The notes under the pieces were generated by a model. It did not search any database, had not been told where the DNA came from, and was given only the letters and a program-made list of their open reading frames with translations. Below, piece after piece: positions 1 through 64,000 of a stretch of DNA of 64,000 bases (the first letter of the stretch is position 1; each line of letters starts with the position of its first letter). A program made the position numbers and the translations under genes. The stretch is taken from positions 10,739 to 74,738 of the forward strand of contig DBYW01000011.1 of NCBI GenBank assembly GCA_002311645.1, given 5' to 3'. Source of the DNA: Bacteroidales bacterium UBA1176. GTDB taxonomy: Bacteria; Bacteroidota; Bacteroidia; Bacteroidales; WCHB1-69.

Positions 1-96
1 GGCAAGAAGTCTTTGGCCGAGTTGGAAGAGCTTGTGAAATCCAAAGGTCTGGAATTTGGTATGAATATTTCAAAATATAACTTAGATAACGAATAA
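1..96 (+). CDS. rpoA: DNA-directed RNA polymerase alpha subunit, C-terminal fragment (5' end outside window)
   Basis: Frame 1 is open from the window edge to TAA at 94-96 and reads [31 protein letters not shown]. The GKKSL..E motif is typical of the alpha-CTD. The position directly upstream of rplQ is canonical. Confidence 0.7.
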
Positions 97-101
97 TAAC
101 A

Positions 102-605
102 ATGAGACACGCTAAAAGAATCAATCACTTAGGAAGAACGGACGCCCATCGGAAGGCTATGCTTTCCAATATGGCCACGTCCCTCATCATGCATAAGCGC
201 ATCAACACGACCCTGGCCAAGGCCAAGGAGTTGAGAAAATATGTGGAACCTTTAGTGACCCGCAGCAAGAGTGATACTACCCATTCCCGTCGTATTGTGT
301 TTGCCCAGTTGCATAACAAATATGCCATCAAGGAACTGTTCACCGAAATCGCTCCCAAGATTGCTACGCGTCCCGGTGGTTATACCCGTATCCTCAAGAC
401 TGGTTTTCGCAAAGGTGATAATGCTGAAATGTGCATGATGGAGTTCGTTGACTACAACGAGAACTACACCACGGAAGCTGGCACAAAGAAGAAGGCTACT
501 CGTACCCGTCGTAGCAGCAAGAAATCCACGCAAGCTCCCGCCGAGCCTGTTGCCGAAGCAGCTGTCGAGACCTCTGCTGAGGAAACTGCTCCCGCCGCTG
601 AATAA
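102..605 (+). CDS. rplQ: 50S ribosomal protein L17, with a basic then Ala/Glu-rich C-terminal tail
   Basis: 167 aa, [53 protein letters not shown] is the L17 signature N-terminus. It follows rpoA. Confidence 0.95.
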
Positions 606-632
606 AGCAAACACTATCCTCATGATATCCAA

Positions 633-658
633 GGCCGCTCGGAAGAGCGGCCTTTTTT
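633..658 (+). terminator. Rho-independent terminator after rplQ
   Basis: GGCCGCTC (633-640), GGAA loop, GAGCGGCC (645-652), then TTTTTT (653-658). Confidence 0.7.
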
Positions 659-735
659 GTCAGCTTGTCTCACGTCTGAGTGTTCAAAAGTCAAACAAGA
701 ATGTGCCGATGTGACGGTGCTATCCGATTATTTGC

Positions 736-743
736 TACTTTTG
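736..743 (+). promoter_or_regulatory. Bacteroidota -7 promoter box (TAnnTTTG) for the GH20 gene
   Basis: TACTTTTG lies 21 nt upstream of the ATG at 764. Confidence 0.4.
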
Positions 744-763
744 CACCCTCCAACACACCCTCT

Positions 764-3295
764 ATGAATATTCGTAACACAATCCATCTCGGACTCACGC
801 TCATAGGGCTTATCTGCCTCCTCGGCACACTGTCCAGTATCGCTCAGAATATCGGAGTCATCCCCGCGCCACAACATGTGGAATTCCAGTCGGGCAGCTG
901 CCTGATTTCCGAAAACACTCCTGTGGAGAAAAAGCTTGTGGATAAACTGCCCATTGACACGAACATGGATCAAGGCTATATCCTTGAAATTCTGCCCGAC
1001 CGGGTGGTGATGACCGCTGTCACAGAGACGGGACTCTATTATGCCGAGTTGAGCCTGCAACAGATTTGCAAGCATTATCAGAACAAGGTTCCGTGCATGC
1101 GCATCACCGATTATCCCGCACTCCAATATCGCGGCTGGATGGACGACATCAGTCGCGGACCCGTGCCCACCATGGAGTTTTTGAAGCGTGAAATTGCGAC
1201 CTTGGCGCAGTACAAGATGAACTTTTTCAACCTCTATACCGAGCATCTGTTCAAGTTGGACGACTATCCCGACATTGCGCCGGGAGACGGACTCACCGCT
1301 GCGCAAATCAAAGAGTTGGAGGAGTACGCCGCCCAGTTTCATATTGAATTCTTCGGTAACCAGCAGTGTCTTGCCCACGCTGAGAAGACCCTCCGAATCC
1401 CGTTCTATCAGGATATGGCCGACACCAAGTTCAATGTGAATCCTGGTGCTGACAAGACCCGTGAATTCCTGCAATACCAGATAGAAACCGTGGCAAAGAC
1501 GTACAAGTCTCCCTTCTTCAACATCAACTGTGATGAGACGGAGGCCTTGGGCAACGGCAAGGCGCGTCAATATGTGGAGAACCATGGTGGCGCTTCACAG
1601 GTCTATGTGGACCACATCCGTTGGGTGTACGATATTCTGCGCAAACAGGGCAAACGGGTGATGATGTGGGGTGACATTGCCGCCAAGGATCCCGAAATCG
1701 TGCGGCAACTCCCCAGGGATATGCTGATGATCGTGTGGATGTATGCTCCCTCCGACAGCTATGATGATATGTTCAAACCTTTCGCCAAGGCGGGCTTCGA
1801 CTTTATGGTGGCGCCAGGCATGAGCATGTGGGGAACGGTATACCCCAGCTATGACACCTACACCAAGAATATCGCCAATCTGGTGCGAGACGGGTATCGG
1901 CATGGTGCTATGGGCATGATGAACACCGCCTGGGACGACTCTGGCGAGTCGCTCTTCAACACCACCTGGCACGGGATGGCATGGGCGGCGGAGATGGCAT
2001 GGAAGCCCTTGCAGGAAACTGTTCCCGCCAAGGCTGACGCTGAACGCTCTGTCCGACTGGAGGACTTCAACCGCCGCTTTCAGGAACAATTCTACTATCC
2101 CGACGAGGTCCGCGAGTTGATGCGGCTATACGAGAGCTGCAACATCCCCCTCTTTTTCCAGAATGGTTCGCTGTATGAAAGCATCTGGGACAATTACGCC
2201 TCCAAGGTGAGCCGTGAGTATTTCGACAAAAATGAACAACTTCTGACGCAGAGCCATCAACTCCTCGGTAAAATTCCCGACAGTTGGGATATGGACCCCA
2301 TCCACAACGCCGTGGCGCGCTTCTTGCCATACGTCTTCTATCGACAGGACTACGTGATGCGGCGGAATATGTTCCGCTATGTCCTGCACCGTTTCTTGTC
2401 GGGAGACGACAGATATTCCGCTAAAGAGTTACTTCTTGGAAGAGACGAATTGAAAGAGCAATTGCACCAAGTCAAACGCGCCTATTTGCGGCTCTGGGAC
2501 GAGGAGTGCCGGCAGTACAGCCGTGACATTGTGGAGGCCCGTTTCGACCATGCTGCGCAAGAACTGCTCGATATGCCATATCATGTCCTCATCCAGTCGG
2601 AACTGAACGACAAGGGGGAGGCCGTGATTACGATGCGGACTCTTACCGACGGTCCGGCGATATACTACACCCTGGACGGGCGCGCCCCGCAGCAGGGGGA
2701 GAACTTGTATCGGGGGTCCTTCACCATCGCCCATTCCGCCAACGTGAAGGCGATGACGCGCAATGCGATGGGGGAGGAGGTGGTCTCCGAAAAGTATGTG
2801 CTGCTGCACCAGGGACTGGGTAAAATCGTGCGACTCAACACTCCTTACGCCACCTATCGTCCGCAATATGAAGCATCGGGTACACAGGCACTGGCCGATG
2901 GCGTTGTGGGCGGCCAGTCCTACGACGACGGCAACTGGCAGGGATACTGGGGCTCCGACATTGATGTGGAGTTCGACTTTGGGAAGAGCGTGCGCCTTGA
3001 CCATCTCAAGACCCGTTTCTTCCAGAACATCCACGACTGGATCATGGCCCCTACGACAGTGGAACTCTATGTCTCCAAGAATGGCCGCGATTACACGCTC
3101 TTCCGTACATTGGAGGTGTCAGGGGTGGACCACCATGCCTCCACCGGGGACATCTACACGCTCCAGATGGACAACCTTGGGCTGGACGCACGCTATGTGC
3201 GTGTTGTAGTGAAGAATGCCGGTCCGCTACCCGCATGGCACCAGGCCCCGGGACAACCCTCCTATCTCTTCTGCGATGAAATGATTTGGCAATAA
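764..3295 (+). CDS. Glycoside hydrolase family 20 beta-N-acetylhexosaminidase with a C-terminal discoidin (F5/8 type C)-like domain
   Basis: The ORF in the track is 680-3295. The likely start is ATG 764 (MNIRNTIHLGLTLIGLICLLGTLSSIAQ, a signal peptide). GH20 motifs seen: YRGWMDDISRGPVP and NINCDETEALG (catalytic D-E pair). The C-terminal ~150 aa (WQGYWGSD...YVRVVVKN) looks discoidin-like. Confidence 0.85.
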   Translation: MNIRNTIHLGLTLIGLICLLGTLSSIAQNIGVIPAPQHVEFQSGSCLISENTPVEKKLVDKLPIDTNMDQGYILEILPDRVVMTAVTETGLYYAELSLQQICKHYQNKVPCMRITDYPALQYRGWMDDISRGPVPTMEFLKREIATLAQYKMNFFNLYTEHLFKLDDYPDIAPGDGLTAAQIKELEEYAAQFHIEFFGNQQCLAHAEKTLRIPFYQDMADTKFNVNPGADKTREFLQYQIETVAKTYKSPFFNINCDETEALGNGKARQYVENHGGASQVYVDHIRWVYDILRKQGKRVMMWGDIAAKDPEIVRQLPRDMLMIVWMYAPSDSYDDMFKPFAKAGFDFMVAPGMSMWGTVYPSYDTYTKNIANLVRDGYRHGAMGMMNTAWDDSGESLFNTTWHGMAWAAEMAWKPLQETVPAKADAERSVRLEDFNRRFQEQFYYPDEVRELMRLYESCNIPLFFQNGSLYESIWDNYASKVSREYFDKNEQLLTQSHQLLGKIPDSWDMDPIHNAVARFLPYVFYRQDYVMRRNMFRYVLHRFLSGDDRYSAKELLLGRDELKEQLHQVKRAYLRLWDEECRQYSRDIVEARFDHAAQELLDMPYHVLIQSELNDKGEAVITMRTLTDGPAIYYTLDGRAPQQGENLYRGSFTIAHSANVKAMTRNAMGEEVVSEKYVLLHQGLGKIVRLNTPYATYRPQYEASGTQALADGVVGGQSYDDGNWQGYWGSDIDVEFDFGKSVRLDHLKTRFFQNIHDWIMAPTTVELYVSKNGRDYTLFRTLEVSGVDHHASTGDIYTLQMDNLGLDARYVRVVVKNAGPLPAWHQAPGQPSYLFCDEMIWQ

Positions 3296-3313
3296 TCTTT
3301 TAAGTTGATATTC

Positions 3314-4051
3314 ATGAAAAGAACATCCTTTATTTTGTTGATGGCGGTTGCTGCAATTGCATCCTCTTTTGCGCAGGGCGACTGTGGCACGGTGACCGAC
3401 CGTGATGGCAACGTTTATCAGACAGTGCAACTCGGCATCCAGTGCTGGATGCGTGAAAATTTGCGCGTTACCCATTTCCCGGACGGCAGGCCGTTGGCAT
3501 TGGGTGAAGAGACATCCGCAACAGAGCTTTTCTATTATTATCCAAACGGAGATTCCACGCAGGTTGCTCGAAACGGTCTGCTTTATAGTTGGAATACCTG
3601 TCTGACGGGCAAAAAGCCGACAGAGGCGGTACCCAGTGGCATCCAAAGCCTGTGCCCCGACGGTTGGCATCTCCCCTCCAACTTCGAGTGGATGAACTTG
3701 GAGGACTTTTTGGGGTACAAGGAGGAGCATCGGTGCGGCACCGACGTGAACAATGTGGCCAAGGCGATGGCTTCGCGCGAAGGGTGGCAATACAACTCCT
3801 TCTCACCCGCGCCTGAATGCAGCATTGCGGACGGCATGAAGAATAACAACTCCTCAGGCATGGACGTGCCGCCCGCCGGCAACTTCTTCCATACATTCGA
3901 TGGCTTTGGTGTCGATGCAGGTTTTTGGACCGCCTCCGATGGCAGCGAAGTGACGGCTCCCATTCACCATTTCTACATCACCAATGCCACCGTGGAAATC
4001 AATTGCACACCCAAAGAGGCCGCCTACTCGGTGAGATGCCTGAAAGACTAA
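3314..4051 (+). CDS. Secreted FISUMP-domain protein (Fibrobacter succinogenes major paralogous domain, TIGR02145-like)
   Basis: Signal peptide MKRTSFILLMAVAAIASSFAQ. Hallmark motifs: DRDGNVYQTVQLGIQCWMRENLR, then CPDGWHLPSNFEW, then YSVRCLKD. The track start at 3305 is TTG; ATG 3314 is preferred. Confidence 0.75.
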   Translation: MKRTSFILLMAVAAIASSFAQGDCGTVTDRDGNVYQTVQLGIQCWMRENLRVTHFPDGRPLALGEETSATELFYYYPNGDSTQVARNGLLYSWNTCLTGKKPTEAVPSGIQSLCPDGWHLPSNFEWMNLEDFLGYKEEHRCGTDVNNVAKAMASREGWQYNSFSPAPECSIADGMKNNNSSGMDVPPAGNFFHTFDGFGVDAGFWTASDGSEVTAPIHHFYITNATVEINCTPKEAAYSVRCLKD

Positions 4052-4117
4052 ACTGCCAAGCACATGGTATCCATCATCGCACAGGATAATGTATGATGGG
4101 CATTTGCCGGCTTGAAT

Positions 4118-5830
4118 TTATCGCCAGATGCTTACCACTTTGCGTATTCGTTTCGCCTTTCCTTCTTGATTCCACCAGCTAATCAGCGTCACGTAGGACC
4201 CTGACGGCAGAGGTTGTCTGTTGTCGTCGGTGCCATCCCAGCGGAACAGGGCTTCTGTACCGCAATATTCGTTGTTTGCCAACAGTCGGACGGGATGTCC
4301 ATGGCGGTCAAAAATTTGAATCGACAGCCGATTCTCCAATTGTGTGAAGCTGAGGGCAAACTCGGTATAGTCGTCGAATCCGTCGTTGTCGGGAGAGAAG
4401 ACTTCTGGTATGATGGTGATGTCGTCGCGGGGCAGTTCCGCTCCTGCTTGGGAGTTCTTGAATCCAGGGGTGGCATATCCGACGGTGGAGGCGGCGGAGT
4501 GCCAGTTGTTTTCGTCCTGCGTAGGGTGGTCCGTGCGCAGACGTTCTAAACTCACCCCTTCATCGGAGGAGAGCCCGGAATAGTGCATTTTATCGTTATA
4601 GGCAAAGCGATCGAGAACCTGCAGCCCGATGGTGGTGAGGAAGACCACACCCTCCGCGTTGGCGTAGGCCGGCAGAGAATCGCATTCCTGCAGGGCTCGC
4701 GGGTCGCGGCAGAAATAGTGTGCCGTGGTGTGAGTCCTATCCTTGCAGAGGGCGCAGTATTCGTCGGGGAACAGCTGCCGCCCAGAGCCAACGGCAATGA
4801 CGGCCTTGTTGGGCATGGTGTCTCCGCCAGAACCGATTTTGACCGTCTTGAGGTCGATGATCTTATTGGAGCAGTTGTATAGTTCCACAAAGTCGGCATC
4901 CGCACCCTCGAAGGGGTGTGAGAGTATCTCGTTGATGACGATATCTCCAGGCAAAGGTTGTTCGCTTGCGCCTATGGACAGGCACTCTGCGCGGATGACG
5001 TTGCCCACGCAGTCGCACAGCGAGCCGTCCGTGCAAAGCCTGTAGCGTATGCCTGCGGATAGAGGGTCGGCTATCAGGATGTCAAGAGCGTTGAAGTTGG
5101 GTGGCACCTCTCGGATTTCAACAATGTTTACAGATGGTTCTATGGAAATCCAGTCCATGGGTGGCAGAGGCAGCCGCACCGGCTCGGTAAAGAAGAGCCG
5201 TATGGTACTGCTGTCTATGAGCGTGAGCCGTTGCATTTCCGGCGGTTCATAGTCGCCGACATCCTGTCGGATTGCGTTGGGCATGCCGGGCGTGCCGCCT
5301 TCGGGGGACGTCGAGGAGTTCCAGTTCTCGCGCCCCGCACATGGTATGGCTTCGTCCATCATCTCTAAAGACCATCCTCCATCCTGCTTGATGCTTTCCG
5401 TGTGCCATGACTTGCGGAACGTGACAGAGTGTATGACGGAGCCCTGCTCATTGTACAGCGTGAGGCTCTGACCGCCATCGGTGATGCTGAGCGATGACAG
5501 GGTGTACAAGTGCGCGCAGTAGGGGAGAAACTCCTCCCGATATTTTTCTGCGATGATGACGCAATAACCGGCACTGTCTAACACAATGTCTGGAAGGTTC
5601 TTGGCGGTGTTGCCAATTTTAAGTTTCCAGTTGTTTAATGTGCATGGATGCGGCAGCCGATTGTGCAGTTCCACGTATTCTGCGGCGGGCAGGCCCACGA
5701 CAGGCGTGGGGTCGGCCATGATCTCGCTAATGACGATGTCGTAGCGCCCGATGGGTTGTGCGGACAGGCTCCAAAGGCCGGTACAGCATACTACTAATAA
5801 TAGGTGCAGATGTTTTTTCATACTGTCCAT
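4118..5830 (-). CDS. Lamin-tail-domain (LTD) protein with a T9SS type-B (CHU_C/gliding-type) C-terminal sorting domain
   Basis: Two LTD-like segments (ISEIMADPTP..AEYVELHN and INEILSHPFEGADADFVELYN). The C-terminus FSPDNDGFDDYTEF...IFDRHGHPV...WDGTDDNRQPLPSGSYV matches the type-B CTD pattern. The start is MDSMKK/MKKHLHLLLVV (5830 or 5821), not 5881. Confidence 0.7.
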   Translation of the reverse strand: MDSMKKHLHLLLVVCCTGLWSLSAQPIGRYDIVISEIMADPTPVVGLPAAEYVELHNRLPHPCTLNNWKLKIGNTAKNLPDIVLDSAGYCVIIAEKYREEFLPYCAHLYTLSSLSITDGGQSLTLYNEQGSVIHSVTFRKSWHTESIKQDGGWSLEMMDEAIPCAGRENWNSSTSPEGGTPGMPNAIRQDVGDYEPPEMQRLTLIDSSTIRLFFTEPVRLPLPPMDWISIEPSVNIVEIREVPPNFNALDILIADPLSAGIRYRLCTDGSLCDCVGNVIRAECLSIGASEQPLPGDIVINEILSHPFEGADADFVELYNCSNKIIDLKTVKIGSGGDTMPNKAVIAVGSGRQLFPDEYCALCKDRTHTTAHYFCRDPRALQECDSLPAYANAEGVVFLTTIGLQVLDRFAYNDKMHYSGLSSDEGVSLERLRTDHPTQDENNWHSAASTVGYATPGFKNSQAGAELPRDDITIIPEVFSPDNDGFDDYTEFALSFTQLENRLSIQIFDRHGHPVRLLANNEYCGTEALFRWDGTDDNRQPLPSGSYVTLISWWNQEGKAKRIRKVVSIWR

Positions 5831-5850
5831 TTTTGTTTGATTTCTGTTCG

Positions 5851-5867
5851 CAAAAATAGTATCTTTG
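5851..5867. promoter_or_regulatory. Back-to-back divergent -7 boxes (the minus box for the LTD gene, the plus box for asd)
   Basis: CAAAAATA (5851-5858) is TATTTTTG on the minus strand. TATCTTTG (5860-5867) is on the plus strand. Confidence 0.45.
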
Positions 5868-5914
5868 CAGGCAGAAGTCAAGAATTGTTAATAACTTTTT
5901 AGAATCGAAAAACA

Positions 5915-6898
5915 ATGATGAAAATAGCCTTGGTCGGAGCCACTGGATTAGTTGGTGGCGTTATGCGTAAAGTATTGGAGGAAAGAGGATTTGGAGACTG
6001 CGAACTCATTCCTGCCGCCTCAGCCCGTTCGGTGGGCAAAAAGGTGACATTCGCGGGGAAAGTGTGTAATGTGGTCTCGGTTGAGGAGGCCATCGAACAT
6101 GCTCCAAAGTATGCCATTTTCTCCGCTGGCAGTGGTCCGTCTCTGCAATACGCTCCTTTGTTTGCCCAGAAGGGCACGGTGGTCATCGACAACTCTTCGG
6201 CATGGCGCAGCAACCCCGACATTCCGTTGGTTGTGCCCGAGATCAATGGCGACGTGGTGCGCCCAAACGACTATATCATCGCTAACCCGAATTGCTCGAC
6301 TATCCAGATGGTCATGGCGCTGGCGCCGTTGCACAAACGTTATCGCATCAAGCGCATCGTTGTCTCCACGTATCAATCCATCACGGGTACAGGTATGAAG
6401 GCAGTCAACCAGCTGGCCAAGGAGCGCGCCGGTGAGCCTTGCGACATGGCATATCCATATCAGATAGACATGAATCTGTTCCCGCATGGCGGCACATTTG
6501 AGGAGAACGGCTATACAACAGAGGAGACCAAATTGTTGAATGAGACGCGCAAGATATTGCGAGACAATGAGATTCGCGTGTCTGCCACCGTTGTTCGCGT
6601 TCCTGTGACGGGTGGACACTCCGAGTCTGTCAATGTGGAGTTCTACGAGGATTTCGAACTGTCAGAAGTGTACGATTTGCTGAACAACATGCCTGGTGTT
6701 GTTGTACAAGACAATCCTGCCGAGAATCTCTATCCCATGCCGTTGTTTGCCAAGGACAAGGACGAGGTTTTTGTGGGACGCATCCGCCGCGACTTCTCGC
6801 AGCCCAAGACGCTGAACCTCTGGGTGGTGGCTGACAACCTTCGGAAAGGTGCTGCCACTAATGCCATCCAAATTATGCAGATGTTGCTGAAAAGGTAG
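5915..6898 (+). CDS. asd: Aspartate-semialdehyde dehydrogenase
   Basis: 327 aa. N-terminal Rossmann motif MKIALVGATGLVGG, active-site region IANPNCSTI, and an overall Asd-like sequence. Confidence 0.95.
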   Translation: MMKIALVGATGLVGGVMRKVLEERGFGDCELIPAASARSVGKKVTFAGKVCNVVSVEEAIEHAPKYAIFSAGSGPSLQYAPLFAQKGTVVIDNSSAWRSNPDIPLVVPEINGDVVRPNDYIIANPNCSTIQMVMALAPLHKRYRIKRIVVSTYQSITGTGMKAVNQLAKERAGEPCDMAYPYQIDMNLFPHGGTFEENGYTTEETKLLNETRKILRDNEIRVSATVVRVPVTGGHSESVNVEFYEDFELSEVYDLLNNMPGVVVQDNPAENLYPMPLFAKDKDEVFVGRIRRDFSQPKTLNLWVVADNLRKGAATNAIQIMQMLLKR

Positions 6899-6902
6899 GA
6901 TT

Positions 6903-6943
6903 TTGGCGGTTGGATGTTGGTAGTTGGTAGTTGGTGTTGGGAT
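6903..6943. repeat. Low-complexity TTGG-word array (complement of the CCAAC family)
   Basis: TTGGCGGTTGGATGTTGGTAGTTGGTAGTTGGTGTTGGG, directly after the asd stop codon. Confidence 0.8.
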
Positions 6944-7010
6944 TAATTACCTCATTGATTCTTTACAATAAAATTCCATATTTCCCGTTTCATGGGACGC
7001 GGTATTTTCG

Positions 7011-7018
7011 TATTTTTG
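7011..7018 (+). promoter_or_regulatory. -7 promoter box for the S41 peptidase gene
   Basis: TATTTTTG lies 16 nt upstream of ATG 7034. Confidence 0.4.
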
Positions 7019-7033
7019 CCGCCCTTATTGAAT

Positions 7034-8674
7034 ATGATGAAAAGAGTGCTATTGACTGTGGTAGCTGCCGTTTGTCTGACGGCGCCTCTCGCTGCCCAAA
7101 ATGATTTTGAAATTGCGAAGAATGTGGACATTTTCGTCTCCATTCTCAAGGAACTAAATGATAAGTATGCTGACGAGATTTCGCCTGGCGCGTTGACGCA
7201 GACCGCCATTGATGCGATGCTCAACTCGTTGGATCCCTATACGGTTTACTACCCAGAGTCGGAGATAGAGGATTTCCGTATGATGACCACTGGCCAGTAT
7301 GGTGGTATTGGGGCGCTTATCCAACAGCATGGCAAGGATGTGGTGATTTCCGAGCCCTACGAAGGAACCCCTTCCCAAAAGTCCGGTCTTCGTGCCGGCG
7401 ACGTGGTTCGCAAGGTGAATGGCCAATCCCTCGAAGGCAAGAACTCCTCCGACGTGAGTGCGGCTATGAAAGGCCAGCCTGGATCTACCCTCGTGTTGGA
7501 GGTCTTTCGTCCGTCGGAGAATAAAAACCTTACTTTCAACATTGTTCGTGAAGAGATCAAGATGCCCAACATCCCGTATTCTGGTATGTTGGACAAGGAG
7601 ATCGGCTATGTGAAACTTGACCAGTTCACCGAGAAGGCCAGCTCTGAGGTGCGCGAGGCTTTCCTCAAACTCAAGGAGCAAGGCATGAAATATTTTATCC
7701 TTGACCTACGCGACAATGGCGGCGGTCTCTTGAACGAAGCAGTCAACATTATGAACATCTTCGTGGACAAAGGCGTACAAATTGTCGAGACCAAGGGCAA
7801 AATTCCTGAACTGCAGCGCGTTCATAAAACTATGGCACCCGCAACAGACAAGGATATCCCGGTGGTTGTTCTTGTGAATGACCATAGCGCCTCTGCTTCC
7901 GAGATTGTCTCGGGCGCTTTCCAAGACCTCGACCGCGGTGTCATCGTTGGCAAGAAGAGTTTTGGCAAGGGATTGGTGCAGAATGTGTTGCCCCTTGATT
8001 ACAATACTTCTTTGAAAATTACGGTCGCCAAATATTATATTCCTTCCGGACGTTGCGTGCAAAATATCGAATATTTCGACAAGGATACTACTAAGGGTGC
8101 CTTCAAGATCCCTGATTCCTTGGCGGTTGCTTATAAGACGAAAAACGGACGCACCGTTTACGACAAAGGCGGCGTCGAACCTGACGTGATTACCGAAGAT
8201 AGTCTGCTGAGCGAGATTTTGCTTTCGTTGGTGACGCATAACCTCGTTTTTGACTTTGCGAACGATTATCGTGCCAAGCATGAGTCTATTCCGCCCGCCG
8301 ATCAGTTTACGGTAGATGACAAGCTCTATCAGGATTTTGTCGACTTTTTGAAGGACAAGGACTACTCCTATAAGACTGTCACCGAGGAGCTGCTTGAGAA
8401 ACTCAAAACGGCTGCGCAGGAAGATCGTGTCTTCAAGGACATTGAGCCCTATTACAATCAGTTGAAAGAAAAACTCAAACAGGAGAAGTCGGAGGATCTT
8501 ACTCGTTATAAGGATGAAATCCGTAAATACCTGGCTTCGGAGATTGTAGTGCGTTACTACTATCAGAAGGGCCGCATCATCAATATGCTTAGCGAAGATA
8601 ATGACATCGCTGTCGCCAAGGCCATCCTGCTTGACAAGGCTCGCTATAACTCTATTCTCTCCCCAAAAAAATAG
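7034..8674 (+). CDS. Carboxy-terminal processing (tail-specific) peptidase, family S41, with a PDZ domain
   Basis: Signal peptide MMKRVLLTVVAAVCLTAPLAAQ. PDZ region GLRAGDVVRKVNG. S41 core LDLRDNGGGLL and VLVNDHSASASEIVSGA...FGKGLVQ. Confidence 0.9.
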   Translation: MMKRVLLTVVAAVCLTAPLAAQNDFEIAKNVDIFVSILKELNDKYADEISPGALTQTAIDAMLNSLDPYTVYYPESEIEDFRMMTTGQYGGIGALIQQHGKDVVISEPYEGTPSQKSGLRAGDVVRKVNGQSLEGKNSSDVSAAMKGQPGSTLVLEVFRPSENKNLTFNIVREEIKMPNIPYSGMLDKEIGYVKLDQFTEKASSEVREAFLKLKEQGMKYFILDLRDNGGGLLNEAVNIMNIFVDKGVQIVETKGKIPELQRVHKTMAPATDKDIPVVVLVNDHSASASEIVSGAFQDLDRGVIVGKKSFGKGLVQNVLPLDYNTSLKITVAKYYIPSGRCVQNIEYFDKDTTKGAFKIPDSLAVAYKTKNGRTVYDKGGVEPDVITEDSLLSEILLSLVTHNLVFDFANDYRAKHESIPPADQFTVDDKLYQDFVDFLKDKDYSYKTVTEELLEKLKTAAQEDRVFKDIEPYYNQLKEKLKQEKSEDLTRYKDEIRKYLASEIVVRYYYQKGRIINMLSEDNDIAVAKAILLDKARYNSILSPKK

Positions 8675-8680
8675 CCTGAT

Positions 8681-10198
8681 TTGACGCGAGAACTCTTTCA
8701 TCATAAAGTCTACCTGTTTGGCACGATGGTGCTGGTCGCCTCCATGCCGCTGTCCCATTTCTCCATGGGGCTGACTTCATTCATCCTTTTTTTGAATTGG
8801 ATTGCGGAGTGGAATTGGAAAGACAAATGGAACAATCTGAAAGCCAACAAGGAAGGCCTTATATTTGCCGGTCTTTTCGTGGCATGCCTCTTGGGCCTTG
8901 TTAAAACGGAAAATTGGGCGTTCGCCTCGCACAACTTACTGTCCAAGCTGCCATTGTTTTTTGCCCCGATAGTGGTCATTACGACCAAGCCTTTTACCAA
9001 GAAGGAGTTGGATTGGATTCTGAACACATTTGTCGTCAGCACGGCATTCTGCTGCGTCTGTTCTGTCATCTATTGGCTGACCCATACCGTATCCAATATC
9101 CGGGAAATCTCGATTTTCATCGACCACATTCGTTTCAGCTTGTGCATTGACCTGTCCATCACGTTCTGTTTCTATTTCCTCACCCGGAGCCGCCAATGGC
9201 ACTGGTTGAATTGGATGTATTTGGCTGTGATGGTTTTCTTCGTCGGGTATCTGTTCTTTGCCCAAACCTTGACGGGCATTGTCATTTTGGCCGTTCTTTG
9301 TGTGGTGTTCTTGTTCTACGCCTTGATTTCCATGCCGTCAGGCTGGATTCGCGCCGTCTCGTTGTCCCTGCTCACGGCGGCTATTGTTGCAGGCACTGTC
9401 TATACCAGTCGGATTTGTGTCAAATATTTTAAGAACCAAGACCTCACGATTACGGAGACTCAGACGGCGTTGGGGAACGCGTACGAATTTGACGAAGAGA
9501 CGCCCGTGGAAAGTGGGCACCGCATCGGCTATTATGTGTGCAAGCCTGAGTTGCAGGCAGCATGGGCTCTCCGGTCCGACTCCCTGTACAACAGCTATCT
9601 GGAACAAACCCTGATACGTTATCTCAATTCCAAGGGCCTGCACAAGGACTATGCCGGTGTGATGGCTTTGGATGAGGATGATATTCGCAATGTGGAGCGC
9701 TACATTGCCAATTATGATTACACCCGTCCGTTTGGCCTTCGCCGCGTGCTTTACCAGAATTTCTTCAGCCTGTCAATGTTTTGGCAATATCGCTATATTG
9801 ATAACTCCACACTGTTGCAGCGCATCGAGTTATGGCGTGCCTCCGCTGCAGTCATAGAGGATAACTGGCTGTTAGGGGTCGGTGTGGGCGATTTCAAGGC
9901 AGCCTTGGACGAACAATTAGCTGCACAGAATTCAACCATCGCTTACAAGCAAAACCGTGGCAGTCACCAACAATTCCTTACATATTGGCTGATGGGCGGC
10001 ATTTTCTTGGTGGTATATTTCTTGTTTGTCCTTGTGTTTCCCTTCCTCAAAATGCGCAACAAGGTCACGCTTCTCTATATTGCCCTTATAGTCATTATTT
10101 TTGTGTCTTGTTTTGGCGAGGACACGTTAGAAACGCAAACAGGACGGATGCTGTTTTCTGTGTTTGCACCCATCCTGTTGTTTAGCTTGGATGATTAG
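8681..10198 (+). CDS. Polytopic membrane protein, O-antigen ligase/polymerase-like (Wzy_C-type)
   Basis: About 10 hydrophobic segments, a large loop, and a C-terminal RGSHQQFLTYWLMGG motif reminiscent of the O-antigen ligase family. The track start is TTG 8681; an alternative is ATG 8726. Confidence 0.55.
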   Translation: MTRELFHHKVYLFGTMVLVASMPLSHFSMGLTSFILFLNWIAEWNWKDKWNNLKANKEGLIFAGLFVACLLGLVKTENWAFASHNLLSKLPLFFAPIVVITTKPFTKKELDWILNTFVVSTAFCCVCSVIYWLTHTVSNIREISIFIDHIRFSLCIDLSITFCFYFLTRSRQWHWLNWMYLAVMVFFVGYLFFAQTLTGIVILAVLCVVFLFYALISMPSGWIRAVSLSLLTAAIVAGTVYTSRICVKYFKNQDLTITETQTALGNAYEFDEETPVESGHRIGYYVCKPELQAAWALRSDSLYNSYLEQTLIRYLNSKGLHKDYAGVMALDEDDIRNVERYIANYDYTRPFGLRRVLYQNFFSLSMFWQYRYIDNSTLLQRIELWRASAAVIEDNWLLGVGVGDFKAALDEQLAAQNSTIAYKQNRGSHQQFLTYWLMGGIFLVVYFLFVLVFPFLKMRNKVTLLYIALIVIIFVSCFGEDTLETQTGRMLFSVFAPILLFSLDD

Positions 10199-10256
10199 AT
10201 TTGCAACGACGGAGTGTCGGTTATCTCCTGTCGTGTAAAGGTAATTCCGAAAAAAC

Positions 10257-11003
10257 TTATTTGAGGTCGAATTCGAATGTGTCGCCCGGTTTCTTTTCCG
10301 TCGGTTTTTTGCCATAACGGAGTACAATCATCTTGCGGGTGCCGCGCAGCGTGATGCGCTCGTGGTCAACCCAAAGGGCGGTGCCTTCGCGCAGGCCGGC
10401 GACGGTGCGCTCCTGGTTGACAGCCAAGTATTCGTTGATGCGCACTTGGCGGGTCTCGCCGCCGTGACGGATGGCGTCGTTTATTTTCTCGGGATACGGG
10501 TCAATGTAGTGCGGGTTGATCTGGAAGGGCACCAGGTCGAGACATTTGAAACTCTCGGGCATGACAATGGGCATGTCGTTGGTGGTGCAGAGGGTGGGGC
10601 AGGCCACATTGGAACCGGCGCTCCAGCCGATGTAGGGCGTGCCTTCCATGACCTTGCGGCGGATAGGCTCGATAAGTTTGTTGCGGTGCAACTCGGCGAC
10701 CAGATGGAAGGTGTTGCCGCCACCCACCACGATGATGTCGGCCTTCTCGATGACCTTGGCGGGATCTTTGGCACTGTGGACGGAATTGATCTTCTTGCCG
10801 AATTGCTTGAACACATTCTGCACGCGCTCCGTATAGGCATCATAGCTGGCGGGATAGACCTTGCCGGCCACATCCACGCCTGCGTAAGGCACAAACGCCA
10901 CGTTTTTGCCCATGCCTTGCATGAACTCTTCCAAAAGAGGTTGGCACCAACCTAAATAGGGTTCCTTGTAATTGGTGGAATTGCTGATCAGTAGTAATTT
11001 CAT
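10257..11003 (-). CDS. pepE: Dipeptidase E (peptidase S51)
   Basis: MKLLLISNSTNYKEPYLGW, GGGNTFHL and GWSAGSNV (nucleophile Ser) are typical of PepE. Confidence 0.85.
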   Translation of the reverse strand: MKLLLISNSTNYKEPYLGWCQPLLEEFMQGMGKNVAFVPYAGVDVAGKVYPASYDAYTERVQNVFKQFGKKINSVHSAKDPAKVIEKADIIVVGGGNTFHLVAELHRNKLIEPIRRKVMEGTPYIGWSAGSNVACPTLCTTNDMPIVMPESFKCLDLVPFQINPHYIDPYPEKINDAIRHGGETRQVRINEYLAVNQERTVAGLREGTALWVDHERITLRGTRKMIVLRYGKKPTEKKPGDTFEFDLK

Positions 11004-11067
11004 ATCGAATATATTTTAAATGTGTATGTTTTTGAATTATGATGCGGGCTTTTGCCTGCTGTATGTC

Positions 11068-11943
11068 CTAAATTTTTAATTGTGCTAATTTCTCCACCAC
11101 GTAAGGCCTGTCTTCCTTGTAGGTGACACCGAACCATTCGGCATCGCAGGGCAGCACCTTGACACGGGCATCGCCGCGCGCCATGAGGGTGGCGATGACA
11201 TTGGGTATTGGGTATTCCGCCGTGATGTTGTCTTGGTTGGCCTTCATGAACTCCACGAACTGCTCCTGCAAGGCGTCGAAGAAGCCGGGTGTGAAGCCCC
11301 AGAAATTCATGGAGACAGGCTCGTCGCCGACAAAGTGGTTGTACAGTCCCTCTTCGATGTTCTCAATGCCTTTGTCGGTGTAGCCGATTTTGTGGTTCTC
11401 CACGATGTCGGTCAGGAAGCCTTGCTCATTTGTGCGGCACACACCGCGCGAGACGGTGCCGTTGCGAGATAGCGTCTTGTTGAGGCGATAACCCACCATT
11501 GAGTATGTCGGGGGCACTGTCGGCTCGCTGTTGAGCAGGAAATCTGCCATCACTTTGAAGGCCTGCCGCCCGTAGAAGTCATCGGCATTGATGACAGTGA
11601 AAGGTTCATGGATGGCGTTACGTGCCACCAAGATGGCATGTGCCGTGCCGTAGGGCTTCTTCCGCTCCGGATTGACCGTGAAACCCTCGGGCAGCAGGTC
11701 AAGTTCCTGAAAAACGTATGCAACAGCTATTTTGTCCGCATATCGGGGCATGATGTGCTGCTTGAAATCCTCTTCCATGGAACGGCGTATCACGAAAACA
11801 ACCTTTCCAAAGCCGCATTCCCAGGCGAAACGGACGGAATAGTCCATGATGGTCTCACCATGGGGTCCCATCGGATCCAGCTGCTTGAGTCCACCATAAC
11901 GGCTGCCCATGCCGGCAGCTAAAATTAGTAATGTAGGGGTCAT
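11068..11943 (-). CDS. Sugar-phosphate nucleotidyltransferase family protein
   Basis: LILAAGMGSRYGGLKQL is the GxGxR NTP-transferase signature. Length is 291 aa. Confidence 0.75.
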   Translation of the reverse strand: MTPTLLILAAGMGSRYGGLKQLDPMGPHGETIMDYSVRFAWECGFGKVVFVIRRSMEEDFKQHIMPRYADKIAVAYVFQELDLLPEGFTVNPERKKPYGTAHAILVARNAIHEPFTVINADDFYGRQAFKVMADFLLNSEPTVPPTYSMVGYRLNKTLSRNGTVSRGVCRTNEQGFLTDIVENHKIGYTDKGIENIEEGLYNHFVGDEPVSMNFWGFTPGFFDALQEQFVEFMKANQDNITAEYPIPNVIATLMARGDARVKVLPCDAEWFGVTYKEDRPYVVEKLAQLKI

Positions 11944-11960
11944 ATTAGAGGTTTGTGTTT

Positions 11961-12024
11961 AGTGATCAGTGATTAGTGAACAGTGATCAGTGATCAGTTT
12001 TCAACTATTAACTATTAACTATTA
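11961..12024. repeat. Low-complexity word arrays (GTGATCAGTGA family, then AACTATTA x3)
   Basis: AGTGATCAGTGATTAGTGAACAGTGATCAGTGATCAG followed by TTTTCAACTATTAACTATTAACTATTA. It lies between two same-strand genes. Confidence 0.8.
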
Positions 12025-13323
12025 CGGTGCCATGTTTATGTAGTCTTCCATCAGTTCGTCGTCGAGTTGGGCGAGTTGGGCGTTGATGTAATGCTTGATG
12101 AGATATAGGTCTTTGTGGCTTTCGAGGATGCGGTGGATGGCCTCATTGACCTCCCGCAGGGTGCCGACACACTCGAATGGCTTGTATGGACTGAGTCCGG
12201 TCAGCTCATCGAAGGTGTGTTCCAAAGAGGGCTTGTCGAGCAGGTCTTCCCCGAAGATTTTAATCATTTCTTCTCGCGGAATGAACGGAGAGAGGATGAT
12301 GTAGGCGAAGAGGCATTTGGGACAGTTGCAGCACCATTTGTTCTCCTTACTCCCCGCATTGCAGCTCTTGAAAACCGGAAAATATTGGGGGTGTTGGGCA
12401 AAACGTTCGGCAATCTGCAACTCGGTGAGCGGGCGCAGGTGACTGTAATAATGGTTGCAGTCGCCCATGAAATCGCGGACATATTCGCGGAAGTCTTCTT
12501 CGAATTCCAACGATTTGGAGTATTGATGATTGACGTATGTGCCGGGGATGGTCGGCTCGTTGGCGGACGATTCGTTGGAGAGGGCCACGTCGCGGATGCC
12601 TGTGATTGCGCTCAACAGGGTGGTGTAGAAGGCCAACATTGCGGAGAAGGGAGTGTGGCCGTTAAGGTATCCTTCGCGGTTGAGTTCGAGCAGCTTGGGA
12701 TCGATTTGGCGCTCGAGGATGATAATGTCTTCAGGTGTCACGAACCCAGCGATACGCGCGCAGTCGAGTGTGGCGCCGCGCGGGTTGATGATGAAGGGCA
12801 CCACTTCGCGTTCGCGGCGCAGTTCTTCAAGCGTCACGACGGAGTCCTTGCCGCCACCGATGGGTACGATGACGCGCTGGCTGTCGTCTGCATGGGGAAA
12901 AGTGGTTGTCGAAGCATCGGGTGCATCGTCCGGGAACTCGAAATTGAGGAAGTCCCAGTGGTTGGAATGAATGTGGTTCTTGAAAAAGAACTCGCCCAAA
13001 CCGTTCCAATAGAGTTTCCTCCAGAAAAACTGCTGCTCTTCGGATATCTTGAACCCATGGATGCACAATCGCGGACTGCAGGTGCATTTCCAATAGCTGA
13101 TCAACTCAATCATGCCGATGTTGAAAACAATGCCGTCCAAGATTGCCAGGTTTGCAGGCCACTGGGCGTACTTGCCGGGCTTCAGAACCATATGCGGCTT
13201 GAAATGAATTTCATCTCCAATCTGAAAATGGAATTCAATATGAAGAGCGTTGTCTTTCAGTTCGTAGGTATAAGAAGAATAATCAAATCTTGGATATTTT
13301 TCTCTCAGTTCTTCAAAACTCAT
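12022..13323 (-). CDS. PP-loop (adenine-nucleotide alpha-hydrolase superfamily) protein with a C-terminal Cys cluster; function unknown
   Basis: VIVPIGGGKDSVV (an SGGxDS-like PP-loop) and WCCNCPKC (a Cys cluster, a QueC-like arrangement). There is an extra ~150-aa N-terminal domain. Confidence 0.55.
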   Translation of the reverse strand: MSFEELREKYPRFDYSSYTYELKDNALHIEFHFQIGDEIHFKPHMVLKPGKYAQWPANLAILDGIVFNIGMIELISYWKCTCSPRLCIHGFKISEEQQFFWRKLYWNGLGEFFFKNHIHSNHWDFLNFEFPDDAPDASTTTFPHADDSQRVIVPIGGGKDSVVTLEELRREREVVPFIINPRGATLDCARIAGFVTPEDIIILERQIDPKLLELNREGYLNGHTPFSAMLAFYTTLLSAITGIRDVALSNESSANEPTIPGTYVNHQYSKSLEFEEDFREYVRDFMGDCNHYYSHLRPLTELQIAERFAQHPQYFPVFKSCNAGSKENKWCCNCPKCLFAYIILSPFIPREEMIKIFGEDLLDKPSLEHTFDELTGLSPYKPFECVGTLREVNEAIHRILESHKDLYLIKHYINAQLAQLDDELMEDYINMAP

Positions 13324-13326
13324 TGT

Positions 13327-14748
13327 TTATTTCCCTTCTTTCTTTAGTACGATTAAAACTGTGTATATCAATATTTTGATATCCATCTGTATCGACATGT
13401 TCTCGATATAGAGCAAATCCCAGCGGAGGCGTTCGATCATCTCGTCCACATTCTCGGCGTAGCCGAACTTGACTTGTCCCCAGGAGGTGATGCCGGGGCG
13501 GATGCCGAGCAGCAGCTTGTAGTAGGGCACGCGCTCGGAGATTTTGTCGATGTAGTATTGGCGTTCGGGACGCGGCCCTACCAACGACATGTCGCCGATG
13601 AGGACATTGAAGAACTGCGGGGTCTCGTCGAGGCGGTATTGGCGCATGAACTTGCCAAAGGGGGTGATGCGTGTGTCGTCCTTGGAGGAGAGCATGGGAC
13701 CGGACTCTTCCGCGTTGTTTTTCATGGAGCGGAATTTGATGATGTTGAAGGGCTTGCCCTTGTAGCCGATTCTCTCTTGCTTGTAAAATATAGGGCCGGG
13801 CGAGGAGCGTTTCACACCAATGGCCAAGAAGATGTAGAGCGGCAGCAGCAAAATGAGGGCTATCAGCGAAAACAGGATGTCGAATCCGCGCTTGATGAAG
13901 CGTTGCCATGTGGGGAGATATTCCGGGGTTATGGAGATGAGCGGCTCGTACATCACGGAGCTGGTCTTGACTGCTCCCAACAACACGTCCTGTTGCTGGG
14001 GCGTGATGTGCAGCGTGAGGTTGCCAAGGTCGCGCGCCAGGGCGATGAGCATTTCGATGTGTTTGCGCTGGCCGTTGTGCAGGGTGACAATCAGCTCCTC
14101 AATATGGTCCTTCTCGATGATGTCGGGCAATTGTTCCAATGTGCCGAGGCATACGAGATGGTCGCGCAGCAGGTCGTCAGACTGCTCGTCCACCTTGACG
14201 TATCCGATGAGGAAGTTGCCGGGCGCCGGTTTCTGTTGCATCACGGTCTTGTAAACTTGGTGCGCGTAAGCGTCGCTGCCGATAATGAGCGTGTTGAAAC
14301 CGATTTGTCCGCTGTGGATGCGGCGGTTGACGCGTGTGGTGGTGCAAACACGCGGTATGTAGGTTGTTAAAAATTGTACAGCAAAATAGAACAACATGTA
14401 TCGCACATAATCTTTCGGCGATGTGACGATGTCGTCCAATATGAAGAAAAAGAAGAAAATCAGGATGCCGAAAATGGTGATGCCGAGCGTCGTGGTCAGC
14501 TCGTCAATGCGGGATTTTCTATGGATTTTGTTGTAGTATCCGATGAAGGCATGCAAGAACACCCAATAGATCGGGCATAGCAGGATGCCCCAGAAGAATG
14601 TCTTGTCGGCCATCATGGCTTCGCCGATGCTGCTGAAAGACAAGGATTCTCCCACGAGTTTTCGATATATGTAGAGGCACACCCAGGAAATGATGGCGGC
14701 CAGTACATCGAAAAAAACGTATGAAAACAGGAGTCTCCTTTTGTTCAT
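13327..14748 (-). CDS. Polyprenyl-phosphate glycosyl-1-phosphate transferase (WbaP/WcaJ-type bacterial sugar transferase)
   Basis: Four N-terminal TM segments, then FDILFSLIALILLLPLYIFLAIGVKRSSPGPIFYKQERIGYKGKPFNIIKFRSM and LVGPRPE. Confidence 0.85.
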   Translation of the reverse strand: MNKRRLLFSYVFFDVLAAIISWVCLYIYRKLVGESLSFSSIGEAMMADKTFFWGILLCPIYWVFLHAFIGYYNKIHRKSRIDELTTTLGITIFGILIFFFFFILDDIVTSPKDYVRYMLFYFAVQFLTTYIPRVCTTTRVNRRIHSGQIGFNTLIIGSDAYAHQVYKTVMQQKPAPGNFLIGYVKVDEQSDDLLRDHLVCLGTLEQLPDIIEKDHIEELIVTLHNGQRKHIEMLIALARDLGNLTLHITPQQQDVLLGAVKTSSVMYEPLISITPEYLPTWQRFIKRGFDILFSLIALILLLPLYIFLAIGVKRSSPGPIFYKQERIGYKGKPFNIIKFRSMKNNAEESGPMLSSKDDTRITPFGKFMRQYRLDETPQFFNVLIGDMSLVGPRPERQYYIDKISERVPYYKLLLGIRPGITSWGQVKFGYAENVDEMIERLRWDLLYIENMSIQMDIKILIYTVLIVLKKEGK

Positions 14749-14754
14749 GCTACA

Positions 14755-15687
14755 CTATGCGGCTGGGTGGTAAATGACTTTGACGTTGTCGATTTGGAAA
14801 TGTGTCTCGTTGGAACCGGCCACACCGTTGCCTGAGAAGATGATGTTGGCGTTTGTGATGGATGCGCCGGTGTAATTGTAGCCGTGAATGATGCTGGACA
14901 GGTCGAAATAGATGGTTTTCCATTTTCCATTCGAAGCATAGATGCCGCCCAATTGGTGCACGGAGTTGGGACTTGATGCCGTGGAGAGTTTCATGCCGAT
15001 GTCAATGTCGCCTTCGGTCTTGTACGTCACTTCTAAGTAGACATAGTAGTTGTAGGTGGGCAGGGCGATGTCTGTGGTGGAGACGTCGAATCTGTCAGTG
15101 GCACCGTGCAGCACGATTTCGCCCACTGTCCGTCCGTCCGCGATGGTTGGCAGGAAACTGTGCGTGCTGTAGGAGGTGTCGGTGGGAGTGAACGACGAGC
15201 TGTTGGAGAAGGTCTCGAAATAGGGGAATCGTGCGTATGCGCTGTATTTGTACACGGGCGGATTGTCCGAAACATTGAAGGTCTCGCCGGCTTTGAGCGG
15301 CAGGTTTTGTCGCAGTACATTGAAGAAGGGATAGCCGCTGATGGTGCGCCCCATGCCGGTCTTCTTGAAAGCGGGCAGAAGCACCACCACAGAGGAGTCG
15401 CTGCCGGCAGTGTGCAACACGGGCACCTTGCAGGGCAACTGCCAGCAACCCAAGTTCTTGTTGTTTACATAGACATTGACGTGCGTGAACGAGTGCTTTT
15501 GCAAGTCGGCCAGATGCTCACTGTCGAAATTGAGGTCGTGGTCGTAATTGAACGTGCTGACATCCACGCAGTTGTTGAGATCTTCCTCCGTGATGTACAA
15601 ATAAGCTGGCGTGAGGTCGGTGTCTTTGCACCCCGCACCACACAAAAGGCATGATATGATGACGAACGTAAAAATTTGTCTCCGCAT
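14755..15687 (-). CDS. Hypothetical lipoprotein
   Basis: MRRQIFTFVIISCLLCGAGC is a lipobox-like signal. I recognised no family. It sits 6 nt from the sugar transferase gene. Confidence 0.5.
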   Translation of the reverse strand: MRRQIFTFVIISCLLCGAGCKDTDLTPAYLYITEEDLNNCVDVSTFNYDHDLNFDSEHLADLQKHSFTHVNVYVNNKNLGCWQLPCKVPVLHTAGSDSSVVVLLPAFKKTGMGRTISGYPFFNVLRQNLPLKAGETFNVSDNPPVYKYSAYARFPYFETFSNSSSFTPTDTSYSTHSFLPTIADGRTVGEIVLHGATDRFDVSTTDIALPTYNYYVYLEVTYKTEGDIDIGMKLSTASSPNSVHQLGGIYASNGKWKTIYFDLSSIIHGYNYTGASITNANIIFSGNGVAGSNETHFQIDNVKVIYHPAA

Positions 15688-15747
15688 AGATTAATGTTTA
15701 TGTTTTGAGAAACGTTGATTTATAGTTATTATTGCAAGAGGGGAATA

Positions 15748-17355
15748 TTATTTTCCCCTATTTTTTTTCATTTTGTCTGATGGTATTGAAAATTGCAACC
15801 ATATAGGATAATGGTCTGATATATAGGGCACTCCATAGTAATCCACAATGGTTCTGAACTGTATGGGGAAGATGTTTTTGACGAAGAATTGGTCGATGAT
15901 GTTGGCGGAGGCGTTGTTGGCGAAGGCGTTGTTTACGGTTCCAAAGCCATTGAAGGATGGTTCCTTGTCGGTTTGCTCAGTAAGGTCGCGGGCAGGATAC
16001 ATGCCCAACTCCCGGGATAGGGGAGTGAAGATGGTGTCGGCTGTCGAGGAGTTCATGTCGCCGCCTAACAGAACGGGTGTGCCCTGTTGGACATCATGCT
16101 CCATCAGTCTGCCGAGCAGTTTTATGGACTCGCGGCGTGCCACGGTGCCCACATGATCCAAGTGGGTGTTGTAATAATGGATGATGGCCTTTGTTTTCTT
16201 GTCTTGCAGCACAGCTTTGGTGACGGTGCGGCGGCAAGCGGCATCCCACCCGAAGGAAACGGAGTCGGGGGTGGCACTGAGCCAAAAGGTTTTCTCTTGC
16301 AACAGCTTGAATTTCTTTTTGTTGTAGAAAACAGCCATATTCTCACCCTTTTGGTCGCCGTCGTCGCGTCCTACGCCCACCATGGCGTAATCCGACAGGT
16401 TTTGGCGCAGGAAATCGCGTTGGTCGGGCAGCATCTCCTGCACGCCGAATGCGTCGGGTGCCAGCTCGCGCAGCATCTTGGCCACGGCCTCCTTGCGGTA
16501 GGGCCAAGCGTTTTCTTCGTCGTATTCGGGAAATCCGCTCTGGCGGATGTTGAAGGAGACAAAGACAAAGATGGGTTCGTCGCGAAGCCAGGCACGCATG
16601 CGTGCCGGCTCGTTGGTCGTGATGAGATCCACGCCTAATTCCGACATTTTTTTTGCGATGGCTTTGCTGTCTATGGTCCACGCATTGACGCTCATGCCGA
16701 GTGCGTGCGCCTGTTGAACCCATTTCGGATGTTGCAGCAGAATGCTGTAGTGGTAGTCGATGCCCTTGATGCCCAAGGCGTGGAGTTCTTCGGGAGTCTT
16801 GTCGCCATTGAGGTAAGCGACTGGAATGTCGGGACAGCGTTGCGCCAACATCTTGCACATTTCCAAGTCAAAGGAAATAAATTCCATTCGTCCCGACAGG
16901 TTGTGTTTTCTCACCAAGTCGATGCATTTTGCAACGTAAAGATTCCGCTCGCCTTCGGAGAGTGCGGGCTTGATTTCAAAATAGAGCTTGAAGGTGCTGC
17001 TGCATGATTTTGCGGCTTGTTGCAGGTATTCTTCCGCAGTGGGAATGGATTCGCCGTTGGGCAGCCGATATTGCATGACGCGGCTGTGGGGGATGCGGTC
17101 CACGTATTCGTCGCCAATTTTGCGGTCGTGGATGATGATGAGCACACTGTCGGATGTCAGGCGTGCGTCGCACTCCACGCCGGCACAAATTTGCCCGGGG
17201 TGTGCCGAGGCGCGGGAGGCAGCAGCCAAGGCGGACAATGTGTTCTGCTGTGCCCCATCAGCCTTCCAAAAGCCACGGTGTGCCACGATGCCTTGGGCGG
17301 AAATCTGAATGGATAGGATGATCAGGAATAACGCCTGAAGAGCCAATGTGCGCAT
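15748..17355 (-). CDS. Fusion protein: glycerophosphodiester phosphodiesterase (GDPD) plus an endonuclease/exonuclease/phosphatase (EEP) domain
   Basis: GIVAHRGFWK with ECDARLTSDSVLIIIHD is the GDPD part. FVSFNIRQSG, LGGDMNS and ISDHYPI are the EEP part. The likely start is MRTLALQALFLIILSIQISAQ (17355). Confidence 0.75.
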   Translation of the reverse strand: MRTLALQALFLIILSIQISAQGIVAHRGFWKADGAQQNTLSALAAASRASAHPGQICAGVECDARLTSDSVLIIIHDRKIGDEYVDRIPHSRVMQYRLPNGESIPTAEEYLQQAAKSCSSTFKLYFEIKPALSEGERNLYVAKCIDLVRKHNLSGRMEFISFDLEMCKMLAQRCPDIPVAYLNGDKTPEELHALGIKGIDYHYSILLQHPKWVQQAHALGMSVNAWTIDSKAIAKKMSELGVDLITTNEPARMRAWLRDEPIFVFVSFNIRQSGFPEYDEENAWPYRKEAVAKMLRELAPDAFGVQEMLPDQRDFLRQNLSDYAMVGVGRDDGDQKGENMAVFYNKKKFKLLQEKTFWLSATPDSVSFGWDAACRRTVTKAVLQDKKTKAIIHYYNTHLDHVGTVARRESIKLLGRLMEHDVQQGTPVLLGGDMNSSTADTIFTPLSRELGMYPARDLTEQTDKEPSFNGFGTVNNAFANNASANIIDQFFVKNIFPIQFRTIVDYYGVPYISDHYPIWLQFSIPSDKMKKNRGK

Positions 17356-17431
17356 CGGCCATTTTTGTACTGTGCTGTTGGCGTGTGTTTTGGACATCGT
17401 TGTCTTGTCGGTGGATGCGTATATTGGATAC

Positions 17432-18043
17432 CTAAAACTTGTAGCCGACCCCTACGACGACATACGAGACGTACCCGAAGTTGGTTTCGAAAAGGCCGTA
17501 GAATCTCTTGCCGACGGACACGCCGATGGGGGTGATGTTGAAGGCGAACATGAAATTGGTGTTCTTTCCATCCTTGTCGGCAGATTTCCCGCGGCTGTCA
17601 AACAGATAGCTGGCGCCAAGGTCTATGCCGGAGTAAAGCCGCACCCAGGGGCGGTTGAGGTAATTGAATCGTACGCTGGGCATCAAGGTCAGGAAACACA
17701 TTTTGTATTGGTCAGTGATTACAGCTCGTGTGCTGTCTGAAAAACGCGTCACGCCTGCACCTTCCAAGGTCGCCTTGAAACCGACCTGGAACCACGGCTT
17801 CACCTGGTAGTAATAATGAAATCCGTATTCCCCGTAAAGATTCAAGTCGACGGGCCTGTGGGAAATGGATCCGCCGAGTGCCTCGAAAAATCCGACGGTG
17901 CCATAAACAAGCGATCCCATGAAGGAGAAAGGACCGGCTTCAATGCCTACTTCATGCTTGCACTCGTTGTGTGGATGCTGTGCTTGAACTTGACCATGAA
18001 ACAGGATGGTCAATAAGAGACATAGGATGATGATGCGTTTCAT
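17432..18043 (-). CDS. Small outer-membrane beta-barrel (porin-family/OmpW-like) protein
   Basis: Signal peptide MKRIIILCLLLTILFHGQVQAQ, alternating-hydrophobic strands, and a C-terminal ...VGVGYKF ending in Phe. Confidence 0.6.
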   Translation of the reverse strand: MKRIIILCLLLTILFHGQVQAQHPHNECKHEVGIEAGPFSFMGSLVYGTVGFFEALGGSISHRPVDLNLYGEYGFHYYYQVKPWFQVGFKATLEGAGVTRFSDSTRAVITDQYKMCFLTLMPSVRFNYLNRPWVRLYSGIDLGASYLFDSRGKSADKDGKNTNFMFAFNITPIGVSVGKRFYGLFETNFGYVSYVVVGVGYKF

Positions 18044-18102
18044 AGGTTTTTATTTTGAGGCCGCAAATATAGGATTTTTATAGTATCTGACGGCTTTTTT
18101 TG

Positions 18103-18110
18103 TACATTTG
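18103..18110 (+). promoter_or_regulatory. -7 promoter box for the GNAT gene
   Basis: TACATTTG lies 24 nt upstream of ATG 18134. Confidence 0.4.
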
Positions 18111-18133
18111 CCGCCTTAAAAACACAATCCTTT

Positions 18134-18706
18134 ATGATAGCCAACGCTGCCATTACCATACGGCCTGCTACGGTCGACGATGTTTCTCTGATAGCACGCA
18201 ATGTGCTGGATGCCGTTGGCATGGAACATCCGGATAAAGAGGCGATTGATTGTCTCGCTGAATTGTGCCGCCGATCCGATGTGTTGTACAGTTGGGCGAA
18301 CACGGATATTGCCCTTTTGGGCGATAGGCCTGTCGGGTCGCTTACCTCCTATGATGGGGGGCTGTATGCTGAAATGCGCGCCAAGACGTTTCCCGAGTTG
18401 GAAAAGTTTGTCGGCTTGGATTTCAGTAAGATGAGTGTTGAAACTGGTCCCGGTGAGTTCTATTTTGATTCTCTCGCCGTACTTCCTGAATTTCGCGGAC
18501 AGGGCATCGGGACACTTCTGATGCAACATGGCATAGCCAAAGCTCGCGCATTGCATTTCTCCCGTATCGCCTTGCTTGTGGATTTTGAAAATCCTGACGC
18601 AATGCATCTGTATAAGTCTTTGGGATTCAAAAAAGAGGGGGAGATGTACTTGTTTAGCACGCTTTATGCGCGCATGATTGTTGAAATAGGGCCCGAGGAA
18701 CGCTAA
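18134..18706 (+). CDS. GNAT family N-acetyltransferase
   Basis: LAVLPEFRGQGIGTLLM is the acetyl-CoA binding motif (Q/RxxGxG/A). Confidence 0.8.
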   Translation: MIANAAITIRPATVDDVSLIARNVLDAVGMEHPDKEAIDCLAELCRRSDVLYSWANTDIALLGDRPVGSLTSYDGGLYAEMRAKTFPELEKFVGLDFSKMSVETGPGEFYFDSLAVLPEFRGQGIGTLLMQHGIAKARALHFSRIALLVDFENPDAMHLYKSLGFKKEGEMYLFSTLYARMIVEIGPEER

Positions 18707-20538
18707 CGTTGCATCAGCTGCATGATGTTGCCGTCTTTGTAATAGACATCCTCCCGGTATTGGATGCTCCCGTCGTTTCCGGTAAAACAGGTGTAGTATT
18801 CGATGTAGAGCGGCATTGTCTTTTTGAGCTGGATGCTGGTGGGACGCAGTTCCCGATAGAATTTCTTCTCACGGTCGGAGAGCTTGTCGTAATATTCCTG
18901 CTCCTTCTCTGTTTTTTTCTCTAAATATTTCTCGCCGTCTTCTGTGGTCGGCTCGTTGCCGAGGATGATGCTGATTTCCTCCAGCCGTTTTTCGTCAAAC
19001 TCATTGATGGCGTAAAGCACAGCGGCAAGGTCCATGGGGTTCTCCACGCGGATGCAACCATGGCTCAGCGCACGGGTGCGGCGTTTGAATGCCCCTTTGT
19101 TGTTGGTATCGTGCAGATACACGGATTCTGTGTTGGGGAAGTCGAACTTGACGCGGCCCAGGGCGTTGTGCCGTCCCGAAGTCTGGCGCAGGCGATAAGG
19201 GATGTTGCCGCGGTTCACCTTGTTCCAGTCGATGGAATCGGGAACCACGTAGTCGCCGGTGCGCGCGTCCTTGATGTAGAGCTTCTCGCGATTGACCACG
19301 GCGGTGTTGCTCTTGCAGAGCTTGTAGTAGTACTCGTTCTTGATAATGTCGTACGGGATGTTCCACTCCGGGTTGAGCACGATCCGGTTGATGCGGCTGT
19401 AAAGCAGGGGCGATTCGGCCTTGTAGGCGGTGACGATTCCTTTTCTGATGCGTGATGGGTTCTTGGCCGGGTCTTGCGTGCGACCGCAGCAAATGCGCGT
19501 CTTGAAGGCCACCGTGTCCTCCACGAAAGCCTTCAGCGTGTAGTCGGGGATGTTTACAGCAATGTAAGTGCGATCCTTTTCCGGCGTGACGTGCCAGCGC
19601 AGGCGTTCCATGTTGGCCGCCAATTTGTCGAGGTAGTAGCTGATGGGCCTGTTGAGCTTGCGGACGGTCTCCTCACCCAAGCTGTCGCATTCGGGGATGG
19701 CGTTGTGGCGGCGGAAGAGGTTGATACCCGCCAACAGGGAGTCCGTGAGGCGGTCGGTGACTGTGAAGTCAGCGGGTAGCTCGCCCGTGAGCATCAGTCG
19801 CTTGCATACGTTGGGCAAGGCTGTGTGGCGTTGTCCTTTGCGCACGGTGGGCATGACGATTTTGGGCACAATCGTGTCTTTAAGCGGGTAAAGCCGCAAT
19901 AGCTCTGCCTGCAAGTGCTTGTATTCCGAAGTGTTAGGCTCTCTATCCCTGATGACTGACGGGAATTGCTCAATCTTTTCCATGATGGAATTCTCGAATT
20001 CCTTGTCCGGTTTCAGGTTTTTCATCAGCCATTTTCCGCCGTTGGCCTTGACGGGGTCGGTGGCTCCGTAGCTGAGGGCGCTGACATATCGGAGGTATGC
20101 CTCGGAGAGGTGCATCTCCAAGTTGAAGAGTGTGTCGAAGAGGGTCGAGTCATTGGCGACTTGGTGGCTCTTAAGCAAATTGAGAGAACGTTTGAGGGCT
20201 GGGCATTGCAGGAATGTGTCGGGGATGCCGTGCTCGTAGGAGCGGGCAAGGATGTGCAGCAGCGAGTCGATGCGCGTCTCTTGGATGCCGCGTGCCGTCC
20301 AATAGGGTTCGCAACGGTGCGTCTGGTAGTAGTGCTGCAGAGCATCGGCATACGCGAAACAACTGTCGCTCAAGGCATCAACTCGGCGGGCGAAATGTTC
20401 GTTGTAGGCTTTCTCGTGGTATGCGGAATAATGCGTGAACCAATGGGGTGCACGTTCCGTGCCGATGGACTTGCTGTGGCAGGAGGATCCTATCAGAATG
20501 GCGACGAGTAGGATGAAAACATTGGAAAAGCGCAACAT
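18703..20538 (-). CDS. L,D-transpeptidase family protein (YcbB-like, YkuD catalytic domain)
   Basis: The C-terminal YLHDTNNKGAFKRRTRALSHGCIRVENP contains the HxxxxxxSxGCIR catalytic motif. The start is likely MLRFSNVFILLVAILIGSSC (20538). Confidence 0.8.
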   Translation of the reverse strand: MLRFSNVFILLVAILIGSSCHSKSIGTERAPHWFTHYSAYHEKAYNEHFARRVDALSDSCFAYADALQHYYQTHRCEPYWTARGIQETRIDSLLHILARSYEHGIPDTFLQCPALKRSLNLLKSHQVANDSTLFDTLFNLEMHLSEAYLRYVSALSYGATDPVKANGGKWLMKNLKPDKEFENSIMEKIEQFPSVIRDREPNTSEYKHLQAELLRLYPLKDTIVPKIVMPTVRKGQRHTALPNVCKRLMLTGELPADFTVTDRLTDSLLAGINLFRRHNAIPECDSLGEETVRKLNRPISYYLDKLAANMERLRWHVTPEKDRTYIAVNIPDYTLKAFVEDTVAFKTRICCGRTQDPAKNPSRIRKGIVTAYKAESPLLYSRINRIVLNPEWNIPYDIIKNEYYYKLCKSNTAVVNREKLYIKDARTGDYVVPDSIDWNKVNRGNIPYRLRQTSGRHNALGRVKFDFPNTESVYLHDTNNKGAFKRRTRALSHGCIRVENPMDLAAVLYAINEFDEKRLEEISIILGNEPTTEDGEKYLEKKTEKEQEYYDKLSDREKKFYRELRPTSIQLKKTMPLYIEYYTCFTGNDGSIQYREDVYYKDGNIMQLMQR

Positions 20539-20673
20539 GGGGAGATGTGTATGGAAAGTACAAAAAGTACAAAAGAGTTTATGAGTGGATGAGTGAAAAT
20601 ATGAGGCCACAAAGATAGTTTTTTTGTGTATATCTTCGGAGATGAGATTTTTGCATAAGGCAAGGATGTGGTA

Positions 20674-21810
20674 TTACTGCTCTGTTTTATGTGTTGCATT
20701 CTGTATCTCTTCCACGCAGTGCCACCCGAAATCCTTCAGGTTCGCGTCGGTGGTCATCAGCAAGATCACGTCTTTCCTGCGCAAGACTTCCGGCAGGGTC
20801 CGCTTGTCGATATAGTATGCGGTGGGGTCCCAGATGTGGGGGTATAGGGAGAGGTTGTAGTACCAGAACTCGGGCTGGTCGAACCACTGCTGCAGGATGC
20901 CGTGGTTCCAAAGACTCCAGACATAGCTGTCGGCGATGACGAGCGCGCGCGGGCGCGCCCCCGTGACGGGCTGCGGCTCCATGACGGGGAAGCAGAGCTT
21001 CTCGTGCGGCAGCTCCGACAGCAGGTTCATCGGGGGCTCCAAGTCGAAGTCAAGGTCTTTGTTGATTGTGGAGAGCGAGTCACCGACATGGTGGAAAGAG
21101 GGCAGTGTCGTGTGGCATTCCCGCTCGATGAATCGCTGCAGCGTGTCGGCGGCGCGCCACATCCCGTAGGTGGTCCAATGGATGCCGTGGCGGCTGTAGA
21201 GCGGGTAGGGCTCGTTGGCGGCGATGGACAGGAACCAGGCGTTCAGGTCCAACAGGCGCACTCCAAGCTCCTTGGCGAGGCGCGTGTAGCTGTTGTAGTT
21301 GGTCTGTGCGCCCTTGCGGCAGCGTTTCGGCAGATATTCGGGCATGCAACGTGCCTTGCCCGGTTCAAATACCAATAAAAGCTCTATGCCTTGGTGGTGT
21401 AAGGAGTCTTGTAACTCCTTGAACTTTAATAGATTGTTTTTGACAACATCGTCTCCGGCAAAATCCTTGCCCTGATATTCGTCAACATAGACGTTCTCAT
21501 AGAAATAGTCGTCCTGCCCAATGATGAGCTTGGGTGCGGCCGAGTATCTGAAAAGGCGGTAGTTCAGCTCATTATAGAACCGCACAGCGTGGTTGCATCC
21601 CCCGACACTCTGCTTGACAAGCATTTCATCCCTGTCGTGGAAACCGAGATAGAGCATGATGGGAGTCCTCTCTTTGTCGGGGACGGGTGGTATGCCGAAG
21701 AGCGGTTTGCCCCTTGTGGCCGGCACAAACATCAGCACGCCCGGCAGCGTCATGAGGACGAGCAGGAGGGCGAAGAGGATGCGGTAGTGTCGTTGTGTAT
21801 GTGATGCCAT
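20674..21810 (-). CDS. Membrane-anchored AlgJ/AlgX-like (SGNH-like) O-acylation accessory protein
   Basis: N-terminal TM anchor. HGIHWTTYG resembles the DxHW motif of AlgJ/AlgX. It is immediately downstream of the MBOAT gene (3-nt gap). Confidence 0.5.
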   Translation of the reverse strand: MASHTQRHYRILFALLLVLMTLPGVLMFVPATRGKPLFGIPPVPDKERTPIMLYLGFHDRDEMLVKQSVGGCNHAVRFYNELNYRLFRYSAAPKLIIGQDDYFYENVYVDEYQGKDFAGDDVVKNNLLKFKELQDSLHHQGIELLLVFEPGKARCMPEYLPKRCRKGAQTNYNSYTRLAKELGVRLLDLNAWFLSIAANEPYPLYSRHGIHWTTYGMWRAADTLQRFIERECHTTLPSFHHVGDSLSTINKDLDFDLEPPMNLLSELPHEKLCFPVMEPQPVTGARPRALVIADSYVWSLWNHGILQQWFDQPEFWYYNLSLYPHIWDPTAYYIDKRTLPEVLRRKDVILLMTTDANLKDFGWHCVEEIQNATHKTEQ

Positions 21811-21813
21811 GGG

Positions 21814-23235
21814 TCAGAATCTGAAATAGATGAAGGGGTTGAAGCCGCCGGCAAGCAAGGCGCTGCCGTTGAGCACATATAGCGCCACCATGACGAGGGT
21901 GACAAGGATGGCGCGGTGGGTGGTTAGTGAGCGTTCGTACAGCCCGTTGACCGCCGACTCTATCTTGCCGAAGATGCCGGAGAAGGCGCACAATGTTGCT
22001 GCGATGAGAATTACCACGAAGCGGGTGTTGAGGAGGATGCCGTCGGCGGGTGCGGTAAACGCGAAGAGGCGACCGATATATTCGGCGGCGTAGCCCAACG
22101 TGTCGGCGCGGAAGATCACCCAGCCGATCATCACGAAAAGGAAGGTGAGCAGGGTGGAGGGGATTCTGCCCGCTTTCTCCAACAGCTTGCGCAAGCCCCA
22201 CTTGTCGAGTACGAGGAACAAGCCGTGGTAGAGTCCCCAGATCGCGAAGGTCCAGGCCGCGCCGTGCCAGAGGCCGGAGAGGAAGAAGACGGTCACGAGG
22301 TTGAGGTAGGTGCGCGCCGTCCCTTTGCGGTTGCCGCCGAGCGGGATGTAGAGGTAGTCTTTCATCCAGTTGCCCAATGTGATGTGCCACCGCTTCCAGA
22401 ATTCGGTGAAGCTGCGCGAGATGTACGGGAAGTTGAAGTTCTCGGGGAACGAGAAGCCGAACATGCGGCCCAGTCCGAGCGCCATGTCGGAGTAGCCGGC
22501 GAAGTCGAAGTAGATCTGCATCGTGTAGGCCAACATCCCGAGCCAGGCGGTGCCGGCAGCCAACTCGCCGGGCGCGGTGGCGAAGATGATGTCCACTTGC
22601 TGCGCCAGAACATTGGCAATTAACACTTTTTTAGAGAGTCCGATGAGGAATCTGTAGAGTCCGTTGAAGCGGTTCCGGGGCGTGTCCTGTGCGCTGCGGT
22701 CGGCTAATTGCGCCACGATTTCCTTGTAACGGATGATCGGGCCGGCGATGAGCTGCGGGAACATCAGGATGTAGAGGGCCAGCACGTCCCAGCGGCGCTG
22801 CGCGGGATGGTCCTGGCGATAGACATCCACCATGTAGGAGATCTTCTGGAAGGTGACGAACGAGATGCCCACGGGCAGCGCGACCTTGTGCCACTCAAAC
22901 GGCACTAAGCCCAACCAGTTGTAAAACTGTTGTACATTCTCGATGAAGAAGTTGGCATACTTGAAATAGGCCAGGATGCCAATGTTGAGCACCAAGGAAA
23001 ACGCCAACCATCCTTTCCGCTTTTTGCCTTCTGCCTTGTCCATGGCACGGGCTATGAAGTAGTCGGCGGTGATGGAGACGAGGAGCAAGGCGATGAACCG
23101 CGGCTCGCTCCAGGAGTAAAACAGCAGGCTGGCGACCAGCAGCCACACGTTCCGGCCTCGTGCAGGCAGCAGGTAGTATAGGAGCAATACTACCGGCAGG
23201 AAGATGAACAAGAAGGTGGCGGAACTGAAAACCAT
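21814..23235 (-). CDS. MBOAT family O-acyltransferase (AlgI/DltB-like)
   Basis: MVFSSATFLFIFLPVVLLLYY, WHITLGNWMKDYLYIPLGGNR and SGLWHGAAW (conserved His) are typical of the AlgI/DltB family. Confidence 0.9.
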   Translation of the reverse strand: MVFSSATFLFIFLPVVLLLYYLLPARGRNVWLLVASLLFYSWSEPRFIALLLVSITADYFIARAMDKAEGKKRKGWLAFSLVLNIGILAYFKYANFFIENVQQFYNWLGLVPFEWHKVALPVGISFVTFQKISYMVDVYRQDHPAQRRWDVLALYILMFPQLIAGPIIRYKEIVAQLADRSAQDTPRNRFNGLYRFLIGLSKKVLIANVLAQQVDIIFATAPGELAAGTAWLGMLAYTMQIYFDFAGYSDMALGLGRMFGFSFPENFNFPYISRSFTEFWKRWHITLGNWMKDYLYIPLGGNRKGTARTYLNLVTVFFLSGLWHGAAWTFAIWGLYHGLFLVLDKWGLRKLLEKAGRIPSTLLTFLFVMIGWVIFRADTLGYAAEYIGRLFAFTAPADGILLNTRFVVILIAATLCAFSGIFGKIESAVNGLYERSLTTHRAILVTLVMVALYVLNGSALLAGGFNPFIYFRF

Positions 23236-23401
23236 AGGGCACGAACAGCGGTTTTAAAGCGTTAAATTAATTGTGTGATATAGGTTGTAAATGTGAAATA
23301 TGTAAAATGATAACTATTACGGTTTTAAAAAATGAAACGCATCCGCAATATCTCACGGGTCCATTGAGTAGGCGTTAAACTGCAACTTCTTTTTCATCAT
23401 C

Positions 23402-24406
23402 CTATTCCTTTATAAATTTCCTGACAATGGTTCTCTTGCCATCCCTATAGGTCAGGAAATACATTCCTGCCGGCAATTCCGCCACTGGAATCCGGCAACG
23501 GCTTCCTTCGGCCTTCTGCTGGAGGCGATGCCTGCCCAACATGTCCGTAATCACCACGGTGCCCTCCATTTCTTCTCCCGTACTCATGTCCAAGACCACA
23601 TACTGTGTCGCAGGATTCGGGTAGAGATTCATTGCGGACATTGAAGGATGCTCTGATACGCCCACGTGTTGCTGTTCGCATCCAAGTCGCTCGTCTGCCA
23701 TATAAACTAAGGAGTCGTCCTTGTACAGACAAAGCAACAAAGTTAAGTAAGGCTGGGCAAGTGCCCCATAGCCTGGTGGTACATTTGGGTAGCTGTATTC
23801 TTCCCCTGTACAGGTCCCGTATGTGGGGCCTATGCCTTCTATGAAACGAATGGAGAAGGGATAGTCGGCATGTTGGTTTGCATAATCAGTTCCAAAAAAA
23901 TAATCGTCCAGATGGTTAAGCAGGGACAGGCAAATCGTCTTCCTGCCTGAATAATACCGTACACTGTCCACTAACATTAATCTTTTAAGACCTGAAAATG
24001 ACACCCATGAAAATGTGTCCCCTTCGGCCAAGGACATGTCACAGACAAGTCGCCCGCTTCTGTACAAGCGTCCGTGTGCAGTGTCTTCCCTTAGAAGTCC
24101 AGACCAGCATCTGGGGCTGCACGAAGAATAGGAATGAGCCGAATAATAGTCTTCGCCCTGGAGATTTTGGTGACTGCTTTTGTCAAAGGTCATTGTAAAT
24201 GTGCGGGAATATACGCCCAAAGGGAATGATGTTGCATATGCGGGCGGACTTTGGACTGCCACCACGTGGTACACCCACGTGCTGTCGCCGAAGAAAGACA
24301 TGTACTGCCCGTGCGCGTGTGCGGCGGAGAGCAGCAGGACGGCAAAGGCCAACGCAAAGGCAAGTCGACTGTGTCTTTTCTCTGTGTGTGTCATGATATT
24401 TCTCAT
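23402..24406 (-). CDS. T9SS type-A C-terminal-domain secreted protein, function unknown
   Basis: The CTD reads MNLYPNPATQYVVLD...ITDMLGRHRL...LPAGMYFLTYRDGKRTIVRKFIKE. Confidence 0.7.
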   Translation of the reverse strand: MRNIMTHTEKRHSRLAFALAFAVLLLSAAHAHGQYMSFFGDSTWVYHVVAVQSPPAYATSFPLGVYSRTFTMTFDKSSHQNLQGEDYYSAHSYSSCSPRCWSGLLREDTAHGRLYRSGRLVCDMSLAEGDTFSWVSFSGLKRLMLVDSVRYYSGRKTICLSLLNHLDDYFFGTDYANQHADYPFSIRFIEGIGPTYGTCTGEEYSYPNVPPGYGALAQPYLTLLLCLYKDDSLVYMADERLGCEQQHVGVSEHPSMSAMNLYPNPATQYVVLDMSTGEEMEGTVVITDMLGRHRLQQKAEGSRCRIPVAELPAGMYFLTYRDGKRTIVRKFIKE

Positions 24407-24505
24407 TGTTTTGTGTTGTGATTATAGTCGAATTAAACTGAAAAATACGTGTGTAAAATTAAAAAAAATAATCATGTAAGGAAAGAAAAAGCAAGGAATT
24501 GTTGA

Positions 24506-26305
24506 TTATTGTTTCACTACTTTCAGCGTGGATGTCTTCCCATTTTGGAAACGAACCTGCAACAGGTAAAGCCCTGGGGCGAAATCCGACAGATTGACGG
24601 AATGGGAAAGCCCCTCGCAGGGGATGGTCTTGAGCGTTCTGCCCGAGAGGTCCCGGATGGTGACGCTTTCCAACTGTGCCAGCCCGCTCTCAAGGGTGAC
24701 GAGACCCTGCGTGGGGTTGGGAAATACCGTCACGGGCAGTGCTCCCGTGGGGCGCGGATCCTCCACCGACACCCTGTTGTCCAAGACTATTGGGATGCGG
24801 TAAACGGTGTCAAGTTCGGGGACGGTTACCCGAAGCAGGGCTTTGTAGCTGCCGGAGAAATAGCCGTTGATGTTGAAGTTGAGCGCAATGTCGCGGCTCT
24901 GATGGGCGTTGACAGAACCGTTGGGCGTGGCAACCTCCACCCAGCCGACGGGGTTGTGCTGCTCGTCTAAAAGCTCGGTGTTGAAGACAAGGTAGAAGTC
25001 TGACTCGTTGACGAAATGCAGTGTGCGATTGAAAACCGAGGAGCCGTCGTCATACAAGGAGACCCCGATGCTGTCGGGTGTGATGGCAAGCGACGGGTAT
25101 CCCTCGTTGTAGTTGCTCAGGCAGATGTCGTCAATCCATACGCAGTCGCTGCCCGTACTCACAGAGTAGTCCTTGGTGTATTGCCACGTCAGGGTGTGCG
25201 TGCCCGGCTGTACGGCGAACGAGATTTCTGTCCAGTCGTTGGCGCCCGACCAACGCCCTTTTTGCACCCCGTCAATGAAGAAATAGAGCCAGTCGTAGTT
25301 GTTCTCGGTCGAGGTTCTGAAGGCGAACGAGACGTAATGGCTATGGTTGACGGTGATGGGCATATTCACCACGCTGGTGTCGTTGTGGGAGATGGCGCCG
25401 CTGCGCAGACTGTACAGGCCGCTGTGTGCGTTCAGGGAGTCAATGCGCCAGTCTGTCCAGACGGAATCCCCGTACATCGTCGGCGGGTAGATGCCGTCGC
25501 TGAACTCCTCGCAATTGGCGACGCCCACGATGGGGACGATATAGCTGCCGATGGGGACCTGGCTGCCTTGCCGGGCCACCTGGATGCGTACATCGAAGGT
25601 GGTACCGTCCGCAAAAGGCGAACCGGCCTGGATGACGGCCTGGAAGGGGAACGTCTCGTCGCCCCAGAGGGAATCCTTGGTCATCGGGGCGGAGACCACC
25701 TGTATGCCGGGCTGGTCGCACTCCAACGAGAACACCAGGCCCTGCAGCTCGCGGTTGTCGTTGTTGTGGAGCGTGAAGAGCAGGGTGTCGGTCTCGCCGG
25801 CATTCACGAGGCTGTTGTGGTTGCCGTTGTCGCGGATCTCATAGCCCATCACCGAGAGCGAACAGGCCTGCACCCGGTAGGAGCGGTAGGCAATGGCCGA
25901 TTCGATGTCGTTGGTAATCAGGAAGGCGAAGGTGATGACGCGCCCGTCGGGGATGTCGGGGCTGATTTGGCAGCTGGCGCAGTTGTTGAGCGCGTATTGG
26001 TTGCCAGGGGCGATATAGTCGAAACTCTCCGTGCTGTCGTGAAAGGTGATGTAGGGGTCGATGGTGGTGACGTGCAGCTCGCAGTTCTGGAACGGCATCG
26101 TGCCGTTGTTGCGCACCGTCACCGAGAACACGAGCTCGCCGCCCGCTTCCAGCGCGGGACTGGCACTGCCATTGGCCGTGATGAGGACGAACTCCAGGTT
26201 CTCCGTGAAACGTCCTCCGAGTTGCGCCCAGGATGCCTCCGTGCAGAAGAGACACCCTGCCAGGAGGAAGAGGTATTGTAGTATGTGTTTTTTGAAGGAG
26301 AGCAT
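24506..26305 (-). CDS. T9SS type-A cargo protein with adhesin-like modules shared with the two downstream-numbered giant genes
   Basis: CTD VFPNPTQGLVTLE...IRDLSGRTL...APGLYLLQVRFQNGKTSTLKVVKQ. It contains the module SGAISHNDTS...FRTSTENNYDWLYFFIDGVQKGRWSG...CVWIDDICL. Confidence 0.75.
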   Translation of the reverse strand: MLSFKKHILQYLFLLAGCLFCTEASWAQLGGRFTENLEFVLITANGSASPALEAGGELVFSVTVRNNGTMPFQNCELHVTTIDPYITFHDSTESFDYIAPGNQYALNNCASCQISPDIPDGRVITFAFLITNDIESAIAYRSYRVQACSLSVMGYEIRDNGNHNSLVNAGETDTLLFTLHNNDNRELQGLVFSLECDQPGIQVVSAPMTKDSLWGDETFPFQAVIQAGSPFADGTTFDVRIQVARQGSQVPIGSYIVPIVGVANCEEFSDGIYPPTMYGDSVWTDWRIDSLNAHSGLYSLRSGAISHNDTSVVNMPITVNHSHYVSFAFRTSTENNYDWLYFFIDGVQKGRWSGANDWTEISFAVQPGTHTLTWQYTKDYSVSTGSDCVWIDDICLSNYNEGYPSLAITPDSIGVSLYDDGSSVFNRTLHFVNESDFYLVFNTELLDEQHNPVGWVEVATPNGSVNAHQSRDIALNFNINGYFSGSYKALLRVTVPELDTVYRIPIVLDNRVSVEDPRPTGALPVTVFPNPTQGLVTLESGLAQLESVTIRDLSGRTLKTIPCEGLSHSVNLSDFAPGLYLLQVRFQNGKTSTLKVVKQ

Positions 26306-26312
26306 TGCGATA

Positions 26313-26413
26313 AAGAAACTAAGAAATTAAGAAATTAAGAAATTAAGAAATTAAGAAGTTAAGAGGTTGATTATTAATAGTTTAATATTTTAATATTTTA
26401 ATGATTTAATAAC
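26313..26413. repeat. Tandem 8-nt word array (AAGAAATT, about 6 copies) followed by an AT-only word array
   Basis: AAGAAACTAAGAAATTAAGAAATTAAGAAATTAAGAAATTAAGAAGTTAAGAGGTT, then GATTATTAATAGTTTAATATTTTAATATTTTAATGATTTAATAAC. The second part overlaps the last codons of the 26390 gene. Confidence 0.85.
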
Positions 26414-29400
26414 TTTAGTCGTGATGGCGTTTCCGCCTTCCATCCCGATTTTCAGCAGGTAGATGCCGGAGGGCAATCTTGACAAATCGATGTTAGTCTG
26501 GTAGTCGTTCACCGGAACAGTCGCCACCGTGCGGCCGTAAAGATCCGTGACGGTCACTCTCTCGATAAGGGCGTTTTCGTGTTGTACAAAAATTCTGCCG
26601 CTCGTGGGGTTGGGATAGACTTTCAACTCGCGGGACTGTTCCACGGTCGGGATGCCCACACTGCTGACGTGCATCGTGACGGGGACCAGCTGCTCGCCGC
26701 CCGTGTGGCGGATGCGCAGCGTGGCGTGGTGGTCCTCTTCCGCACAGCCGTAACTGTTGAAGTAAAGGACGACCTGCCGTTGTCCGTTCGCGTCAATGAA
26801 GTCGTTGCCCGGCGCACAGGTAACCCAGGTCGGTGTTTGCCCGTCATCGTCTTCCATCACATTGTTGAACAATACAATGCCGTCGAAGGGACTCTCCAAG
26901 GTGACGAGTGCGCTGTCGGTCGTGCTGGTGTGTACCCCTAACGAGACCTCGATGCTGTCAGGCTGGATGTCCAAGTCAAAATCTGCGTCGTTGAATTCCG
27001 TGAGGCAGACGTTGTCAATCCAAACTCTGTGATTGACTTCGTTTACAATGCCAAAATTACCTTTCACGACATTCCAGGTGATGGTGTGGTCACCTGCGGG
27101 GATGGTGAATTGTACTTTAATGCTGTCACCCCAAGATGAGCGTGTCCAAGTGCTTTGCAGTATGTCGTCAATGTATATATAGCAATAATCGTTGTTGATA
27201 AATAATGTTTTCCAGAGATAGAAAGACAACTGTGCGCTTTGTAAGATGTGTACGTCCATCTGGAGTGTTGCGGTGTCGAAATCGTTGAGCGGACCACTGC
27301 ATAGGCGAGTTGAACAGTGGTGGACATAGGTGGCATAGTAGTCGATGCTGTCGAGGATCCAATTCGAATGGATGCCGTCGCCGTGGAATGGCGCAGATAT
27401 CAAGCCGTTCTCAAAATCAAAGCAGAACTTTTCGCTTGTGAGGGTGATGGTCTTGGTTTCCAGAAACATCCCTTTGACGTAAATATCCAAATGTACATTG
27501 AAGGTGGTGCCGTCCACGAAGGCGGAGGACAGGTCAAGTAGGGATGAGATAGAGAAGGGAAGATAGGTAATGGTGTCGAAATGCCAATGGGATGCGGATA
27601 GGTTCACATCTGTCTGCGGGGTGTGCAGATAGATGTCCACGTCATATATGGGCGCCTTGTTGTTCTGCAACGTGAACACAAGGGTGTCGGTCTCATCCGG
27701 ATGAGGGATGATGTCGTTGGCGGACAGGAAAGCGTGCTGTAGCAGTGAGATGTCGTAACGGTGAGCTGTGTAGGTTCGGGAAATGTTTGCCGATGAGATG
27801 TGGTTGTTGAGATGGACGGAGAAGGGAATCGGATAGTTGTCGGGTATGTTGCGATGCACGATGCAGGCGGCGCAGTGACTGAAGACACGGGGCTCGTTGG
27901 GCAGAATATCCCCAAGGGTTTCTGTGCTGTCGAGGAATGTCACAAAGGGGTCGTCGCTGCGGACAAGGATGGTGCTGTTGTGGTACGGTATGGTGTCGGC
28001 ATTGAGCAGGGATATGTCGAAGAACAGCGTGTCGCCGGCATAAATGTAGGGGTCGGACTTGTCGTTCACGATGATGTCGGAGACCAGCACGCGGGAGACG
28101 GCACGAGAGGAGAGACGTATGTCCTGGGTGGCCTGTACGTTGTTGTTGTCGTAGCAGGTGACGGCGAAGGTGGTGTCTTCGAAAGTGTAGTCAACTGTTC
28201 CCGACAGGATGCCATCTGAAGAAAGGGTGAGCCCCTCGGGCAGGGTAGAGGGGGTGAAACGATAGCTGCGATGGTTGATGTCGGAGGCAAAATGCCCGGA
28301 CGCAGAGGTGTGTTGGATGAGTTGGTTGTCGCCCCGCACCAACGCCGACCAGAAACTGTTGCCCATAAAGTTCATTGAACCGTAAAGGAATTCTATGCTC
28401 CCCGTTGAGTGTAAACGGACAGCGAAGTTGACCGTTTGGACGTTGCCGTTGATGTTGGCGTGGAATACCAAAGTGAGATTGTCGCTCGCGACAATCTTGC
28501 GTACCGAGCAATTCGTCAGATCCGACTTGAATGGGCAGATGGAACGAATGGCCATATCCTGCATAGTCGTGGCTTGTGAATTGATGGTGGACAGGAAAGG
28601 CCAGTCGCCGGACTGGTGGTGGAAGGCGATGTAGCCGTCGGCATAGACCACGATTTTGTCATATTCATCACCGTAGTATGTGAAGGTGAATGGCAGTTCA
28701 ACAATGGCATAGCCGTTGTTTACGTTTGAAAGCGGAACATCTTGACCCGATTCCGTCGGGAATGGGACATTGGTTTCTTCAATCTTGTATCTCCTGTTCA
28801 ATTCCCAGTGGTAAGGAGGTTTTCCCCCTGTGGCGTGGAGTGTCTGTTGGTAGTTGGAGTCCACTTCCATATCGGGGAGCAGTGTGTTTTGGATGACGGG
28901 TTTGGAGAAATTGATGGCACGCACCACCGACAGCCAAAGGGTGTCTCCCGGCATAAGGGCAACGTGGGTGGATGGACAAGCTTGTTCAACAGGCGTCCCG
29001 GAGGTGTAGTCCATCAGACTGAAATTTTGCACGACACCTTCGCTGGTATGGTACATATCGGAAAAGGAGGAGGCGATCAGGAAGAACTTGCAGGGCTGTC
29101 CGGGCTCCACAAAGTTGAGCAAGGGGCTGACATCAAGTCCCAGTTCAAGGGTCTTGTTGGATTCTGTGGAATTTCCCCCTTGCATATATTGGCAGCCTCC
29201 TTGTCGGTTGAAAACGTTGAATTCCAATGTGTTTGTGGGACGTGTGGCGTTGGTGTCGTTGGCTATTCCCGCTGTGAGTTTGAGCATCTCGCGGCAAGGA
29301 TGGGTGATGGTGGCCTTGAAGGTGATCTGAGGGAAAACTTCGTCTCTGACTTGCACCACATAGACACACTTGTTCCAGATGCCGCCCTCTGCGGGCAGGG

Positions 29401-30388
29401 AGGCCAACCTGGAATAGGGCAAGTAACAGTAACCGTTGTCACCAAAGCTCTCCCCGTAGGTGTTGCAGATGATGACGGCGCCGATTTCCCAGTCACGAAG
29501 GTCCACAATGCCATCCCCCGTGATATCTATGTTGTTGGTGTACTGGCCGTCATTGTTGTAATCCCAGCGGACATCGTCGTTGTATCCGACAATGGTCATA
29601 GAATGGTTTACGGTTGAACCGAAATAACTCATTATGTGCTTTCCGGCGTCGGGGTTGCCTTGCGGGATAACAGACAGGAAGTTGTTGCCGCGGTAGGTGC
29701 AGTAGAAATTGGCCAACCCGCCGCTGCTTTCCCCGGCCAGATGGTCGTTCAGCCAATGCTTGAGCGTCAACAGACCCTCCTCGTCGTCAATGGGGATGGC
29801 ATACATCTCTGAAATGCGGTTCTTCATTGCGCTGTGATAGGTCTCATAGCCGCTGACCCAACGTCCTGCCCCTCCAGTACTGTACCATCCGCCCCATTCC
29901 GTCACATTGGGTGTGCCCGCCGTACGGATGACCTCCCAAGAATCCAGGAAACTTACACCTTCGTTGGTTCCTTTGTTGCAGAAGTTCCAGGCGAAATGGG
30001 AAGGGTATGCGTAGTTGTGTCCTCCGATGGCATACGGATCTCCACGTTTGCGCATAAGCTCATAACTCAAGGTGTAGCAAATGGTGCTGGCTTGCCCGCA
30101 CTCCAGTGCACTTTGATAGAAGACGGGAATCATCCACGGTTGTAGGCTGTTGTTCACTGAAGAGGGTAATGGTATGTTTCGTTCTGCTTCCGACAATTTT
30201 AGCTGTGATATATTGGAAAATGCCGGGTTGTTGAGCTCCAAGACGGGCATTTGGGCATACAGACTGTCCAAATGTGCTGCCTGTGCGGACATCGCTTCGT
30301 GCTCGGGCACATCTTGCGCACGAAGTCCTCCAATATGGGTCGCCCATATCAAGAACAGGATTGCCGGTATCAGAATGCACTTTTTCAT
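26390..30388 (-). CDS. Giant T9SS cargo: N-terminal papain-like (C1-like) cysteine peptidase domain, repeated adhesin-like modules and a type-A CTD
   Basis: 1332 aa. YQSALECGQAS is the candidate Gln/Cys. VNHSMTIVGYNDD carries the His. CNTYGESFGDNGYCYLPY parallels papain NSWGxxWGxxGY. The CTD is KVYPNPTSGRIFVQ...VTDLYGRTV...PSGIYLLKI. Confidence 0.75.
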   Translation of the reverse strand: MKKCILIPAILFLIWATHIGGLRAQDVPEHEAMSAQAAHLDSLYAQMPVLELNNPAFSNISQLKLSEAERNIPLPSSVNNSLQPWMIPVFYQSALECGQASTICYTLSYELMRKRGDPYAIGGHNYAYPSHFAWNFCNKGTNEGVSFLDSWEVIRTAGTPNVTEWGGWYSTGGAGRWVSGYETYHSAMKNRISEMYAIPIDDEEGLLTLKHWLNDHLAGESSGGLANFYCTYRGNNFLSVIPQGNPDAGKHIMSYFGSTVNHSMTIVGYNDDVRWDYNNDGQYTNNIDITGDGIVDLRDWEIGAVIICNTYGESFGDNGYCYLPYSRLASLPAEGGIWNKCVYVVQVRDEVFPQITFKATITHPCREMLKLTAGIANDTNATRPTNTLEFNVFNRQGGCQYMQGGNSTESNKTLELGLDVSPLLNFVEPGQPCKFFLIASSFSDMYHTSEGVVQNFSLMDYTSGTPVEQACPSTHVALMPGDTLWLSVVRAINFSKPVIQNTLLPDMEVDSNYQQTLHATGGKPPYHWELNRRYKIEETNVPFPTESGQDVPLSNVNNGYAIVELPFTFTYYGDEYDKIVVYADGYIAFHHQSGDWPFLSTINSQATTMQDMAIRSICPFKSDLTNCSVRKIVASDNLTLVFHANINGNVQTVNFAVRLHSTGSIEFLYGSMNFMGNSFWSALVRGDNQLIQHTSASGHFASDINHRSYRFTPSTLPEGLTLSSDGILSGTVDYTFEDTTFAVTCYDNNNVQATQDIRLSSRAVSRVLVSDIIVNDKSDPYIYAGDTLFFDISLLNADTIPYHNSTILVRSDDPFVTFLDSTETLGDILPNEPRVFSHCAACIVHRNIPDNYPIPFSVHLNNHISSANISRTYTAHRYDISLLQHAFLSANDIIPHPDETDTLVFTLQNNKAPIYDVDIYLHTPQTDVNLSASHWHFDTITYLPFSISSLLDLSSAFVDGTTFNVHLDIYVKGMFLETKTITLTSEKFCFDFENGLISAPFHGDGIHSNWILDSIDYYATYVHHCSTRLCSGPLNDFDTATLQMDVHILQSAQLSFYLWKTLFINNDYCYIYIDDILQSTWTRSSWGDSIKVQFTIPAGDHTITWNVVKGNFGIVNEVNHRVWIDNVCLTEFNDADFDLDIQPDSIEVSLGVHTSTTDSALVTLESPFDGIVLFNNVMEDDDGQTPTWVTCAPGNDFIDANGQRQVVLYFNSYGCAEEDHHATLRIRHTGGEQLVPVTMHVSSVGIPTVEQSRELKVYPNPTSGRIFVQHENALIERVTVTDLYGRTVATVPVNDYQTNIDLSRLPSGIYLLKIGMEGGNAITTKVIKSLKY

Positions 30389-30448
30389 AAGGAATGGAAA
30401 TTAGGGGTTACTTCCAAAAGATGCATTTTTTTGCGTTTTGTTACATCT

Positions 30449-33400
30449 TTACTCTTTTATGATTTTGTGCATTATGTGGTTGCCGTCCACCTGTTCTATG
30501 CGTAGCAGATATAGTCCATTGGGCAGCGAGGATAGATCTAAAGTGCCTGTATAGTCGTTTACAGGAATAATTGCCACCGTGCGGCCGTAAAGGTCCGTAA
30601 CAATCACTCTCTCGATAAGGGCGCTTTCGTTTTGTACAAAAACTCTGCCGTTTGTGGGGTTGGGATAGACTCTGACGTTGGCGGGGAATTCCACGGTCGG
30701 GATGCCCACGCTGCTGACGTGCATCGTGACAGTGACCAGCTGCTCGCCGCCCGTGTGGCGGATGCGCAGCGTGGCGTGATGGTCATTCTCCGCGCAGCCG
30801 TAGCTGTTGAAGTAAAGGACGATCTGCCGTTGCCCGTTGGCGTCAATGTAGTCGTTGCCCGGTGCACAGGTGACCCAGATCGGCGTGTGCCCGTCTTCAT
30901 CTTCCAACACATTGTTGAACAAGACGATGCCGCCGAAGGGACTCTCCAAGGTGACGAGCGCGCTGTCGTTTATATGAGCGGAAACGCCCATCGTGATCTC
31001 CACGGTTTCGGGATGAACGTCCAGCTCAAGGGTTGGGTCGTCGAACTCCGCAAAACAGATGTCGTCAATCCACACACAGTCGCTATTGCTGTTGGTGCTG
31101 TAGTCCTTGATGTATTTCCAGGAGGCGACGTGCTCTCCCGGGGCCACGGGATAGTGCACTTGGGTCCACGCGTGTTCACCTGCCCAGCGCCCCTGCTGCA
31201 CACCGTCAATGTAGAAGTAGAGCCAGTCGTACTTGTTCTCCGTCGAGGTGCGGAAGGCGAACATCAGATGCTCGCCCTGCACAGAGTTGAAGGCGATTTG
31301 CACAGCGCTGGTGTCGTTGTGACTGATGGCGCCGCTGCGAAGACTGCCTATGCCCGAGTGCGCCTCCGTGAGGTCGATGACCCAGTCGGCCTGCGAGTTG
31401 CCGCCAGTGAACTGTGCCGGCACGTTTCCGTCCTCAAAGTCAAAGCAGACGGTTTCGCCGAGAATGGTGACGGTCTTGGTGTCCACCAACACGCCATGGA
31501 CGTAGATGTCCACGTAGACGTTGAAAGTGGTGCCGGGCACGTAGTTCGGAGTCACGTAGAGGATGGCCGGCAGTTCAAACGTCGCTTCTGCAGCGATGGC
31601 GTCGAAGTGCCTCGTCGCGACGGGAACCTCCACCTCTGGAAGAGAAGAGTGCAGGCGCAACTCCACGTCTTGGATCTCGCCCTTATTGTTGCGCAATGTT
31701 ACCAAGAGCGTGTCCAACTCGATGGGATGCAGCATGCCGGTGTTGTTGTCGTGGTTGAGGATGGCGTAGTGCAGAAGGGAGAAATCGTAGCTGTGGACGG
31801 CAAAAGCGCGCGTGGTGGTGACGGCGGCGATGTCGTTGGCGATCTCGATGGAGAAGGGAATTTCATGCCCGTCGGGAACGCCTCTTCGCACGACACACGT
31901 GACGCAGTTGTTGAGTGTGTACTCGTTGCTGGAACCGATATAGCCGAAATATTCGGTGCTGTCGATGAACGAGACGAATGGGTCTGTGCTGCGTATATGC
32001 AGGACGCCATTGGGATAGGCCATAGTGTCGGTGTTGAGGACGGAAATGGAGAACCGAATCGTGTCGCCCACAAAGAGATTGGGATTGTCGCTGCCGTTGA
32101 TTTTGAGGTCTGACATCAGAAGACGCGAGGTGTAGAGGCTGGAGATGTGAAATCGTTGGGTTGTCCCCACGTCGTTGTTGTCATAGCAGGTGAGCGAGAA
32201 GGTGGCGTCCTCGAATGCGCGTTCGGACTTGCCTGACAGGGTGCCGGAGGCGGAGAGTGTCAGGCAGTCGGGGAGGATGCTGGGCGTCATCGAGAAGCTG
32301 CGGTGCGCAATGTTGGCGGCAACCTGTCTTGAAACAGGCGTGTGCTGGATCACCTGCTGGTCGCCACGCAAGAGCGCTGACCAGAAATTGCTCCCGGAGA
32401 AAGTCATATCCCCATATTGGAACTCAATGACACCCGAAGCGTGCAATGTGACGGCAAAGTTCACTGACGAGGATGTCTGTCCCGATATCTTGGCAGAGAA
32501 CACCAAGGTGAGCATGTCGTTGCCTGCAATCTTGCGGACACTGCAGTTGGTCAGGTCGGCCTTGAAGGGGCAGATGGAGCGGATGGACATGGTCTGCATA
32601 TCCGAATGTTGCAGGAAGGGCCAGTTGGCGGGCTGGTGGTGGAAGGCGATGTAGCCGTCGGCGTAGACGACAATTTGGTCGTATTCGTCGCCATAGTAGG
32701 GGAACTCGAAAGGCAGGTTGACGATGGCGTAGCCGGTGCCGGTGTTGGAGAGGCTCACAGCTTGTCCCGATTCGGTGGGGTAGGATGAGTTGGTTTCCGA
32801 GATTTCGAACTGCCGGCTCACCTCCCAGCGGTAAGGGGGCTTGCCGCCGGTCGCGGTCAGCGTCTTGCTGTAGGGCACAAAGGCCTCCATATCCGGCAGC
32901 ACCGTGTCCTGGATCTCGGGTTTCGTGAAGTGGATGGCACGCACCACCGACAAGGTGGTCGTCGTGTTGTTGGCGATGGGCACGTTGCCGTTGGGACACA
33001 CCTGCTCATCCTCCACGCCCGAGGTGTAGTCCATCAAACTGAATCCTATAATCTGTCCGTCGCTCGCATTGTCAGGGTCGTCCTCAATTACGTTGAAGAA
33101 GAACTTGCAGGGTGCGTCCGGAGTGGCGTAGTTGAGCAGCGGACTCACGTCAAGTCCCAGTTCGATATCCTTGTTTGACTCGTCGGTGTTGTCGCCCAAC
33201 ATATAGAGGTCGCCGCCCTGGAAGTTGAAGACGCGGAACTCAAGGGTGTGTTCGGGCTGGGTGGCGTTGACGTTGTTGGCGATGCCGGCGGTGAGCTTGA
33301 TCTTGCCGCGCGACGAGTGGCGAATCATTGCCTTGTAGGTGATTTGCGGGAAGACCTCGTCCTTCACCTGCACCACATAGACGCACTTGTTCCAGATGCC

Positions 33401-34372
33401 GCCCTCTGCGGGCAGCGACGCTAACTTGCAGTAGGGCAGGTAGCAGTAGCCGTTGTCGCCAAAAGCATCGCCGAAGGTGTTGCAGAAGATGACGGCGCCG
33501 ATCTCCCAGTCCTTCATGTTCACCACGCCGTCGCCGTTGATGTCAATGTCGTTGGTATATTGCCCGTCGCCGTTGTAGTCCCAGCAGACGGCGTCGTTGT
33601 AGCCGACGATGGTCTGCGAGTGGTTGACGGTGGTGGTGAGGTTGACCACGATGTGCTTACCCGCCTCGGGCGCACCGGGAGGAATCACTGAAAGACCGGA
33701 GTTGCCGTAGTAGGTGCAGTAGTAGTTGGCCAGACCGCCGGAGCTCTCGCCCGCCAGGTGGTCGTAGAGCCAGTGCTTGAGCGTCAGCAGTCCCTCTTCG
33801 TCGTCCACGGGGATGGCGTACATCTCCGAGATGCGGTTCTTCATCGCGCTGTGGTAGGTCTCGTACCCGCTGATCCAGCGGCTGGCGCCCCCCGTACTGA
33901 ACCATCCGCCCCATTCGTTGACATTGGGCGTGCCGGCGGTACGGATTACCTCCCACGTCTCCATAAAGGCTACCCCGCGACTGCTACCACCGTTGCAGAA
34001 GTTCCAGGCGAAGTGCGAGGGGTAGTTGTAGATCATTCCCCATAAAGGGCTCACGTTGCGCCGCCGTGCCAACTCATACGCGAAATTATAGCAGATGCTG
34101 CTGGCCTGGCCGCACTCCAATGCCGCCTGGTAGAATATCGCGGGCATCCACATCCGCTCTGAGTTGTTTACGTAGGAGGGCAGCGGGATGTTGCGCTCGT
34201 CTTGCGACAATTTCAGCCTCGGAACGTTGCTGAACGCGGCCGCATCCAATGCCTCCATGGGGGGCATAGACGCATACAGGCTGTCGATGTCGTATGCTGT
34301 CTGGCCAGGCTGCGCGCCGGCAAGGGTCGCCAACAAGGCCAATATGATCAATAGAGCAGACCTCTTTCTCAT
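30449..34372 (-). CDS. Giant T9SS cargo, tandem paralog of 26390-30388 (papain-like peptidase, adhesin modules, type-A CTD)
   Basis: The true start is MRKRSALLIILALLATLAGAQ at 34372; the track extends to 34549 through non-coding promoter sequence. It has the same ECGQAS / VNHSQTIVGYND / CNTFGDAFGDNGYCYLPY motifs. The CTD is RVYPNPTNGRVFVQ...VTDLYGRTV...PNGLYLLRI. Confidence 0.75.
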   Translation of the reverse strand: MRKRSALLIILALLATLAGAQPGQTAYDIDSLYASMPPMEALDAAAFSNVPRLKLSQDERNIPLPSYVNNSERMWMPAIFYQAALECGQASSICYNFAYELARRRNVSPLWGMIYNYPSHFAWNFCNGGSSRGVAFMETWEVIRTAGTPNVNEWGGWFSTGGASRWISGYETYHSAMKNRISEMYAIPVDDEEGLLTLKHWLYDHLAGESSGGLANYYCTYYGNSGLSVIPPGAPEAGKHIVVNLTTTVNHSQTIVGYNDAVCWDYNGDGQYTNDIDINGDGVVNMKDWEIGAVIFCNTFGDAFGDNGYCYLPYCKLASLPAEGGIWNKCVYVVQVKDEVFPQITYKAMIRHSSRGKIKLTAGIANNVNATQPEHTLEFRVFNFQGGDLYMLGDNTDESNKDIELGLDVSPLLNYATPDAPCKFFFNVIEDDPDNASDGQIIGFSLMDYTSGVEDEQVCPNGNVPIANNTTTTLSVVRAIHFTKPEIQDTVLPDMEAFVPYSKTLTATGGKPPYRWEVSRQFEISETNSSYPTESGQAVSLSNTGTGYAIVNLPFEFPYYGDEYDQIVVYADGYIAFHHQPANWPFLQHSDMQTMSIRSICPFKADLTNCSVRKIAGNDMLTLVFSAKISGQTSSSVNFAVTLHASGVIEFQYGDMTFSGSNFWSALLRGDQQVIQHTPVSRQVAANIAHRSFSMTPSILPDCLTLSASGTLSGKSERAFEDATFSLTCYDNNDVGTTQRFHISSLYTSRLLMSDLKINGSDNPNLFVGDTIRFSISVLNTDTMAYPNGVLHIRSTDPFVSFIDSTEYFGYIGSSNEYTLNNCVTCVVRRGVPDGHEIPFSIEIANDIAAVTTTRAFAVHSYDFSLLHYAILNHDNNTGMLHPIELDTLLVTLRNNKGEIQDVELRLHSSLPEVEVPVATRHFDAIAAEATFELPAILYVTPNYVPGTTFNVYVDIYVHGVLVDTKTVTILGETVCFDFEDGNVPAQFTGGNSQADWVIDLTEAHSGIGSLRSGAISHNDTSAVQIAFNSVQGEHLMFAFRTSTENKYDWLYFYIDGVQQGRWAGEHAWTQVHYPVAPGEHVASWKYIKDYSTNSNSDCVWIDDICFAEFDDPTLELDVHPETVEITMGVSAHINDSALVTLESPFGGIVLFNNVLEDEDGHTPIWVTCAPGNDYIDANGQRQIVLYFNSYGCAENDHHATLRIRHTGGEQLVTVTMHVSSVGIPTVEFPANVRVYPNPTNGRVFVQNESALIERVIVTDLYGRTVAIIPVNDYTGTLDLSSLPNGLYLLRIEQVDGNHIMHKIIKE

Positions 34373-34398
34373 ATTTTTATACTTTACGAAACAAAGCC

Positions 34399-34442
34399 GC
34401 AAATGTACATAAATTTTAAATATGCACTGACATGATGTAATT
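34399..34442 (-). promoter_or_regulatory. Promoter-containing 44-nt repeat, copy A (drives the 30449-34372 gene)
   Basis: GCAAATGTACATAAATTTTAAATATGCACTGACATGATGTAATT. The minus strand carries the -7 box TACATTTG (34400-34407), 28 nt upstream of the start at 34372. It is nearly identical to copy B at 39416-39459. Confidence 0.55.
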
Positions 34443-34522
34443 GTTGTGATTTTCCCGCACACCGTCCCTTCCCAGGGGTTGCAGCGCTCGTTCCCTACCA
34501 ACCCTGGCAGACCTCTGGCCTG

Positions 34523-34610
34523 CCAACCACCAACAACCAAAGACCCCATAGTTCATAGCCATAGTTCAAAGTTCCAACGACCAACCACCAACGACCAACC
34601 ACCAACAACC
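34523..34610. repeat. Low-complexity CCAAC-word array with an embedded CCATAGTTCA duplication
   Basis: CCAACCACCAACAACCAAAG ... CCATAGTTCATAGCCATAGTTCAAAGTTCC ... AACGACCAACCACCAACGACCAACCACCAACAACC. Confidence 0.85.
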
Positions 34611-34630
34611 ATATTTTCTACCGAGCTCTT

Positions 34631-34966
34631 GCCCCTACCGGGGCCATGCGGCATCTTACAAATTGTCTCCCTTTCGCACCGGGGAGGCGCAATGCTTCGT
34701 GGCAAGTGACTCCCGCGGTGCGATGTGTGTCCACCGCGCATCCCAGCACCACACTTGCTACGCTTCGTGTGGTGTTACAAAAAGGAAGGCCTCTTCGAGG
34801 CCGATTCAATTACATTGTCATTTTCCATTCAGACGTGTTCCGAAGGAACACCCTTCTCTGTAACCCCACACGGCCGTGTGGGGTGGAACGACGGCACAGA
34901 AAACCTCTCGCGGCGCGGGAGTCGGCATCCAAGATGCATGAAACTTGCTCGCCGCGAAAGGGAGAC
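34631..34966. ncRNA. Candidate structured RNA (or an inverted-repeat-bounded DNA element); family unknown
   Basis: A perfect 13-bp long-range helix, GTCTCCCTTTCGC (34665-34677) with GCGAAAGGGAGAC (34954-34966). It encloses at least 6 perfect GC-rich hairpins of 5-8 bp, and a further hairpin (34631-34644) lies just outside it. No credible ORF is present. The strand is unresolved. Confidence 0.3.
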
Positions 34967-35020
34967 GTAGGAAAAATGTGTTGTTTATCCCGGCCTGGTG
35001 CCATCATGTATATAACCACC

Positions 35021-35147
35021 TTAATTTTTTAATTTCTTAATTATCAACGTCAAACACCAAACACCAAACACCAATAACCAATGTCCAATAACCAATGTCC
35101 AATAACCAATGTCCAACATCCAATGTCCAATATCCAACGGCCAATAA
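35021..35147. repeat. Low-complexity arrays: TTAATTTCTTAATT words, then CAAACAC x3, then a 14-nt tandem repeat CCAATAACCAATGT (about 3.5 copies)
   Basis: TCAAACACCAAACACCAAACACCAATAACCAATGTCCAATAACCAATGTCCAATAACCAATGTCCAACATCCAATGTCCAATATCCAACGGCCAATAAC. It abuts the MATE stop codon. Confidence 0.85.
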
Positions 35148-36473
35148 CTAAACAAATCTCTTGACGCCCAATTGCATCAGCAATCCTCTCAATACGAGGA
35201 ACAGCAGAAAAGCTATCCATAATCCATTGTTGCCCAATGTGTTGTGCAGGGCGTAGTAGGCAATGAAAAAGGCAGCGGTGGCCGCGAACATCACGTTGCG
35301 CATCGCCTTGGACGCCGTGGCTCCGATGTAGATGCCGTCGTAAATGAAGGCTGCAAATCCCGCAAAAGGTACCATCACCGTCCAGATGATGTACTCCATG
35401 GCCTTGTCAATGACTTCCACTTTGTCGGTGAGGATGCTGAGCAGACCACGTCCGCAGAGGGCATATAGCACGGTAAACACCGCCGCCAGTCCTGTCCCCC
35501 ATAAGAGCAGCAGGCGGATGACCCGGCGCAGGGATTGGTTGTCCTGTGCTCCCACATAGCGTCCCACTAAGGACTCACCGGCATAGGCGAAGCCGTCCAT
35601 GATGTACGACAGCAGTGTGAAAAGCTGCATCAGCAGTGTGTTGGCGGCTAACACCTCATCGCCCATCTCGGCGGAGATGTAGGGGATGAAGGTGAACACG
35701 GCGATGAGGCATAGCGTCCGCAGGAAAATGTCGGCATTGATCTTGAAGAATCGTACCATCTCGTTGATTTTCAGGCTTTCGCGAATGTTGATGTCATGGC
35801 GCATCTCCCCGTATTTGTAGAACCAGATGACTACGGCCATGGCGAGTCCCATGTATTGTGCGATTACGGTGCCCCACGCCACGCCTGCGATGCCGTAGTG
35901 CAGCACAAAGACAAACACCAGGCTGCCGACGATGTTGACGAGATTCAGGATGATGGCAATCCACATGGGGGCCTTGGCGTTCTGCATACCGATGAACCAT
36001 CCCTTGAGGGCATAGAGGCCCAATGTGGCAGGTGCTGCCCAAATGCGGATGTGGAAGTATATCATCGTCAGGTCAAGGGTCTCTTGGCTGGTGTGAATCC
36101 ATCGGCGGCAGAGGAGGTCGATGGGCTGCTGCAGTGCGATGAGCAGGACGGCTGCGCATAGTGCGATGGCCATGCCCCGCACCAAGATGCGCAGGCACTC
36201 CGCGCGGTCCTCCGCCCCATAGGCCTGTGCGGTCAGGCCGCTGGTGCCCATCCGCAGGAATCCGAAGTTCCAGTAGACAAGGTTGAAGACCATGGTGCCC
36301 AATGCAATGGCTGCGATGTGGCTGGCCTGGCCGATGTGTCCCACAATGGCAACGTCCACCATCCCCAATAGGGGCACGGTGATGTTGGTGATGATGCTCG
36401 GCACGGCAAGGCGTAAAATCTGCTTGTTCAAGGCTCTTGTTTTAAAACGGCAAAAGTACAAAAAACGCTCCAT
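35148..36473 (-). CDS. MATE family efflux transporter
   Basis: About 12 TM segments. N-terminal ILRLAVPSIITNITVPLLGMVDVAIVGHIG is typical of MATE (NorM/DinF). The start is probably MERFLY (36473). Confidence 0.9.
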   Translation of the reverse strand: MERFLYFCRFKTRALNKQILRLAVPSIITNITVPLLGMVDVAIVGHIGQASHIAAIALGTMVFNLVYWNFGFLRMGTSGLTAQAYGAEDRAECLRILVRGMAIALCAAVLLIALQQPIDLLCRRWIHTSQETLDLTMIYFHIRIWAAPATLGLYALKGWFIGMQNAKAPMWIAIILNLVNIVGSLVFVFVLHYGIAGVAWGTVIAQYMGLAMAVVIWFYKYGEMRHDINIRESLKINEMVRFFKINADIFLRTLCLIAVFTFIPYISAEMGDEVLAANTLLMQLFTLLSYIMDGFAYAGESLVGRYVGAQDNQSLRRVIRLLLLWGTGLAAVFTVLYALCGRGLLSILTDKVEVIDKAMEYIIWTVMVPFAGFAAFIYDGIYIGATASKAMRNVMFAATAAFFIAYYALHNTLGNNGLWIAFLLFLVLRGLLMQLGVKRFV

Positions 36474-36486
36474 ATCTATTTTTTTG

Positions 36487-36494
36487 TATCTTTG
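36487..36494 (+). promoter_or_regulatory. -7 promoter box for the yqgE/algH-like gene
   Basis: TATCTTTG lies 23 nt upstream of ATG 36517. Confidence 0.45.
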
Positions 36495-36516
36495 CGCTGC
36501 AAAAAAATGCATTTAA

Positions 36517-37098
36517 ATGCCTTACAATAGTGACTTGTTGAAAGTTAAGCAGACGGAATACTCGCTGACGGCGGGAAGGATACTGATATCCGTGCCCTAC
36601 TACAACGATGCTTTTTTCAACCGGTCGGTGGTCCTGCTGACGGATTATGACCAGCAGCATTGTGCGGGGCTGATTGTCAACCATAGGTTGCCCTTCCCGG
36701 TGCGCGACCTCGTGGACGAGCTGCCGATAGACGCCCCCATGCATCTCGGCGGCCCGGTGATGCCCACCGCACTCTTCCTGCTGCATAATTATAGTGAGAA
36801 CGAGGCCTCCGCCCGTATTGTGCCCGATGTTTATGTGGGGTACGACAAGACTCTGCTGTCGCTCATCTTGAACCATGCGGTTGCCAACTTGCGCTACAAG
36901 TTCTTGATGGGCTACGCCGGTTGGGCGCCAGGCCAGTTGGAGGGCGAGTTGCGCAGAAATATGTGGGTGATCGGCAACCCGACGTCGGACCTTGTGTTCC
37001 GCACCGAACCCGAAAAGGTCTGGGAACAGGCCGTGCGGATTTTAGGCCCTGAATACAAACATTGGCTGCAAGTCCCCAAGTTCATCAACCTTAATTAA
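36517..37098 (+). CDS. YqgE/AlgH family protein (UPF0301)
   Basis: GRILISVPYYNDAFFNRSVVLLTDYDQQHCAGLIVN and GYAGWAPGQLEGEL are signature stretches. Confidence 0.85.
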   Translation: MPYNSDLLKVKQTEYSLTAGRILISVPYYNDAFFNRSVVLLTDYDQQHCAGLIVNHRLPFPVRDLVDELPIDAPMHLGGPVMPTALFLLHNYSENEASARIVPDVYVGYDKTLLSLILNHAVANLRYKFLMGYAGWAPGQLEGELRRNMWVIGNPTSDLVFRTEPEKVWEQAVRILGPEYKHWLQVPKFINLN

Positions 37099-37135
37099 GA
37101 GGGGATTTTGTTCTGTTGTAAGTGGTTGTAATATA

Positions 37136-38830
37136 TTATCTTGCCTCGTCTATGTTAAAGTCTTCCTCTAAATCCCAGTAGGCACGGACAGTAAGACCTT
37201 TCGTGAAATAGATGATCGGCTCGGGTTGTATGCTGTGGTGATAGTCGCCCGTGTCCCAACGCCCGTTGCCGTTGAGATCCAAGATGGCGCGGAGGGAATA
37301 GTTGCCAGGTTCCAGATGCTCGTAGCGGATAGTGGCATCCTGCGTCAAAATATCCTGCTGTACAATACTTGTTCCGCTGAAAAGCTGCATGATGACGGGA
37401 CATGTGATCGTGCCCAACTGGTAGTTGAGCGTGATGTCGCCATATTCTTTCTCCGATTTCATGGAGAAAGAGCAACGTAAAGTGTCTTGTGTCAAACCGT
37501 TATACCCCAAAAACAGGGAGTCCGGAATCATGACGTCGTAATGTTTTTTGGTCTCGAAATTATAAAGGATGGGGATCTCGGTTATAAATCCATCGGGCAC
37601 TTGCACTTGCACGATGACGGTGTCACCCTTGCCTTGCCGTTGTGAAAAGATGTAGACGGGGAACGAGTCTAATGGCAGGATGGGGTAGGAGAACTGCAGC
37701 GTTAGCGGCTTGAAACGATGTCCTTCGTTCAGAAATTTGATTCTGAGATATTTGGGAGATCCGCCGCCACCTCCGCGTGTCGGACTGGTTTTGGCCTTGT
37801 AGGGCTTCAAAAGAACTGTGTCCGTATGGCCATTGGCAGTGAAGAGATAGGCCAAGGTGTCGAATTGCGGTGCCTTCAGATACCATGTGAGTGTGTCATG
37901 GCGGGAATTCCAAAGGTGAAAGTGGTCGATGCTGCCGGCTAAGCGGTCTTCTTCGAACTCCGTCACGGGTGTGGAGAATGGGAATTTGTAGACACCTGCT
38001 TCAGGGTTGTCGTAGTGTGCCAGTTTCGGGAAAGAGTCGGCTGCGATGAATGTCTTCAGCAGGATCTCGGCAGGTTGGGGCTCGGGCTCCTTTTCGGATG
38101 CCTCGGCCTGTTCGGTGCTGTCTTGCGCGACGGGCGGCGGGCAGGCTCTCACCAATTCCTTCTGGAACGCGATGGCTTCGTTGGGTAAATCGTAGATGTA
38201 GTTGCTGTTGATGTCCTTGAGGGCGAATATCTTATAATCGCCGGAGGAGATGTTCTGGAAATGAAAGGTGCCGTTTTTCTGGCTCTTGGTGACGTAGTCG
38301 GGGATGGTGGTCAAAGGCAGGGAGTCGATGTCGCGACTGTAGAGCAGCACCAAGAAGTCCTCTTCGGGTGCGAGCGTGTTGGCGTTGATGAGCTTGCCGT
38401 CCAATTGGAACGAGTCGATGGCGGGGCCTGTGGAAAAACTGTAGTGGTAGAGCGGTATCTTGTTGCCTTCGTGATAGTCCTGTATGCAATTGGAGAAGAC
38501 GACATTATAGGTCGTGTTTTCGCGCAGGGTGTCTTTGATCTTGATAATGAGGGTCTTGCCGCTGGTGGTGTAAGTGGGCTGATGTTGCAGGGGAGGGGAG
38601 AACATCACATTCTCGTTCGGGTTGTTGAGGGTGAAGAATTCGTCGAAGGTGATGTGGATCTGGTTGGCATTAAAGTTGACGCTTTGGTTCGCGGGCGTCT
38701 CCTTGGCCATCTTGGGAGGTGTGTTGTCGCGCGGCCCGCCGGTTGGAGTGACGACCTTGGCACAGCCCCCCGCGAACAGGGCGATTGCGACGAACCATTG
38801 CAGATATGTGGAATACCTTCTCAAGACCAC
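37136..38830 (-). CDS. Lipoprotein with an N-terminal bacterial Ig-like (Big_5/SbsA-type) domain
   Basis: FAGGCAKVVTPTGGPRDNTPPKMAKETPANQSVNFNANQIHITFDEF is the typical lipobox plus Big_5 opening. Confidence 0.65.
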   Translation of the reverse strand: MVLRRYSTYLQWFVAIALFAGGCAKVVTPTGGPRDNTPPKMAKETPANQSVNFNANQIHITFDEFFTLNNPNENVMFSPPLQHQPTYTTSGKTLIIKIKDTLRENTTYNVVFSNCIQDYHEGNKIPLYHYSFSTGPAIDSFQLDGKLINANTLAPEEDFLVLLYSRDIDSLPLTTIPDYVTKSQKNGTFHFQNISSGDYKIFALKDINSNYIYDLPNEAIAFQKELVRACPPPVAQDSTEQAEASEKEPEPQPAEILLKTFIAADSFPKLAHYDNPEAGVYKFPFSTPVTEFEEDRLAGSIDHFHLWNSRHDTLTWYLKAPQFDTLAYLFTANGHTDTVLLKPYKAKTSPTRGGGGGSPKYLRIKFLNEGHRFKPLTLQFSYPILPLDSFPVYIFSQRQGKGDTVIVQVQVPDGFITEIPILYNFETKKHYDVMIPDSLFLGYNGLTQDTLRCSFSMKSEKEYGDITLNYQLGTITCPVIMQLFSGTSIVQQDILTQDATIRYEHLEPGNYSLRAILDLNGNGRWDTGDYHHSIQPEPIIYFTKGLTVRAYWDLEEDFNIDEAR

Positions 38831-38893
38831 TGGATAATTGTTTGGCGATGCAAAAATAGATTATTTTTTGAAATGCAGAAAGATTAAGGCAGT

Positions 38894-39355
38894 TTAAGGC
38901 ATGGGTTGGTTGCGTTCTTCCTGCTCCTGGTTCTTGAAACTGTAGTAGTTGAGATCCGTGCGTTCGGTCCAGCCTTGCGAACGCCAGAAGGCGTTGCCGA
39001 TCTCGTTGTGCTTCATCACCAACAGGCCGCTTTTTTTAATGCCCTCTTGCTCGGCAGCAGCGTAGACGGCGTGTAACAGCGCCTTGCCGATGCCTTGGTT
39101 GCGCAGGTCGCTGCGCACCACCGTATGGTAAATGTAGGCGCGTCGGCCGTCCATGCCGCACAAGATGACGCCCACCAAGTCGTCGCCGCGCAGCGCCACG
39201 AAGTTGGAGGTCGGGTTCTTTTTCAGGAACTTGCAGATGCCCTCCTCGGAGTCGTCATAGCCCCGCAAGGCCATGCCATCGGTCACAGACCAGAGGTGAT
39301 ATACTCGCGCATAGTCTTCCGCCGTCATCAGTCGTATGGTAATGTTGGGGTTCAT
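38894..39355 (-). CDS. GNAT family N-acetyltransferase
   Basis: The true start is MNPNITIRLMTAEDYARVYHLW (39355). VVRSDLRNQGIGKALL is the CoA-binding motif. The track extension to 39478 runs through the promoter repeat. Confidence 0.8.
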   Translation of the reverse strand: MNPNITIRLMTAEDYARVYHLWSVTDGMALRGYDDSEEGICKFLKKNPTSNFVALRGDDLVGVILCGMDGRRAYIYHTVVRSDLRNQGIGKALLHAVYAAAEQEGIKKSGLLVMKHNEIGNAFWRSQGWTERTDLNYYSFKNQEQEERNQPMP

Positions 39356-39415
39356 TGTATTGTAAATTTCTGTTATCAAATATGTTGTGAATAGTTCTCT
39401 TGGTAAGAAGAGGCG

Positions 39416-39459
39416 GCAAATGTACATAAATTTTGAATATGCACAGACATGATGTATTT
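39416..39459 (-). promoter_or_regulatory. Promoter-containing 44-nt repeat, copy B (drives the GNAT gene)
   Basis: GCAAATGTACATAAATTTTGAATATGCACAGACATGATGTATTT. The minus-strand -7 box TACATTTG is at 39417-39424. It differs from copy A at 3 positions. Confidence 0.55.
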
Positions 39460-39546
39460 GCCGTGTGAAGTGACGCATGCGTCTCTACAATCACACACGC
39501 AATCGAATGTTTCCCGCCACCGCGCCGGCACGCCCAAATAAAAACA

Positions 39547-39680
39547 GAATTATCCCTTTGAATCATGTGATATCTTTTCTGCGTTTTTCTGCGAGTTCTG
39601 CGGGCGTTTTTTTCCCCCGCAGACCACGCAGATTTTCGCAGATTATCATACCATTTTTTCAAGACTATAAGGGATAATTC
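39547..39680. repeat. Nested palindromic (MITE/REP-like) element
   Basis: A 12-bp perfect terminal inverted repeat, GAATTATCCCTT (39547-39558) with AAGGGATAATTC (39669-39680). It encloses three TTCTGCG words (39577-39602), a T7C5 centre, and three CGCAGA words (39619-39642). Confidence 0.55.
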
Positions 39681-39797
39681 CGTATAAAAAACGATATCCT
39701 GTGAACGGTTTTATCTGTAACTAAATTACTTTTTTTCCGTATATTTCTTACCGTAATTTTTTTAAAGATTTTGTTAGTAGATAAAATCCTCAATTAT

Positions 39798-40016
39798 ATG
39801 GCAACATATCCACACGTCGGTAAAATGATAAAGTCGCAGTTGAAAGCGCAAGGCCGCAGCGCTGTTTGGCTGGCTGCCCAGCTCAATTATGGCACGGACA
39901 ATATATACAAAATCCTGCAGCGGGACCATTTGTCCACGGATGTCTTGTGGAAAGTGTGCGGGGTTTTGGATCACGATTTCTTCAAAGAGATCTCCCAATG
40001 CATCTCGGGCGAGTGA
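39798..40016 (+). CDS. Small XRE-like helix-turn-helix protein (72 aa)
   Basis: GRSAVWLAAQLNYGTDNIYKILQRDHLSTDVLWKVCGVLDHDFF fits an HTH_3-type pattern. The track start 39771 is TTG; ATG 39798 is preferred. Confidence 0.5.
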   Translation: MATYPHVGKMIKSQLKAQGRSAVWLAAQLNYGTDNIYKILQRDHLSTDVLWKVCGVLDHDFFKEISQCISGE

Positions 40017-40020
40017 GTGC

Positions 40021-40048
40021 GGCCTGCAAGTCAGGCCTCTCTTTTTTT
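40021..40048 (+). terminator. Rho-independent terminator after the HTH gene
   Basis: GGCCTG, CAAGT loop, CAGGCC, followed by TCTCTTTTTTT. Confidence 0.65.
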
Positions 40049-40059
40049 AAAAAGCGTCT

Positions 40060-40081
40060 TATTCACATTGCATTGTGAATA
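40060..40081. promoter_or_regulatory. Candidate operator palindrome upstream of the FHA/kinase operon
   Basis: TATTCACA, ttgcat spacer, TGTGAATA (8-bp perfect inverted repeat). It lies 85 nt upstream of the -7 box at 40167. Confidence 0.3.
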
Positions 40082-40166
40082 TTATTTTCTATGAAAACCG
40101 CGCTTTGGTAAAATATTTACATATTCTGTTGTAAATTCGATGCTAAAGTTGTATGTTGATAAATTA

Positions 40167-40174
40167 TATTTTTG
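40167..40174 (+). promoter_or_regulatory. -7 promoter box for the FHA/kinase/phosphatase operon
   Basis: TATTTTTG lies 28 nt upstream of ATG 40202. It is the only TAnnTTTG box I noticed in the intergenic gaps of the 10-gene array. Confidence 0.45.
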
Positions 40175-40201
40175 CCTTTTAAAATATATTAAAGTTTAAA
40201 A

Positions 40202-41332
40202 ATGATTAGATGTGAAAATTGTGGCTGGAGCAATAATCCAGACGGAAGTACCACTTGTCAAAAATGCGATAGCCCTCTGATGAGAGCTTCTGCGTCTAAT
40301 TCCAACGAAAAAGCGGCTCAAGAAGAAAAGGTTGAGCCCAAACCCAACAGACCGTTGCGTCAGACCATACGCGAGATACTGAAGGATCCCTCCCCAAAGG
40401 ATTCCTCTCCCAAGGATTCTGAAAAATCCTCCAATGAAAGTCGTATGACGCAGAGAATCGGTAAAGTGGTTGAACCTGCCTCTTCTGAAAAGGAGGCCTC
40501 CGAACCCAAGTCTGAGCCCAAGACGGCGGAACAATCCAAGAGCACGGAGGCTTCTGCTCCTCAGGCCTCGGCGTGTCCTTCATGCGGATACCCTCTGCGC
40601 CCGGGCAGTCTGACGTGCCCCAAATGCAACACCTCCGTTGCCGCGCGCACCGTGCACGACAAACCCTCTCCGTTGAAGGGAACAGTCATAGAAGTTCCCC
40701 CGACAGAAGAGAAAGAGACGTCATCGGCACAGAAGAACACCGTTTATGAAGGCAACAACCCTCAAAAGGGTACTTTTTTCCAGGGTAAAGACCCTCAGAA
40801 AAGCACCCGTTATGAAGGCTTTAATCCTCAAAAATCCACCCGTTATGAAGGTGTCAATCCGTTGAGGGCGACGCGCCGTGAAGGCCAGTTCCCGCAAAAA
40901 GGCACTATCAATGAGCATATTGACGAGTCCCGGGAGCCGGTGAAGACCCCGAATCCTGCGTCCGCCGAGCCGAAGGTCGCCGAAGTTGTGAGTAAGGGTA
41001 CGGTTTTCCCAAGTCATCTGACAGATGATGAGCCACAAAAGGGAAAATCCATCCGCATGACAGCCTTGAATGTCGGTGAACGCCCCGATTTCGCTCCGAT
41101 AGACCTTGAGTTCTCGGACAAGGAGGTTGTCCTCAACAGGGGCAATGTCGCTCCCAACGACCTCACGATCTCTCGTTCCGCACAGGCCCTGCTCACCTGC
41201 GAGGATGGACATTGGTATATAGAAAACAAAAGTCGCCTGTTGACCACTTCATTGGTCCTTGACAAAAAACACGAGCTTCAGGATGGCGACATTGTAATCA
41301 TTGGGGACAAAATGTTCAGAATCGGCTTCTAA
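40202..41332 (+). CDS. Double zinc-ribbon protein with a disordered linker, NPQK tandem repeats and a divergent C-terminal FHA domain
   Basis: CENCGWSNNPDGSTTCQKC and CPSCGYPLRPGSLTCPKC. Five copies of (Y/F)(E/Q)GxNPQK(G/S)T. The C-terminus VVLNRG...ISRSAQALLTCEDGHWYIENKS...LQDGDIVIIGDKMFRI is FHA-like, with His replaced by Gln. Confidence 0.75.
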   Translation: MIRCENCGWSNNPDGSTTCQKCDSPLMRASASNSNEKAAQEEKVEPKPNRPLRQTIREILKDPSPKDSSPKDSEKSSNESRMTQRIGKVVEPASSEKEASEPKSEPKTAEQSKSTEASAPQASACPSCGYPLRPGSLTCPKCNTSVAARTVHDKPSPLKGTVIEVPPTEEKETSSAQKNTVYEGNNPQKGTFFQGKDPQKSTRYEGFNPQKSTRYEGVNPLRATRREGQFPQKGTINEHIDESREPVKTPNPASAEPKVAEVVSKGTVFPSHLTDDEPQKGKSIRMTALNVGERPDFAPIDLEFSDKEVVLNRGNVAPNDLTISRSAQALLTCEDGHWYIENKSRLLTTSLVLDKKHELQDGDIVIIGDKMFRIGF

Positions 41333-41336
41333 GGTT

Positions 41337-42629
41337 ATGTCAACAATTGTAAAGCGTTGTGATTTCAAGATAGATGACGTCATACAGGGAAGGTATGTCG
41401 TTCAAAAGGTGCTGGGCGAGGGTACATTCGGCAAGGTGTACAAGGTCACGGACAGACACGACCCCTCGAAGCCGGTGGCTTTCAAGCTGCTGAAATTGTG
41501 GGAAGTGCCCCCGACCATCCGCGAGGAACTCCAGCAGCGTTTCCAGATGGAGTTCGAGACGGGCCGCATCGACAGCCCCTACTTAGTCCGCTCCATGGAC
41601 TATGGCATCGAAGGCGGCAACCCTTTCTTCGTCATGGAGTTCTGTCCTAACGGAGACATCAGCAAGTTTATACCTTCCTCTCCTGCGGATGTGATTCCGG
41701 ACGAGAAGCTGTGCGACATTTTCAGCAATGTGCTTTTAGGCTTGCGTATGCTTCACAGTTGTGGCAAGGTGCATCGCGACTTGAAACCCGAGAACGTTTT
41801 ACTCAAGGAGAACGACTTTGCCGTGCTGACCGATTTCGGCATCTGCGGCGACCGCAATAACCGGATGACGGAGCGCAACATCTTAGGCAAGCCCATGCAG
41901 ATGTTCGGCACATACGCCTACATGCCGCCAGAACAACTGCGGCGCGTTAGGGGCAATGCCACGGTACTCCCCACCACCGACATTTTCTCTTTCGGCGTGC
42001 TGGTATACCAGCTTATCACGGGCCGGCTTCCATTCGGCAGCATGGAAGACCAGAACCAGCTGGTGATGTATCAGAAAAACGCCACCGCAGGGCAATGGGA
42101 TCGCACCCAGCTCAACCGCTACGGTGTCCATCCCCGCTGGCGCGAAATCGTCGAGGGCTGCCTTGTGCCCGACTACAAGGAGCGCTTCCAAAGTGTGGAT
42201 GAATGCCTTAAATGCATACCGAATGTGCATCATTCCCATACGGAGAATGTCGCGGCATCCTATCAGGGCAATGGCCGCCGGCTGCGTGTCATGCAGGGCG
42301 AGGAATACGGCAAGGTCTATGACTTGATGGCCCTGCTGAAAAGCCACGGCTCCTTGTTGTCCATGGGATGCAAGCCGGAAAACGACATCCATGTCCGCGA
42401 AGAACTCTCGTTTGTCATTTCCCGCCGCCATTGTACCTTGGAGACGGAAGACGGCGGGCGCACGTGGTTTGTGCGCGACGGACAGTGGATTGCGGACAAG
42501 CGCGAATGGTGCCGCTCCACCAACGGCACATTCCTGAATTCGACCGAAGTTACGCAAGACGGCCTGGAATTGTCACCGGGTGACATCTTGACCATCGGCG
42601 ATGCAAAACTTCGATATGAAATCTTTTAA
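41337..42629 (+). CDS. Hanks-type Ser/Thr protein kinase with a C-terminal FHA domain (no TM segment)
   Basis: GEGTFGKVYKV, VAFKLLK, HRDLKPENVLL, TDFG and YMPPEQ make up the kinase. FVISRRHCTLE...STNGTFLNSTEV...LSPGDILTIGDAKLRY is the FHA. The start is ATG 41337, 4 nt after the preceding stop. Confidence 0.9.
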   Translation: MSTIVKRCDFKIDDVIQGRYVVQKVLGEGTFGKVYKVTDRHDPSKPVAFKLLKLWEVPPTIREELQQRFQMEFETGRIDSPYLVRSMDYGIEGGNPFFVMEFCPNGDISKFIPSSPADVIPDEKLCDIFSNVLLGLRMLHSCGKVHRDLKPENVLLKENDFAVLTDFGICGDRNNRMTERNILGKPMQMFGTYAYMPPEQLRRVRGNATVLPTTDIFSFGVLVYQLITGRLPFGSMEDQNQLVMYQKNATAGQWDRTQLNRYGVHPRWREIVEGCLVPDYKERFQSVDECLKCIPNVHHSHTENVAASYQGNGRRLRVMQGEEYGKVYDLMALLKSHGSLLSMGCKPENDIHVREELSFVISRRHCTLETEDGGRTWFVRDGQWIADKREWCRSTNGTFLNSTEVTQDGLELSPGDILTIGDAKLRYEIF

Positions 42630-42675
42630 AATAGAAAACACAGTTAACTTTATTATTAATTAAAACAACAATGCT

Positions 42676-44190
42676 ATGAGTAAAACAGACTCCTTTAAGT
42701 CCTCCTTCGGCGGCACCGTCGGTTCCGGTATGAAATCCGTCTTCAACCCGTCCGGCAAGCGGTTCTACATATTGGAACACCGCAATGATTCGCAATACCA
42801 TCGTGCAGGCGAAGCCCAGAACATCATCGTGGATGAGGCCACCATCGGTCGTGACCCCAAGTGCACGGTCCGCTTCGATGAAGACTTCAACACGGTCAGC
42901 CGCATGCATGCCGCCATCCGCCACGAGGGCGAGAATTATGTGCTGTACCATTTGTCAAAGACCAACCCCACGCTCGTGAATGGTTCTCCGGTGCAGGGCA
43001 CTTATTATCTCAAAAACGGTGACGAGATCCAGCTCTCCTCCAACGGACCGCGTCTCGGATTCATCATCCCCCAAGGCGAACAGTCTCTCGTGAAGAGCCT
43101 CGGCCTCACCGCTCGTCTCAATCTTTTCCGCAAACAGGCCCTGCGTCCCTACAAGACCGCGCTGTCCATCCTTTGCGCCCTCCTCGCGCTCGCTATCGCC
43201 GGTGGCGTTATCTATGGCGTCAAGAGCAACAAGAAAATCAAAGAACTGACCATTTTGTCCGATCAGTTGAAACATCAACAAGATTCCTTGCTCTTGGAAC
43301 AGACGCGTATCCAAAACCTCCTTGACTCCATGGACAGAGTGGAACCCACCGTCAAGCATGTCTGGCACAATGGCGCTGTGGTTGATGCGAAAAAGCTCAA
43401 AGACGAAATGGAAGCCGGTATCGCTCCGGAATACATCACCTCGCTTGATCAGGTCAAGGGCAGTGTCTGCTATGTCGAGACAACCGTCATGGCGGATGTT
43501 GAAGGCGAACCGTTCGAGGTCGGCAAAGTGTCGGGCAGCGGTTTCCTCCTTTCTGACGGCACCTTCATCACCGCGCGTCACATGGTCACGCCGTGGCTCT
43601 ATCCCTCCAGCATCCTCGACCTCTTCATGAACTCCAAGGCTTCCACCGATGAGGTGTTCCTCTATTCCAAGGTTAAAGTGTTCTTTGGCGACAAGAGCTT
43701 TACCCTCAACAGCAACGACTTCAAGATGGATGTCAGCAAGGACGTGAAATGGACGGACGGCAACGGTACAGTTTACAATGTCGCCTTCCCCATGAACAGC
43801 GAGCACAACATGAAGGCCATGAGCACCGACTGGGCTGCAGCTGCCACCCGTTACAAAGGCAATATCCAAATCGATGCCGCCGCATCCATGTCTCCGGTCA
43901 GTGGCCAAGATGTGTACATCATGGGCTTCCCTGGCGGATTGGGCTATAAGGATAGTGAAGATGTCGAGAATATTGTCAATCCGATCTACAACCAGACCAC
44001 GATTGCCCGTCAGGGCCTCAACAATGCCGACTGCATCACCATTTCCAACACGGTTGACCACGGCAATTCCGGCGGTCCTGCCTTCATCATTCGCGACGGC
44101 AAGCTGTATGCCATTGGCATCGTCTCGCGTATCGACAAGGATTCGCAGAAATATGCTCACATCGTTCCTATCAAGAACGTTGTGCGTTAA
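42676..44190 (+). CDS. FHA domain, TM helix, coiled coil and trypsin-like serine peptidase fusion protein
   Basis: TIGRDPKCTVRF..VSRMHAAIRHEGENYVLYHLSKTNPTLVNG...GDEIQL is the FHA. ALSILCALLALAIAGGVIYGV is the TM. GSGFLLSDGTFITARHMV (His), DWAAA (candidate Asp) and VDHGNSGGPAF (Ser) form the protease triad. Confidence 0.85.
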   Translation: MSKTDSFKSSFGGTVGSGMKSVFNPSGKRFYILEHRNDSQYHRAGEAQNIIVDEATIGRDPKCTVRFDEDFNTVSRMHAAIRHEGENYVLYHLSKTNPTLVNGSPVQGTYYLKNGDEIQLSSNGPRLGFIIPQGEQSLVKSLGLTARLNLFRKQALRPYKTALSILCALLALAIAGGVIYGVKSNKKIKELTILSDQLKHQQDSLLLEQTRIQNLLDSMDRVEPTVKHVWHNGAVVDAKKLKDEMEAGIAPEYITSLDQVKGSVCYVETTVMADVEGEPFEVGKVSGSGFLLSDGTFITARHMVTPWLYPSSILDLFMNSKASTDEVFLYSKVKVFFGDKSFTLNSNDFKMDVSKDVKWTDGNGTVYNVAFPMNSEHNMKAMSTDWAAAATRYKGNIQIDAAASMSPVSGQDVYIMGFPGGLGYKDSEDVENIVNPIYNQTTIARQGLNNADCITISNTVDHGNSGGPAFIIRDGKLYAIGIVSRIDKDSQKYAHIVPIKNVVR

Positions 44191-44251
44191 TTGGAACAGG
44201 TTGTTTGAATGCCAATTTCTTTAGATTATTAAGTATTAAATATATTAAAGT

Positions 44252-45706
44252 ATGAGTGACATAACGATATGTCTCACCGCTGCCACTGACGTGGGCGTAT
44301 ATCGCAAGAATAACGAAGACAATTTCATCGTATGCCCCGATGTCAGTGTCGACAACTGGACCATCCCCCAAGACCCTAACGGAATTATTCCGTTGGGGTC
44401 TCGGGGCAGTCTTATTGTCGTCGCCGACGGCATGGGTGGGATGAATGCCGGCGAGGTTGCATCCGACATCGCCGTGCATACAGTCAAGGATTGTTTTGCA
44501 CCGGACAAGGTTACCCCGGAGGATTTTGCAACTCCAGCCGCCGCCTGCAAGTTTATGAAGCAGGTGATTTTGGAGGCTGACAACCGCATCAAGAAACATG
44601 CCAAAAAGCATTCCGACACCAGCGGCATGGGCACCACCATCGTGATGGCCTGGCTGTTGGACAACACGGCGTGCGTGGCATGGTGCGGTGACAGCCGGGC
44701 TTACGCCTTCCACCCGGAAACCGGCCTGCGTCAGCTGTCGAAGGACCACTCATACGTGCAGTCGTTGGTCGACTCCGGCCAGCTTCTGCCGGAATTGGCA
44801 TTCGATCATCCTGACAGCAACATCATAACTTCGAGTCTTGGCGACTTCGTCAACTCCGCATCGCCCGACAGTGTGGTCACATATCTCCATAACGGAGAGA
44901 TGCTGCTGCTTTGCAGTGATGGATTGTGCGGCATGATCCGCGACAATGAGACGGAGCAGATTCTCCAGCAGACGCACGAGGATCTCGACGCCTGCCGTCA
45001 GGCCCTGATTCAGGGTGCGCTCAATGCGGGAGGTCACGACAATGTGACCGTTGCCCTGCTCAAGGTGCTGTCGGGCGCTCCGGACCTGCCTCCTGTCACC
45101 AACACCCCGACCCGCACGCTCTCGCCCACGGAGGTTGAGCAGCAGGCGCAAGGCGAGGACCAGGCAATTGAAGAGCCTTCCGACATCGAAGAGTTGGTGA
45201 AACCTGCCGTTGAACAGAATGCTGCCAACGATCTCGACGCCAAGGCCAAAGCCAAGGTCGAAGAATTGAAGAAAAACAAGAAGAAAGGACGCAAGTTCTT
45301 CTGGACCCTCTTCATCCTCCTGCTTTTGGCGGGCGGCCTCTACCTCTTGTGGCGCTTCGTGCCGGGTATGCCGTTCCAGCCCAAGCAATGCGAGGGACCC
45401 GACTCAAACCAGGTTGAGATTGTAGACACCAACATAACGCCACCTTCACCAGAACCCGAAACCCCGGTCGTAGTCCCAGAAACCCCAAAACCTGAGAATG
45501 CTCCGGCTTCCGGGCCACAGAAACCGCAATCCACAACTCAACAAACCACAACTCAGCAAACCACTCCTTCTCCAGCCAACCCCATTGGCATGATCATTGA
45601 AAAACAGCAGGCGAAGACGTCTGCTACAACCGAGCCGACAGAAAAGCCGCAAACCGATGCGGACGCGTCAAACGAGGCCACGGAAACCAATTCAGAAGAG
45701 GAGTAG
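44252..45706 (+). CDS. PP2C-family Ser/Thr phosphatase with a C-terminal TM helix and a Pro/Thr/Gln-rich tail
   Basis: VGVYRKNNEDNF, VADGMGGMNAGEVAS, LLLCSDGL and GGHDNVTVAL make up the PP2C. The TM is FFWTLFILLLLAGGLYLLWRFV. The tail carries TTQQTTTQQTTPSP. Confidence 0.9.
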   Translation: MSDITICLTAATDVGVYRKNNEDNFIVCPDVSVDNWTIPQDPNGIIPLGSRGSLIVVADGMGGMNAGEVASDIAVHTVKDCFAPDKVTPEDFATPAAACKFMKQVILEADNRIKKHAKKHSDTSGMGTTIVMAWLLDNTACVAWCGDSRAYAFHPETGLRQLSKDHSYVQSLVDSGQLLPELAFDHPDSNIITSSLGDFVNSASPDSVVTYLHNGEMLLLCSDGLCGMIRDNETEQILQQTHEDLDACRQALIQGALNAGGHDNVTVALLKVLSGAPDLPPVTNTPTRTLSPTEVEQQAQGEDQAIEEPSDIEELVKPAVEQNAANDLDAKAKAKVEELKKNKKKGRKFFWTLFILLLLAGGLYLLWRFVPGMPFQPKQCEGPDSNQVEIVDTNITPPSPEPETPVVVPETPKPENAPASGPQKPQSTTQQTTTQQTTPSPANPIGMIIEKQQAKTSATTEPTEKPQTDADASNEATETNSEEE

Positions 45707-45747
45707 TTTAGAGTTTTTAAGTACAATAAGAAAAAATAGAAACAGAT

Positions 45748-47139
45748 ATGTTGACAGAAAATAGCATGTTTGCCGGACGTTACCGGTTGTTGAAGAAAAT
45801 TGGCGGAGGCGGTTTCTCCGTCGTATGGAAAGCCATTGACACGATGGCGGGCAATTTGATTGTCGCCATTAAAATCTATGTGCCTGACAATGGCATGGAC
45901 GAGGAGGGCTTGCGCATCTTCCGGGATGAGTTCTCCTTGGTGTTCGCGCTGAACCATACGAATTTGCTGCGCCCTACTTATTATGACATTTGTGACGACT
46001 CTCCCTACCTGGTGCTGCCCTTCTGCGACAGGGGCAGCGCGGAGCGTCTGATCAACCCCGAACGGCCGCTGCCTGAAAGAAATGTGGTAGAGTTTATACG
46101 CGACGTCGCGGCAGCCTTGGCATACCTGCACAGTCAGGAACCGCCCATCATCCATCAGGACATCAAGCCGGGCAACGTGCTTTTGTCCAATGATGGCTCC
46201 TATAAGGTCACGGACTTCGGTATCAGCACCCGTATGCGCAGCACGTTGCGCAAGACGGTGGGTGCCTCCGAGATGGACAAGCTCTCCAAGAGCAATGGCA
46301 GCGGATCCATCCCCTATATGGGACCGGAACGCTTCTCCGCCTCGCCCACGCCGGTCAAGGCCAGCGATGTTTGGGCTCTCGGTGCCGCCGCCTTCGAGAT
46401 TATGACCGGCGACGTGCCGTTCGACGAGATGTTCGGCGGAAGCCTCCAGAAAAACGGCGCGGATGTGCCAGTTATCCCCGGTAGCTATTCCAAGGGACTC
46501 AAGAAATTAGTCTACAAGTGTCTCGCCAAGGAGACCTGGGATCGTCCCACTGCCGCCCGCATCGAACAGTGCTGCAACGAATACCTCGAAACGGGCAAGT
46601 GGCGTCTCCACCTGCTCGATCCGCCTGTCGTATGGCAGCGCTATCGCAGAAAAGTGATCGCCATCATTGCCGTCGCCATCCCGATTTTGCTCGGCGTCGC
46701 ATTCTTCTCCTTTGAGCACCACAAGGCCTCGAAACTCGTCTCCAAAGTGGAGAGCCTCTCTGTCGTGGCCCAGCAGCATTTGGACGGGAGCCTCATGGAC
46801 ATAGACCGCGCACGGCGTTCCTCCATCATGGAGTGCGAGAACTTGGGATTGGAAAAATCCTTGTGCACTCACATCGACACGCTCAACATGATATGCAGGA
46901 ATCTCCAATCGATTTCCTCCGACTGGACCTTCAAGCATTTCGTGGACGAAGAGAAAAGAGTTCAGCCCGACAAGGTGCTCACAGGGATCGTCATTGCTTT
47001 GGACGACCAATATGATATCTCGATGGATATACGTGAAAAGAATATCGAGGACGGTTTTCCCACAGATGTTGCTACTATGCTCATCAACACCTTGCGTGGC
47101 TTCAGCTTCTTGTCGAAGAACCAGAGCGCGAAACAGTAA
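45748..47139 (+). CDS. Membrane-anchored Hanks-type Ser/Thr protein kinase with a ~125-aa extracytoplasmic C-terminal domain
   Basis: GGGGFSVVWKA, VAIKIY, HQDIKPGNVLL, TDFG and YMGPER make up the kinase. The TM is VIAIIAVAIPILLGVAFFSF. No PASTA or other sensor domain was recognisable. Confidence 0.9.
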   Translation: MLTENSMFAGRYRLLKKIGGGGFSVVWKAIDTMAGNLIVAIKIYVPDNGMDEEGLRIFRDEFSLVFALNHTNLLRPTYYDICDDSPYLVLPFCDRGSAERLINPERPLPERNVVEFIRDVAAALAYLHSQEPPIIHQDIKPGNVLLSNDGSYKVTDFGISTRMRSTLRKTVGASEMDKLSKSNGSGSIPYMGPERFSASPTPVKASDVWALGAAAFEIMTGDVPFDEMFGGSLQKNGADVPVIPGSYSKGLKKLVYKCLAKETWDRPTAARIEQCCNEYLETGKWRLHLLDPPVVWQRYRRKVIAIIAVAIPILLGVAFFSFEHHKASKLVSKVESLSVVAQQHLDGSLMDIDRARRSSIMECENLGLEKSLCTHIDTLNMICRNLQSISSDWTFKHFVDEEKRVQPDKVLTGIVIALDDQYDISMDIREKNIEDGFPTDVATMLINTLRGFSFLSKNQSAKQ

Positions 47140-47155
47140 TTAAAATGTTGATTTG

Positions 47156-48889
47156 ATGCAAGACAAGCCAACCCGAGTTAAAGTCCTTGTTTTCACTGTG
47201 GTGTCGTTGCTCATGGCTACGACGGCGTTCGCGCAGTGCATGGCCCCTCGTGAGCAAAGGGGCGACGGCTTCGCGAAGTCGCACAAATACGACCAGGCCA
47301 TCAGCGACTATGCCAATGCCTTGACCTGCCCTGAACTGACCACCGCCGACAAGACCCGCCTCAACAAGAAAATCCAAAACTGCAAGGCTCTCAAGGAAAA
47401 GGAGAGAAAGGAGAAGGAAAATAGGGAAAAGGCTGCTCGTGCGGCGCGTGGGAATGACAATGCCACTGCGGATATGCAACAGGACTCTACCGAAAACCAT
47501 GCCATCAGCGACGAGGTGGCAGACACCGGAGATGATGCTTTGGACACCCTGATCGGGAAAGAGGAGATAGATCCATACCAAGTGCTCCGGGAACTGCATG
47601 AGAAATGGAAGAAGACCGCTTACATGGGTAGTATCCGCGTCAACATCGAGGGCCAGTGCTCGGACGGCTCGAAACTTCTCAACGAAGAGATGGACTATGT
47701 CGTGCCCAAGGTCTTCTACTCGCCGCTCGACCCCGACTCGGTCCATGAGGTGATGTTGGATGTCTGCATATTGCGCAAGGAAAGTATCATCATCCGCAAG
47801 GAATGCCCGGTGGAGGTAAAGCCTGTGTCGGGCGATTTTATCATCAAGGACCTGATATGGTCGCCGGAATACGAGCCAGGCGACTACACCTTCCAGATCA
47901 TGTACAATGGCACCCCCATCTATTTGGGCGAGTTCGTCGTCCAGCAAAAGAAAATCAAGTTGATTGTCAACACTATCGATGCGGAGTATGTGGACACCAT
48001 GCACCGGATTATGGTCAACAATAAAGACACGGTGCTGACGTTCACAGTTGAGGCCAACGCCTCTTACACGGTGACGTTGCCCGACTGGTGCATGCTGAGG
48101 CAAAAGAAGGGCGACATGTTCGAGGTCGAGGTGCTGCGGAACACGGCCAAGGATGCGCGCATCGGTGCCGGCTCCGTGACGGCCGCATCGCGCAACAAGA
48201 ACAACTTCAAGACCATTAAGTTCAACATCCGTCAAGCCGGCACGCAGTACAAGTTCGATGTCAACAACAAAACGACCACTCTTTCGCGGATCATGAAGGC
48301 CCGGGGCGGCAACATCTCCTTGATGGCGCACACCGACGCCCCTTCCTGCCGTATTGAGGGCGCTTCCGCGTGGTGCTCCGGTGCGGTGACCCGCGACAAG
48401 TACAACCTGAATCTTCAGATCCATGTCAGCACCAACAAGAGTGCCCGCTCAAGATACCACACGCTCTACGCGATTGTCTACGATGGCGTTGACAAGGCCA
48501 TCGACAGCATCCCCATTGCCATCCGCCAACGCGGGAACATCCCCATTTTAGAGTCCATCTTCATTCCGGGTGCAGGCTTGATCAGCAAGGGTCGCAACGG
48601 CCTTGGCGGTGTCATTCTCTTCGGAGAAATCCTTACGGGCGGAGTCGCCATCGCCAACCATTTCGTCTGCGACTATTCCAAGAAAAACGATAGGACGAAT
48701 TTCTTCACCCGAAACGAAGCCACCATTCGCGCATCCTCCCTCGGCGCGTGCATAGGCATCTATGTGCTGAACTTGGTGCTTACGCCGACGTTGAAGGCCA
48801 AAGAGAACTATAATATCAGCTTTTATCCAGCGGTGCAGCCCTCCATGGGGCAGGCAACCCTCTCTATGGGGTTCTCCTGCCGGTTTTAA
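47156..48889 (+). CDS. Secreted/membrane protein with two BACON-like modules and a C-terminal double-helix membrane anchor (DUF5683-like); paralog A
   Basis: Signal ...TTAFAQ|C, then CMAPREQRGDGF. BACON-like DWCMLRQKKGDMFEVEVLRNTAKDARIGAGSVTA. C-terminus IFIPGAGLISKG plus two hydrophobic helices, ending ...SMGFSCRF. Confidence 0.6.
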   Translation: MQDKPTRVKVLVFTVVSLLMATTAFAQCMAPREQRGDGFAKSHKYDQAISDYANALTCPELTTADKTRLNKKIQNCKALKEKERKEKENREKAARAARGNDNATADMQQDSTENHAISDEVADTGDDALDTLIGKEEIDPYQVLRELHEKWKKTAYMGSIRVNIEGQCSDGSKLLNEEMDYVVPKVFYSPLDPDSVHEVMLDVCILRKESIIIRKECPVEVKPVSGDFIIKDLIWSPEYEPGDYTFQIMYNGTPIYLGEFVVQQKKIKLIVNTIDAEYVDTMHRIMVNNKDTVLTFTVEANASYTVTLPDWCMLRQKKGDMFEVEVLRNTAKDARIGAGSVTAASRNKNNFKTIKFNIRQAGTQYKFDVNNKTTTLSRIMKARGGNISLMAHTDAPSCRIEGASAWCSGAVTRDKYNLNLQIHVSTNKSARSRYHTLYAIVYDGVDKAIDSIPIAIRQRGNIPILESIFIPGAGLISKGRNGLGGVILFGEILTGGVAIANHFVCDYSKKNDRTNFFTRNEATIRASSLGACIGIYVLNLVLTPTLKAKENYNISFYPAVQPSMGQATLSMGFSCRF

Positions 48890-48919
48890 CAGTCCGTCTC
48901 AAAAGAAGTTAGTTAGCTT

Positions 48920-50521
48920 ATGAGGAAAATTCTTACCTTAATCTGCCTTGTGGTCCTTCCATGTATGCTTTGGGCGCAATGTTTCACCCCCCGGGAGCAA
49001 AGGGGGGACTCTTTTTTTGCTGAAAAAGATTACAAGGCTGCAAAAGACTGGTATGAAAAAGCCAAGACCTGTATGGACCTGACGAACAGCGACAAGTCAC
49101 GTTTGAACGGTAAAATTGCGAAATGTAACAAGCTTATCAAACAGCCCGATGACCAGCCACAAACTCCGCAGCCTACCAAACCCGAAACCGAATGGGTCAA
49201 GACCGCCTATATGCAGGACCCGGAAATAAGTCTCGAGTTCTATAAAGACGGGGATAAACTGCAAATCCCTGCGCAGGATATGGACTATTTTGTCCCGGTT
49301 GTGCGGTATGTGCCCAAAGACACCGTCAAGGACCATGTGGCAAGCCTGCGCCTGCGTGTCTGGCAGGGCACCGACCTGAGCCGGCGTCCCAAGTCGGACG
49401 TGAACCTCGATTGCCAAGTGCTGCATAACAAGCGGGAAACGAGCTTGGAACAGCAGAAATGGAATCATGGCACAGGTGTTTTCACCATCGAGATCACGAA
49501 CCGCTACAACAACACAACCCTCTACAAGGACGTCATAGAGGTCCTTGAGAAAACCATCAGTCTCCAAGTAAACACCAGCAGCGGAACACCGGCTGAAAAC
49601 TTGCTGATTGGGAAAGGAACTCCGACAAAGGTGTATCGCTACATGGTCGCCACCAATGCCGAGAGCTTCCAGGCTGTTTCCACCGCCTCGGACTGGTGCA
49701 AGATCGAGAATATAACCGGTAACAGTTTTGATGTCCGTGTGTTAGAGAATAACGGTCGCGACATGCGAGTCGCCGACTGCCGCGTGACTGCCGGCGACAA
49801 GACGGTCTCCTTCACCGTGACGCAGGAGGGCAAGTCCTTCTTCCTGACGGTGGACGGGTATTCTACACGCATGCCGGATCAGACGTGCCGCGCCCGGGGC
49901 ACCCGGCTCTATTTCCCCGTCAAGTCCAATGCCCGGTGGTCTGTCAAAGGCGACAACAGATGGTGTCGTTGGAACTCGGCGATGAGCAAAGACACATTGG
50001 TGCTCGATATTGCGCCCAACGACAAGGCTTCCAAACGCGAGATAGAGATACAGGTGGTGGCTGTGGACGGCAACGGGGTGGAGGTTGACCGCCTTGACAT
50101 GCGCATTGTGCAGTCCGGCGACTTGGCCATTGTGAAATCCCTCTTTATTCCCGGCTTAGGCCAGATGGGCAGGGGACAGGTGGGCAAGGGCTCCGCTATC
50201 CTTGTCGGTGAGGTGGTCTGTGCCGGCACGGCTCTTATTACATACGCTTCGGGCAAATCGAAGCTGAAACTGATGAACAGCAGCATAGAAACTGGCAATT
50301 ACGACGATTTTATGAAAGCAAGCAAGAGCTACAAGAACTTGCGTGCCGCCAACTATACTTTTTGGAGCTTCGCAGGAGCCCTTTACGTCTATAATCTTGT
50401 GGACGCCATTGTTTCCAAGGGAAAACCGAACTACAAGAACTCCAAGATATCTTTCGCCCCCGTCGCCGCCCCGACATTGGAAGGGCCTGTGTTCTCGATG
50501 GGGTTCAACTTTAAATTCTGA
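48920..50521 (+). CDS. Paralog B of the preceding gene (BACON-like modules plus a C-terminal membrane anchor)
   Basis: Signal ...CMLWAQ|C, then CFTPREQRGDSF. DWCKIENITGNSFDVRVLENNGRDMRVADCRVTAGDKTVSFTVTQEG. LFIPGLGQMGRGQVGKGSAILVGE. It ends ...SMGFNFKF. Confidence 0.6.
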   Translation: MRKILTLICLVVLPCMLWAQCFTPREQRGDSFFAEKDYKAAKDWYEKAKTCMDLTNSDKSRLNGKIAKCNKLIKQPDDQPQTPQPTKPETEWVKTAYMQDPEISLEFYKDGDKLQIPAQDMDYFVPVVRYVPKDTVKDHVASLRLRVWQGTDLSRRPKSDVNLDCQVLHNKRETSLEQQKWNHGTGVFTIEITNRYNNTTLYKDVIEVLEKTISLQVNTSSGTPAENLLIGKGTPTKVYRYMVATNAESFQAVSTASDWCKIENITGNSFDVRVLENNGRDMRVADCRVTAGDKTVSFTVTQEGKSFFLTVDGYSTRMPDQTCRARGTRLYFPVKSNARWSVKGDNRWCRWNSAMSKDTLVLDIAPNDKASKREIEIQVVAVDGNGVEVDRLDMRIVQSGDLAIVKSLFIPGLGQMGRGQVGKGSAILVGEVVCAGTALITYASGKSKLKLMNSSIETGNYDDFMKASKSYKNLRAANYTFWSFAGALYVYNLVDAIVSKGKPNYKNSKISFAPVAAPTLEGPVFSMGFNFKF

Positions 50522-50523
50522 CT

Positions 50524-51843
50524 ATGAAAAACAAAGCCATACTCATACTGACCGCGCTTGCGTTTATTCTCCCGTCGGGTTGTCTCAAGAAACTCGAGAA
50601 AGAGGGCATCTTCAGTGACACCCTGGTGTTCGGGACCGTTACTGTTAATGATGCCGACCACACTCCAGCTTCAAATGTTGTGGTCTCCTTGGTGGATGGC
50701 GAGAACATGGTACGTTCCACCACCACAGATGCGCGCGGCTATTACGAAATATCCGTCTCCGCCGAAGAAATCCATAAGGGTTTCGCCTTTAAGCTTACCG
50801 CCGACTCGGTGTATCAGGACGCGGTGTTCTCCTTGGAAGAGGTGGGCTTCGGCTTAGAGCGTTACGAGCTCAACATGTCGCTCGACGGTCCCTCTTTGCC
50901 GCAGGTGCAAACACTTGAAGTGTCCAATGTCACGACCCAAAGTGCGCTTGCCAAGGGCGTGGTCACGAATAACGGGAACCTGCCTCTCCAGTCGCGCGGT
51001 TTTTGCTGGAGCCGTTTGCCCAATCCCACCGTCAACGATGCCCACGTGAACGTGCCGGGCGGGGTAGGGGAATTCACCGCCACCCTCACCGGTCTTGAAC
51101 CGGCGATAACCTACTATGTGCGCGCATACGCCTCCAACAGCCAGGGTCTCGTGTATGGCGCGGAATTGTCGTTCACTACAGAGGGCGTGTTCCATTGCGG
51201 CAACTCCAAGGTCTACGACTTCGACGGCAATCCTTATAACACCCTGCTGATCGGCACCCAGTGCTGGACTCGCGAGAGCATGCGCACCACGCATTACTCC
51301 GACGGCACGGCAATCCCGGCGGGCACGACCAGCGGCGACACTCCGTACCGCTACGCCCCCGGCAACGACGAGTCCAACGTCTCCACCTACGGCTATCTCT
51401 ACAACTGGTCTGCCACCATGCGCGGCGCGGCATCTGGACAGTCGCCGGTACAGGGTGTCTGCCCTGACGGCTGGCACGTGCCTACCGACGCGGAGTGGAC
51501 CCAGCTGACCAATACGGTCTCCTCGTCAGGCTTCGTTTGCGGCGGCAACCCCGACAACAACGCCAAGGCCTTGGCTGCCACATGGGGCTGGAACAGCAGC
51601 AATGTGTCCTGCTCCGTGGGCGAGGACCCCTCATCCAACAATGTCACCACATTCACGGCACTGCCCGCTGGCTTCTATTCCGGCACCTATAGCAACATGG
51701 GCGGCTATGTCTATTTCTGGACATCGACCGAAAGCGGCTCGTCCACAAGCTACAGCCGTCTTATCCGGTACGACAATCCGAATGTCGCTGTCAGGTCAAA
51801 CGGCAGGAAAAACGGCAATCTCGTGCGCTGTGTGTTAGATTGA
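50524..51843 (+). CDS. Lipoprotein: CarboxypepD_reg-like domain, Fn3-like module and FISUMP domain
   Basis: Lipobox ILPSGC. GTVTVNDADHTPASNVVVSLVDGENMVRSTTTDARGYYEI. FCWSRLPNPT...YYVRAYASNSQGLVYG. DFDGNPYNTLLIGTQCWTRESMR...CPDGWHVPTDAEW...LVRCVLD. The ATG is 2 nt after the upstream stop. Confidence 0.75.
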   Translation: MKNKAILILTALAFILPSGCLKKLEKEGIFSDTLVFGTVTVNDADHTPASNVVVSLVDGENMVRSTTTDARGYYEISVSAEEIHKGFAFKLTADSVYQDAVFSLEEVGFGLERYELNMSLDGPSLPQVQTLEVSNVTTQSALAKGVVTNNGNLPLQSRGFCWSRLPNPTVNDAHVNVPGGVGEFTATLTGLEPAITYYVRAYASNSQGLVYGAELSFTTEGVFHCGNSKVYDFDGNPYNTLLIGTQCWTRESMRTTHYSDGTAIPAGTTSGDTPYRYAPGNDESNVSTYGYLYNWSATMRGAASGQSPVQGVCPDGWHVPTDAEWTQLTNTVSSSGFVCGGNPDNNAKALAATWGWNSSNVSCSVGEDPSSNNVTTFTALPAGFYSGTYSNMGGYVYFWTSTESGSSTSYSRLIRYDNPNVAVRSNGRKNGNLVRCVLD

Positions 51844-51901
51844 GTCTGCTCAAAACACACACCATTCCATATAACCCCATTCAGTCGATAAATATTTAGT
51901 C

Positions 51902-54574
51902 ATGAAAAAAATAACAGGCATATTTTTGATTTCCTTGCTTTTGTTGCAGACACTTGTGGCGCAAGTGCCGAACAGGTTCGTCTACCAGGCGGTGGTGCGG
52001 AACAACAGCAACAATTCGTTGGTCACCAACCAGCAGATAGGTGTCAGGATTTCCATCCGCCAGGGCTCGGAAAATGGCGCGTCCGTATACACGGAGACGC
52101 ACCATCCGACCACGAACGTCAACGGCCTTATGACGGTGGAGGTGGGCGGCGGCACCCCGCAGGGCGGCTCTGTCTTCTCCAACATCGACTGGTCGTTGGG
52201 CACCTTTTTCCTGAAGGTGGACCTCGATCTGAACGGAGGGAACAATTACGTGGACTATTCCACGCAGCAGATATTGAGTGTGCCGTATGCGTTGTATTCC
52301 GAGACCGCCGGCAATGTGCCCACCTTGAACATCACCCCCGTCTCCAACGGCTATGAGTTGGAGTTGTCAAATCCCGGGGGCGGCAGCCAGACCTATTCGC
52401 TGCATCATGGCACGCAGGGACCGCAGGGACCGACAGGTCCGCAGGGACCCTCTGGCCCGCAAGGCCTGGCCGGACACTCCATCAGCGTGCAGTCGGTGCC
52501 CACCTCTAACGGCAATTTGGTGACCATGCACTATTATGACCAGAATGGGCAGCAGCAGAGCGTCCAGTTCAATGTGACGAACGGCCAGCAAGGTCCGCAG
52601 GGCCCCGCCGGCCAGTCGGGCGTGTCGCCCACCATCGTCACCCACCAGTATGCGGACAGCACCGTGGTGGTCATCACGGATGTGGACACCACGCAGTCGT
52701 TCACCATCCGCAACGGCGCGCAGGGTCCCGCCGGCCCTCCGGGTCCCGCCGGCCCTCCGGGAATATCCCCGAGAGTTACCACCACGCCGACCACGAACGG
52801 CACCATCGTCACCATCACCGACTCGGTCGGCACGCGCTCGTTCACGATCCATAACGGCGCCACCGGCCCGCAAGGCCCCGCCGGACAGGACGGCACTCCC
52901 GGCACCCCCGGCTTCTCCCCGACAGTTGCCACCTTTCCGAACAGTAGTGGCACGACCGTCACCATCACGGATGCCACCGGTCCTCACACCTTCACTGTCC
53001 AGAACGGACTCTCCGCCTACCAGATATGGCTGAATGCGGGCAACAGCGGCACCGAGGCTGACTTCCTGGCCGCCACCACGCCCCAGACCCTCTCGCTTTC
53101 CGGCGACCAGCTCTCCATCTCCGGCGGCAACAGCGTGACCCTGCCCATGACGCACACTACGGGCGCCACCGGCCTCTCCGCCTACCAGATATGGCTCAAC
53201 AATGGCCATAGCGGCTCCGAAGCCGACTTCTTGGCCTCCCTGCAAGGCACCAATGGCTACAGCCCAGTGGTTACCATTGAACCGCTCGACTCCATGCGCA
53301 CCCGGCTCACCATCACCGATGCCAACGGCCCGCACGCTTTTGTGCTGCGCAACGGCATCGACGGCGGCCCGTTCATCCAGGAGCAGGCCGACTGGACCGA
53401 GTCTAATGCGTCCGAAAAATCCTATATCCTCAACAAACCGTCGTTGGCGGCTGTGGCCACTTCCGGCAGCTACAACGACCTCTTGAACAGGCCCACGCTT
53501 TTCAGCGGCAACTACAACGACCTGGCCAACCGTCCCACCATACCGACCGTCCCCACCAATGTAGGCGCGTTCAACAACGATGCCGGCTATGTCTCCAATA
53601 GCGGTTGCGACACGGTGGCCTTCTGCGACATGATGGCGCAGGCGAGTCTTCTGAACGCCCGCATTGCTGCCCTGCAGGCCCGGATGGGCCAGGGTGGGGG
53701 AGCCGCCAATGTCACCCTGCCGACGGTTACGACCGCCGCGGTGACGAATATTGGCCATGCGGATGCCACGTGTGGCGGCAATGTGACCTCCGACGGCGGC
53801 GGCATTGTTGCCGCCAAGGGGGTGTGCTGGAACACTACCGGCAGCCCTACCATTGCCGACAACCACACCATAGACGGCGGCGGACGCGGCGCGTTTGTCA
53901 GCGCTGTCCGTGCCTTGGTGCCTGGCACCACCTACCACGTGCGGGCTTACGCCACCAACGACGCGGGCACGGCGTATGGTGACGAGGTAACCTTTACAAC
54001 TGAGCAGCTTCCTGCCGCCGTGGGCGACATTCTCTGCACCGACGGCACGTGGGTCTCCTTAAGCGATTATGCCGCCTCCGGCAAGACCGCCATGGGCGTG
54101 ATCTTCCATGTGGACGACTCCGGCATGCACGGCTGGGCCGTGAATCTGCACGACGACTGCCCATACTACTGTAGATGGGGCGACTACGACACAGACATTC
54201 CCGATTTGCCCAACTTTACGAATAGCACGGTGGCATGTGCCGACACGGCGGGCTACAGTAACACGCAGATCATCCGCAACTATGGAAACGCTGCCACATA
54301 CTCCGCCGCCTGGGCTGTGGACTTTAACAACGGTTGGTACCTGCCTGCCATGGGACAACTGAATACACTGTACAACGCACGCAATACGGTAGAACCATCC
54401 TTGACTGCGGTGGGCGGCACTTTGTTTGGGAATGGTGATCATTTCTGGTCGTCAACAGAATATAGTGAGATCCATGCGTGGTTCGTGACCGGCTATGGCA
54501 CGACCGGCTATGGTTACGTGACCTACCATAATAAGGCCAACGAGCATCTGGTGCGTAGTGTTCGTTCGTTTTAG
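51902..54574 (+). CDS. Collagen-like/tail-fibre-like secreted protein with a C-terminal DUF1566 (Lcl C-terminal)-like lectin-type head
   Basis: GPQGPTGPQGPSGPQGLAG and three further GXY tracts alternate with ~30-aa SPxV...VTITD...F(T/V)(I/V)xNG units. LSAYQIWLN(A/N)G.SG.EADFLA occurs twice. ADWTESNASEKSYILNKP. An Fn3-like VCWNTTGSPT...YHVRAYATNDAGTAYG. GWYLPAMGQLNTLY...FWSSTEY...LVRSVRSF. Confidence 0.8.
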   Translation: MKKITGIFLISLLLLQTLVAQVPNRFVYQAVVRNNSNNSLVTNQQIGVRISIRQGSENGASVYTETHHPTTNVNGLMTVEVGGGTPQGGSVFSNIDWSLGTFFLKVDLDLNGGNNYVDYSTQQILSVPYALYSETAGNVPTLNITPVSNGYELELSNPGGGSQTYSLHHGTQGPQGPTGPQGPSGPQGLAGHSISVQSVPTSNGNLVTMHYYDQNGQQQSVQFNVTNGQQGPQGPAGQSGVSPTIVTHQYADSTVVVITDVDTTQSFTIRNGAQGPAGPPGPAGPPGISPRVTTTPTTNGTIVTITDSVGTRSFTIHNGATGPQGPAGQDGTPGTPGFSPTVATFPNSSGTTVTITDATGPHTFTVQNGLSAYQIWLNAGNSGTEADFLAATTPQTLSLSGDQLSISGGNSVTLPMTHTTGATGLSAYQIWLNNGHSGSEADFLASLQGTNGYSPVVTIEPLDSMRTRLTITDANGPHAFVLRNGIDGGPFIQEQADWTESNASEKSYILNKPSLAAVATSGSYNDLLNRPTLFSGNYNDLANRPTIPTVPTNVGAFNNDAGYVSNSGCDTVAFCDMMAQASLLNARIAALQARMGQGGGAANVTLPTVTTAAVTNIGHADATCGGNVTSDGGGIVAAKGVCWNTTGSPTIADNHTIDGGGRGAFVSAVRALVPGTTYHVRAYATNDAGTAYGDEVTFTTEQLPAAVGDILCTDGTWVSLSDYAASGKTAMGVIFHVDDSGMHGWAVNLHDDCPYYCRWGDYDTDIPDLPNFTNSTVACADTAGYSNTQIIRNYGNAATYSAAWAVDFNNGWYLPAMGQLNTLYNARNTVEPSLTAVGGTLFGNGDHFWSSTEYSEIHAWFVTGYGTTGYGYVTYHNKANEHLVRSVRSF

Positions 54575-54690
54575 GAGTGATCAGTGAATTGTGATCAGTG
54601 ATCAGTGAACAGTGAGGAGATGTTTTTAACCGTAAATCGAAAATAAGAGTGATCAGTGATTAGTGAACAGTGAAGAGGGAGAGGATGTTT
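54575..54690. repeat. Duplicated intergenic unit of the GTGATCAGTGA word family
   Basis: Unit 1 is GAGTGATCAGTGAATTGTGATCAGTGATCAGTGAACAGTGAGGAGATGTTTTTAACCG. Unit 2 is GAGTGATCAGTGATTAGTGAACAGTGAAGAGGGAGAGGATGTTTTAATCG. These are the same words as at 11961-11997. Confidence 0.85.
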
Positions 54691-54712
54691 TAATCGCAAA
54701 CCGCAAATTGTC

Positions 54713-57700
54713 ATGAAAAGAATATATCTGCTGTTGATTTTATGTTTGGGTGTGGTGTCGGCGGTGGCACAGACGCCGGGACAGGCGCCGGTGAGGTTCA
54801 CCTATCAGGCCGTGGTGCGCAACGCTGACGGCGTTCCTTACACGACCGACTATACAGTGCGGATCAGCATCTGGCACAACGCCACGACAGAACCTGCAGG
54901 ACAGCGGGTATATCAGGAGGATCATAAAATTGAAGATCCTGGGAATCCAAATGTTTCAGTAAATGGTGAAATCACACTGACTATCGGCGAAGGAACGAAC
55001 ACATTCGGAAGCTTGGAGAGCATTGACTGGGGCGACGGCACATACTACCTTGTCTCACAATATATTGACGATGCCTTTGATAACGATAACGTGTTTGCCT
55101 CTGGCAGCGTGCAGCTGCTGAGTGTCCCGTATGCGCTTTTCGCGAACCGGGTCGGGGGTGTTGTGCCCACGTCCTATCAGGTGGTGCCGGCCGCCAATGG
55201 CTACACGGTGAGTGTCACCTTCTCGGACGGTCAGGTGCAGACATTTGCGTTGCAGAACGGCAACGACGGGCCGCAGGGCCCTACCGGCTCCACAGGCCCC
55301 ACGGGACCGCAGGGGGCCGCCGGCGTGTCGCCCACGGTCACTGTCAACACCACCTCCTCGCAAGACTCTGTGCTCATCGTGGTGGACAGCGCGGGCGTGC
55401 AGTCCACCTATTCCATACGCTATGGCCAGCGCGGCCCTGCCGGGCCGGCAGGCCAGCCGTACCCCTTCAGCCCGACGGTGACAGTGAGCACCCTCGGCAA
55501 CAACATCATCATTATCATTCCGAGCAGCATGCCGGTATCCTTGACGCATGGCACGGACGGGCCGCAAGGTCCCCAGGGCCCTCGGGGCCCCCGCGGGGTC
55601 TCGGGCGTAAGCCCTTCCATAACCTTCTCCCCGGTGGTCAACGGCGACACCCTCGTGACCATCACCGACACGTTGGGCAACCATGCCTTCATCGTCCGTG
55701 CGGGCGCGCAGGGCGCGAGTGGCAGCCCGGGCGCGGCGGGCACGACAGGTGCCTCGCCCATCGTGAGCACCCAGACCGTCGGCGACGGTATCCTGCTGAC
55801 TGTCAACACTGCCGGCGTGCAACAGCAATACATGATCAGCAACGGAAAGTCCGCCTACCAGGCATGGCTCGACGCCGGCCACACCGGCTCTGAGACCGAC
55901 TTCCTTTCCGGCCTGGAACTCCAGAGCCTTTCCCTTTCCGGACGGAACTTGTCGATACATCCGGGCAACTCGGTTGTGTATCTGCCCGACTCGTTGGGCA
56001 CGACGCAACAGGGTCTCTCCGCTTACCAGGCCTGGCTCAATGCAGGCCATACGGGCACGGAGGCCGACTACCTGCAGTCGCTGCGCGGCGGGGATGGCAC
56101 ATCGGGTGTCACGCCCGTCGTGACCATCGAGGTGCTGGACTCGATGCGCACGCGTGTCACCATCACCTCGGCTGCTTATCCGCAAGGCCAGAGTTTTGTG
56201 GTGCGCAACGGCATTGACGGCTCCTCTTTCGTGCAGGTCCAGTCAGACTGGAACGAGACCTCGACGGGCAGTCCCGCCTACATCCAGAACAAGCCCACCC
56301 TGTCGACGGTGGCTACCACGGGCAACTACAACGACCTGCAAAACAGGCCCACGCTTTTCGACGGCAACTACAATAGCCTTACCAACAGACCCGTTATCCC
56401 GACTGTTCCCACGAATGTAAGTGCATTTGCCAATAATGCAGGCTATATTTCCAATAACGGCTGCGACACGGTGAATTTTTGCGGCCTCGCAAATCTGCTC
56501 CAGTCGCTTTCCGACACGCTCGACGTGATTGAAAGCCGGATTGACACCACCATAGTGCCTCCCACCGTACACACGAATGCGGTGCAGGTTGCGGGCTTGA
56601 CGGCCCATACGGGCGGTGAAGTGCTCTCCGACGGCGGCTCGCCCGTTACGGGCACCGGCGTGTGCTGGGACACTGTGCCGAACCCCACTTTGTCGCACAA
56701 CCACACCATCGATGTCTCCTGGCAGGGACTCTTCAGCAGCACCTTGTTGGGCCTTTCGCCCGCGACCCTCTATTATGTGCGGGCATACGCCACCAACGCC
56801 GCCGGCACAGGTTATGGCAACGAGGTGACGTTCACATCGGGATGCCCCGTCTTTGCAATTGACATTGCGGGTGCGGGAAGCATCTGCCAAGGGGAAGCCA
56901 TCACGCTTGTGGCATCGGGCGCGGTGAACTATGTGTGGAACACCGGAGCACAGACGGCCTCCATCACGGTCACGCCCACGAATTTCGGCACGACGACCTA
57001 CACGGTGACGGCCACCGATGCGGACGGCTGCACGGCCACGGCATCGAAGACGGTGATTGTCAACCCCGTCTTCAGCCAGTCAGTCAGTGTGTCTGTCTGT
57101 GATAGCGAGCTGCCCTACACTTGGAGCGGGCAGACCTACACGGCGAGCGGCGACTATACCCGCACGTTCCAGACCATCAACGGCTGCGACAGTGTGGTGA
57201 CGCTGCACCTGACCGTCAATATGTCGGCGACCACACAGATCAGTGCTACGGCTCTCGACAGTTACACTTGGAACGAGCAGACCTACACGGCGAGCGGCGA
57301 CTATGTGCAACATCTGCAAACCGTTGATGGCTGTGACAGTGCCGTGACGTTACATCTTACAATAAATCATATTCCTGCCGGCGACGCGCAGCCTTGCCCG
57401 GGCACGCCCACCGTCACCGACTACGACGGCAACGTCTATAATACTGTGAAGATCGGTCAGCAGTGCTGGATGAAGGAGAACCTGAGAACGACGCACTATT
57501 CGGATGGGACGGCGATAAATGCTGGATCTTCAAGTAGCATGAATGGCTCATATTGGTTCAAGCCGAATGAAAATGCCTCCAACGTGCAAACTTACGGACG
57601 CTTATACAGCTGGGCGGCTGTGATGCATGGCGCAAGCAGCAGCAACGCCAACCCCAGCAATATACAGGGTGTCTGCCCCACAGGTTGGCATGTGCCGAGC

Positions 57701-60700
57701 GATGCGGAGTGGTCGCAGCTGACGAATTATGTGAAAAGTCAGAGTTTGTACCAATGTAATGGCAGCAACAGCTATATTGCAAAGGCGTTGGCGGCTACAG
57801 AAAACTGGAATAGCCATAATGGAAATTGTGCGGTTGGCAACGACCTTGCGTCAAATAACATTACGGGGTTCAGTGCGTTGCCAGCAGGTAAACGCACAAT
57901 TGTGGTATTTTCAGACAGCTATAGCGAGTTTGGTAAGGAGGCGGTATATTGGTCTGCCACGTCTAATATGTTGACTACAATAATAAAAACGTATGTCATA
58001 TCCTATAATTCTGCTGCTGTAGCGACTGATAGTGAAAATCGCAACAGTGGATTATCTGTACGTTGTCTCCGTGGTAACGGTGTAAACATTCCAGTGGTGA
58101 CCACAGACACCGTCACCAACATTGGCATGGCCACGGCCATGGGCGGTGGTAACGTTGTCTATGACGGTGACGCTGCTGTGACGGCGCGCGGTGTGTGCTG
58201 GAACACTACCGGCACCCCGGCACTTGACGATAGCAACACCGTCTTTACCACCGACGGTAGTGGAACAGGTGCGTTCACAAGCTCGCTTACGGGCCTGCAA
58301 CAGGGCACCACCTACTACGTGCGGGCGTATGCCACCAACAGCGCGGGTACGGCGTATGGCAACGAGGTTAGCTTCACAACTTTGGCCATCCCCGCCGGCG
58401 ACGCACAGCCCTGTCCGAACAACCCCACCGTCACCGACTACGACGGCAACACATACAACACTGTGAAGATCGGTCAGCAATGTTGGATGAAGGAGAACCT
58501 GAGAACGACGCACTATGAGGACGGGGTGGAAATACCAGCGGGCAACAGTGCTTCATACGACGTTGCCTATCGCTACAACCCGTTTGGTTCTTCAGGCAGC
58601 GTGGCCACATACGGCTACCTTTACAACTGGCCTGCGGTGATGCATGGCGACTCCTCCCGCTTTGACACTCCCAGTGGCGTGCAAGGCATCTGCCCGCAAG
58701 GTTGGCACGTGCCGAGCGTTACGGAATGGACGCAGCTGACGGACTATGTGAGCAGCGTTCCCGCATACGTGTGTGGCGAATTTTTTATTGGCGAAATTGC
58801 CAAAGCATTGGCTTCCACAACGGGATGGAACAGTGACAGCGTTTATTGTTCCGTGGGCAATGAACAAAGCACAAACAATACTACGGGATTTAATGCTATG
58901 CCCGTAAGCTTATACTACGGACAATCCGGCTATGGTAGCTACGGCCTCACCGCCTGTTTCTGGAGTTCTACTGAACTCGATAGTCATTTTTCTATTACGG
59001 ATAGTAACCTAGCTATTCAATTTCGTCTCCAAACGGGCGACGACGTGTCCCTGGGCTCCGGCAACAAGTTCAACGGTTTTTCTGTTCGATGCGTCCTTGG
59101 CGACGGAGCGAACCTGCCTGCGGTGACTACATCCAGCGTCTCCAACATCGGTACGACCACCGCCACCGGCGGCGGCAACGTGACCTACGACGGCAACACC
59201 ACGGTGACGGCGCGCGGCGTCTGCTGGAACACCACCGGCACGCCGACCATCAGCGACAGCCACACCACCGACGGCAGCGGAACGGGTGCATTCACCAGCA
59301 GCATAACAGGACTTACTCCCAACACGACCTATTATGTGCGCGCCTACGCCACCAACAGCATGGGCACGGTCTATGGTAACGAAGTTGTCTTCACGACGGG
59401 TTGCCCCTCCTTTACGGTCAGCATCTCAGGTGACGATCAGGTCTGTTTCCCCAATAGCACCGTGCTTCGAGCATCGGGTGCGACGAGCTATGTGTGGAGC
59501 ACGGGCGCGACAGTCCCGAATATCGGAGTGGTGCTTGCCCAGACGACAACCTACACGGTGACGGGTACTGATGCGTGGGGCTGCACGGCCACGGCGACGA
59601 AGACTGTGATAGCATTTCTCCCTGATAATACGACACTGCACGTATCTGCGTGCGATAGCTACGAATGGAACGGAGAGATCTACACACAAAGCGGCGACTA
59701 TACCCAAACTTTCCAGAATGTGCATGGCTGTGACAGCGTGGTGACGTTGCACTTGACCCTGTTGCCTGCGGCTTCCATTACGCCTGCGCAGGTGCCCACC
59801 GTATTCGCTAATACGCCCGTCACCCTCAGTGCCTCGGGAGCCAACATGCTCACGTGGACGGATGAGAACGGCAATGTCGTGGGCTGCGGCAACACGGTGA
59901 CGGTTACGCCGGTGGATACTACCGTCTATACGGTGACCGGCCATGATGAAGATGCGAACTTAGTGGTGAACGGCGACTTTGAGCAAGGGAACACCGGCTT
60001 CACGTCGGGATACACTTATCATACGCAAAACAACGGACCTGGTTATGGAACATATACCATCCGCGATGATGCCTATAACATTTTGGGTAACAACCATCAT
60101 TACGGATACGGCGGTTCCGGTCTATTTATGATTGTGGACGGAGCCAGCACCGCCAACGTGGTGGTGTGGAGCGAGACGGTGAATGTGCAGCCTGGAAGCC
60201 TTTACCGCTTTGCCATGCAGGCGATGATGTTGAGCACGGCCAATCCAACCGCACATTTCAAGATTTTGGTAAATGGTGAACAGCTCGGTGCGGTGGAAAC
60301 CATGCCGAACTCAGATCAGTGGCGGGAGATCCAGCGCTTCTGGAACAGCGGAAGCAACACCACGGCCACCATCACTATTATTGACGAGACCAATAGCGGG
60401 GGTAACAACGACTTTGGCCTCGACGGCATACGTTTTGCGCGGATGACCTCCTGCGACGCCACCGCTTCTGTTCCTGTGGAAGTACTTCACATCCCCGCCG
60501 GCGACGCGCAGCCCTGTCCGAACACCCCCACCGTCACCGACTACGACGGCAACGTCTATAATACTGTGAAGATCGGCAACCAGTGCTGGATGAAGGAGAA
60601 CCTGAGAACGACGCATTATGCGGATGGGGAAGAAGTAACAAGTCGTTTCTCACCTAATAACGACGAGAACAATGTACCCGTTTACGGATATCTCTATAAT

Positions 60701-63700
60701 TGGTCAATAATGATGCATAGTGCTGTCAGCAGCTCCGACAACCCCAGCGGCGTACAAGGTATATGTCCAACAGGTTGGCACTTACCATCCAATGCAGAGT
60801 GGGATCAATTGACAAGTTATGTAAGTAATATTCCACAATACTTATGCAATGACAAAATTGCAAAGGCTTTGGTTTCAACTACGGGATGGAGCATCCACAA
60901 TGGAAACTGCACTCCTGGAAATAATCAAGATTTAAACAATGCTACAGGTTTAAGTATTTTACCTTCGGGTAGTAGTTCTTCGCTAGGTGGTGTTTTCAGC
61001 CAACAAGCAACGTTCTGGAGTGCTACTATAGATATTGGACATGGAGGTGCATGGTTTCGTCGTTTTTCTTACGACAATGCCTACGTAAGTTATGGTACTG
61101 GCAGCGTGAACATCGTTTTTTCCGTCCGTTGCCTCTTGGGCGATGGCGCAAACCTGCCTGCGGTAACCACCTCGGCTGCGAGCAACATCACGGCCAACAC
61201 TGCCGACTGTGGCGGCAACGTGACCTACGACGGCAACACCACCGTGACGGCGCGCGGCGTGTGCTGGAACACCACCGGCACCCCGACCCTCAGCGACAGC
61301 CACACCACCGACGGCACGGGCACGGGTGCGTTCACCAGCACGCTCACCGGCCTGCATGAAAACACTACCTACTACGTGCGGGCCTACGCCACCAATAGCA
61401 TGGGCACGGTCTATGGCGAGGAAAGGGTGTTCACCACGGAGTCCAGCATCTCCAGTGGCGACGCACAACCTTGTCCGAACAATCCCACCGTGACCGACTA
61501 CGACGGCAATGTCTACAACACCGTGAAGATCGGCAACCAGTGCTGGATGAAGGAGAACTTGAGAACGACCCACTTTGCCGACGGCACGGATATAAATTAC
61601 GCGGGTGGAGCGACGGGCAGTAACAATAATTTGTCCAATACAGACGAGTGCTATTATACCACCGCCGGCGATGCGGCCACGTATGGCTATGTCTACAACT
61701 GGTTGGCGGCCATGCACCGTGCAAACGGCAGCGCGGCCAACCCGAGCGGCTTGCAGGGTGTGTGCCCCAATGGCTGGCACCTGCCTTCTCAAGCAGAATG
61801 GAACCAGCTGTTCGACTATGTGCGCAGTGTGCCGGCGTATGGGTGCAACGGCAACTCCAACAGCATCAATAAGGCGTTGGCCTCCGACTTCGGATGGCAG
61901 AGCACCGGAAGCGCCTGCACGCCGGGCAACGACATGAGCTCGAACAACAGCACCGGCTTCAATGCGATGCCTGCGGGCGGCAACGGCGGCTTTGGCCAGG
62001 GCTTCTATGTCTGGAGCGCCACCCCGAGCAGCAGCACCCAGGCTTACTGCGTCGACATATACCGGAACTATGCGGCACCGGTCACCGTGTCCCGCGACTA
62101 CAACGACACCCGCACCGTCCGCTGCGTCCTTGGCGCGGGCGTGAACCCGCCCTCCGTGACCACCGGCCAGGCCAAGCAAACCGGCAACACCTCCGCCTAC
62201 TGCGGCGGCGAGGTGACAGCCGACAACGGCGCCGCCGTCACCGAGCGCGGCATCTGCTGGAGCGCATACCCGAATCAGAATCCGACCGTGGGCGGGCCTC
62301 ACGCTGCCAGCGGCAACGGTATAGGCACCTTCACCGCTGACCTCACAGGGCTGGATCTGTGGGACACCGTTTACTTTGTCCGCGCATACGCCACCAACAG
62401 CGCCGGCACGGCCTACGGAGATGTGATACCCCTTTACCTCTATCCTGTAGTGCCCAAAACCGGCACCGAGACCTACGACATGTACTACAACACCGTGTCG
62501 GTGTTCGACCACGGCGGACCATGGACCGACTATGACGACTATTGTGACGGCCAATTAGTCATCACCGCGCCGACGGCGAACATGATACTGCAAATCTCCG
62601 GCGACTACAATACGGAGGACTGCTGCGACCACCTCCTCATCTACGATGGAAACGGCACCAATGTCCAATTGGCGGACCTCCATGGGACGGGTTCCATCGG
62701 CACGCCCATCCTGACCACCGGCAACACCGTGACCCTGCGCTTTGCCTCTGATTTTTCTGTGACCAATCCTGGCTTCTCGCTGACGGTGGAGGCCATCCAG
62801 CCCGTGGTGCCCGGCAGCGTGATAATCTCCGGCTACGACGTGGTATGCGACGGCGGCACCACCACGCTTACGGCCACCTCCGATGTGAGCGGCACCTACA
62901 CGTGGAGCAATGGCACAACCGGATCGCAAATTACCGTGGGCGCGGGCACCTACACCGTGACCGTAACCTCGGCGACCGGCAACTCCTTGTCGTCTTATCC
63001 TTTCGTGGTCTATGGAGCACAAAGCGCCACCGTGTCGGTACTCCAGTCTGCGTGCGAAAGCTACACCTGGAACGGCAGCACCTACACGCAGAGCGGAGAC
63101 TACACAAAACATCTCACTACCTTGATGGGCTGCGACAGCACCGTGACGCTGCACCTGACGCTTAATCAGGGTACGCACAATGCCTATACGGAAGCCTCCA
63201 ACGGATCCTACACGTGGCATGGCCAGACCTACACCGAGAGTGGGGTCTACACTTACGCCTACACCAATGATGACGGGTGTCCCAGTGTGGACACGCTGCA
63301 TCTTACGGTAAACCACATCCCCGCCGGCGACGCACAGCCCTGCCCGAACAATCCCACTGTCACCGACTACGACGGCAACGTCTACAACACGGTGAAGATC
63401 GGCAACCAGTGCTGGATGAAGGAGAACCTCCGCACCACGCACTACGCCGACGGCGCAGCAATTCCTGCGGGAACCTCTGGCTCTACCTCTGATCCTTACT
63501 ATTATGTATATTCCGGTTTGGATGCCGCCCTCTACGGATACCTCTACAACTGGCCTGCCGTGATGCATGGTGCGGGCAGCACTAACGCCATTCCCAGCGA
63601 CGTGCAGGGTGTCTGCCCGACCGGCTGGCACCTGCCCTCCGACGCAGAGTGGACACAGCTTCTCGGCTATGTGAGCAGTATGTCGGTATACCAATGCGAC

Positions 63701-64000
63701 GGCAACAGCGGCAACATCGCCAAGGCATTGGCGGCCACAGACGGCTGGTACAGCTACGGCGGTACCTGCAAGGTGGGCGACACGCCTTCCGGTAACAACG
63801 CCACCGGTTTCGGAGCCATGCCCGCCGGCTTCTACAACAACGGTTGCGGCAGCTCCGGCGACTTCGCCTTCTTCTATGGTGCCACGCAATCCTCCGGCAG
63901 CAATGCGTTGTATTACTACCTGTCTGCTGACAACGCCAATGTCACTCGCGCCAGCAGCGCCAAGTCGCGCGGCTACTCCGTGCGCTGTCTCCTCGGCAGC
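54713..64000 (+). CDS. Giant multidomain surface protein (at least 3,096 aa, 3' end outside window): collagen-like/tail-fibre-like N-terminal region and five FISUMP domains interleaved with Fn3-like, Cys-repeat, CBM-like and CUB-like modules
   Basis: It is not in the supplied ORF track. By hand translation from ATG 54713 (MKRIYLLLILCLGVVSAVAQ|T), frame +2 stays open to the window edge; I spot-checked about 15 segments codon by codon. The N-terminal ~700 aa are paralogous to 51902-54574. FISUMP starts (PAGDAQPCPxxPTVTDYDGNxYNTVKIGxQCWMKENLRTTH) are at about 57371, 58388, 60491, 61455 and 63317. Confidence 0.85.
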   Translation, partial: MKRIYLLLILCLGVVSAVAQTPGQAPVRFTYQAVVRNADGVPYTTDYTVRISIWHNATTEPAGQRVYQEDHKIEDPGNPNVSVNGEITLTIGEGTNTFGSLESIDWGDGTYYLVSQYIDDAFDNDNVFASGSVQLLSVPYALFANRVGGVVPTSYQVVPAANGYTVSVTFSDGQVQTFALQNGNDGPQGPTGSTGPTGPQGAAGVSPTVTVNTTSSQDSVLIVVDSAGVQSTYSIRYGQRGPAGPAGQPYPFSPTVTVSTLGNNIIIIIPSSMPVSLTHGTDGPQGPQGPRGPRGVSGVSPSITFSPVVNGDTLVTITDTLGNHAFIVRAGAQGASGSPGAAGTTGASPIVSTQTVGDGILLTVNTAGVQQQYMISNGKSAYQAWLDAGHTGSETDFLSGLELQSLSLSGRNLSIHPGNSVVYLPDSLGTTQQGLSAYQAWLNAGHTGTEADYLQSLRGGDGTSGVTPVVTIEVLDSMRTRVTITSAAYPQGQSFVVRNGIDGSSFVQVQSDWNETSTGSPAYIQNKPTLSTVATTGNYNDLQNRPTLFDGNYNSLTNRPVIPTVPTNVSAFANNAGYISNNGCDTVNFCGLANLLQSLSDTLDVIESRIDTTIVPPTVHTNAVQVAGLTAHTGGEVLSDGGSPVTGTGVCWDTVPNPTLSHNHTIDVSWQGLFSSTLLGLSPATLYYVRAYATNAAGTGYGNEVTFTSGCPVFAIDIAGAGSICQGEAITLVASGAVNYVWNTGAQTASITVTPTNFGTTTYTVTATDADGCTATASKTVIVNPVFSQSVSVSVCDSELPYTWSGQTYTASGDYTRTFQTINGCDSVVTLHLTVNMSATTQISATALDSYTWNEQTYTASGDYVQHLQTVDGCDSAVTLHLTINHIPAGDAQPCPGTPTVTDYDGNVYNTVKIGQQCWMKENLRTTHYSDGTAINAGSSSSMNGSYWFKPNENASNVQTYGRLYSWAAVMHGASSSNANPSNIQGVCPTGWHVPSDAEWSQLTNYVKSQSLYQCNGSNSYIAKALAATENWNSHNGNCAVGNDLASNNITGFSALPAGKRTIVVFSDSYSEFGKEAVYWSATSNMLTTIIKTYVISYNSAAVATDSENRNSGLSVRCLRGNGVNIPVVTTDTVTNIGMATAMGGGNVVYDGDAAVTARGVCWNTTGTPALDDSNTVFTTDGSGTGAFTSSLTGLQQGTTYYVRAYATNSAGTAYGNEVSFTTLAIPAGDAQPCPNNPTVTDYDGNTYNTVKIGQQCWMKENLRTTHYEDGVEIPAGNSASYDVAYRYNPFGSSGSVATYGYLYNWPAVMHGDSSRFDTPSGVQGICPQGWHVPSVTEWTQLTDYVSSVPAYVCGEFFIGEIAKALASTTGWNSDSVYCSVGNEQSTNNTTGFNAMPVSLYYGQSGYGSYGLTACFWSSTELDSHFSITDSNLAIQFRLQTGDDVSLGSGNKFNGFSVRCVLGDGANLPAVTTSSVSNIGTTTATGGGNVTYDGNTTVTARGVCWNTTGTPTISDSHTTDGSGTGAFTSSITGLTPNTTYYVRAYATNSMGTVYGNEVVFTTGCPSFTVSISGDDQVCFPNSTVLRASGATSYVWSTGATVPNIGVVLAQTTTYTVTGTDAWGCTATATKTVIAFLPDNTTLHVSACDSYEWNGEIYTQSGDYTQTFQNVHGCDSVVTLHLTLLPAASITPAQVPTVFANTPVTLSASGANMLTWTDENGNVVGCGNTVTVTPVDTTVYTVTGHDEDANLVVNGDFEQGNTGFTSGYTYHTQNNGPGYGTYTIRDDAYNILGNNHHYGYGGSGLFMIVDGASTANVVVWSETVNVQPGSLYRFAMQAMMLSTANPTAHFKILVNGEQLGAVETMPNSDQWREIQRFWNSGSNTTATITIIDETNSGGNNDFGLDGIRFARMTSCDATASVPVEVLHIPAGDAQPCPNTPTVTDYDGNVYNTVKIGNQCWMKENLRTTHYADGEEVTSRFSPNNDENNVPVYGYLYNWSIMMHSAVSSSDNPSGVQGICPTGWHLPSNAEWDQLTSYVSNIPQYLCNDKIAKALVSTTGWSIHNGNCTPGNNQDLNNATGLSILPSGSSSSLGGVFSQQATFWSATIDIGHGGAWFRRFSYDNAYVSYGTGSVNIVFSVRCLLGDGANLPAVTTSAASNITANTADCGGNVTYDGNTTVTARGVCWNTTGTPTLSDSHTTDGTGTGAFTSTLTGLHENTTYYVRAYATNSMGTVYGEERVFTTESSISSGDAQPCPNNPTVTDYDGNVYNTVKIGNQCWMKENLRTTHFADGTDINYAGGATGSNNNLSNTDECYYTTAGDAATYGYVYNWLAAMHRANGSAANPSGLQGVCPNGWHLPSQAEWNQLFDYVRSVPAYGCNGNSNSINKALASDFGWQSTGSACTPGNDMSSNNSTGFNAMPAGGNGGFGQGFYVWSATPSSSTQAYCVDIYRNYAAPVTVSRDYNDTRTVRCVLGAGVNPPSVTTGQAKQTGNTSAYCGGEVTADNGAAVTERGICWSAYPNQNPTVGGPHAASGNGIGTFTADLTGLDLWDTVYFVRAYATNSAGTAYGDVIPLYLYPVVPKTGTETYDMYYNTVSVFDHGGPWTDYDDYCDGQLVITAPTANMILQISGDYNTEDCCDHLLIYDGNGTNVQLADLHGTGSIGTPILTTGNTVTLRFASDFSVTNPGFSLTVEAIQPVVPGSVIISGYDVVCDGGTTTLTATSDVSGTYTWSNGTTGSQITVGAGTYTVTVTSATGNSLSSYPFVVYGAQSATVSVLQSACESYTWNGSTYTQSGDYTKHLTTLMGCDSTVTLHLTLNQGTHNAYTEASNGSYTWHGQTYTESGVYTYAYTNDDGCPSVDTLHLTVNHIPAGDAQPCPNNPTVTDYDGNVYNTVKIGNQCWMKENLRTTHYADGAAIPAGTSGSTSDPYYYVYSGLDAALYGYLYNWPAVMHGAGSTNAIPSDVQGVCPTGWHLPSDAEWTQLLGYVSSMSVYQCDGNSGNIAKALAATDGWYSYGGTCKVGDTPSGNNATGFGAMPAGFYNNGCGSSGDFAFFYGATQSSGSNALYYYLSADNANVTRASSAKSRGYSVRCLLGS

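Follow-up and report, generated by a model that had tools for sequence, protein, structure and literature searches.

Does the giant gene that runs to the end of this 64,000-nt stretch of DNA (the window) carry a built-in device for changing the number of its domains? An earlier note had seen in it five near-identical direct repeats and read them as substrates by which recombination would add or delete Fn3-FISUMP cassettes, while gene conversion kept the 5' ends of the FISUMP domains alike and selection diversified their 3' parts. We find that the repeats are present and in frame, each forming the strongly conserved 42-codon start of a FISUMP domain. We consider it probable that the five domains are old and diverged, and that the repeats are an ordinary feature of repeated domains without active homogenisation or change of copy number.

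The host of this giant multi-domain exported protein is an uncultured rumen Bacteroidales bacterium. The gene is open from its ATG at 54713 through the window end, in a reading frame free of stops for more than 3,100 codons, and its full product (P0089) has 10 FISUMP and 12 Fn3-like modules. A putative signal peptide leads into a collagen-like N-terminal region, followed by Fn3-like, Ig-like, ~48-aa repeat, CBM-like, CUB-like and FISUMP modules; collagen-like and Lcl_C-like parts occur in the neighbouring gene and, weakly, in the giant gene too. The protein is a further member of the known FISUMP (Fib_succ_major) family of paralogous domains in Fibrobacter succinogenes and Bacteroidota, which has many paralogs per genome (PMC6421346). 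The five FISUMP stretches in the window were matched far above the cut-offs, at 516.6 bits for Pfam PF09603 (cut-off 33.9) and 514.7 bits for NCBIfam TIGR02145 (cut-off 41.65), and they have the family's Cys/Trp pattern and its D.DGN.Y.TV.IG.Q.WM.ENL motif. P0089 is distinctive in placing ten such domains in one chain of 5,611 aa among Fn3-like, Ig-like, CBM-like and CUB-like modules, behind the collagen-like N-terminus; proteins with several FISUMP domains, from 2 to 11, are common. Lipoprotein signals are named in the description of the family (PMC5758913), whereas the start of P0089, MKRIYLLLILCLGVVSAVAQ, reads by eye as a putative ordinary cleavable signal.

Each of the five domains in the window begins with one copy of the repeat (Table 1). 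The coordinates proposed earlier were confirmed, with copy 4 set at 61448-61573. Successive copies lie 1017, 2103, 957 and 1869 nt apart, every spacing being a multiple of 3, and a 17-nt core of the repeat has five occurrences in the window where chance would give 0.13. "Near-identical" nevertheless proved too strong a term, as over 126 nt the copies differ pairwise at 11-23 positions (82-91% DNA identity, 88-98% amino-acid identity) and their exact runs span 17-50 nt. F1 and F3, with copies starting at 57371 and 60491, are indeed the closest pair (11 differences, 91% identical, with a 50-nt exact run). The remainder of each domain is much more diverged, as had been noticed, at 49-58% DNA and 41-50% protein identity. 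Fn3-like modules had been said to precede the last four copies, but in the window only F2 and F4 directly follow one; F3 is preceded by a CBM-like module and F5 by two ~48-aa repeats. The long identical stretch attributed to these modules, ACGGCGCGCGG...TGCTGGAACAC, was found in three of them (near 58145, 59171 and 61211) and is diverged in the fourth (near 62204). In a self-alignment, which had been suggested as a check, the strongest DNA repeat in the gene is a pair of Fn3-like stretches (59071-59399 and 61111-61439; 331 nt at 80%) and not the FISUMP start.

Table 1. Positions in the window of the giant gene, its FISUMP and Fn3-like modules, the repeat copies and the adjoining FISUMP gene.
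Feature	Coordinates	Strand	Basis or remarks
Giant gene, 5' 9.3 kb	54713..64000	+	Reading frame, profile matches, module map
FISUMP F1	57371..58075	+	aa 887-1121; GC3 after conserved start 0.49
FISUMP F2	58388..59101	+	aa 1226-1463; GC3 after conserved start 0.56
FISUMP F3	60491..61141	+	aa 1927-2143; GC3 after conserved start 0.37; AlphaFold2 model pLDDT 93
FISUMP F4	61448..62134	+	aa 2246-2474; GC3 after conserved start 0.79
FISUMP F5	63317..63997	+	aa 2869-3095; duplicate partner F7 beyond window end
Repeat copy 1 (42-codon start of F1)	57371..57496	+	
Repeat copy 2 (42-codon start of F2)	58388..58513	+	
Repeat copy 3 (42-codon start of F3)	60491..60616	+	Nearest to copy 1
Repeat copy 4 (42-codon start of F4)	61448..61573	+	Most diverged, 82-87% vs other copies
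Repeat copy 5 (42-codon start of F5)	63317..63442	+	
Fn3-like module immediately 5' of F2	58079..58387	+	Module map
Fn3-like module after F2, then Ig-like module (no FISUMP)	59105..59404	+	Module map, self-alignment
Fn3-like module immediately 5' of F4	61145..61444	+	Module map, self-alignment
Diverged Fn3-like module after F4, then CUB-like module	62138..62434	+	Module map
Adjoining 439-aa gene with single FISUMP domain	50524..51843	+	Comparison copy from different gene

The segment encodes a peptide that reads roughly IPAGDAQPCPxxPTVTDYDGNxYNTVKIGxQCWMKENLRTTH. Among 65 unrelated small FISUMP proteins the consensus is DxxPCPxxxTVTDxDGNxYNTVQIGNQCWMKENLRTTxYADG, which has PCPxxxTVTDxDGNxYNTVxIGNQCWMKENLRTT in common with it, and this agreement argues that protein-level selection accounts for most of the DNA identity. 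No other peptide of the FISUMP subfamily is under constraint as strong as that on the segment (pN about 0.05); residues D17, D19, G20, N21, Y23, G29, Q31, W33, C92, C119, C140 and C214 are invariant or nearly so in a 70-sequence alignment. In the AlphaFold2 model of F3 the segment spans coil (1-13) and strands at 14-16, 22-28 and 31-34, and is thus predicted to encode a short Cys-containing linker and the first three beta-strands of the domain. Variability among 19 copies peaks in residues 128-210, and we infer that the variable C-terminal third of the domain is a candidate ligand-binding part.

The gene was compared with a second, identical assembly and with one species-level ortholog, whose three assemblies differ by 1 nt; no strain-level relatives were found, and comparisons between species are those of two species-level genomes only. 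FISUMP domains of P0089 are called A (A1 being F1, and so on) and those of the ortholog, P0090, are called B. The syntenic P0090 has 5,643 aa, with 9 FISUMP and 13 Fn3-like modules in an order unlike that of P0089. Within the giant gene, F5 and F7 (A5/A7) are duplicates of each other: they match over 866 nt at 84% identity, from the conserved segment to a point inside the next Fn3-like module. Within the ortholog, B6 and B7 are identical over a tract of 170 nt that covers the Fn3 end and the conserved segment, with flanks 40-90% identical, in a single assembly. The body of F4 (A4) is nearest to B5, which has a different array position. The positional orthologs A1 and B1 have kept their module context, yet their bodies are saturated (pS 0.73, 44% amino-acid identity) although flanking single-copy genes have a pS of 0.21-0.48. 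Replacement or shuffling of bodies has therefore gone further than a static model would predict, which counts against our preferred explanation. The unlike module orders of the orthologs, the A5/A7 duplication and the B6/B7 tract support the conclusion that modules of the giant gene were gained, lost and copied by recombination over evolutionary time. To that extent the proposed addition and deletion of cassettes stands; as an active copy-number device at this gene it seems unlikely.

We then come to the likeness of the copies at synonymous sites. Where residues are identical, the same codon is used in 272 of 372 cases in the segment (73%), where the codon usage of the gene would predict 44%; in the rest of the domain it is used in 42% against a predicted 40%. 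For the segment, the fraction of shared codons was 0.73 within the giant gene, 0.75 within the ortholog and 0.71 between the two species, and it was still 0.63-0.65 for other FISUMP genes of the lineage and 0.50-0.62 in five comparisons with unrelated genomes; for domain bodies it was 0.42-0.46 in all comparisons. The claim of conservation at the DNA level therefore holds against the naive expectation, but most of the excess is seen in unrelated genomes too. All segment copies, in both species, have a third-position GC content (GC3) of 0.81-0.93, against 0.37-0.79 in the bodies, and most of the excess synonymous identity is a family-wide local codon bias. What remains is the surplus of 0.73 over the unrelated-genome baseline of 0.50-0.62, which speaks against our preferred explanation. 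Four of the five window copies have in common a non-preferred, position-specific codon, AGA at Arg39 (7% usage), and such shared rare codons are the pattern to be expected from common ancestry or from old conversion. Species bias is seen at a few synonymous sites: at codon 15, six of the 7 copies here have GTC, whereas seven of the 9 in the ortholog have GTG.

Under the explanation that we favour, the domain copies would be old paralogs with bodies saturated at synonymous sites. Their 42-codon starts would have stayed alike in DNA for two reasons, namely the strongest peptide constraint in the FISUMP subfamily and the encoding of conserved residues almost entirely by preferred G/C-ending codons, such that synonymous divergence in the segment would level off at about 0.43 and not at 0.75. 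Accuracy-type selection on conserved residues is the presumed cause of this codon bias. Old paralogs, the pairs A5/B3 and A4/B5, and comparisons between species all give a segment pS of about 0.43-0.46. Homologous recombination between segments and between Fn3-like modules may occasionally have duplicated, deleted or patched modules, which would explain why the orthologs differ in module number and order. By what is established for RecA-type recombination, copies that are 82-91% identical with exact runs of 17-50 nt should be weak substrates for it, and the repeats in the giant gene would be weak substrates for frequent copy-number change.

The proposal that gene conversion homogenises the 5' ends, that the repeats drive frequent gain and loss of Fn3-FISUMP cassettes and that the 3' parts are under positive selection appears unlikely to us, despite several points in its favour. 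It would account for the excess of shared codons in the segment over both the naive expectation and the rest of the domain, for the shared rare codons and the 50-nt run of F1 and F3, and for the unlike module number and order of the orthologs. The A5/A7 duplication begins at the segment, and the sharp B6/B7 tract in diverged units, as in concerted evolution by gene conversion, shows that conversion-like events strike exactly this segment. However, the signature of gene conversion, within-genome paralogs more alike than between-species copies, is absent for the window gene. Segments differ at 16.5 positions per 126 nt within genomes and 17.6 between species, with a permutation p of about 0.05 that is due to B6/B7 and A5/A7. 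A run test on the five window copies detected no significant conversion tract (global p 0.40). Because codon identity within the gene is about the same as with the other species' ortholog (71%), ongoing concerted evolution in the giant gene is unsupported. In the young pair A5/A7 the segment pS of 0.30 equals that of the rest of the domain (0.28-0.34), much of the same-codon identity is already present in unrelated genomes, the segments are only 82-91% identical with short exact runs, and F2 and F4 are the only true Fn3-FISUMP cassettes in the window. As for the 3' parts, dN/dS reaches its maximum, 0.62 for A5/A7, in the C-terminal sheet but lies below 1 in every segment, at 0.09-0.62 where dS is measurable and at 0.03-0.14 in the conserved segment, and the diversifying selection invoked for them was not shown.

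Surface proteins with variable repeat number offer a comparison. In streptococcal alpha C/Rib, enterococcal Esp, staphylococcal Bap and the collagen-like repeats of Legionella Lcl, the units follow one another head to tail and their DNA is nearly identical from end to end, with documented variation in number from strain to strain. Like these adhesins, P0089 is a large exported protein with repeated modules in one frame, and recombination between its repeats would thus give in-frame products. Unlike them, it has only 126 nt at 82-91% identity, in units that are 957 to 2,103 nt apart, non-uniform and not strictly tandem.

Another possibility, which we hold to be quite improbable, is that highly diverged FISUMP bodies are swapped by way of homology on either side, with the conserved segment as upstream anchor and a conserved Fn3-like module or VRC motif as downstream anchor; the suggested sources, other array positions or paralogs, neighbouring FISUMP genes and perhaps other genomes of rumen Bacteroidales, are equally doubtful. 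The saturated A1/B1 bodies in their kept context and the affinity of A4 for B5 across array positions fit such exchange, as does the spread of body GC3 in one gene against uniformly high values in the anchors. The F3 body is 56-61% identical to P0091 and P0092, the best two matches and both from other contigs (61-67% over whole BLASTP alignments), against 53% or less to any paralog in both orthologous giant genes. Additional FISUMP genes, all full ORFs, adjoin the ortholog. Against this, no donor with high DNA identity to any domain body was found, the best matches being saturated at synonymous sites, and relaxed codon selection with AT-biased mutation could produce the GC3 heterogeneity instead. 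A search of the window turned up neither silent cassettes nor inverted copies, and no recombinase or reverse transcriptase. Unlike silent-cassette antigenic variation, the window has no good copies of the 17-nt core outside the giant gene on either strand (the sole extra match has 3 mismatches and lies at an unrelated site), and the FISUMP genes beside the ortholog are not fragments.

Targets of diversity-generating retroelements (DGRs) include the DUF1566/Fib_succ_major (CLec2) class, with variable regions in the C-terminal third (PMC5758913; PMC11661182). The domains studied here resemble them in family and in a C-terminal third that is most variable, and would presumably have the C-type-lectin-like fold proposed in the DGR literature. 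However, their variable parts are about 40-50% identical and do not look like copies of a single template altered at adenines. A scan of the giant gene and 19 other large ORFs detected no reverse transcriptase. The window has nothing like a template, and outside the coding repeats it has neither a near-identical repeat nor an inverted one of 60 nt or more.

That the repeats or their arrangement arose from mis-joined similar reads is very improbable: the source is metagenomic, and the second assembly (L001) has a 26-nt differing patch in a repeat (61275-61300, in the Fn3-like module before F4, the only differing stretch in the gene) and breaks off inside another repeat in sequence that is frameshifted or chimeric, but the two independent assemblies agree at 19,281 of 19,288 positions (44713-64000) with all five copies included, the frame stays open throughout, an array of this kind is also present in the syntenic ortholog, which comes from other samples, and copies that differ at 11-23 positions each are not collapsed duplicates.

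In our preferred explanation, then, the repeats mark the constrained starts of old FISUMP domains. Should swapping of bodies between conserved anchors prove true, the giant protein would be a shuffled library of binding modules, built by cassette exchange without dedicated enzymes.

A reading frame free of stop codons (frame 2 of the + strand) runs from a stop at 54671 to the end of the window, and the ATG at 54713 starts a giant product whose N-terminus, MKRIYLLLILCLGVVSAVAQ, we read as a putative signal peptide. Five FISUMP domains (PF09603 / TIGR02145) were detected among its 3,095 in-window residues, scoring 516.6 bits with the Pfam model (cut-off 33.9) and 514.7 bits with the NCBIfam model (cut-off 41.65). 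An exact-sequence look-up identified the full protein, P0089 (5,611 aa; encoded on a 106-kb NCBI contig whose record holds only the protein), and profiles built from the gene's own modules gave its order as NT(collagen-like)-FN-IG-DM-DM-FIS-FN-FIS-FN-IG-DM-IG-CBM-FIS-FN-FIS-FN-CUB-IG-DM-DM-FIS-FN-FIS-FN-FIS-FN-IG-x-DM-FIS-FN-FIS-FN-FIS-FN-x-FN-IG-Cterm (FN, Fn3-like; FIS, FISUMP; IG, Ig-like; DM, ~48-aa repeat; CBM and CUB, CBM-like and CUB-like). In total there are 10 FISUMP and 12 Fn3-like modules, with the first five FISUMP domains (F1 to F5) lying in the window. No T9SS sorting domain, such as neighbouring genes carry, was detected by Pfam in the final 621 residues of P0089; by eye, the C-terminus beyond the window looks like a DUF1566/Lcl_C-type domain. 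Because a second assembly of the gene (L001) is a bovine rumen metagenome contig, and because the surrounding genes include T9SS-sorted proteins, we assign the giant gene to an uncultured rumen Bacteroidales bacterium. Its product belongs to a known kind, surface proteins built of repeated domains in which the domain core is conserved. The coordinates of all features, including those of neighbouring genes, are collected in the table. One short stretch of the giant protein (aa 508-570) has matches in translated contigs of widely differing origin, among them rumen and marine metagenomes as well as MAGs labelled as Clostridia, Alphaproteobacteria or Dehalococcoidia, which suggests a short module of wide occurrence.

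Features of the giant gene and its surroundings (window positions)
Feature	Position	Strand	Description
Adjacent paralogs	26390-30388; 30449-34549	-	about 1,350 aa each, T9SS C-terminal sorting domains; 254-300-nt stretches (and one of 67 nt) 72-87% identical in DNA
Signalling cluster	40202-47139		upstream of the surface-protein genes; zinc-ribbon protein, Ser/Thr kinase with FHA, FHA + trypsin-like protease, PP2C phosphatase, second Ser/Thr kinase
Four more probable surface-protein genes	47153-54574		before the giant gene; two BACON-like proteins, 439-aa single-FISUMP protein, 890-aa collagen-like protein with Lcl_C-like end
Giant gene	54713-64000	+	runs off the window end
Widespread short module (apparent)	56234-56422	+	SDWNETSTGSPAYIQNKPTLSTVATTGNYNDLQNRPT...
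Conserved segment of F1	57371 (start)	+
Conserved segment of F2	58388 (start)	+
Conserved segment of F3	60491 (start)	+
Conserved segment of F4	61448 (start)	+
Conserved segment of F5	63317 (start)	+
C-terminal parts of F1, F2, F3	57800-58100; 58700-59100; 60700-61100	+	GC 0.38-0.49, GC3 0.23-0.40
Fn3-like pair	59071-59399; 61111-61439	+	best DNA repeat of the gene, 331 nt, 80%
Patch differing between assemblies	61275-61300	+	in the Fn3-like module before F4

An earlier note had described five near-identical direct repeats in this gene, followed by much more diverged sequence. All five copies were found at the places the note gives, in one frame and at spacings of 1017, 2103, 957 and 1869 nt, each forming the first 42 codons (126 nt) of a FISUMP domain. 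Between copies this segment is 82-91% identical in DNA and 88-98% in protein; at its end identity drops abruptly, from ~90% to ~40% in per-30-nt profiles, and past codon 42 the values are indeed only 49-58% and 41-50%, respectively. Exact runs between window copies span 17-50 nt (the longest between F1 and F3), and a 17-nt repeat core has 5 matches compared with 0.13 expected by chance. The repeats are thus genuine and not a product of chance, although such values fall short of "near-identical". Likewise, Fn3-like modules had been placed before the last four copies, but one lies immediately upstream of F2 and F4 only. In these terms the original observation is largely correct.

A syntenic ortholog occurs in another species (P0090, 5,643 aa; locus L076), with the same seven genes upstream. 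Among the neighbouring genes, the PP2C phosphatase and second Ser/Thr kinase adjoin the ortholog in the same order, the cluster's first three genes lying outside the loci compared; the 890-aa protein and the giant gene have N-terminal repeats and an Fn3-like module in common. P0090 comprises 9 FISUMP and 13 Fn3-like modules. Missing from it are counterparts of an FN-FIS unit and of the FISUMP that follows the CBM-like module, and it holds additional FN-IG-DM and IG-FN units. Flanking single-copy genes show pS of 0.21-0.48 between the two genomes, and the bodies (the remainder of each domain) of the positional orthologs A1/B1 are saturated (pS 0.73, 44% aa identity; A and B denote FISUMP copies of the giant gene and of the ortholog). 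The closest body to A4 is B5, at another array position. Within the giant gene, F5 and F7 (the latter beyond the window) have 866 nt in common at 84% identity, with homology starting at the conserved segment and stopping within the following Fn3-like module (body pS 0.36); this is a duplication of about the age of the species split. Within the ortholog, B6 and B7 have in common an exact 170-nt tract (L076 about 20957-21126 and 21998-22167; single assembly) consisting of the end of the Fn3-like module and the initial 137 nt of the FISUMP domain, with flanks 40-90% identical and body pS 0.67, which looks like a recent conversion-like event. The protein database also commonly contains multi-FISUMP proteins, variously arranged and with 2-11 copies. 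Domain number has therefore changed over evolutionary time, with the conserved pieces as plausible crossover sites.

The proposal that recombination between the repeats adds or deletes modules therefore holds over evolutionary time, as an account of F5/F7 and of orthologs differing by whole modules, but is unsupported as an ongoing process. RecA-type recombination depends on a perfect match over some tens of bases and falls steeply with divergence; 126-nt repeats at 82-91% identity, with exact runs of 17-50 nt, would therefore be poor substrates. Scans of genomes and metagenomes with the unique N-terminal region for closer relatives returned only the known ortholog, whose three assemblies are identical save 1 nt.

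The more specific model put forward was that the 5' halves undergo active concerted evolution by gene conversion, accompanied by changes in cassette number, and that the repeats are conserved in DNA and not just in protein. Of the residues identical between copies in the segment, 272/372 (73%) also share their codon, while 44% is predicted from the gene's codon usage; in the rest of the domain 42% was observed and 40% expected. Taken alone the first comparison favours this model, but four controls shift the picture. The peptide is family-wide, with 65 small FISUMP proteins of other contigs giving the consensus DxxPCPxxxTVTDxDGNxYNTVQIGNQCWMKENLRTTxYADG. The GC3 of the segment is 0.81-0.93 in every copy of both species, with G/C-ending codons throughout, compared with 0.37-0.79 in FISUMP bodies. 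The rise in same-codon fraction is also wide: 0.73 within the giant gene, 0.75 within the ortholog, 0.71 between the two, 0.63-0.65 in comparisons with the lineage's other FISUMP genes and 0.50, 0.53, 0.61, 0.62 and 0.62 against five unrelated loci, with bodies at 0.42-0.46 in every comparison. Codon preference as sole cause, judged by gene-wide usage, was rejected, the naive expectation of 44% being too low and the unrelated-genome baseline being 50-62%; DNA-level conservation stands out against the former and much less against the latter. The lineage excess remaining after controls is modest (~0.1) and, together with a few rare codons common to copies (AGA at Arg39) and species-biased sites (codon 15), is compatible with old or rare conversion. 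Position-specific codons are weakened as proof of recent common ancestry, as an unrelated gene makes the same choices at Val26 (GTG), Thr41 (ACG), Gly20 (GGC) and even Arg39 (AGA).

The fourth control is the synonymous divergence of the segment. Its pS is 0.43 among copies of the giant gene, 0.40 among those of the ortholog and 0.46 from one to the other; the ortholog pairs closest to each other, A5/B3 and A4/B5, have 0.45-0.46. The young duplicates A5/A7 (F5/F7) have 0.30, compared with 0.28-0.34 for the rest of their domain. Because segment pS does not depend on the age of the pair, this plateau is what is expected of strong local codon bias, not of recurrent homogenisation. Two other tests concurred. 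Segment identity within versus between genomes, a clear means of separating conversion from constraint, came to 16.5 differences/126 within species and 17.6 between (label permutation, p about 0.05, with B6/B7 and A5/A7 driving the difference), and a run test on polymorphic sites detected no conversion tract among the five window copies (global p 0.40). Concerted evolution is thus unsupported as an ongoing process here, and we consider the active model unlikely. The reading we prefer, as probable though far from assured, is that the copies form a long-established array of lectin-like domains, by now diverged, in which protein-level selection and local codon bias would maintain the N-terminal core and rare homologous recombination between conserved pieces would produce module turnover.

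A further alternative is that diverged FISUMP bodies are exchanged through the conserved segments acting as anchors. This is suggested by the saturated positional orthologs and by the GC3 mosaic within the gene: the F4 and F5 bodies (0.74-0.79) differ from the C-terminal parts of F1-F3, other window genes have 0.55-0.78, and the ortholog also holds low-GC3 bodies. The mosaic could reflect either foreign origin or relaxed codon selection. A test for horizontal import of the low-GC3 F3 body identified no donor, since even the best relatives from elsewhere share only 56-61% of that body and have saturated synonymous sites; with no donor found, exchange through anchors appears improbable.

That the array is an assembly artefact is very improbable, since the window and the independent assembly L001 agree at 19,281/19,288 positions (19.3 kb). 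Their sole difference is the patch of 7 clustered substitutions, each version of which is identical to the corresponding part of another Fn3 copy in the giant gene; it could be a short conversion polymorphism or a product of assembler path-switching. At the end of L001 (about 21470-21592) the ENA-predicted protein P0001 departs from P0089 over its final ~35 residues, and the contig ends 18 nt further on within an Fn3-like repeat; this end is probably chimeric or frameshifted, within the donor repeat of the patch. For this reason we do not accept the patch, which rests on a metagenome contig, as live gene conversion.

Selection on the FISUMP domains is purifying to relaxed. The dN/dS of the conserved segment is 0.03-0.14, and that of other segments, where dS is finite, 0.09-0.62, the top value belonging to the C-terminal sheet of A5/A7. 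Diversifying selection on the 3' halves had been suggested; with separate dN/dS values below 1 for the segment and for other parts, among copies and with the ortholog, positive selection is undemonstrated. Among 19 copies, variability is greatest in residues 128-210, which take in loop 3 and the C-terminal strands (mean top-residue frequency 0.49-0.59, compared with 0.95 for the first 42 residues). An AlphaFold2 model of F3 (pLDDT 93, pTM 0.89) gives the conserved segment as coil (1-13) and strands (14-16, 22-28 and 31-34), and Foldseek against the PDB returned weak C-type-lectin-like matches only. Because the DGR literature treats Fib_succ_major and DUF1566 as a C-type-lectin-like class with a C-terminal variable region (PMC5758913, PMC11661182), the variable C-terminal third may, by analogy, be the ligand-binding part. 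DGR-driven variation was ruled out for the window: a scan of the giant gene plus 19 further large ORFs yielded no reverse transcriptase, and template-like and inverted repeats are absent.

In summary, the earlier interpretation is partly right for evolutionary time and unsupported as an ongoing process in the giant gene. Were it true, a rumen symbiont would have in this gene a self-sufficient source of diversity in surface-protein length and binding. The evidence favours something more ordinary, an ancient lectin-like array with a frozen core and only rare recombination. The useful results are that a single 5,611-aa protein carries 10 FISUMP domains and that its syntenic ortholog shows turnover of whole modules.
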